Shown: piece by piece, positions 1-36,164 of the stretch
Layout of the letters: every line of letters starts with the position of its first letter
How positions within the stretch are numbered: position 1 is the stretch's first letter
The notes under the pieces: model-generated
Database searches by the model: none
The model's input: only the letters and a program-made list of their open reading frames with translations
Told to the model about the DNA's origin: nothing
Made by a program: the position numbers and the translations under genes
Assembly (NCBI RefSeq): GCF_001194135.2
Contig: NC_068995.1
Span: 11,432,206-11,468,369 of the forward strand
Origin: Octopus bimaculoides
Lineage: Eukaryota
Length of the DNA stretch: 36,164 nt
Direction: 5' to 3'

Positions 1-630
1 TATATATATATATATATATATGTACAAGTAAATGTGTATACGCGTATACATATGCATATGTGTATCTATATATGTGTGTGTCTCTGTGTGTGTATGTGCG
101 TGTGTTTATATATATGGCTGTCATTCATTTAAAGGTCATCTTTTCAGCATGCAAATGTCATTGTGACTGTTTTTTGAGTCTCATAAGAAAAAGTGATAAT
201 GATGCCATCAATGGAAATGGTTGCGATTTGTAATTTCGTGAATGATGTGAACCTTATCAAACAATTACTTTTAAAAATCGAAGATTGTGCACTTTATTCA
301 AATGAATCCTATGATCTAATCTATAACAAATGAAATGTTCGAACCCACGAGATGAGAACACAATGAAAAAAAAAAACCCTATTTTGTTATTGTTTGTTTG
401 TTGTTGTTATTGTTGCTTTTATTTATTTTTTTTGCTTGATAATATGGAGGTCTTTTCATGGACACAGCAACTGCCTCACAATTGTGCCTCATTTTTCTGT
501 TTCGTTATTTTGAAGAAGTCAATTATTATGTTTATTTGATTTGCTCTTTCAGATGACGAATTACAAGCTTTTCAAAGCAACATGGCTTTGAACCCATACG
601 CACGCACAAACACGAATACACACACACATA

Positions 631-661
<31 letters not shown>

Positions 662-1181
662 CAACACATCCATGCACACATGCGCAGATACAAGCACACG
701 TATGTACACATATACGCACGCGAGCCCGATAATTCAATAGTATTGAAAATCAAGTTTCAGAATCGAGTTTTCATTCTTAAGGTAAACCGTAGAAGCGTTC
801 AGGACTTATTTTTNNNNNNNNNNNNNNNNNNNNNNNNNNNNNNNNNNNNNNNNNNNNNNNNNNNNNNNNNNNNNNNNNNNNNNNNNNNNNNNNNNNNNNN
901 NNNNNNNNNNNNNNNNNNNNNNNNNNNNNNNNNNNNNNNNNNNNNNNNNNNNNNNNNNNNNNNNNNNNNNNNNNNNNNNNNNNNNNNNNNNNNNNNNNNN
1001 NNNNNNNNNNNNNNNNNNNNNNNNNNNNNNNNNNNNNNNNNNNNNNNNNNNNNNNNNNNNNNNNNNNNNNNNNNNNNNNNNNNNNNNNNNNNNNNNNNNN
1101 NNNNNNNNNNNNNNNNNNNNNNNNNNNNNNNNNNNNNNNNNNNNNNNNNNNNNNNNNNNNNNNNNNNNNNNNNNNNNNNNN

Positions 1182-1228
<47 letters not shown>

Positions 1229-1704
1229 ATGTGTGTGTATGTATATATTTTCATATATACGAGCTATAGAAAAGAGCACTCAGCGCATGTCATGCAGGTT
1301 AAATATTTGCATTATCAGCATTATTTCGATCTGTATTACTTACAGTTTCAGATACGATAAACGTATATCTGTAAAACTATAAGCAATGCAAACCTAAGCG
1401 GAATTATTTATGTTTACACATGTATGCGCGCATGTGTGTTGCATTTCTATACTGTATCTCGCTGTTATTTATTCCTTACCCTCAGCGATTTTTTTTCTCA
1501 AATCTGTTGATGATTTCTTTTCCTTTTTTTTTTTCTCCTTACTCCAACATTTGCTTCTATTCATTAACAAATATTATCTCTGTCTATTATTCCCTTAACT
1601 CTAACTCTTTCTATCGCTTACTTCTCCCATGTAATCCTTCAAAATCAGTTGATATTTCTTCTCGCTGTACAGGATATTCAAAAAGAGAATTTCTTTTCCT
1701 TCGT

Positions 1705-2190
1705 CTAAACACATATTTCACTTAACAAAACCACCACATCCCAACTGCCGTCCTTTCTGTTCATCGACAAAAGATACTTCAGACCCCATCAATTATTGAC
1801 ACGCTAACAATCTAAAAGCACAAATGAAGCCCACAAAGGGAAATTTGCTCTCACATACGTAGCAGCACCACTGCTAAACACATTGACTGCATCCAGAAAA
1901 CGACCGCTCATCTGGTTTGTATAAACTCCTTCACAGACACGGTTCAGCTTTTGGCCATAGGTGCGCTGTCACCTCTCACTCTGCCCTTGCTATCACTCCT
2001 AGACGGGCCTCTGCATCTCGCAGCTGCCTGGGGTTTGCCGGCACCATTCTACCACTCTTGACCAATTCGTTTCCTCCCCGTTCAACGCACTTGTGATGTG
2101 AACTCCTCCACCCAATTAAACACTACTACGTCCAGTCCTTCCTTCCAAGGACTTCGGCCCCCTCTGAAATTCCCTCCCGTTCATGTCATT
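1705..2190 (+). mobile_element. Decayed CR1-group non-LTR retrotransposon (LINE), C-terminal part of ORF2
   Basis: Manual translation across frameshifts and stops gives KHIFHLTK..SFLFIDKRYFRPHQLLT..KAQMKPT..CSHIRSSTTAKHIDCIQKTTAHLV..FTDTVQLLA..YHS*TGLCISQL..QSFLPRTSA..NSLP. This follows the CR1-type ORF2 tail (LYKAQIRPxMEYCSHIW..LDRIQ..YYHGLCS..SFFPRTSxLWNSLP) in the right order. Locally higher GC. Confidence 0.8.
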
Positions 2191-2667
2191 GACTTGTAAA
2201 TATTAAAGATTAAAGTTGAAGACAACAAATTATTCGGTCCAGAAAGGCCATCCTCCTTTCGCTAGGTCTAGCAAGTAATACAAATAATGAAAAAATAATT
2301 GGAAAAAAAAGCCTCAATAATATTACGTTTCTCAAGCTGTTTGTTTTACTATTCTCCAATAGAGAACGTTATTAGTTTTCTTACATACTAATGTTTTACT
2401 GGAAAACTGTTGACCAAATGCAGCTTTTCTTCAAGATACGAAGTATATCTGCCCTTGGCTACAAAAAACAAAAACAAAAAAAAACTGAACTAGCAAATGT
2501 AACGATACATGTTTCTTGATTTGAACAACTTAATACAACAATTTAACGAGACATTTTTCAGTTCTATGGTGCTGTTGTTGCTTAGTTGCTTAGCGATGGA
2601 TCATACAAAGTCCCTCGATGTACGTACTTGCAGTTATGAAATTTAGACAAAGCCAATGGGCGCACTG

Positions 2668-2790
2668 TGAAGGTGCGTGGACTTGTGGTTAGCAAGTTGC
2701 ATTCAAGATCGTATGATCGTGATTTCGATTACTGGAAGGGTCAGTGCGTTGTGTCCTTGAGCAGTAATTCAGTCAGCCGTAAATATGTGT
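2668..2790 (+). mobile_element. tRNA-derived SINE (family C), 5' part
   Basis: gaaggtgcgtggacttgtggttag A-box-like head, degenerate B box, then cagtgcgttgtgtccttgagca. Same layout as 5920-6060 and, reversed, as 14165-14460 and 17825-18170. Confidence 0.65.
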
Positions 2791-5700
2791 CATCAATAAC
2801 TAGGAAGATTAGCTCATGACGGATCGGCTTCCCATTCTGGGTAAGTGGACAGACGTCAACCTCAGTCACTTATACACCATGTAAACCTCGTTAAGCTTCG
2901 GCCTTATGAACCCTAAGAGCTCATTATAAATATACAACACATTAGCACACCTCATGGATACAATACGTGAGTACATTACACCTGGATAGAATATGTACAC
3001 AAAACAGGTAAATGCATAATCAACAAAACCCGACACATATTTCTGCCGGATATTGTGTAAGCTATCTTATGTGTCCTACAGTTAGTCACCAGATAAATAA
3101 TAAGCAAGAAAAAAATAAAACACACACAAAAGTACATTATTCGCCGTGTTTGACTCTGAATCGGATCACAATAGGAATGTATTTAACTATAATATGAATG
3201 TAATTAAGATTGTTAAAGCCAACGAGGGAGCCTCTGCGTAAGTTGATATTATCATTCAGAATAGAAAATGATGGAATAAAATTATAGCAAATGCTTTGGA
3301 TTCTATCAATGAACAGTTGTTAAGCTTATTCGGTTGATGAAATAGTTCTTTATAACTTTAGGCTAATTTGAACTATTGTAAACTGAGGTAATGCTACAAT
3401 ACCGCCACAGGGGGAAAAATGAAATGACGAGATTTAGATTATTAATGAACAGCCTTGAAGTAGTTTCGTTTTCAATACTCAGCCCTTTGAGAATTTGTTT
3501 TCTATATCAAGCATTTTGATGGGGTTTGTTGCAAATAAAAGAACTGTTTCTTCTCCAGAATCCTAGCGACCCATTGGGAAATTCGTTCCTGTCTTTTGTC
3601 TGTCATTTTAAACATCCAGAGACCGACATATTTTGTTAGTGCATTATGCTTTTGCAAAACGGAATTAAATTGTATTGTTAAGAGCACTTATTGATATTAT
3701 TGTTTTATTCGTCTAAATGAACTTCGTATAAATCGAATTATATTATTGGACATTTCTTGCTCTTTTCGTACTATTTCTATGGCATGATGAACCATTGAAA
3801 AGGAGAAATCACCTACTATTCTCTCCTGATTAAGATGTGAGTAATAACAAAATTGTTAAACTGTATATTGTGCTTTGTTAGACATTTATGAGTCGCTCCG
3901 AACGATTATGCCAATGGAAGTTTTAGCATTGAATATAATACCACAGTGACTTGGTCGTTAAATCACCAGTAGCTCCAGCCGAAGCGAGCGATTGTTAGAG
4001 GTGCTGAACTATTTCCGATATTGCAAGGAAATTGTCGCTGAGGGTATGCTGTTAATCAATATATTGACCGTCATGTAAACTACTTTCGATAATATATGTC
4101 AGCTTTAGATCAATGAAAACTAATCATGGAAGTGAAACACGTTCTAATAGCATTATAATGATTACTTAATCAAAATAGCTTAGGACTAAATATAGTTAAT
4201 AACGAATTCATTACCATGACGACTTCTATTGCATTTAGCCTGTCAATTCAGGAAAAAGAAAAAGAAGAAATTGTCAAGCGGAGAAATTGTTAATTACATC
4301 AATATTCTAATCAATGTTTGGTATGCATTACGTTGAAAACCACCTCATTCGGCTCAGTTTTTGTGTGCTGCGAAATTTAGTGTGGTGACTTCAAGTCTTT
4401 GTTGCAATTGAAAGGCGGTTTAAAATACATGTAGTTAATTTACTTTTCCACAATTTTTATTAGGCTTTCACTTGAATTCATTCAGTCATAGTGAGGCCAC
4501 GTTTGGTATCATATGTGATCAACAAAATTGGTTGCACCAGGACAAATAAAACGAGCGCCTCTATTATTCTGCTCTATGGCGGTGAGAGGATTTCAATTCA
4601 ATAATACAAGCTAAAGAAACTCTCTTCAATTACACAGTGCTGCTGCCTCTTATTTTTAATATAGAGCTGCAAGCTATTCACGGATCCTATTTATAGTATT
4701 TTTATAAAATGTCACGAACCTGTTCATAGTACAGCGTTGACTAGACAGTCATGAAGCGTTAGTCTTTCTTTTTTTATGCTCATATTCTCTATCGATGCAT
4801 CATCATTACTTATTTTAAATGAATCATCCGTCGTAAACGACGATGAACATTCTCATTCCTCGATTTACCGATCATTATATTCATTGGAATTTAACACGTG
4901 ATGGCTGACAACTCCACAGACACGGATAACCTTAACGTAATTCTTCGGTAGGATCAGAGTAAAACACTGTACGAAAATGTTGGTCAGTTGAATTTCAGGT
5001 AGAACCGATATGACGGGATTCAACACAATCTCCGTCATTTCGATTTCATTCACAAGTTCAAAGAGGTCGCCTCGAGTGTTATGAGACGTTTCGGCATAGT
5101 CTTTGTGGCGCCGCTTGCTTGACGTCACTAGTTTAACGCTTATTTGACATCAGACTTTTTAATGTTTCTCTCGTTCTCTTCCTTCCTCTTTCTCTCTAAT
5201 GTGTACGTTCCTGTGCCTGCTTATGTGTCTGTTTTCATATCCACTTCCAGTGCCAAAACATTCCTTCGCTAAAACGGTTTCATTGTCCATTCAGCCGTGC
5301 CATATCGTCAGTGACATATCAGCCGTGTCCAGTTTTTGCATTCCGAACTCCTAGGCTATGGGAAAGAAACTTGTCCAAGATATTATGTAGCAAGATCGAA
5401 CACGGAACTGTAATTTTGCCAATCGAACTACTTAACTGATTCGTTGTATATGCGTCTCCACGTAGGTTGTAATTAACTTTACAAATGAATGAATGTATAA
5501 AACACCCCAAATCTCCCCCACCACTTCTCTTTCTTTTCTCATATTTTGTTGCTAGCTTCGAATAGTTTGAAATAGTTAAACTGACGTTTGATAATTAGCT
5601 CTTTGTGTGAGACCGGATTCTAATAACATAACACTCCGATCATTAAAACTGATATTCTGGCAAAGGAATTTGTAATAAAGACATACATTAACGATGCAAA

Positions 5701-5919
5701 TGAAGTGAAATAGAAATAAAAAGATTCTGGAATCAAATTGACGTTAGCTTGTGTCTTAATCTATGCTACTTTCCAAAATATTAAGAAGTGCTTTCCAAAA
5801 CCGAACAGAGCAGCGTTAGAACATATTCTTAGTCTGATTTACGTCCTGTGCTCAATTCAACTTCACGGTTTCTATAAGCAATAGAAGTATTTTAACTTCA
5901 TTTAGAGAAAATATATGAA

Positions 5920-6060
5920 GTGTGAAGGCGCCTGGACTGGTGGTTAGGCTGCTGCACTTACGATCGCTAGATGGCAGGTTCGCTTCCCAGACTGGGCATT
6001 GTGCGCGTTGTTCTTGAGCAAAAATGCTCCATTTTACATTGCTCCAGTCCCGATTTCGAT
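5920..6060 (+). mobile_element. tRNA-derived SINE (family C), 5' part
   Basis: gaaggcgcctggactggtggttagg...ggttcgcttccc...gcgttgttcttgagcaaaa...ttgctccagtcc; A and B boxes plus a central motif shared with the other copies. Confidence 0.7.
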
Positions 6061-6728
6061 TAGGTGGGGAATGTTGTCCCGCTGACCGCCTCGTCAGCGG
6101 AGTGGCGGGTGTTGTTATCTGAACAATAGTGGACATTGTTAGACGTGACGGTAAGTTGATCGTGGATTGGTCAAGAGATGCGAGGACAAAATCAAACACA
6201 GCGATAACTTATTGTTGATGGATCATTGGATGACTGTCCACGCTGCGATAAGGTGTGACAAAGAAACCCAAATTAATAAGATAAGTAACGGAGAGACAAA
6301 AAGGAAGAGAGGCATGCAAGTGATCGAACAGTGAATCAAATTAGTAAATGTAGAGAGTTGAAGATTACAAAAGACTTGGTTATTTTGTGAGTGGCATCGA
6401 TGTGAGGAACGTGTGAGAGCCAAAAAAGAGTCGTGAACACTGTAGTGTCTGAAGATATTAACATCGGAGAGGTATTTGTCCTCACTACAGGAAGAGATAT
6501 AACGGAAGATTTTGTCAGTAGTTTTAGGAATTCGATGGTCGGTAGACGAATTGGTGGAAGAATTGGTGAAGGAGATTTTGAATCAGCGTAGCAGAAAAAC
6601 CTTTATTTCCCGATAACTGTGTAAATTGTGTAGCTCAGATAACAGAAACCAACAGAAATGAAAGGTTAATTCAGTTTGAATATCAGTGTAGTTTAAAGAG
6701 ATTACGTAGTTAAAGTAATAAAATTTAA

Positions 6729-6962
6729 GGCGGTGAGCTGGCAGAAACGTTAGCACGCCGGGCAAAATGCTTAACGGTGGTTCGTCTGCCGTTACGTTCT
6801 GAGTTCAAATTCCGCCAAGGTCGACTTTGCCTTTCATCCTTTCGGGGTCGATAAATTAAGTACCAGTTACGCACTGGGGTAGATGTAATCGACTTAATCC
6901 CTTTGTCTGTTCTTGTTTGTCCCCTCTGTGTTTAGCCCCTTGTGGGCAATAATGAAATAAGA
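6729..6962 (+). mobile_element. Full-length tRNA-derived SINE (family A, tail type 1)
   Basis: ggcggtgagctggcagaaacgttagc head, gagttcaaattcc B box, core ctttcatcctttcggggtcgataaattaagtaccag, tail tgtttgtcccctctgtgtttagccccttgtgggcaat. Closely similar to the copy at 24178-24410. Confidence 0.9.
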
Positions 6963-7533
6963 CGCTCGGCTCATACAAGTTAATCCATAATCATTCTGGA
7001 GAATTTCATAAGTTTCAACACAAAGCTGCAATGCCTAGTGAGCTTACAAATTGTCTTCACATGCTGACTGCATTTTGCAAATTAGTCAGCTGTGACAAAT
7101 AGTGTCAAGGTGGTTGCATTCAAATTGCTGTTTCATGCGTTTCATTCAATCTGGAACAACAAAAGTTTACAGATCAGCTTATTAGATGTATAGCAAAAAT
7201 ATACAAAACTTACAACAATCTTAGGACAGTTATAACTACTTCTCCCAAAAAAGCCACAAACCTCTTGAATGCACATCGTATATTTGGTGTGGATTCAACT
7301 GTTAATTTAGTTTTATGTGTTGAGGTAAATAAAGTGTGTTTGTGAGCAATGTGGTCATTGTAACCTCTTGCTGGGAGCACGCTCCGAATGCTTTAAGTAA
7401 GGAGAACTCCCATTCTTGGCATGGATGGGCAGAAGATGGCGTTAAGCACGATGGCATGATGTCCTACCAGCACCAAATTTAATAATAAACGAGGGGAACA
7501 TCTACGTCAAATACAACAAAACACCATCATATA

Positions 7534-7538
<5 letters not shown>

Positions 7539-7567
<29 letters not shown>

Positions 7568-7642
7568 TGCACCCACTCGTGTGTTTTGTGTGTGTGTTTA
7601 TATAAATAATGATTTGTATGTATGTATATACACAGACATACG

Positions 7643-7678
<36 letters not shown>

Positions 7679-7681
7679 CAT

Positions 7682-7752
<71 letters not shown>

Positions 7753-7943
7753 NNNNNNNNNNNNNNNNNNNNNNNNNNNNNNNNNNNNNNNNNNNNNNNN
7801 NNNNNNNNNNNNNNNNNNNNNNNNNNNNNNNNNNNNNNNNNNNNNNNNNNNNNNNNNNNNNNNNNNNNNNNNNNNNNNNNNNNNNNNNNNNNNNNNNNNN
7901 NNNNNNNNNNNNNNNNNNNNNNNNNNNNNNNNNNNNNNNNNNN

Positions 7944-7993
<50 letters not shown>

Positions 7994-8001
7994 AATATAT
8001 G

Positions 8002-8048
<47 letters not shown>

Positions 8049-8124
8049 GTATGTATGCATATATATATATACATACATGCATATATACATGCATTCATAT
8101 ATACATACATACGTACATACAAAG

Positions 8125-8160
<36 letters not shown>
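7539..8160. repeat. Compound (TG)/(TA)/(CA) microsatellite cluster around gap 7753-7943
   Basis: Direct reading. Similar clusters occur at 1-110, 620-660, 1182-1250, 19365-19530, 20883-21050, 23280-23710, 28540-28740 and 31420-32230. Confidence 0.95.
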
Positions 8161-8779
8161 GTTCCAACGTAGCTTATTTTATCGTTCTCCGGGTTTTGCA
8201 GATAACATATATTTACCATAACTTTAGTAATAAAAAGACCAAAGACGGTAATGAGAGAAAACGTGTGCCCAGGAAAGACAGAAAAAGGGAGGGAGAGAGA
8301 GAGAGAGGAGAGAGTGAGAGGAGGAGGAGAGAGAGAGAGTCACATCAATATATAAAGATAGGTGTATAATTGTTCGTTATGTGAGTCCTACGTTGTGTCC
8401 ATGGACAGATAATGCACTTAAATCTTGCTAACTCCATTCATATAGCTGTAACATAGATACTGTATGATGGTATATCTCATCGCTATAAACATTGGATGGA
8501 ATATCTAATTGATTGCCGTTTCGTTGTCTTACAGTTGGTTGTTTAAAGCTACCAGTGCGCATGGTTTGTAGACACATAAGTACTAGTGACGAAACAAATT
8601 TAAACCGTGCAGAACTTTATCTATAATAAAGTGTTCCATGAAATACTTAAAGATTTTTTATATAGATATGTCTATCATTAATGAGCTACAAATAAAACGG
8701 GATTTGAATTTTTAAAAAAATGAAATAAAAGAGAAATCGATTAGTTAATTGGTTAAACATTAATGGATTGACTAATAAT

Positions 8780-8932
8780 GATTCTTTCTACTAAAGGTAC
8801 AAAGTTTGAAATTTTAGGGGAGGGGACTAGTCGATTATATCGACCCCGGTGTTTCACTGGTACTTAATTTATTGACCCCGAAAGGATAAAAGGCAAAGTC
8901 GTCTTCAGCGGAATTTGAACTCAGAACGTAAA
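8780..8932 (-). mobile_element. SINE family A, 5'-truncated, tail type 2
   Basis: Reverse complement contains the B box gagttcaaattccgc, the core ttttatcctttcggggtcaataaattaagtaccag and the tail aaaatttcaaactttgtacctttagtagaaag, as in 26141-26352. Confidence 0.8.
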
Positions 8933-10011
8933 GAGCTTGATTTTAAGAATTGTGGGTATTTACTTGCTAGCTATCCACAGTGTTTTGTTGTACGTAAAGT
9001 GCAGTTACGACATGTTCAGCTGAATGTATTTACTTTCGTGGTAATTATCCATCTTATATTGTGGGAGTAATCTATTACATCCCAATTTAAGCTTCTAATG
9101 CCGTTTGACTGTGAAGTGAACTTATGTGCAAGATGTGCAATATTTGCTAAGGCCGATAAACGTTTTTCATTTTCTTCTCTGCCGCGTAGGTATTTAGAGC
9201 ATCAGCTCTATACAAGTCATTTTCGAGGTAATTTTTCTCAAGGAGACATTCGGAATTGTATCTATAGTTACATCCATGGAGGAACGCTTGTACATTGCCT
9301 CTTGCTTCTCTATTGTGGTAGAGTAATTGACATTCTATATTGTCTCGACAAGTATAGGTAAATTCTACAGAAATTCTGTGAGAAAAAAAAATTGTGGATT
9401 TTATGGGTACGAAGACGTGCATATCTTCGAAGGTTAATCAAGGTGTAGCTATAATTCTAGCAACAGTCATACAGAAGGGAGGATTTAATGGTTTGGTATC
9501 TTTGCCTTATGGTCTAGTTGTTCAAGTGCAGGTTGGTTCTAGATTGAAACCACTCCCTTTTAATACACTATTATAATATGGAGTAGTCTAGCACATTAGG
9601 CGAGAGTACTCGTACGTTTCCTCTAAACTGCACAGGATAAGAAACCCAAACTGCATGCAACAGAGTGCAGCCTGCGTTCTACCGTATCATCGTGTTGTGA
9701 GTGCATCTTATATATAACGAAATTTTAAGCGTTGCACAATGATGATTAATCGGTTGAGGAAGAAGTAATCCTAAACCGGACCTACACATCGATAAGCTCT
9801 CGTAGTTACTCGCTAGGTGGTATTTCTCTAAGTTTCCACCCAGACATGCGATTCAAAAAAATATTAGATACGCATTCGTTTCCACATAAACTGCAAAGAT
9901 CTTTAAAATATTCTCATGAAACGTAGTAAATAGAAAATGGTATTTTCAGAATTCACTGCATTAACCGAATGCATAAGTCGCAGACAACTATGATTTAAAA
10001 TTAACCATCAC

Positions 10012-10200
10012 AGGTAGATGTAGACCTCTGTGTTGAGTCTGAGGCCGTGTGGTAAGATGGATGGAGGCATAACGTCGTCATCACTAGTGATCCCTCCAAA
10101 CACCATGATGTTGACTGGATGTTCGATTCTTTATAACTCTTGGTACATGTTTTGGGGACACGGCAAGCCAACGTCTGTTCTGTGTGTTCACCAATTGTTC
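10012..10200 (-). mobile_element. Tc1/mariner transposase fragment (DDD core, maT/DD37D-like), frameshifted
   Basis: Minus strand reads QLVNTQNRRWLAVSPKHVPRVIK then, after a frameshift, HPVNIMVFGGITSDDDVMPPSILPHGLRLNTEVYI. This matches the segment between the first and second catalytic D of maT-like transposases (NxQNxR..HPxxxMVxGxxTSDG). Confidence 0.75.
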
Positions 10201-10484
10201 GTATTGGAGTTTCCAGCGCGAATGCCAAGCAGTACAGCATGTCGTTTCCAAATTCCCAGCAGAGTGAATTGCATCATTGTTTTTTTTCCCCACAAACGGT
10301 ACCCAACCGACGCCACTATGCTGAGTAGTCGACAAAATCAAAAACAAACAATACACATGCGCGAAATCAAAGATATAAAAGGGCAACAATTTACCCATCA
10401 CCCCCTGTCTCTCTCTCTCTCTCTCTNNNNNNNNNNNNNNNNNNNNNNNNNNNNNNTATATATATATATATATATATATGTCTG

Positions 10485-10677
10485 TGTTTGTCCCCCAAAC
10501 ATCGCTTGACAACCGGTGCTGGTGTGTTTACGTACCCGTAACTTAGCGGTTCGGCAAAAGAGACTGATAGAATAAGTACTAGGCTTCCAAAGAATAAGTG
10601 TTGGGGTCGACTTGCTCGACTAAAGGCGGTGCTCCAGCATGGTCACAGTCAAATGACTGAAACAAGTAAAAGAGTAG
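10485..10677 (+). mobile_element. SINE family B, 3' half (follows a TA tract and gap)
   Basis: tttgtccccc..cgcttgacaaccggtgctggtgtgtttacgtacccgtaacttagcggttcggcaaaagag..gataagtact..ggtgctccagcatgg; homologous to 14960-15155 and 28100-28290. Confidence 0.8.
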
Positions 10678-11349
10678 AGAGTAAGAGTATACATATATAT
10701 ATATATCTGTAAATAAAATGTGACATTTATTCGGTAGCCATGATGAAACTCCGAGTTTTGGATGTCGGGACCGAAACACACGCCGCCATCTCTTCAGTTA
10801 TCTGGCCAGTTATCCGGTGACTTATATATAAAATCACCCCCCCCCCCCCGTCCTTAGCAACACAGCATTAATACTAAAACACTCGGGATATGGGAGAAGA
10901 ATTGCTAAGATTAACTCCGAGACGGAAGATATTGATTTAATTGAAAATAAAGCAAATTTCTGGCAAATGAATTTAGTATAATTTTAGGATGTGTTCGATA
11001 TTTCTTAATTGGTTTACATCATTGTTATTGAATGATTAAAATATTTGATTCTTTGCGCTACCCTGCTAATTCCTTGAGAGGAAGTGATTATCTATAGCTT
11101 CTTTGTTTATTTTTGTTTTGTTTTTACTTTTCTTTTCAGGCTTTTTTATTCAAGAACTTTTATATCTTTGTTCCAGATGGCTTCCCTTTCTACGTATTTG
11201 TTTTTTTTTTACGTTGTTGTTGTTGTTTGTCGTTTATATTTCTGTGGTATGGAGAAGATAGCTCAATCAAAGTAGTTGTGTGTATGTAGTGTCATAATTG
11301 CAATGATATCGCTGTGAAGCAGGTAAACAAATATAAAAATGATTAATGG

Positions 11350-11520
11350 GAGAGAGAGAAACAGACAGAGAGCGATAGACTGAGAGAGAGCGACAGAGAG
11401 AGAGAGACAGACAGAGAGAGAAACGGAGAGAGAAAGACTGAGAGAGAGAGAGAGAGAGAGAGAGACAGAAGGAGAAACGGAAAAAGAAAGACTGAATGAG
11501 AGAGAAGCGAAGAGAGACGT
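11350..11520. repeat. Imperfect (AG)n / (AGAC)n low-complexity tract
   Basis: Direct reading of a purine-rich dinucleotide tract. Confidence 0.9.
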
Positions 11521-12402
11521 CGAAGGGAAAATTTAGCGTGATATTTATTTTGAGCTNNNNNNNNNNNNNNNNNNNNNNNNNNNNNNNNNNNNNNNNNNNN
11601 NNNNNNNNNNNNNNNNNNNNNNNNNNNNNNNNNNNNNNNNNNNNNNNNNNNNNNNNNNNNNNNNNNNNNNNNNNNNNNNNNNNNNNNNNNNNNNNNNNNN
11701 NNNNNNNNNNNNNNNNNNNNNNNNNNNNNNNNNNNNNNNNNNNNNNNNNNNNNNNNNNNNNNNNNNNNNNNNNNNNNNNNNNNNNNNNNNNNNNNNNNNN
11801 NNNNNNNNNNNNNNNNNNNNNNNNNNNNNNNNNNNNNNNNNNNNNNNNNNNNNNNNNNNNNNNNNNNNNNNNNNNNNNNNNNNNNNNNNNNNNNNNNNNN
11901 NNNNNNNNNNNNNNNNNNNNNNNNNNNNNNNNNNNNNNNNNNNNNNNNNNNNNNNNNNNNNNNNNNNNNNNNNNNNNNNNNNNNNNNNNNNNNNNNNNNN
12001 NNNNNNNNNNNNNNNNNNNNNNNNNNNNNNNNNNNNNNNNNNNNNNNNNNNNNNNNNNNNNNNNNNNNNNNNNNNNNNNNNNNNNNNNNNNNNNNNNNNN
12101 NNNNNNNNNNNNNNNNNNNNNNNNNNNNNNNNNNNNNNNNNNNNNNNNNNNNNNNNNNNNNNNNNNNNNNNNNNNNNNNNNNNNNNNNNNNNNNNNNNNN
12201 NNNNNNNNNNNNNNNNNNNNNNNNNNNNNNNNNNNNNNNNNNNNNNNNNNNNNNNNNNNNNNNNNNNNNNNNNNNNNNNNNNNNNNNNNNNNNNNNNNNN
12301 NNNNNNNNNNNNNNNNNNNNNNNNNNNNNNNNNNNNNNNNNNNNNNNNNNNNNNNNNNNNNNNNNNNNNNNNNNNNNNNNNNNNNNNNNNNNNNNNNNNN
12401 NN

Positions 12403-12440
<38 letters not shown>

Positions 12441-12481
12441 GTATGTGTGTGTGTGTGTGTAGAAAGAGAGAAAGAGAGATA

Positions 12482-12551
12482 ATGAGTAAACGGAAGAGAG
12501 AAAAAAAGCGTGCTGAAGATACCGAGGAATCCGTAACAAACCGAGAAAGAG
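12482..12551 (+). CDS. Possible first coding exon (MSKRKREKKRAEDTEESVTNRER)
   Basis: ATG at 12482 with an in-frame stop-free run of 70 nt, ending at a near-perfect donor GAG|GTGAGT (intron from 12552). It sits in AG-rich sequence, so K/R/E richness could be chance. Confidence 0.2.
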
Positions 12552-13034
12552 GTGAGTGGAAGATATAATCCCGCCATAGTTAAAGAAAGAAACCAGACAA
12601 CCAAATGGTGAAAACAGAAAGCGGTGACCAACTAAAGAGAGTGAGAGCGAGACAGAAGGAGAGAAAGAGAGAGGGAGAAAGAGAGAGATAGAGAGAGGAA
12701 AAAAGAAAGAGGAAGAAATAGAGGTGGGAGGGTCATTAAATTGATTATTTTCATAAGTGACCGATTGTTTTGCCATCATTATACGGATGATTGGTCGCTG
12801 AAACGTAAATAATCTCTCATTATATTAAGTTTTATTTTGAGCCGAGTTTAATTTTACAGACCAGATACTGTTTTGTCAGTCGTGACAAAAAGTGAAAATG
12901 ATTGCTTTTAATTTCATATAATTTTTAAATACATCGTTTCCTAGACGAAGCTTATTTCATATGTTACAGTGGAGTGTTAGAGTGATTGCTTAAAACCTGA
13001 TGGTGTGTCGGATCGACTTCTGACACTTGATAAC

Positions 13035-13130
13035 ATATTAGAGCGGTGGTTGGTTATTTAACCCCAGGTCAGGACTGGTCCAGCAGAGGTATGATCAGAG
13101 ACGTTTTATTCGTGAATATCCCATTTTTTT
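13035..13130 (-). mobile_element. SINE-like family D, 3' tail
   Basis: ttggttatttaaccccaggtcagg..gaggtatgatcagagacgtt..gtgaatatccc resembles the family D sequence at 35842-35930 in the same orientation. Confidence 0.55.
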
Positions 13131-13319
13131 TTATTCAACCGTAGTTTTTCTAGGTAACTAAAACTACATAATTCAATGTCTTCAATCCTGTTCAAGCAGA
13201 GTTATAATTGAAAGCACTCCATTCGTGACCATCCCGCCTTTCATTCCGATGTTGCTTATCTAATTATCCGGAATTATATTATTGAATGTATTCTTGTATT
13301 CTTTTATCTCGTTAGTTCA

Positions 13320-14150
13320 TTAGTCGACTTGTGCCGCTTTACAGTTAGTTACAACCACTTTTGCCATCTAGTGCTGTATGCCTTTTGGTGATGCATTAGA
13401 TTAACTTGTGCCATCCGATGGTGTATTAATCGAATCGTTCTCATTACTGATGATAAATAATTGTGGCCTGTGCTACTCTGTGGTGATTTAGTATGGTATA
13501 TGTCACCCGATGATGAATTAATTGGGCACCTGTAAGATATCGGCGTATGGGGGTAACCTATGCCATCCAATGATATACAAGAGTGAGTGTGCTGTTTCAT
13601 CGTGTGCTGGAGCAACTTGTACCACCTGACATTGTATTAGTCGAATTGTACCATATTGTAGACTATTGACGTGACTTAGCCGTGATTTGTTATTAATAGT
13701 ACGTTTCTAAAACTTGTGTCAGCTGACGCTGTACAAGATCTACCTACTCGTTCCACCCGATGGCATATAATTGAATTTGATTTACCTGATTGTCTTCATG
13801 GTATATTAGTCGACTTACCTAATCGTAATAGAGTACCAGCTAATTTGTGTCCATTGCTCGTGTATTAATGGTATTTCTATGCGTAATAGTCATGTGACAA
13901 TGTACTAGCTTGACTTGTCCGACCTGATGGCGTCCATGGAATTTTGTATTACCTGATCGATATGATGGTACAGTGGTTGACTTACGTAATACTAGAGTGT
14001 ATTGGTGTATTTGCGTTAGTACATTAGATCGATTTATACTATGTAAATCAGTGCTATAATTTGTGTCATGTGATGGTGTATTCTAGCGAACGGCTATCCA
14101 TTTGTATCAGCTGATGATGGTATATTAATTGTGATTAGTGCCATCTCGTA
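13320..14150. repeat. Degenerate tandem array, unit about 30 bp (consensus near ttagtcgacttgtgccacctgatggtgta)
   Basis: Recurrent units at 13320 (ttagtcgacttgtgcc), 13396 (ttagattaacttgtgccatccgatggtgta), 13614 (aacttgtaccacctgacattgtattagtcgaattgtacca), about 13800, 13912 and 14058. Confidence 0.7.
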
Positions 14151-14164
14151 CTCTATTAGAGCTA

Positions 14165-14460
14165 TTGTGGCTGGGCACTCCGTCGCTTACGACAACTGCT
14201 CCAGTTGATTCGATCAATGGAACAGCCTGCTCGTTAAATTAACGCGCCAGTGACTGAAACCTCGACAGACACGCGGACCCTTAGCGCTAAGCGTCGGGAG
14301 ATTCAGCTTTTGACGAATGTGACAAGACAGGTCCATTGAACCACAGGTACAACACAGTTCTGCCAGCTGAGTGGACAGAAGTAACGTGAAATAGAGTGTC
14401 TTGCTCAAGAACATAACTCACCGCATCAAATCGAACTTACTACATTATTATCGTGAGATG
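14165..14460 (-). mobile_element. SINE family C, near full length
   Basis: cagctgagtggac..aacgtgaaatagagtgtcttgctcaagaaca..atcgaact is the reverse of the family C head and core; the body is homologous to 17825-18170. Confidence 0.7.
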
Positions 14461-14538
14461 CATACGGCAGCTACGAATTCCTGCACCTCCACTAGAGCTA
14501 CTAATAGCATCTAGTAACATCTAATAATGATTTCTACG

Positions 14539-14667
14539 AAATGCTTAGCCGTATTTCATCTGCCGCTACGTTCTGAGTTCAAATTCCGCCGAGGTCGACT
14601 TTGCCTTTCATCCTTTCAGGGACGATAAATTATGTACCAGTTGCGTACTGGGGTCGATCTAATCGAA
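14539..14667 (+). mobile_element. SINE family A fragment
   Basis: aaatgcttagccgtatttcatctgccgctacgttctgagttcaaattccgccgaggtcgactttgcctttcatcc; ends just before a gap. Confidence 0.85.
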
Positions 14668-14911
14668 TGGNNNNNNNNNNNNNNNNNNNNNNNNNNNNNN
14701 NNNNNNNNNNNNNNNNNNNNNNNNNNNNNNNNNNNNNNNNNNNNNNNNNNNNNNNNNNNNNNNNNNNNNNNNNNNNNNNNNNNNNNNNNNNNNNNNNNNN
14801 NNNNNNNNNNNNNNNNNNNNNNNNNNNNNNNNNNNNNNNNNNNNNNNNNNNNNNNNNNNNNNNNNNNNNNNNNNNNNNNNNNNNNNNNNNNNNNNNNNNN
14901 NNNNNNNNNNN

Positions 14912-14947
<36 letters not shown>

Positions 14948-14959
14948 TGTGTTATTGTA

Positions 14960-15155
14960 TCTCTGCCTACCACCACAGTTTGACAACTGATGCTGGTGTG
15001 TTTACGTCCCCTTCACCAAGCCGTTCGGCAAAAGAGACCGAAAGAATAAGTACTGGGCTTTAAAAAATTAATACGCCCTGGGGTCAATTCATTCGACTAA
15101 AACCCTTCATAGCGGTGCCCCATCATGGCTGCAGTCAAACGACTGAAAGAATTAA
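14960..15155 (+). mobile_element. SINE family B, 3' half
   Basis: gtttgacaactgatgctggtgtgtttacgtccc..gttcggcaaaagagaccgaaagaataagtact..gcggtgccccatcatggctgcagtc; homologous to 10485-10677. Confidence 0.8.
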
Positions 15156-16129
15156 AGGTATATATATTGTATGTGTCTATGTATATATATCAACGTATAT
15201 CTATATAAGTATGTTTGTGTGTGTGTGTGTATTATTTCAAAAAACTGCTAACTTAATAAATTAATTAGTTATCGTTTAATCATATAAAACGTCGGCTTAC
15301 GTATTCAGATTAGGGATTCGTATAAATAATCCTAAGTGAATACAGTCAGTGTCAATCAAGATTGAATCTTATATTATAAGGCTTTATACAACCAGAAAAA
15401 AAAATCAATTCATTTTACAGCTGTACATGTAACGTTTTAATTTCATCTTTCTGTCTAAGACCGGTTTCTCTCGCTTTCTATTTTTGATTTAGTTTCCACA
15501 CACACACACAGACATATACATACAAACCGACACATGCACAGACAAATACATATGCAACCTGTTCGTTCACAGACATATACATACTCAACCTATACGCACA
15601 AGCATTTTTAGATTGACCAATCCATCAGATCAATACAGCTTATTGTATCCTTCACTTGCAGACTGGATCGTTTGCAGGTGTCATTGATCTGGTTGGTCAG
15701 GACTGATAACAATTAAAATTGATTGAAAATAAAAAATAATATAATGGAAAATAATTCGTGATTTAATACATTATCTGGTAAAACCCCTCCTGGATGTACT
15801 TGTCAATTATGCGAGCCAAAGAACAGGTCCTAAGTGGTCGCTCCATGTGTAAGAAATAGCAGCTATATGTCCTTCTAATTACTCGTTATCGCTTTCAAAG
15901 TGGAAGGAGACTGTTGGATGATGTTGTTTTAGATATTCTGGTTCATACTCTCGGCGTTTTGGGGGAAAATATTCTTCGTGTGTGATAGAATAGAAAGGGT
16001 TATCCTAGAGTAAAGGGATACTCTTAATTCTGGATGGTGTACCAGTATGTCCTGCGCTGAGCATAGAGGAATTGACTCTGAGAAGGAGAAGCAGAGAGAG
16101 AGAGAGAAAGAGAGAGAGAGAGGAGAGAG

Positions 16130-16230
16130 TGAAAAAGCCGTTTTCCAGTTATTTTGCAAACACAGAGACAAACAGACAGAGACAAGTGGTTACTATACCC
16201 TGCTTTCGCTTACGCGCGCAGGGTAATTAT
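16130..16230 (-). mobile_element. DINE-1/HINE-like (Helentron-associated) non-autonomous element end
   Basis: Minus strand: ttaccctgc-gcgcgtaagcgaaa-gcagggtatagt (8-bp stem at 16196-16203 / 16218-16225), then a GTCT/GTTT microsatellite and gcaaaataactggaaaacggct. This is the hairpin plus microsatellite layout of DINE-1-type elements. Confidence 0.55.
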
Positions 16231-17229
16231 AAAAACATATTAAGAAGACAAAATATATTTACTTTTAATTTGAAACAAAACACTGAGTGAATATCTGTGT
16301 AGTTGTCAGGCATATTAGAAAAATGACAAAATAAAGCAAGAACCGCGAAATCTTCTTCAAAACACATTCCACAATCTTAAAAATAAATCAGGCAAATATT
16401 TATTCAATAATGTGTAAAATTTCTTGATGCACTGTGGATACATATGATCGGATACTCAACAGTAGAACAGCTTACATCATAGGTCAGTTCAATTGGGGCT
16501 AAACCGGTGCTGAATAACAGCGAAAACTCCCTAATTTACGATTAATGATTGATATACCGTTCTATAAAATTTTAAAGATTTCATGCATTCGACTGCCACT
16601 ATGCTAATCCTATACAGATCTCATTGTATAGATATGACCTTTACCTTAAAAAGACCTTCTATTATGTTTATTTATTGGACTGTTGTGACCTTTACCTTGA
16701 AAATGCACACATATATTTTTTCAAGGAGACGAGTATAAGTCCTCAACTTTTCGAGGATAAGTTATGCGTCGTTTTTTTCTGAAATTCTTTTTGCCCACTA
16801 ACCGAAAAACTAAAACTTTTGCATATCAAGAAGCGCAGAAATGGACACTGGTAAAATTACTGCAGAGAAAAATAATTAATTTATAGTAATTCTACAAAAT
16901 AGTGAGGTATTTTGAAAACAAAAAAGATCTTCTGGAAAATAAAAAGAAATAGTTGGGATAAAATTTGTTTTTACGTTCTGTATTTGTCTTTCTTGTGTGT
17001 TTTTTTCTTTTATGAAAATTAACTTGAACAATCTTTGATTCATACCTTTGAAATAATCCTGAGTATGTGAGTAAATTAAGGTTCCTCAACTGGCTGAAAA
17101 TGGTTCGCAGCGTTCTGATGTAATTTATCAGAAATGCAGTAAATTGTGGTCATGCTATTTGAGTTATTAATCAACCGGAGTTGGGTCTTCTAGTGCTGTT
17201 TGTATTGAATATTCTTATCTGAGATACAC

Positions 17230-17337
17230 GATGTCAGAAGAAAATATGACAGGATGGTCACAGACTGCTTGTAATTATGGTTTTATTCGGCCAGAACCGA
17301 TTTGAGTAAAAGTAGTAACAACAACAAGAACAACATC
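17230..17337 (+). mobile_element. SINE-like family D, 3' tail ending in (AAC)n
   Basis: gacaggatggtcacagactgctt..tatggt..gccagaaccgatttgagtaaaagtagtaacaacaacaagaac; similar to 34510-34599. Confidence 0.5.
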
Positions 17338-17824
17338 GTAATGTAGTTCGAAATAAATTCTCTGTCATTTGGGTATTTGATAAAAAAGAAAAATTCAAAA
17401 CATTAGAACTTTGAATAAGTATTTAACGTTTTAGCTATCGATACAAAACTGTAGTGAGGTGGGATTCTGCCATAGTCAATTTCACATCTTTCAAAGGGAA
17501 TCGATAACTTAAATTTTATCGATTTTCAAGTTGATTGATCTTTCAAAGGAATCGAATACTTACGGATTAGGAGAAAATTTATTGATTGCTTTAAAACAAA
17601 ATTCTACTTCACATTATCGATCAACTTTAAAATTAATTTTTTTTCAAAAATGTAGTTCATAACGATCTTATTTTTTTTAATTATTTCGAAGTGGACAATT
17701 ATGTTATATTAAAAAAAAAATATCATATTAAAGTCAAGAGCGTTGGTTCTGGCAGGAACAAGTAGCGTTTTAGAATTTTTACTCAACCAAACAGTGAATT
17801 ATCGATACCTATACATTGATACTG

Positions 17825-18170
17825 CAAAACATCCGCGGTTAACGGGTACTCCGTCGATTACGACGACGAGTGTTCTTGCTGACCTGATCACCAGAACTAC
17901 CTGCTCGAGAAATTAAATTATAATTGGCTGAGCACTGCAGAGATACGCGTATCCCTACGGTACTTCTCGGGGAAATAAAGTGTGACACAGAATGTGATAA
18001 GGTGGTTCATCGAAACGCAGGTACAGCTCTTTTTCGTCAGCTGAGTGGAGCGGAGAAACGTGGTGGTATCAAGTATCTTGCTGAAGGACACTAAGCGTCG
18101 CTAAGAAATCGAACTCATGCCCTTACGATTGTGAGCTGAATATCCTAACCACTTAGCCATGTGCCATCTA
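17825..18170 (-). mobile_element. SINE family C, near full length
   Basis: cagctgagtggagc..tatcttgctgaaggacact..aatcgaactc..cctaaccacttagccatgtgcc is the reverse complement of the tRNA-like head and core. Confidence 0.75.
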
Positions 18171-19365
18171 TTCGCGTTTAAAGCTTGACTCGAACCTGTA
18201 GGTTCCTTAAGCCAGAGATTATCTGAAGACCGCGGCATACAAGTGATTGGAATAACAAGTCTTCATTGGACGGGAAGGCCGCCGGCTGGAAAGTCAACCT
18301 ACAAGACTGCTGTTAACTTATTTAGGCAAAACAAGAAATGCAGCGCCTTCCTCAAGGACAGGACGCATCATATGGACAAGACATCGGATGTTGGGTGTTA
18401 AGCTCATAAGCCCAGCTCATAAGCCCTCGTAACCACAAGGTAACGCATCTTCACATATACATGATAAAAACGTTTAAAATCCAATGTTCCTGGATTCAAA
18501 GTCTATTGGTTATCTTAGCTTCTGTGTCTTTAAATTTCCAGCGTCAAGCTGGTCGTATTAGCTTCGCTTGTTTTGTTAATTTTCCCACTGTGACGATAAT
18601 CTGGTGATTATAAGAATATGTGATTTGATTAGAACGAAGCCTCTATTTTAAAACCTCCCTAGAAAACTCACGTACGAAATAGCTACAATTATAGTTATCA
18701 TGGCAAAGGCATGTCTTGACTGGGAACGTTCGAATGAAAAGGATCAGAAGGGCCAACGTAGGAGTATTTATGTAATCGTTCCACCTATAAAATTGATACC
18801 TTAATCTTCGTCGAGCTTCGCCCTACCAACTTTAAGAAAGCATTGCATAAAAGATCATAGCCTAAATCTATCTAGAGCATATCTCTAAATGTACAGCAAA
18901 CACAATATTACAGGTATGAATCATTTCAAAGAGGAAAGCATGCTCGAAGTGTATGGTGAAGGTTATGTAGAGTGCTCTCCCTTCGTCTAACGCTTAATTT
19001 TAACTCTGAAAAAAATTCAGCAAATTTTCTTGCAACATATTTGAAATCTTTTAAATGATTGTGATGCATCATTCTTAAGAATGTATTTGACGAGATAAGC
19101 GAATGCAGAGAAGACAATAAGCATGCTTTTTGATGATAATACTTCGAAATTTTAGATTTTATATAGAAATATACACATAACCACGCCGTGGGAGATTAAA
19201 GGATTATGTGAAATAAAATATTAATCTTCATCTTTATTTCAATAGATATGACATCCATTATGGTGGATTAAATTCATTACCTTAAGAACGGATTTTATGG
19301 TGCAACTATCAATTGTAATGCTACCAGACCTGCATATAATACATAAATTTAAATTGTTGCAATAC

Positions 19366-19413
<48 letters not shown>

Positions 19414-19533
19414 CTGTGTATATTTAGTATATTTATGTTCATATATGTGTATATATATAAACATGTCTGTATGTATGTTTGTACGTATCTGTCTACACAC
19501 ACAAGCACACACACACAGACACGCACGCATTCA

Positions 19534-19760
19534 TACAGGAGGTGGTGCTGTGAAAAGTTGTTCTTGCCTTTAAGGGGTCCGCGAAAGACCTGGCTGGAGG
19601 CCCAAACTTTGTAGTTCTGTTACAGAGCTTAGAAAACCTGAAGGACTGATGCAATGAGTGTGTAAAGGTGAGAGGGGAAAACGCTAAATAAAATCATAAT
19701 TTCCTTATCTCCCTGTATTCCATTTTACTCAAACCCATGAAATTTCAGCACCACCTCGTA
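19534..19760 (+). mobile_element. Mariner-derived MITE with terminal inverted repeats and TA ends
   Basis: Left tacaggaggtggtgctgtgaaaag versus right tttcagcaccacctcgta (TACGAGG-type TIR). The interior reads LQSLENLKD*CNECVKVRGENAK*, resembling the mariner transposase C-terminus (GxxKLxxRWxKCVxxxGxYVE). Confidence 0.75.
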
Positions 19761-20882
19761 TATATATATATATATAACAAACGAAAGACAGAAGGTGGAA
19801 TATACGAGAATATATTATTAATCACCACAATTGCTTCGTCACTTCTACCATCGACTCCTCTTGTAGGACACACAAAAATTACTTCAGAAGTATTCTAGGT
19901 ATTATATANNNNNNNNNNNNNNNNNNNNNNNNNNNNNNNNNNNNNNNNNNNNNNNNNNNNNNNNNNNNNNNNNNNNNNNNNNNNNNNNNNNNNNNNNNNN
20001 NNNNNNNNNNNNNNNNNNNNNNNNNNNNNNNNNNNNNNNNNNNNNNNNNNNNNNNNNNNNNNNNNNNNNNNNNNNNNNNNNNNNNNNNNNNNNNNNNNNN
20101 NNNNNNNNNNNNNNNNNNNNNNNNNNNNNNNNNNNNNNNNNNNNNNNNNNNNNNNNNNNNNNNNNNNNNNNNNNNNNNNNNNNNNNNNNNNNNNNNNNNN
20201 NNNNNNNNNNNNNNNNNNNNNNNNNNNNNNNNNNNNNNNNNNNNNNNNNNNNNNNNNNNNNNNNNNNNNNNNNNNNNNNNNNNNNNNNNNNNNNNNNNNN
20301 NNNNNNNNNNNNNNNNNNNNNNNNNNNNNNNNNNNNNNNNNNNNNNNNNNNNNNNNNNNNNNNNNNNNNNNNNNNNNNNNNNNNNNNNNNNNNNNNNNNN
20401 NNNNNNNNNNNNNNNNNNNNNNNNNNNNNNNNNNNNNNNNNNNNNNNNNNNNNNNNNNNNNNNNNNNNNNNNNNNNNNNNNNNNNNNNNNNNNNNNNNNN
20501 NNNNNNNNNNNNNNNNNNNNNNNNNNNNNNNNNNNNNNNNNNNNNNNNNNNNNNNNNNNNNNNNNNNNNNNNNNNNNNNNNNNNNNNNNNNNNNNNNNNN
20601 NNNNNNNNNNNNNNNNNNNNNNNNNNNNNNNNNNNNNNNNNNNNNNNNNNNNNNNNNNNNNNNNNNNNNNNNNNNNNNNNNNNNNNNNNNNNNNNNNNNN
20701 NNNNNNNNNNNNNNNNNNNNNNNNNNNNNNNNNNNNNNNNNNNNNNNNNNNNNNNNNNNNNNNNNNNNNNNNNNNNNNNNNNNNNNNNNNNNNNNNNNNN
20801 NNNNNNNNNNNNNNNNNNNNNNNNNNNNNNNNNNNNNNNNNNNNNNNNNNNNNNNNNNNNNNNNNNNNNNNNNNNNNNNNNN

Positions 20883-20922
<40 letters not shown>

Positions 20923-21572
20923 GTATATCTTGGTGTGTAAGTACATATATATATATATCATATATACAAGCATATATATATTTATATACACATTTACACA
21001 CATGCACACACAGAGACGTACAAACACGCAGACACATACATGTATATATGTTTTACACCTTTCGCTTCTCCCCTCCAATAAAAGAATGTCTTATTACTTC
21101 TGATAGCTCTGATAGGAAGAAATATAATTTCTAGGTATTAGAAACTTGTCATTTTTGAAGCACATGATATCGATAAAAATACAGTGATAATGTTTGATAG
21201 ACAGGCCCTATTTTACGAAACTCACATACGGCAGCAACTGATAATTTCAGCATGTAGTTTTCTTATCAGTCACGATGTTTTTATTTCACACTTTTCATTG
21301 CTAATCTTTCTCTCCATCTCTCTATCTTCCTTGGCCTCTCTCCTCTTTCTCACTTTCACTTCCCCTCTGCGTCTTTCTGTCCCTGCGTTTTTTCTCCCAG
21401 TTTCTCTCCTTGTCTCATTAATTCACCTTACTATATATATATAAATGTATGTATGTATATATATAACTCTGGTTCTATTTTGTTTATTTTGTTTTTCCTC
21501 CCTATGCCTTTCTCTATCTAGCACTCTGTGTATGTCTATATACTATTTCAAGGTATAGGTATCTAATTATGC

Positions 21573-21606
<34 letters not shown>

Positions 21607-22232
21607 NNNNNNNNNNNNNNNNNNNNNNNNNNNNNNNNNNNNNNNNNNNNNNNNNNNNNNNNNNNNNNNNNNNNNNNNNNNNNNNNNNNNNNNNNNNNNN
21701 NNNNNNNNNNNNNNNNNNNNNNNNNNNNNNNNNNNNNNNNNNNNNNNNNNNNNNNNNNNNNNNNNNNNNNNNNNNNNNNNNNNNNNNNNNNNNNNNNNNN
21801 NNNNNNNNNNNNNNNNNNNNNNNNNNNNNNNNNNNNNNNNNNNNNNNNNNNNNNNNNNNNNNNNNNNNNNNNNNNNNNNNNNNNNNNNNNNNNNNNNNNN
21901 NNNNNNNNNNNNNNNNNNNNNNNNNNNNNNNNTATGTATGTATGTATGTATGTATGTGTGTATATGCATGCATAAATGCATACGATACATGCAATCAGCA
22001 AGCCATGTATGCGCGCGCACATCAAAATATGTAAGTATGTATGCATGCATGTATCGTCAAATCCATTTAGCACTTCATTCGTATTAATCTTTATTGACAG
22101 ACTATATTTTATCATCCATATTCTTTCACATAAAGGGGTTTAGTGTGGTAGAAACCATATCCATATATTTCTTTTATATCTTTACAAATCTATATCTCGT
22201 GAATCTGCGATAGTCTTTGTTTCACACAAAGT

Positions 22233-22710
22233 TTAAACTTGATCTTTGTGTCATTCTTATTGTTTCCTTAAAACCTGAGCTCAGTATCTTTTCTATTGCG
22301 ATTACATTTTTTTTTGTAACATATGCGCTTGACCCCTTTTCCATTCTCATTGTTTATTTATATCACGTGAGCAATATGAGAGTGATTTTCATTGTATGAA
22401 TCAATGTATAAGCTCAAATATTCATTAAATTGTTTCTTCTTTTATTAGTAGCGTACTATGTGTCTTTGATTGTTATTGTGTCTCCTTTTTTACTTGAGCT
22501 TGATCACTGCTGTTCATTCTCAAGATGTCTCTTCCCTTTTGAGCCAGATCTTTCGTTTTCCTGTTATTTTCTCATAATTATTTGTGCTGGATCTATCTTC
22601 CATTGTTAATACTTATCTTATCAATTGAATCCGATTTAGTTTTCATTGCGAGTGTTACTGTTAATATTTGAGCTCGACCTTGCTTTGTCATTCTTTAGTA
22701 ACATGCAACA
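22233..22710. repeat. Degenerate tandem array, about 11 units of about 43 bp
   Basis: ttgagc(t/c)(c/t)gatc..ttcatt..ttgtt-like unit starts at 22233, 22275, 22323, 22367, 22408, 22448, 22494, 22539, 22582, 22625 and 22668 (mean spacing 43.5). Confidence 0.65.
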
Positions 22711-23075
22711 TGCTGTCACGGTCCTTTAGGAAATATTACTAAAGTTTAATTATATCTTCTAGCTTCAGAATTGTTTTGTTTAAGTTTTATTTTGTGTGTT
22801 AAATTTAGCATAGTTCCATTATATGTTCTTCGATTCGAGAAAACTCTCGCGGTTCCGTGTTTTGCTTTCAGTTGTATTTTTTTCTCTAAAATTAATATTT
22901 TGACCATTTATTGGTACTTGAAACTGATAGTGGAAGTTCTGATATTCCTTCAGAATTATTCCTCCCCCTCCTATCCGTGTCTACCAATAAGGACTTTTTG
23001 ATTAACCGTTAATTTCTTTAATGATTGCAGGAATTTCTGCATGCTACTTACTCTTGGATTCTAAATGGGAATACC

Positions 23076-23295
23076 AGAGGAATATATTTTTCCACCTAAG
23101 GCAACAGGAATAAATTATTATTACAAGAATTTTAATTTAATAAGTTACGATAATTTGAATTTTTCAAATTTTTCTTCTTTTCTCTCTTTCTTGTTTTATT
23201 ATATTTTATTTTTTTTCATTCAACGGAAATTTCAATTTCAACACCACTCATATAATTTATGCCACAGTCACGGTGAACACAAAGGCGTACACACA
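23076..23295 (+). repeat. Copy A of a roughly 200-bp AT-rich direct repeat (partner 25143-25335)
   Basis: agaggaatatatttttccacctaaggcaacaggaataaattatt..aatttgaatttt..ttcaacggaaatttcaa..aacaccactc aligns colinearly with copy B. Confidence 0.75.
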
Positions 23296-23942
23296 CACGC
23301 ACACACACGCACACATATACACTCACACACACACAAACATTTCCAATATGCCTCTGTGTTTGTGTGCGCGTGTATGTGTGTGTTTAATATGTATAACAGA
23401 AAAAAATATTTCACAAAGAAAATTAACGAGTGCGCGATATGTGGCATTGAGATTTTCCCTATGTATTGCCATGTTACAAGGTGTGAATCGTAAATTCCGT
23501 GCACATGCAAAATGACACATTTAAATATTTACATCCGTACATACATTTATACACACACCCCGCACGCACGTGCGCCCACACACACATACACATACATACA
23601 CACACATACATACAGCCGTTCACACACAGACACACACAAAGACACACGCATACGCGAACAGGCACACACAGAGACACACAGACAAATACACACACATACA
23701 CACGGACACATTTAGCTGTTCGATAAAATCATTCGTTTCTTTCTGCTGTTATTTAAATTAACACGAAACTTACCGTTAATTATAGTGTTTTGTGTGTTTT
23801 GTAGCTCTGTTCTTCCTCCATAATTCTTGCTTATCGTTTGTGAAATGTGAATAAATCTCTCCTCTTTTCAGACATACGACTGCATAGCGCCGAGTAGAAA
23901 ACAAAATGAGCGGTTTTGACATATGCTTTTCTTCGCTTTCAG

Positions 23943-24001
23943 TTCATATTCCGAAGCTGTCAAGGCCGTTTAAGACATTATTTGTCATCTGTACGAAGAA
24001 G
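23943..24001 (+). CDS. Candidate internal exon FIFRSCQGRLRHYLSSVRR(R), phase 0 to 2. Alternative reading: exon 23872-24001 with ATG at 23906
   Basis: Acceptor gcttttcttcgctttcAG and donor AAG|GTACTT; phase fits 27177. A second acceptor (tctctcctcttttcAG, 23871) shares the same donor and gives MSGFDICFSSLSVHIPKLSRPFKTLFVICTKK. Confidence 0.45.
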
Positions 24002-24177
24002 GTACTTTTACAAAAAGAACTCCCCAATTCATGATCTTCCAAGCCTCAAGATAAGAAAATTCGATCTCATAGCGTCTACGAGTTCCAGCCGACTTATACA
24101 CTTCGATGAGGTTCCATTGAACCAGCACAACCTCAAAGATCCGTGTCAGTCTACTAAGGAATTAGCCCAGCACATAA

Positions 24178-24410
24178 GGCGGTGAGCTGGCAGAAACGTT
24201 AGCACACCGGGCGAAATGCTCAGCGGTATTTCGTCTGCCGTTACGTTCTGAGTTCAAATTCCGCCGAGGTCGACTTTGCTTTTCATCCTTTCGGCGTCGA
24301 TAAATTAAGTATTAGTTACGCACTGGGGTCGATGTAATCAACTTAATTCCTTTGTCTGTCCTTGTTTGTCCCCTCTATGTTTAGCCCCTTGTGGGCAATA
24401 AAGAAATAAG
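24178..24410 (+). mobile_element. Full-length SINE family A (tail type 1)
   Basis: Same head, core and tail as 6729-6962, with few substitutions. Confidence 0.9.
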
Positions 24411-24454
24411 ATGTGATGCAATCATGACACATCCCTCCGGCACCTTCATTCGAT

Positions 24455-24837
24455 GGGTAAGGTCCAAACTGTCCGACCAGTAACACACGACAACACTTAC
24501 CCCTCACCACCATCACTGTGTCGCTAATTTTACCAAAAATGCCATTCCAGTGCTCAGTCGGGAAGTTGTATCGCAACCACAGAACACTACCGACATACAG
24601 CCTTCAGATTATCACCTTTTTCGGCCCCTCTCCTACAGTTTGCGAGTCGTGGACTGAAAATTTGGCCCGATCAATTCTCTGAGTGCAGACTCGGTAATTT
24701 CTCTCGTCAAGTCATTCACAAACTTGAGGAAAGTTGGCAAGAAGTGAACAATGGAAGAGAATATATTATTTAATGGTTTGCTAAAATTATTGTTGAAATA
24801 TAAATATAGACAAACGAGTTAATCTGACATCCCAATA
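24455..24837 (+). mobile_element. Decayed mariner (DD34D-type) transposase 3' end with right terminal repeat
   Basis: HDN..(frameshift)..HCVANFTKNAIPVLSREVVSQPQNTTDIQPSDYHLFRPL resembles HDNARPH..WEVLPHPPYSPDLAPSDYHLFRSL. IHKLEESWQEVNNGREYII* resembles GIxKLPERWQKVIxxNGxYI. Ends in a TIR-like aaacgagttaatctgacatcccaata. Confidence 0.8.
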
Positions 24838-25142
24838 CACACACAGACACACACACACACACATTAAATGTGATGCAAATATTATCTGTTATAGAACTTA
24901 AGACGTAGTGTAGAGTAGACAAATATCTTCATTACATCTGCAAGATGCTTCTGAACCGTGAAAACAACTATGATCAACCACAGGCGATACCCGAGTAAAC
25001 ATGTATTTTTATACAATAACACACACACACTCCCTATCCCTCTCTCTCTCTCATAACATACACATACACAGATAAAGACACACTCTCTATCTATCTGACA
25101 CACACACACATTAACAGACATATAACTCCGTACGATAGTCCT

Positions 25143-25335
25143 AGAGGAATATATTTTTCTGCCTACGGCAAAGAAATAAATTATTGCAGAGTTTATAATT
25201 TAATAAATTAAGTTAATTTGAATTTTCGTATGATTTTTCTGTTCTTCCTTTTTTCTTTATAATTCAACAGAAGTTTCAAATTAACACTACTCTTATCTTC
25301 TACAATACAATCCTGAAAAACGTACATACACACAC
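25143..25335 (+). repeat. Copy B of the roughly 200-bp AT-rich direct repeat
   Basis: agaggaatatatttttctgcctacggcaaagaaataaattatt..aatttgaatttt..ttcaacagaagtttcaaattaacactactc. Confidence 0.75.
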
Positions 25336-26140
25336 ATACTTAGAAACATTTACGCACGCAAATATATATGTATATATATATATNNNNNNNNNNNNNNNNN
25401 NNNNNNNNNNNNNNNNNNNNNNNNNNNNNNNNNNNNNNNNNNNNNNNNNNNNNNNNNNNNNNNNNNNNNNNNNNNNNNNNNNNNNNNNNNNNNNNNNNNN
25501 NNNNNNNNNNNNNNNNNNNNNNNNNNNNNNNNNNNNNNNNNNNNNNNNNNNNNNNNNNNNNNNNNNNNNNNNNNNNNNNNNNNNNNNNNNNNNNNNNNNN
25601 NNNNNNNNNNNNNNNNNNNNNNNNNNNNNNNNNNNNNNNNNNNNNNNNNNNNNNNNNNNNNNNNNNNNNNNNNNNNNNNNNNNNNNNNNNNNNNNNNNNN
25701 NNNNNNNNNNNNNNNNNNNNNNNNNNNNNNNNNNNNNNNNNNNNNNNNNNNNNNNNNNNNNNNNNNNNNNNNNNNNNNNNNNNNNNNNNNNNNNNNNNNN
25801 NNNNNNNNNNNNNNNNNNNNNNNNNNNNNNNNNNNNNNNNNNNNNNNNNNNNNNNNNNNNNNNNNNNNNNNNNNNNNNNNNNNNNNNNNNNNNNNNNNNN
25901 NNNNNNNNNNNNNNNNNNNNNNNNNNNNCTCATGAGACCTTTTGTTTCGCTTGCAATAATTATTTACTTATGGAGAGCGCTCAGCCGATCATTCAAAATG
26001 AGTCCGGATTATGAGTAAATTGGCTGAAATAAATGACTGAACGCTGGATTACAAACACACGGTGTAGTGATTTTCAATAATCTTTTTTTTTTTACCTATA
26101 GATCATTTTGGTTCCTATTTTAAGCGAGTTGACCCTATAA

Positions 26141-26352
26141 GGCGGTGAGCTGGCAGAATAGTTAGCACGCCGGGCGAAATGCTTAGCAGTATTTCGCCCG
26201 ACTTCACGTTCTGGTTCAAATTCCGCTGAGGCCGACTTTGTCTTTCATCTTTTCGGGGTCGATAAATTAAGTACCAGTGAAACTCTGGGGTTCGATGTAA
26301 TCGACCAGTCCGTTCCCCTAAAATTTCAGGCCCTGTACCTTTAGTAGACAGG
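26141..26352 (+). mobile_element. SINE family A (tail type 2) with a 20-bp target-site duplication
   Basis: Head and core as in 6729. Flanks attttaagcgagttgaccct (26117-26136) and attttaatcgagttgaccct (26353-26372) match at 19/20. Confidence 0.85.
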
Positions 26353-26476
26353 ATTTTAATCGAGTTGACCCTCATATCAATCCAATGTCTTAAAAATTCG
26401 ATTATATATTTATAAGCGAATATTGTGTAAAATTGAATTGTGTTAAATTTGTGAAAATACTTTTTGTATTGTAAAA

Positions 26477-26588
26477 GTAGAACTAATTTCTTTCACATAA
26501 GTTTTAACCACAAAATCTTATATGTATCCCCAAAAAGGGTCAATATATGATTTTTGTTGTTAAAACTAATGTGAAATAAATGTTCTAG
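26477..26588. repeat. AT-rich imperfect foldback (inverted repeat, short loop)
   Basis: tttcacataagttttaaccacaaaatcttatat (26491-26523) pairs with atatatgatttttgttgttaaaactaatgtgaaa (26543-26576) with 3 mismatches and 1 bulge; a tagaac/gttcta pair extends the stem. Confidence 0.8.
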
Positions 26589-26954
26589 GATACCTAAATC
26601 TACTTTTGAGGCTGTGTCCCATTATACCTTGTTATAAAAAACAATTTATGACGAGGGATTGAATCTTGAGCGACTGAAACAAAGAAGCGTGGCAATGCTA
26701 CCTCTCTATATTACACATTTCAAGCAGGACTACAGAAACATGTGTCTGTCCTAACAAACCTAAATAGTGCTAGAATAATTTTGTTTTGCACAACTTAATT
26801 CAAATTTTGTATTACACACGCATATATACATACATACATACATACAAACAAACATACATACAAATATACATACATACAAACATACATACATACATGCAAC
26901 TCTTGCATGATTAACAAGAGATGTGTCTATTGATGTTCTCCTTCACTTGCACCA

Positions 26955-27035
26955 TGGGATAAATCAATTACATCAGAATTTGAACTCAGAACTATTAACT
27001 GACGAAATTCCTCTAAACATTTTGTCCGACGTGCA
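26955..27035 (-). mobile_element. SINE family A fragment (head and B box)
   Basis: cagaatttgaactcagaac..gacgaaattcctctaaacattttgtccgacgtgc is the diverged reverse complement of the head. Confidence 0.6.
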
Positions 27036-27176
27036 ACTAGACCCACAGAGCGAAATCAATATCTCATGTGCTCTTGCTGTGTTAGTTTAATTGTATACGA
27101 TGCAGAATCTTGGGTACTCTCTATAAGGTTACCAAACATATTCGATTGTTGTTACAAAGGACTTCTGTCTACGTAG

Positions 27177-27256
27177 GGTACAAACTCTTTTGGGGGAAAA
27201 CCCATTCCTCATTAAGACAAATTTACCATTTATTTTGCATAAGCTGAAACAACGTG
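27177..27256 (+). CDS. Candidate internal exon (R)VQTLLGENPFLIKTNLPFILHKLKQR, phase 2 to 1
   Basis: Acceptor cttctgtctacgtAG and strong donor GTG|GTAAGC. Only one of three frames is open over the 80 nt, and phases fit 24001 upstream and 34003 downstream. Confidence 0.45.
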
Positions 27257-27454
27257 GTAAGCAATTTTCTGGGCACTGATTTAGGACCAAAGATAGTCTC
27301 TGGGCCTCTCGATCAACTGGTAGTAACAACAACATGATTCCGTATCTCGATGTCATCCCTAAAATCTTGTAAAAGATAGGCTATATGGTGCATTAAAGTA
27401 GGATTATGTGCTCAAGGACCAAGTATTTTTAGATCTTTTATCTTTAACTTGTCT

Positions 27455-27845
27455 CACTCATAAGACTGCGACCAAGCTGCAGCACCGCCTTGAAGTATTT
27501 AGTCGAACAAGTCGACACACTTATACTTATTCATGTAAATCTGGATTTATTCTATCCTTCTCTTTTATTGAAATTCTATTACAAGGCTTAAACAAACCGA
27601 CGCCGGTTGTCAAGCGGTGATAGAGTCAAAGAGTTACATACATACACATGCACACACAAACACTCGCATATACACAGACACATTTATATACGACACGCAT
27701 CCACACAGTTTCCGCATATCAAATCCACTCACAAGGCATTAGTCGGCCCGGGGCTATAGTAAAACTCATTCGCCAAAAGTAGGTTTGAACTCGCAATCGC
27801 AGGGTTATAAAGCGAGTTTCTTACACACACAACCATGCTAGCACC
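27455..27845 (-). mobile_element. SINE family B, near full length, with internal microsatellite
   Basis: Reverse of the 3' half (cagcaccgcc..tagtcgaacaagtcgac..cgccggttgtcaagcg), a (CA/TA) spacer, then reverse of the head (aaatccactcacaaggc..gtcggcccggggctatag..). Confidence 0.7.
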
Positions 27846-27954
27846 TGTAAATCTATGTGTATATTGTTTATATTTATTGTTATGTACAGTATTTACACAA
27901 ATATTTTCATATAAAGTTGCAGTTGCGGCTCTGTTGTAAGAAATTTGCTTCGTA

Positions 27955-28290
27955 ACAGCATATGTCTCGGTTAAGTCCCATTGCATAGCACCTTGGGCAA
28001 ATGTTTTCTTCCAAAGTGCTTTGAGAGGATTTGGTAAACGGAAACTGAAAGAAGCACGTCACATATGTGCGTGTGTGTGTGTGTGTCTTTATGTCTGTTT
28101 GAACGGTGTAGATGTGTTTACGTTCCTGTAACATAACAGTTCAGCAAAAGACACTGATAGAGCAAGTACGAGGCTTGAAGACATAAATAAGTAATGGGGT
28201 AGATTCGCAATACGAACATTCTCCAAAGCGCCTTCCCCCACGCAGCATGGCTGCAATCTAAGGAATGAAACATGTAAAACGTAGAAAATA
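27955..28290 (+). mobile_element. SINE family B with internal (TG)n microsatellite
   Basis: ggttaagtcccattgcatagcaccttgggcaaatg..ggatttggtaaacggaaactgaaagaagc, then (TG)n, then gtgtttacgttcctgtaac..gttcagcaaaagacactgatag..cagcatggctgca. Confidence 0.75.
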
Positions 28291-28670
28291 AACGTTAAAA
28301 GGACACACAATATGGCAAGGGTGCTTGACACCTGAGTTCTGATGCCACTTTGTGTCTTTAGCGCTTAAACAAAAAGGAAGTCTCCCAGGGCCTATTCCTT
28401 TCCAGATCTGATCTAGAACCTTCTACTATGTGACCACATACTTTTATCAAGAAACCTATTTATACATATGAATTCACTCCCCCACACATACGTACGTACC
28501 TACATGAATACGCATGCATCTACAACAAATCACATCTACCTAAGTACGTGAGTACATACAAACACACACACACATACATGCACATATATATATATATATA
28601 TGCATATACACACATATGTATATGTACAAACATACATATGTATATCTAAATAAATAAATACATACATATA

Positions 28671-28722
<52 letters not shown>

Positions 28723-28875
28723 TATGTTCGCGTATACACGCACACGTACACTTCATCAAGACAAGATGTCCTTAAACGACACTTTTACTTAGGTTCGAAA
28801 TATGAAGCTTATAAGCTTTTACAGTTTTTAACCACACACACACACATACCTCTCTCCTTCTTTCTCTTTCACTCC

Positions 28876-28915
<40 letters not shown>

Positions 28916-29735
28916 CCCTCTTTCTGCTGCCCTTTTCTTTCTCTCTTCTCTCACTCCCACCACCACTTGTATAAAACATCTTGTAAAATAGTATTGAGCC
29001 GTTTCAAGTACCAAATTATTTCTCGCATGTAAGAAATAAATATTACGTATCTATAATCTCCAGCGCTTCGTACAATGTTCTAAATATTACTACACGAGGT
29101 TACTTAGATACATATATATACATAGATACACATATATATATATATACACAGAGAGAGAGCTGCAAGATTTAGATATTTTAGTTTATTTATTTATATTTTT
29201 TTTTGTCTTTCTTTCTCTGGTTTTTTTTTTTTTTTTGGTAGGTATCATTTCTTTAACGCTTCTTATGTTGCAATCTTGCAATCTTCATTAAATTTGATGA
29301 AGAATATGCCGTTTTAAAATTGCATATACATATTATCTGCACAGGAATCTTCCGTATAGATCACATGCTTCAGCCTCTTCTGCAACTCATTTATTTCTTT
29401 GAATATATTTTGCAGTCTTCATATTTACATTAAATACCAAAAATCAATTACCATTTCTTCAAATATAGCACGCAGTAGTTTCGATTGGAAACGTCGAAGA
29501 ACTTTACAACGAAACACTTGTGTTTCTTTTCCAATAAAGAACAAGTGGGTTCGGTCTTAGTAACAGTAAGAACGTGGTTGCTGATTAAGATGTGTCTTAT
29601 TTGCTTTTATTTCTAGATTTCAAGTCAATAGCGAAAGATCCGGTTTCTAGCCTAGATCCAAGGCTTCTTCATTGGAATTTCTACGTCAATCACATAATTG
29701 TGCATATATAAATATATATTTATGTGTATAGTTGT

Positions 29736-29880
29736 AGGCATGGGTATGTGGTAAGAAGCTTGATTCCCGTCCACATGGTTCCGGGTTCAGTCCCACTCTG
29801 TGGTATATTGGGCAAGCCTCGGTCCGACCAAATACTTGAGAGTGGATTTGGTAGATGGAAACTGAAATGAGCCCGTCGTA

Positions 29881-29882
<2 letters not shown>
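29736..29882 (+). mobile_element. SINE family B head, followed by (TATC)n and (CATA)n
   Basis: aggcatgggtatgtggtaagaagctt..ggttccgggttcagtcccact..ttgggcaag..gagtggatttggtagatggaaactgaa..cccgtcgtata. Confidence 0.8.
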
Positions 29883-29924
<42 letters not shown>

Positions 29925-30020
29925 AATCTATCTATTTATCTATCTATCTATCTAACTATACACACACACATGCATACATACATACATACATACATACAGA
30001 CAGACATACATACATAAATA
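29880..30020. repeat. Compound (TATC)n-(CA)n-(CATA)n microsatellite
   Basis: Direct reading. Confidence 0.9.
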
Positions 30021-30186
30021 AGCGCAGGAGTAGCTGTGTGGTAAATAGCTTGCTTACCAACCACATGATTCTGGGTTCATTCCCACTGCGTGGCACTTTG
30101 TGCAAGTGTCTTCTACTATAGCCTCGGGCCGATCAAAGCTTTGTGAGTGGATTTCATAGACAGAAACTGGAAGAAGCCCGTCGTAT
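30021..30186 (+). mobile_element. SINE family B head, running into a gap
   Basis: gcgcaggagtagctgtgtggtaaatagcttgcttaccaaccacatgattctgggttcattcccactgcgtggcactttgtgcaagtg..cagaaactggaagaagcccgtcgtat. Confidence 0.85.
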
Positions 30187-31471
30187 NNNNNNNNNNNNNN
30201 NNNNNNNNNNNNNNNNNNNNNNNNNNNNNNNNNNNNNNNNNNNNNNNNNNNNNNNNNNNNNNNNNNNNNNNNNNNNNNNNNNNNNNNNNNNNNNNNNNNN
30301 NNNNNNNNNNNNNNNNNNNNNNNNNNNNNNNNNNNNNNNNNNNNNNNNNNNNNNNNNNNNNNNNNNNNNNNNNNNNNNNNNNNNNNNNNNNNNNNNNNNN
30401 NNNNNNNNNNNNNNNNNNNNNNNNNNNNNNNNNNNNNNNNNNNNNNNNNNNNNNNNNNNNNNNNNNNNNNNNNNNNNNNNNNNNNNNNNNNNNNNNNNNN
30501 NNNNNNNNNNNNNNNNNNNNNNNNNNNNNNNNNNNNNNNNNNNNNNNNNNNNNNNNNNNNNNNNNNNNNNNNNNNNNNNNNNNNNNNNNNNNNNNNNNNN
30601 NNNNNNNNNNNNNNNNNNNNNNNNNNNNNNNNNNNNNNNNNNNNNNNNNNNNNNNNNNNNNNNNNNNNNNNNNNNNNNNNNNNNNNNNNNNNNNNNNNNN
30701 NNNNNNNNNNNNNNNNNNNNNNNNNNNNNNNNNNNNNNNNNNNNNNNNNNNNNNNNNNNNNNNNNNNNNNNNNNNNNNNNNNNNNNNNNNNNNNNNNNNN
30801 NNNNNNNNNNNNNNNNNNNNNNNNNNNNNNNNNNNNNNNNNNNNNNNNNNNNNNNNNNNNNNNNNNNNNNNNNNNNNNNNNNNNNNNNNNNNNNNNNNNN
30901 NNNNNNNNNNNNNNNNNNNNNNNNNNNNNNNNNNNNNNNNNNNNNNNNNNNNNNNNNNNNNNNNNNNNNNNNNNNNNNNNNNNNNNNNNNNNNNNNNNNN
31001 NNNNNNNNTATATATATATATATATTTATACACATATGCACATACAGATATCAGTGTATCTTTGCTATTGTTCCTGTTCTTCTATCTTCATTTATAACGT
31101 TATATATCCTGGGCTGGTCATTACAGCTATATATTACACTTTCGACATAAGCTCTAATTATTCTGATGTATAGTATTTTCTTCCGCATGTGCATTCGCTT
31201 AGCAAGAGAACGTTGTAATTAAAGTGATGTACACGTTTCCGGGAGATAGAAGAAATCTATAATCAGACTGAGATTTAGGGTGTGTACATCCAACGCGCAT
31301 TGATATGCAATCAAATGCGCAATTTTCTTACACGTGTGAACATGTAAGTGCATATGACAGCAAATATCTGGTTTCTTTTTTTTTATACTGATACGCACAT
31401 GCATACATAGATACAAAGATACATAGACACGTACATGCATATGCACATATATACATACATACATACATACA

Positions 31472-31505
<34 letters not shown>

Positions 31506-32112
31506 CTTATATTTATACACACACGTACACATGCACATGTATATATATGCATAAACATATGTTAAATACTTATATATGTATGAATATATATATAGAGAGA
31601 TACACCCACATGTACGTATATAGTTATATATACATACATATGTANNNNNNNNNNNNNNNNNNNNNNNNNNNNNNNNNNNNNNNNNNNNNNNNNNNNNNNN
31701 NNNNNNNNNNNNNNNNNNNNNNNNNNNNNNNNNNNNNNNNNNNNNNNNNNNNNNNNNNNNNNNNNNNNNNNNNNNNNNNNNNNNNNNNNNNNNNNNNNNN
31801 NNNNNNNNNNNNNNNNNNNNNNNNNNNNNNNNNNNNNNNNNNNNNNNNNNNNNNNNNNNNNNNNNNNNNNNNNNNNNNNNNNNNNNNNNNNNNNNNNNNN
31901 NNNNNNNNNNNNNNNNNNNNNNNNNNNNNNNNNNNNNNNNNNNNNNNNNNNNNNNNNNNNNNNNNNNNNNNNNNNNNNNNNNNNNNNNNNNNNNNNNNNN
32001 NNNNNNNNNNNNNNNNNNNTATATATATATATACATATATATATGAATGAATATATGTATAAATATATATGTATATACATATGCCTACACACACACACCT
32101 ACACACATGCCT

Positions 32113-32144
<32 letters not shown>

Positions 32145-32633
32145 TCACATATGTACATATGTGGGTGGGTGTTACGTATGTGCGTCTATTTACGTGAATG
32201 CGCGTGTGTGCATGTATATGTGTTTGTATATAATAGGAAGGTAAACGAGCATGCGCAAGATATTTGCAAAGCTCGAGTTTTCGTATCGTTGCTATTGATG
32301 TACAGTATGTTCACCTTGAATTACCGAAGGTTTAATGCCTGTTGTACAAAACTTTAACAAGCGCAAGTGAATTCCATTGGGCTACAGTTCCGTAAAGCAA
32401 TGATAGCGAATAGTGTTTAATTGTAGGGTTTGAGAAAGTAAGACAAAGTAAGAATATAGAGCACAGGGTAAGGCTGGGGTGAGAAGGAATCTCGATAATT
32501 TGTATGGGAAGATGGTGTTGCATTAGCAGAAACATAGGCAGATGGATGAACCCCCATGTGTGTGTTGTAGTTGTACTGTATTAATGAAAGAATTTTGCCA
32601 ATCGTACATTCTTTGTGGATGCGGTGTCCATGA

Positions 32634-33065
32634 GTTAGGATCAGGGCAGCGGCACTGCGCGAGCACGGAAGTGACAGTTGCCTTGAGAATACATCAATGT
32701 CCCTGCAACAACATCACAACAACATCTGCAAAAATAAGAAGACAACGAAAGCAGTGGTTGCTGCTGCTGCTGGCGGGCATGGTGGCGCTGTCTCTGGTGT
32801 TAGGTCACCACTGCAAAGTCGAAATTGTGGAAGCGTCATCACTGGCAACAATAGGTATCGGTCATCTCTGGCTAAGACGCCGGCTCGAGCCAACATCAAT
32901 TCTACTGGTGGAACGGGTGTTAAAACCGTTTCTAAGCCTCTTTTCAATTGGGGTCTTGAATCTAGCGAGCACGGCAGCGGCACAACGAGATCACGGCAGC
33001 GGCACAACGAGATCACGGCAACGGCACAACATCAGTTTTGTGCGCAGTGCTCTAGATCATTGTAA
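32634..33065 (+). CDS. Low-complexity G/S/A/N-rich open frame of unknown status (exon, pseudo-exon or gene fragment)
   Basis: Open from 32634, ATG at 32697. Codons are RNY-biased (gtt gct gct ggc, aat tct act ggt) and GC is well above the flanks. No clear polypyrimidine acceptor and no recognisable domain. Confidence 0.3.
   Translation, partial: VRIRAAALREHGSDSCLENTSMSLQQHHNNICKNKKTTKAVVAAAAGGHGGAVSGVRSPLQSRNCGSVITGNNRYRSSLAKTPARANINSTGGTGVKTVSKPLFNWGLESSEHGSGTTRSRQRHNEITATAQHQFCAQCSRSL
32970..33030. repeat. 22-bp tandem repeat, about 2.8 copies (cacggcagcggcacaacgagat)
   Basis: Units at 32970-32991, 32992-33013 and 33014-33030 (partial, one substitution). Confidence 0.95.
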
Positions 33066-33158
33066 AATATCAACAGATGATTACGTATGCAGTTATTTGT
33101 TGCCCTTAAAATGTCTAATTTTTCGAATAAACTTTTAAGAACACTGTTTAGAGTCCTT

Positions 33159-33306
33159 AGCACGAAGTGTCGAATGTTTAGTGGGATTTCGTCTGTCTTT
33201 ACGTTTTGGGTTCAAATTCCACCGAGGTCAACCATGCCTTTCGACCTTTCCAGGTCGATAACATAAGTACCATTTGAGCACTGGGGTAGAGGTAATCTGT
33301 TAGTCC
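33159..33306 (+). mobile_element. Diverged SINE family A
   Basis: gatttcgtctgtctttacgttttgggttcaaattccaccgaggtcaac..gcctttcgacctttccaggtcgataac..aagtacca. Confidence 0.75.
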
Positions 33307-33313
33307 TTCTCAT

Positions 33314-33470
33314 AGGCGCAGGCGTGGGTGTGTAGTAACAAGCTTCCTTCCCCACCACAGGGTTCAGGTTTCAATCCCGCTGCGTGGAACCTTAGTCAAA
33401 CGCACTCCACTATATATTCGGGCCGACCAGTACCTTGTGAGAACACTTGATAGACAGAAACTGAAAAGGA
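33314..33470 (+). mobile_element. SINE family B head
   Basis: aggcgcaggcgtgggtgtgtagtaacaagctt..ggttcaggtttcaatcccgctgcgtggaaccttag..gggccgacc..ccttgtgag..gacagaaactgaaa. Confidence 0.75.
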
Positions 33471-34002
33471 ACAGACAGTTCAGTTAATATGTATTGTATA
33501 GTAAAGTTTTAGAATGAGGTGAAGTACATGTGTTTGTAGTACACACACACATACACACACACACACACATGTATACACACACGATGGCCTTTCAAAAGTT
33601 GCCATCTGGCAAATTATACTCGCTTGCGAGTGACGGGTAAACCTACCAAAGCAGCTAATGTAGTTGATGCTATGGTAACTCTTTCGAGTAGGACTGACTC
33701 CGTCAGTGGGTATTGTATCAAGCACGGAGTCGGATCACTACACATTTCGTTTAGTAGTTCCAGTGTTCATGCTTCCACGCGTCGACACTTGTGAATAGAT
33801 GCGATGCTGAAGACATAAAAGCATACGAAATTAAACTGTAATTAACATTACTTCAAATTAAAACCAACCAATCTTTCAGTTCTGAACATGCCTAATATGT
33901 GTAATAAATTAACAATTTTTTTAAATATTATATTATATTATATTATATTATATTATATTATTTCATCCATAATTTTCTTGGATATTTCATTATTTGTTAC
34001 AG

Positions 34003-34124
34003 CTGTAGCATGCGCCTGGCTATACTCCAATATACCATATGGCATAGGATGGGAGGACGACTCGAATCACATGAACGATACAATGCAAATAGCCAACAGG
34101 GGAATATGGAATTATTGCAAATTC
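34003..34124 (+). CDS. Candidate exon (A)VACAWLYSNIPYGIGWEDDSNHMNDTMQIANRGIWNYCKF, phase 1 to 0, or terminal exon reading to TGA at 34134-34136
   Basis: Good acceptor ttcattatttgttacAG and phase fits 27256. The only phase-0 donor (TTC|GTTTCG) is weak. Confidence 0.3.
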
Positions 34125-34394
34125 GTTTCGGCCTGAAGGCAGAAATTAACATTATTAGAACTACCAAAAGGATTCCTCTACACCATATTACTGTACAGCA
34201 CACACTACGCAACATATAATGAAATATCTTAAAGCTTAGGGGCTCAATATTTTGCGAAATTAAGGACTGGTGAAGTAGTAGAAAGTGTAGATCATTACAT
34301 GGATTAAATGTATAACAACCTGAGTGAATGAAGGTACGACTAGAAAGTCGGCTCTTCTGCTAGAAATGGCAGTTAAATTTTATTTAAATCAAAT

Positions 34395-34599
34395 CATACA
34401 ACTGTTGAGTTAAAAATGGGAAAACACTTTTAGTAAGATAGTAAAGTAATAAAGCAATAGATAAATAAATTGATATAAAACAATAAAGGTAAATGAATAA
34501 TTAAAATAAAAGACTGGATTGCCACAACTGGAACGTCTTTTATCATAGGCTTCAGCTCGAAGTGTGCTGACCTGGAGTAATAAACAACAGCAGCAAAAT
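34395..34599 (+). repeat. Left arm of a perfect 205-bp inverted repeat (family D SINE-like 3' portion)
   Basis: Checked block by block: identical to the reverse complement of 35842-36046 at all 205 positions. Repeat-like sequence continues upstream (about 34340-34394) only on this arm. Confidence 0.97.
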
Positions 34600-35152
34600 G
34601 AAGAAGAACAGGAAGAACGACAACTCTACTCCATCGACAGCAACGAAAGCGCCAGAGGGTGCTGATCTCAGCGACGGGAGGGAACCGTTACATTGACGTC
34701 TGACATACTAGAAAAAACAGTTAAACTGTCAAAGTTTTGTCATTTCTAAATCACAAGCTACTTGATAATACAGTCACATTGGATAATGTAGTCTAGAAAA
34801 CAAAATAGACATGTCGCTCGTGGACGAAAATCCTTCAATAGAAGCTTGCACGACCAAGATTGATCTGGGGATAAAGACGGAGGAGAATGATAATGTGGAG
34901 AAGCAGGAGGAGGAAAAGGAGAAGGGTTAGAGGATGGAAGGAGGGCGATGGAAGGCACACGGAAAGGGGAAGAACACCATAAAAAGGATTAACATGTATG
35001 GCAGTGATTAGTTTCGATCCACTCGGTTCTGCACCAAAGTTCTTCTGAGGCTAAGATGCTAAATTTGTTTTTCGTTCCCTCGGAAGTCGATTAAATGGTT
35101 GATAAACATATTTATATGTTATCAACCATCTGTAATCACAGCTTCTCAGTCC

Positions 35153-35185
<33 letters not shown>

Positions 35186-35274
35186 CTATATATCTTAGGG
35201 TTCCTGTACTAATTAAAGAAATAAACACATTACGTAACGTTAAAAAACTATCTTGCTTTTGCTTTATCGCTCAG

Positions 35275-35469
35275 CCAGAAGCGGAAGACAGCAACCTTGA
35301 ACCTTACCGGAAGCTCCAAGACTGGAGAACTGGGCTGAATGTTTGCAGCAGAATGAACTTTGCCAATGTCACCAAGGGACCAGATGACAATGTTAAAGCG
35401 ATTAACGGATTAAGTTTACTGCGGAAATACAGTGAAGTCGTAGTGGAAGCAGTAGAGAAAGAATCTAAA
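35275..35469 (+). CDS. Candidate internal exon of 65 aa (PEAEDSNLEPYRKLQDWRTGLNVCSRMNFANVTKGPDDNVKAINGLSLLRKYSEVVVEAVEKESK), unknown protein
   Basis: Acceptor tatcttgcttttgctttatcgctcAG and donor AAA|GTATAT. 195 nt, phase 0-0, only this frame is open, with protein-like composition against AT-rich flanks. Confidence 0.6.
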
Positions 35470-35841
35470 GTATATTACTCTATATAATTTTGATCCTCTA
35501 TATTCCGATTTCAACATCAAGTTGCAGGGGGGATTTAACATTTCATTATTTTCAAGTGTTATGTTGGGCTCACGTCGGTCTCGTTCCATCACGCTTCTGT
35601 GCCTTCATGTACAGGCCTAGGAAAGATTTTTTGTTTTTGTTTGAAGTCATTCATGCATGCGAGGCTCTTCTCCCCACGCCACTCATGTTTATCTAAAAGA
35701 AAAGTTGCCAACCTGAAGCGATATAGATTGTTTTCCTTCCCGAGTCATATAGACAAGCAGGGGCAAGTTTCTCAGATTTCCATGGCATATATATATTCCC
35801 CTCGTGGACGTGATGTCGCTCCGTCACTGGATTACCCATAT

Positions 35842-36046
35842 ATTTTGCTGCTGTTGTTTATTACTCCAGGTCAGCACACTTCGAGCTGAAGCCTATGATA
35901 AAAGACGTTCCAGTTGTGGCAATCCAGTCTTTTATTTTAATTATTCATTTACCTTTATTGTTTTATATCAATTTATTTATCTATTGCTTTATTACTTTAC
36001 TATCTTACTAAAAGTGTTTTCCCATTTTTAACTCAACAGTTGTATG
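35842..36046 (-). repeat. Right arm of the perfect 205-bp inverted repeat
   Basis: Exact reverse complement of 34395-34599, with abrupt ends on both sides. Confidence 0.97.
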
Positions 36047-36164
36047 TAAAAACAAATAGTAAATGAGTACATGCATATATACGTACAGGTATGTGCATAC
36101 CGACATCCACCTGTATGTATAGGTGCATATCTGGGTACAGGACATTGCAAACAAAACAGAGACG

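What the first reader, a model, noticed from the sequence alone, without database searches (positions are those of the whole stretch)
34395..36046. Perfect 205-bp inverted repeat bracketing the best exon candidate
Seen: 34395-34599 and 35842-36046 are exact reverse complements (205/205) around a 1,242-bp spacer holding the symmetric phase 0-0 exon 35275-35469. Every other repeat pair in the window has diverged. Only the left arm continues into more repeat-like sequence, so the right arm looks like a local copy rather than an independent insertion. Established: intronic inverted repeats form long dsRNA that is edited by ADAR and promotes back-splicing or exon skipping, and coleoid cephalopods edit RNA very extensively. 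Inference: this is either a very recent inverted duplication or inversion scar, a pair homogenised by gene conversion, or an assembly artefact. If real, it would be a strong switch for skipping, circularisation or editing of this exon.
Basis: partly seen in the sequence, partly recalled or inferred. Interest (0 to 1): 0.7.

Follow-up and report, generated by a model that had tools for sequence, protein, structure and literature searches.

The report
Perfect 205-bp inverted repeat, non-coding
Two exact 205-base copies in opposite orientation do bracket 1.2 kb of DNA here, but nothing shows that the enclosed "exon" is real, so this is most likely an ordinary young rearrangement or transposon-like unit of a kind already known to be common in octopus genomes.

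Summary
Positions 34395-34599 and 35842-36046 are 205/205 reverse complements with a 1,242-bp spacer. This is the only perfect repeat pair in the window; all others are 74-93% identical. The pair lies in a gap-free stretch of a gap-rich draft scaffold. The arm edges are sharp, with no residual similarity beyond them. There is no target-site duplication of 3 bp or more, only a palindromic TA embedded in the arms. The arms contain no internal sub-repeats, no frame shows a transposase remnant, and the window holds no other copy. The "best exon" (35275-35469) has no credible protein relative in word-indexed, exhaustive or Pfam searches. The window contains 64 similar AG..GT open segments, so the exon-switch reading is unsupported. 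No gene was found in the adjacent 8 kb, so intronic status is unproven. If one RNA spans both arms, they would form a perfect 205-bp duplex (-345 kcal/mol), a textbook ADAR hyper-editing substrate. Such loci are already reported as unusually abundant in octopus. The origin is unresolved between a one-off local inverted duplication or micro-inversion scar (my preference), a non-autonomous long-TIR DNA transposon, and, less likely, an assembly artefact. None of the collections available holds this organism's DNA or reads, so copy number, read support and orthologous loci could not be tested. Interest is low.

The parts
34395..34599 (+). Left arm of the inverted repeat. It is 205 bp and 30% G+C. 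The outer ~125 bp are very AT-rich and the inner ~80 bp are of normal complexity.
   Evidence: Searches give the coordinates and identity. One search gives the sequence and shows no internal direct repeats beyond chance.
35842..36046 (-). Right arm, the exact reverse complement of the left arm (205/205).
34600..35841 (.). Spacer of 1,242 bp. It is unique in the window and not palindromic. No frame shows a protein-family signal. It contains a purine-rich tract (about 34820-34990), a (TC)15 microsatellite (35156-35185) and a small imperfect hairpin (35088-35137).
   Evidence: Pfam on six frames: nothing; no homologue; tandem repeats; alignment of the spacer against its own reverse complement.
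35275..35469 (+). It has a good polypyrimidine tract and cag acceptor, and a weak-to-moderate AAA|gtatat donor. It is not supported as coding.
   Evidence: for the sequence and frame. Searches found no credible homologue. One search counted 64 similar open AG..GT segments in the window.
34397..34398 (.). TA dinucleotide two bases inside the left arm. With 36043-36044 it would be the target-site duplication if the unit is a Tc1/mariner-type element running 34399-36042 (TA|CAACTG...CAGTTG|TA).
   Evidence: The TA is palindromic and lies inside the repeat, so it carries no information by itself.
36043..36044 (.). Matching TA dinucleotide two bases inside the right arm.

Best explanation
This is a genuine, evolutionarily young inverted duplication of a 205-bp single-copy segment in non-coding DNA, produced by a one-off local rearrangement. 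One route is a micro-inversion of the ~1.2-kb spacer with a staggered break at one breakpoint, where fill-in leaves one copy of the staggered stretch at each end in opposite orientation. The other is the insertion of an inverted copy by template switching or end joining. It most likely has no selected function. Its only predictable consequence is conditional: any transcript that spans both arms, on either strand, would fold into a perfect 205-bp stem with a 1.24-kb loop and would be promiscuously deaminated by ADAR. The enclosed 'exon' is probably just an open stretch of non-coding sequence. What is shown: the repeat, its sharp edges, its uniqueness in the window, the lack of coding signal, and the in-silico duplex. 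What is inferred: that the repeat is real in the animal, how it arose, whether it is transcribed, and whether it is edited.
For: The match is 205/205 with exact edges. There is no residual similarity of the inner or outer flanks beyond the arms. That fits a single recent copy event and argues against an old repeat. Zero differences in 205 bp puts pairwise divergence below 1.5% at 95% confidence, whereas the interspersed repeats in the window differ by 7-26%. Neither the arm nor the spacer has another copy, full or partial, in 36 kb. Transposon hallmarks are missing. No TSD of 3 bp or more exists at any boundary shift from 0 to 7. No frame contains a transposase or any other Pfam domain. The arms hold no paired binding-site repeats or sub-repeats. 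The arms lie in a gap-free 4.1-kb stretch, with the nearest gap ending at 32019. The arm duplex is -345.3 kcal/mol, and all 205 arm-arm pairs appear in the minimum-free-energy fold of the whole 1,652-nt unit on both strands. Octopus is reported to have an exceptionally high fraction of loci able to form long, nearly perfect dsRNA (4.4e-3) and the strongest hyper-editing signal (PMC5625713).
Against: There is no microhomology at either junction of the right arm (read), which template-switch models usually predict. The overall shape, two perfect terminal inverted repeats around a 1.2-kb core with TA|CA...TG|TA ends, is also exactly what a non-autonomous cut-and-paste element looks like. Genome-wide copy number, the key discriminator, could not be measured, because no collection available holds this organism's DNA. 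The control shows this: the window's own high-copy SINE core has 0 hits. The sequence comes from a gap-rich short-read-style draft (10 gaps, 13% N), so read-level confirmation is missing, and collapse of near-identical copies could exaggerate the perfect identity.
Confidence: 0.4

Rival explanations
1. The 1,652-bp unit (or 34399-36042) is a non-autonomous class II DNA transposon with ~200-bp terminal inverted repeats. It would be inserted at a TA and mobilised in trans by a Tc1/mariner-type, or other, transposase encoded elsewhere in the genome.
For: The unit has perfect terminal inverted repeats with sharp ends around a non-palindromic core about 1.2 kb long. Its ends read TA|CAACTG...CAGTTG|TA, matching the TA target and 5'-CA termini typical of Tc1/mariner. 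Long inverted repeats of 200-460 bp are known in Tc1-family elements such as Minos, Tc3, Paris and Sleeping Beauty (my own knowledge, not tested here). A motif-level resemblance to a mariner transposase C-terminus elsewhere in the window (about 24484-24770) would be consistent with this superfamily occurring in the genome, but Pfam did not confirm it.
Against: No frame contains a transposase remnant or any Pfam domain, and no protein homologue was found. The arms contain no paired direct repeats. The TA is palindromic and lies inside the repeat, so it would be present under any model, and this reading also needs two further flanking bases to be complementary by chance (1/16). The window holds no other copy, even a diverged or partial one. 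A recent transposition does not by itself explain why the two ends are identical over all 205 bp.
Confidence: 0.3
2. The repeat is an assembly artefact. Either only one arm exists, or the two arms belong to different loci, or their true sequences differ and were collapsed to one consensus by a short-read assembler or gap closer.
For: The window is a draft scaffold with 10 N-gaps totalling 4,718 N, most of them next to TA/TG microsatellites. A perfect 205-bp repeat is longer than typical short reads. The arm sequence, and the orientation of the spacer between the arms, therefore rest on read pairs alone. Both spacer orientations share the same four junction sequences (my inference).
Against: The arms are not next to a gap; the nearest one ends at 32019, 2.4 kb away. 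Both ends of a single unique 1,242-bp spacer abut an arm, so two arm copies in opposite orientation are required unless two independent chimeric junctions were invented. The known hairpin-type artefacts have no long unique spacer (my own knowledge).
Confidence: 0.12
3. The arms are two independent insertions, in opposite orientation, of a very young ~205-bp interspersed repeat such as a SINE, a MITE or a retroposed fragment.
For: In left-arm orientation the arm ends in AATAAA followed by CAACAGCAGCAAAA, loosely like a retroposed 3' end. Interspersed SINE-like repeats are frequent in the window.
Against: Neither arm has its own target-site duplication. No other copy exists in the window, although the known SINE occurs at least six times. 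Two independent copies with 0/205 differences would require an extremely young family. ARAGORN and Rfam find no tRNA-like head.
Confidence: 0.08
4. The inverted repeat is old and its arms are kept identical by gene conversion.
For: Perfect identity is what conversion produces, and 205 bp is near the minimal length for efficient homologous recombination in animals (my own knowledge).
Against: Conversion tracts rarely coincide with the original duplication edges, yet no diverged homology is detectable just outside any of the four arm edges.
Confidence: 0.05
5. The repeat sits in introns flanking a real cassette exon (35275-35469) and acts as a switch for skipping, back-splicing or editing.
For: The geometry is suitable. 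The arms lie 675 bp upstream of the acceptor and 372 bp downstream of the donor, and they pair perfectly. The acceptor has a good pyrimidine tract. Flanking inverted repeats are an established driver of back-splicing (my own knowledge).
Against: The 65-aa peptide has no homologue. The four exhaustive-search hits (E of 2e-6 to 1e-5) are unrelated tandem-repeat proteins, a known artefact of summing scores across repeats. Pfam finds nothing. The window holds 64 equally open AG..GT segments. No exon or gene was found within 8 kb upstream. The donor lacks the consensus G at -1 and at +5.
Confidence: 0.04

Closest known systems
Nearby inverted repeat pairs that form long dsRNA and are hyper-edited by ADAR (Alu pairs in primates; abundant near-perfect dsRNA loci in Octopus bimaculoides, PMC5625713)
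   Same: Two inverted copies lie within 1-2 kb of each other and can pair intramolecularly into a long duplex. Here all 205 bp pair, at -345 kcal/mol.
   Different: Those pairs are normally two diverged copies of a high-copy transposon. Here the arms are identical and have no other copy in the window. Transcription and editing at this locus are not shown.
Long-TIR Tc1/mariner elements (Minos, Tc3, Paris, Sleeping Beauty IR/DR group) and their non-autonomous derivatives
   Same: Total length is about 1.6-1.8 kb. The terminal inverted repeats are about 200 bp. TA dinucleotides flank 5'-CA...TG-3' ends.
   Different: There is no transposase or remnant and no paired direct repeats within the arms. 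The TA is uninformative because it is palindromic, and no second copy was seen.
Inverted duplications flanking inversions made by staggered breaks (the model proposed for Drosophila inversion breakpoints; my own knowledge)
   Same: A formerly single-copy stretch is present once at each end of a segment, in opposite orientation, with blunt junctions and no TSD.
   Different: The segment here is only 1.2 kb, and the ancestral orientation is unknown because no outgroup sequence was available.
Drosophila hairpin-RNA (hpRNA) loci that yield endo-siRNAs
   Same: A long perfect inverted repeat with a loop can form a hairpin transcript.
   Different: A survey of molluscs found no evidence of a dedicated endo-siRNA pathway and suggests that editing, rather than dicing, deals with long dsRNA (PMC12479628).

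Membership tests
Class II DNA transposon, Tc1/mariner long-TIR (IR/DR) type | Terminal inverted repeats | tested here: met
   The arms are 205/205 complementary.
Class II DNA transposon, Tc1/mariner long-TIR (IR/DR) type | TA target-site duplication directly flanking the element ends | tested here: inconclusive
   TA occurs at 34397-8 and 36043-4. It is palindromic and lies inside the repeat, so it would be there under any model. This reading also needs two more chance-complementary bases.
Class II DNA transposon, Tc1/mariner long-TIR (IR/DR) type | DDE transposase gene or recognisable remnant (autonomous copies) | tested here: not met
   Six-frame Pfam search at E<=1 returned only a sub-threshold chance hit to an unrelated family, RD3 (E 0.085, 13 bits against a cut-off of 27). 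The six-frame homology search found nothing. A non-autonomous copy would be allowed to lack a transposase.
Class II DNA transposon, Tc1/mariner long-TIR (IR/DR) type | Paired direct repeats (transposase binding sites) inside each inverted repeat | tested here: not met
   The arm has no repeats of 12-16 nt at up to 3 mismatches. The single exact 9-mer repeat is within chance.
Class II DNA transposon, Tc1/mariner long-TIR (IR/DR) type | Multiple dispersed copies in the genome | not testable with these tools
   The 36-kb window has no other copy. No collection available holds this organism's DNA; the control SINE core has 0 hits.
hAT, Mutator-like, PIF, piggyBac and other TIR superfamilies | Non-palindromic TSD of 3-11 bp, or TTAA | tested here: not met
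   No direct repeat of 3 bp or more flanks the unit at boundary shifts 0-7. The best adjacent 11-mers match only 9/11 in AT-rich sequence, by my reading.
Foldback elements | Inverted repeats built from tandem sub-repeats | tested here: not met
   TRF finds no array in the arms, and there are no internal repeats.
ADAR hyper-editing substrate (long intramolecular dsRNA) | Near-perfect duplex of ~100 bp or more between sequences a few kb apart | tested here: met
   The duplex is 205 bp at -345.3 kcal/mol and forms in the whole-unit fold on both strands.
ADAR hyper-editing substrate (long intramolecular dsRNA) | Both arms transcribed in one RNA, with clustered A-to-G mismatches in RNA-seq | not testable with these tools
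   No RNA-seq or annotation for this locus is available. No gene was found nearby.
Inverted-repeat-driven circular RNA or cassette exon | A real spliced exon between the complementary sequences | tested here: inconclusive
   An open frame and plausible splice sites exist. However, no credible homologue was found, Pfam finds nothing, and the window holds 64 similar segments. A lineage-specific or non-coding exon cannot be excluded.
Inversion scar with staggered-break duplication | Inverted copies of otherwise single-copy sequence at both ends of the segment, with no TSD | tested here: met
   Single-copy status was checked within the window only.
Inversion scar with staggered-break duplication | An outgroup shows one copy and the opposite spacer orientation | not testable with these tools
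   No related genome could be reached.
Assembly artefact | The repeat abuts a scaffold gap or contig end | tested here: not met
   The nearest gap is 31645-32019, and 32020-36164 is gap-free.
Assembly artefact | Lack of spanning reads, or abnormal read depth | not testable with these tools
   No reads are available.

The most novel reading that the evidence does not exclude
The repeat was born recently in this lineage around a real but unannotated, lineage-specific exon. It acts as a species-specific hairpin that couples ADAR hyper-editing to skipping or circularisation of that exon, which would be a newly evolved RNA-level switch caught at its origin.
Probability: 0.04. Interest if true: 0.45.

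Novelty: new member of a known kind. Interest (0 to 1): 0.15.

Why it matters
As it stands, it matters little. Close inverted repeats that can form long dsRNA are already reported as exceptionally common in octopus and as the main source of its hyper-editing signal (PMC5625713). This locus would be one more example, unusual only for its perfect identity. It has modest practical value. It is a clean test case for telling a one-off inverted duplication or micro-inversion scar from a young long-TIR transposon family. It also warns that the spacer orientation, and therefore the strand of anything annotated inside it, cannot be fixed by reads shorter than the arm. It would become interesting only if RNA data showed a real exon with back-splicing or skipping that depends on the arms.

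Tried and rejected
- **Reaching related DNA through proteins.**
  - The exon peptide, a six-frame concatenation of 34000-36164 and a six-frame concatenation of 25929-34000 gave no homologue.
  - Four window ORFs are not on record as gene products.
  - No orthologous or independent assembly of the locus could therefore be fetched.
- **Exhaustive phmmer of the exon peptide.** It returned four hits at E of 2e-6 to 1e-5. I rejected them after reading the sequences: all are unrelated proteins made of long tandem repeats, where summed weak matches inflate the score.
- **Exact-pattern scans with the arm.**
  - JGI metagenomes and GTDB prokaryote genomes gave 0 hits.
  - The metagenome negative carries no information, because the window's own high-copy SINE core also has 0 hits there.
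  - The GTDB negative, and blastn against plasmids, only rule out bacterial or vector contamination.
- **Rfam.** Nothing reached gathering thresholds. The sub-threshold 'miRNA' matches all lie in TG/TA microsatellites outside the arms. I rejected them as chance.
- **A larger degraded palindrome.** I suspected one because the AT skew changes sign mid-spacer. Aligning the spacer against its own reverse complement gave only a 50-bp local hairpin, so I rejected the idea.
- **Homology between the arm or spacer start and the GC-rich tract at about 32700.** I suspected this by eye. Smith-Waterman alignment of the upstream contig against the element did not recover it; its best match was an AT-rich low-complexity stretch only slightly above the shuffle range. 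I rejected it.
- **An 11-bp TSD.** TTAAATCAAAT and TAAAAACAAAT match 9/11 by my reading. I rejected it as a chance match in AT-rich flanks, and two mismatches in the TSD would not fit arms that have none.
- **Bacterial promoter and terminator scan.** The counts are at the shuffle expectation, and the scan is irrelevant to a eukaryote.

Full report
**Observation**

The repeat finder and two self-blastn runs agree. Positions 34395-34599 and 35842-36046 are exact reverse complements, 205/205, separated by 1,242 bp. By chance such a pair is expected about 1e-109 times in this window.

The window is a draft scaffold with ten N-gaps totalling 4,718 N, mostly next to TA/TG microsatellites. The repeat lies in the last gap-free stretch, 32020-36164. 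All other non-trivial repeat pairs in the window, mainly a SINE-like family present at least six times, are 74-93% identical.

No part of 33800-34394 matches anything else in the window. A Smith-Waterman alignment of the element against the upstream contig (32020-34394) found only AT-rich low-complexity similarity, score 23 against a shuffle maximum of 19.5. The left arm does not continue into more repeat-like sequence.

**Anatomy**

- **Arms.** Each arm is 30% G+C. The outer ~125 bp are AT-rich and the inner ~80 bp are of normal complexity. The arms contain no tandem sub-repeats and no internal direct repeats beyond chance.
- **Edges.** Identity falls from 100% to noise at all four edges. Neither the inner nor the outer flanks of the two arms align with each other (scores 9 and 7.5).
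- **Spacer.** The spacer is not a degraded palindrome. Aligned against its own reverse complement, it shows only a ~50-bp local hairpin at 35088-35137.
- **Target-site duplication.** No direct repeat of 3 bp or more flanks the unit, even when the boundaries are moved inward by up to 7 bases. The only candidate is a TA at 34397-8 and 36043-4, which would give the ends TA|CAACTG...CAGTTG|TA. A palindromic dinucleotide inside an inverted repeat is present on both sides by construction, so it proves nothing.
- **Junctions.** Read from the junction sequences, neither junction of the right arm shows microhomology.

**Coding content**

Six-frame translation of the 1,652-bp unit matches no Pfam family; the only line is a 13-bit chance hit.

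It has a good pyrimidine tract and cag acceptor, and an AAA|gtatat donor. Several searches failed to support it as coding:

- The peptide shares no words with any of 5.8 billion protein clusters.
- A six-frame concatenation of 34000-36164 gave no hit at E<=1e-3.
- The exhaustive HMMER scan of 1.84 billion representatives gave four hits at E of 2e-6 to 1e-5. All four are unrelated proteins made of long tandem repeats. That is a score-summing artefact, not homology.
- The window contains 64 AG..GT-bounded open segments of at least 195 nt, so an open segment of this size is unremarkable.
- A six-frame search of the preceding 8 kb (25929-34000) found nothing either.

Neither the exon nor the assumption that the repeat is intronic has any support. 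A lineage-specific or non-coding exon cannot be excluded. Rfam finds nothing at gathering thresholds. Its sub-threshold matches lie in microsatellites outside the arms.

**Related sequences**

I could not reach any other DNA of this organism.

- Four window ORFs are not on record as gene products.
- An arm 30-mer has no exact match in the JGI metagenome contigs. A conserved core of the window's own high-copy SINE has none either. That collection therefore holds no DNA of this organism, and the arm negative says nothing about copy number.
- The absence of matches in GTDB prokaryote genomes and in plasmids only argues against contamination.

Genome-wide copy number, read support and orthologous loci, which are the decisive data, remain untested.

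**What it most likely is**

Zero differences in 205 bp bounds the divergence of the arms below about 1.5% at 95% confidence. The window's interspersed repeats differ by 7-26%. The repeat is therefore young, but 'young' could still mean up to a few million years.

*Gene conversion.* The sharp edges argue against an old repeat homogenised by conversion.

*Assembly artefact.* Two observations argue against a simple artefact. The arms are 2.4 kb from the nearest gap. Both ends of one unique spacer abut an arm, so two chimeric junctions would have to be invented independently. Two caveats remain, both my inference:
- A short-read assembler can collapse near-identical copies to one consensus.
- The two possible spacer orientations share the same four junction sequences, so orientation rests on read pairs alone.

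*Two ordinary origins remain.*

1. **A one-off local rearrangement.** One route is a micro-inversion with a staggered break, whose fill-in leaves one copy at each end. The other is the insertion of an inverted copy. This fits the uniqueness of the arms and spacer in the window, the missing TSD, the blunt junctions, and the absence of any transposon hallmark.
2. **A non-autonomous long-TIR DNA transposon.** This fits the overall shape and the TA|CA...TG|TA ends. It lacks a transposase remnant, binding-site repeats and any second copy.

I prefer the first at 0.4, against 0.3 for the transposon. I give the artefact 0.12, two independent insertions of a young repeat 0.08, and gene conversion 0.05.

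**How it would work**

Shown in silico: the arms form a perfect 205-bp duplex of -345.3 kcal/mol, and all 205 pairs appear in the minimum-free-energy fold of the whole unit on either strand.

From the literature:
- Long, nearly perfect intramolecular dsRNA made by nearby inverted repeats is the main substrate of ADAR hyper-editing.
- Octopus bimaculoides has both an exceptionally high fraction of loci able to form such structures (4.4e-3) and the strongest hyper-editing signal among the species compared (PMC5625713; see also PMC9989829).
- Molluscs show no evidence of a dedicated endo-siRNA pathway, so dicing into siRNAs is a less likely fate than editing (PMC12479628).

Inferred: if one transcript covers both arms, it will be heavily edited. 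Any effect on splicing or circularisation further requires that 35275-35469 be a real exon, for which there is no evidence. The most likely 'function' is none; this looks like a neutral structural feature.

**Comparison and novelty**

The locus works like the well-known class of nearby inverted repeats that give long dsRNA. In shape it resembles both a long-TIR Tc1/mariner derivative and an inversion-breakpoint duplication. The tested membership features for a transposon are mostly not met (transposase, internal repeats, a TSD of 3 bp or more, a second copy in the window) or are uninformative (TA). Its membership of the 'dsRNA-forming inverted repeat' class is met at the sequence level only.

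It is a new member of a known and abundant kind, notable only for perfect identity. I did not verify the organism.

**Verdict**

Interest is low (0.15).

Noticed in passing
window 6725-6962, 14517-14666, 24174-24411, 26137-26305, 33150-33297 (+); 8787-8934 (-): A SINE-like interspersed repeat family occurs at least six times in the window, with copies 74-93% identical to each other. ARAGORN and Rfam detect no tRNA-like head in any copy.
   Followed up: partly
window 814-1181, 7753-7943, 10427-10456, 11557-12402, 14671-14911, 19909-20882, 21607-21932, 25384-25928, 30187-31008, 31645-32019: There are ten N-gaps totalling 4,718 N (13% of the window), of variable estimated size. Most are bordered by TA, TG or CT microsatellites, which is the signature of a short-read draft scaffold.
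   Followed up: partly
window ~24484-24770 (+), two frames: Translated fragments such as 'DIQPSDYHLFRPL' and 'HKLEESWQEVNNGREYII' resemble, from memory, the C-terminal end of mariner-type transposases. Pfam did not confirm this on the separate fragments at E<=0.1, so it remains an unverified lead.
   Followed up: partly
window 32527-33135: A G+C-rich island (about 52%, against 30-40% in the surrounding sequence) carries three overlapping long ORFs (a 203-codon open frame with a 198-aa ORF from its first ATG, plus 122- and 100-aa ORFs). It also holds a 22-bp tandem unit CACGGCAGCGGCACAACGAGAT repeated about 2.7 times at 32970-33029. There is no Pfam domain, no homologue, and no record as a gene product.
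   Followed up: partly
window 35088-35137: A small imperfect palindrome lies inside the spacer (ATGGTTGATAAACATAT / ATATGTTATCAACCAT). It is about 107 bp off the centre of the unit, and its meaning is unknown.
   Followed up: no
window 10457-10586 / 14922-15060 / 28104-28176; 30018-30169 / 33312-33463; 27706-27764 (-): Additional diverged interspersed repeat families (74-84% identical) sit next to microsatellites and gaps. They may be further parts of the SINE-like element.
   Followed up: no
window 32028-32237, 33521-33578, 36041-36128: Sub-threshold Rfam 'miRNA' matches (mir-297, mir-3149, mir-466 and others, 20-46 bits against gathering scores of 49-101) fall entirely in TG/CA/TA microsatellites. 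They are chance matches to low-complexity models.
   Followed up: yes
window 34020-35020 versus 35020-36120: The AT skew on the + strand is positive (A-rich) through the left flank, the left arm and the left half of the spacer. It is negative through the right half of the spacer and the right arm. The sign change near 35020 has no matching sequence symmetry.
   Followed up: partly
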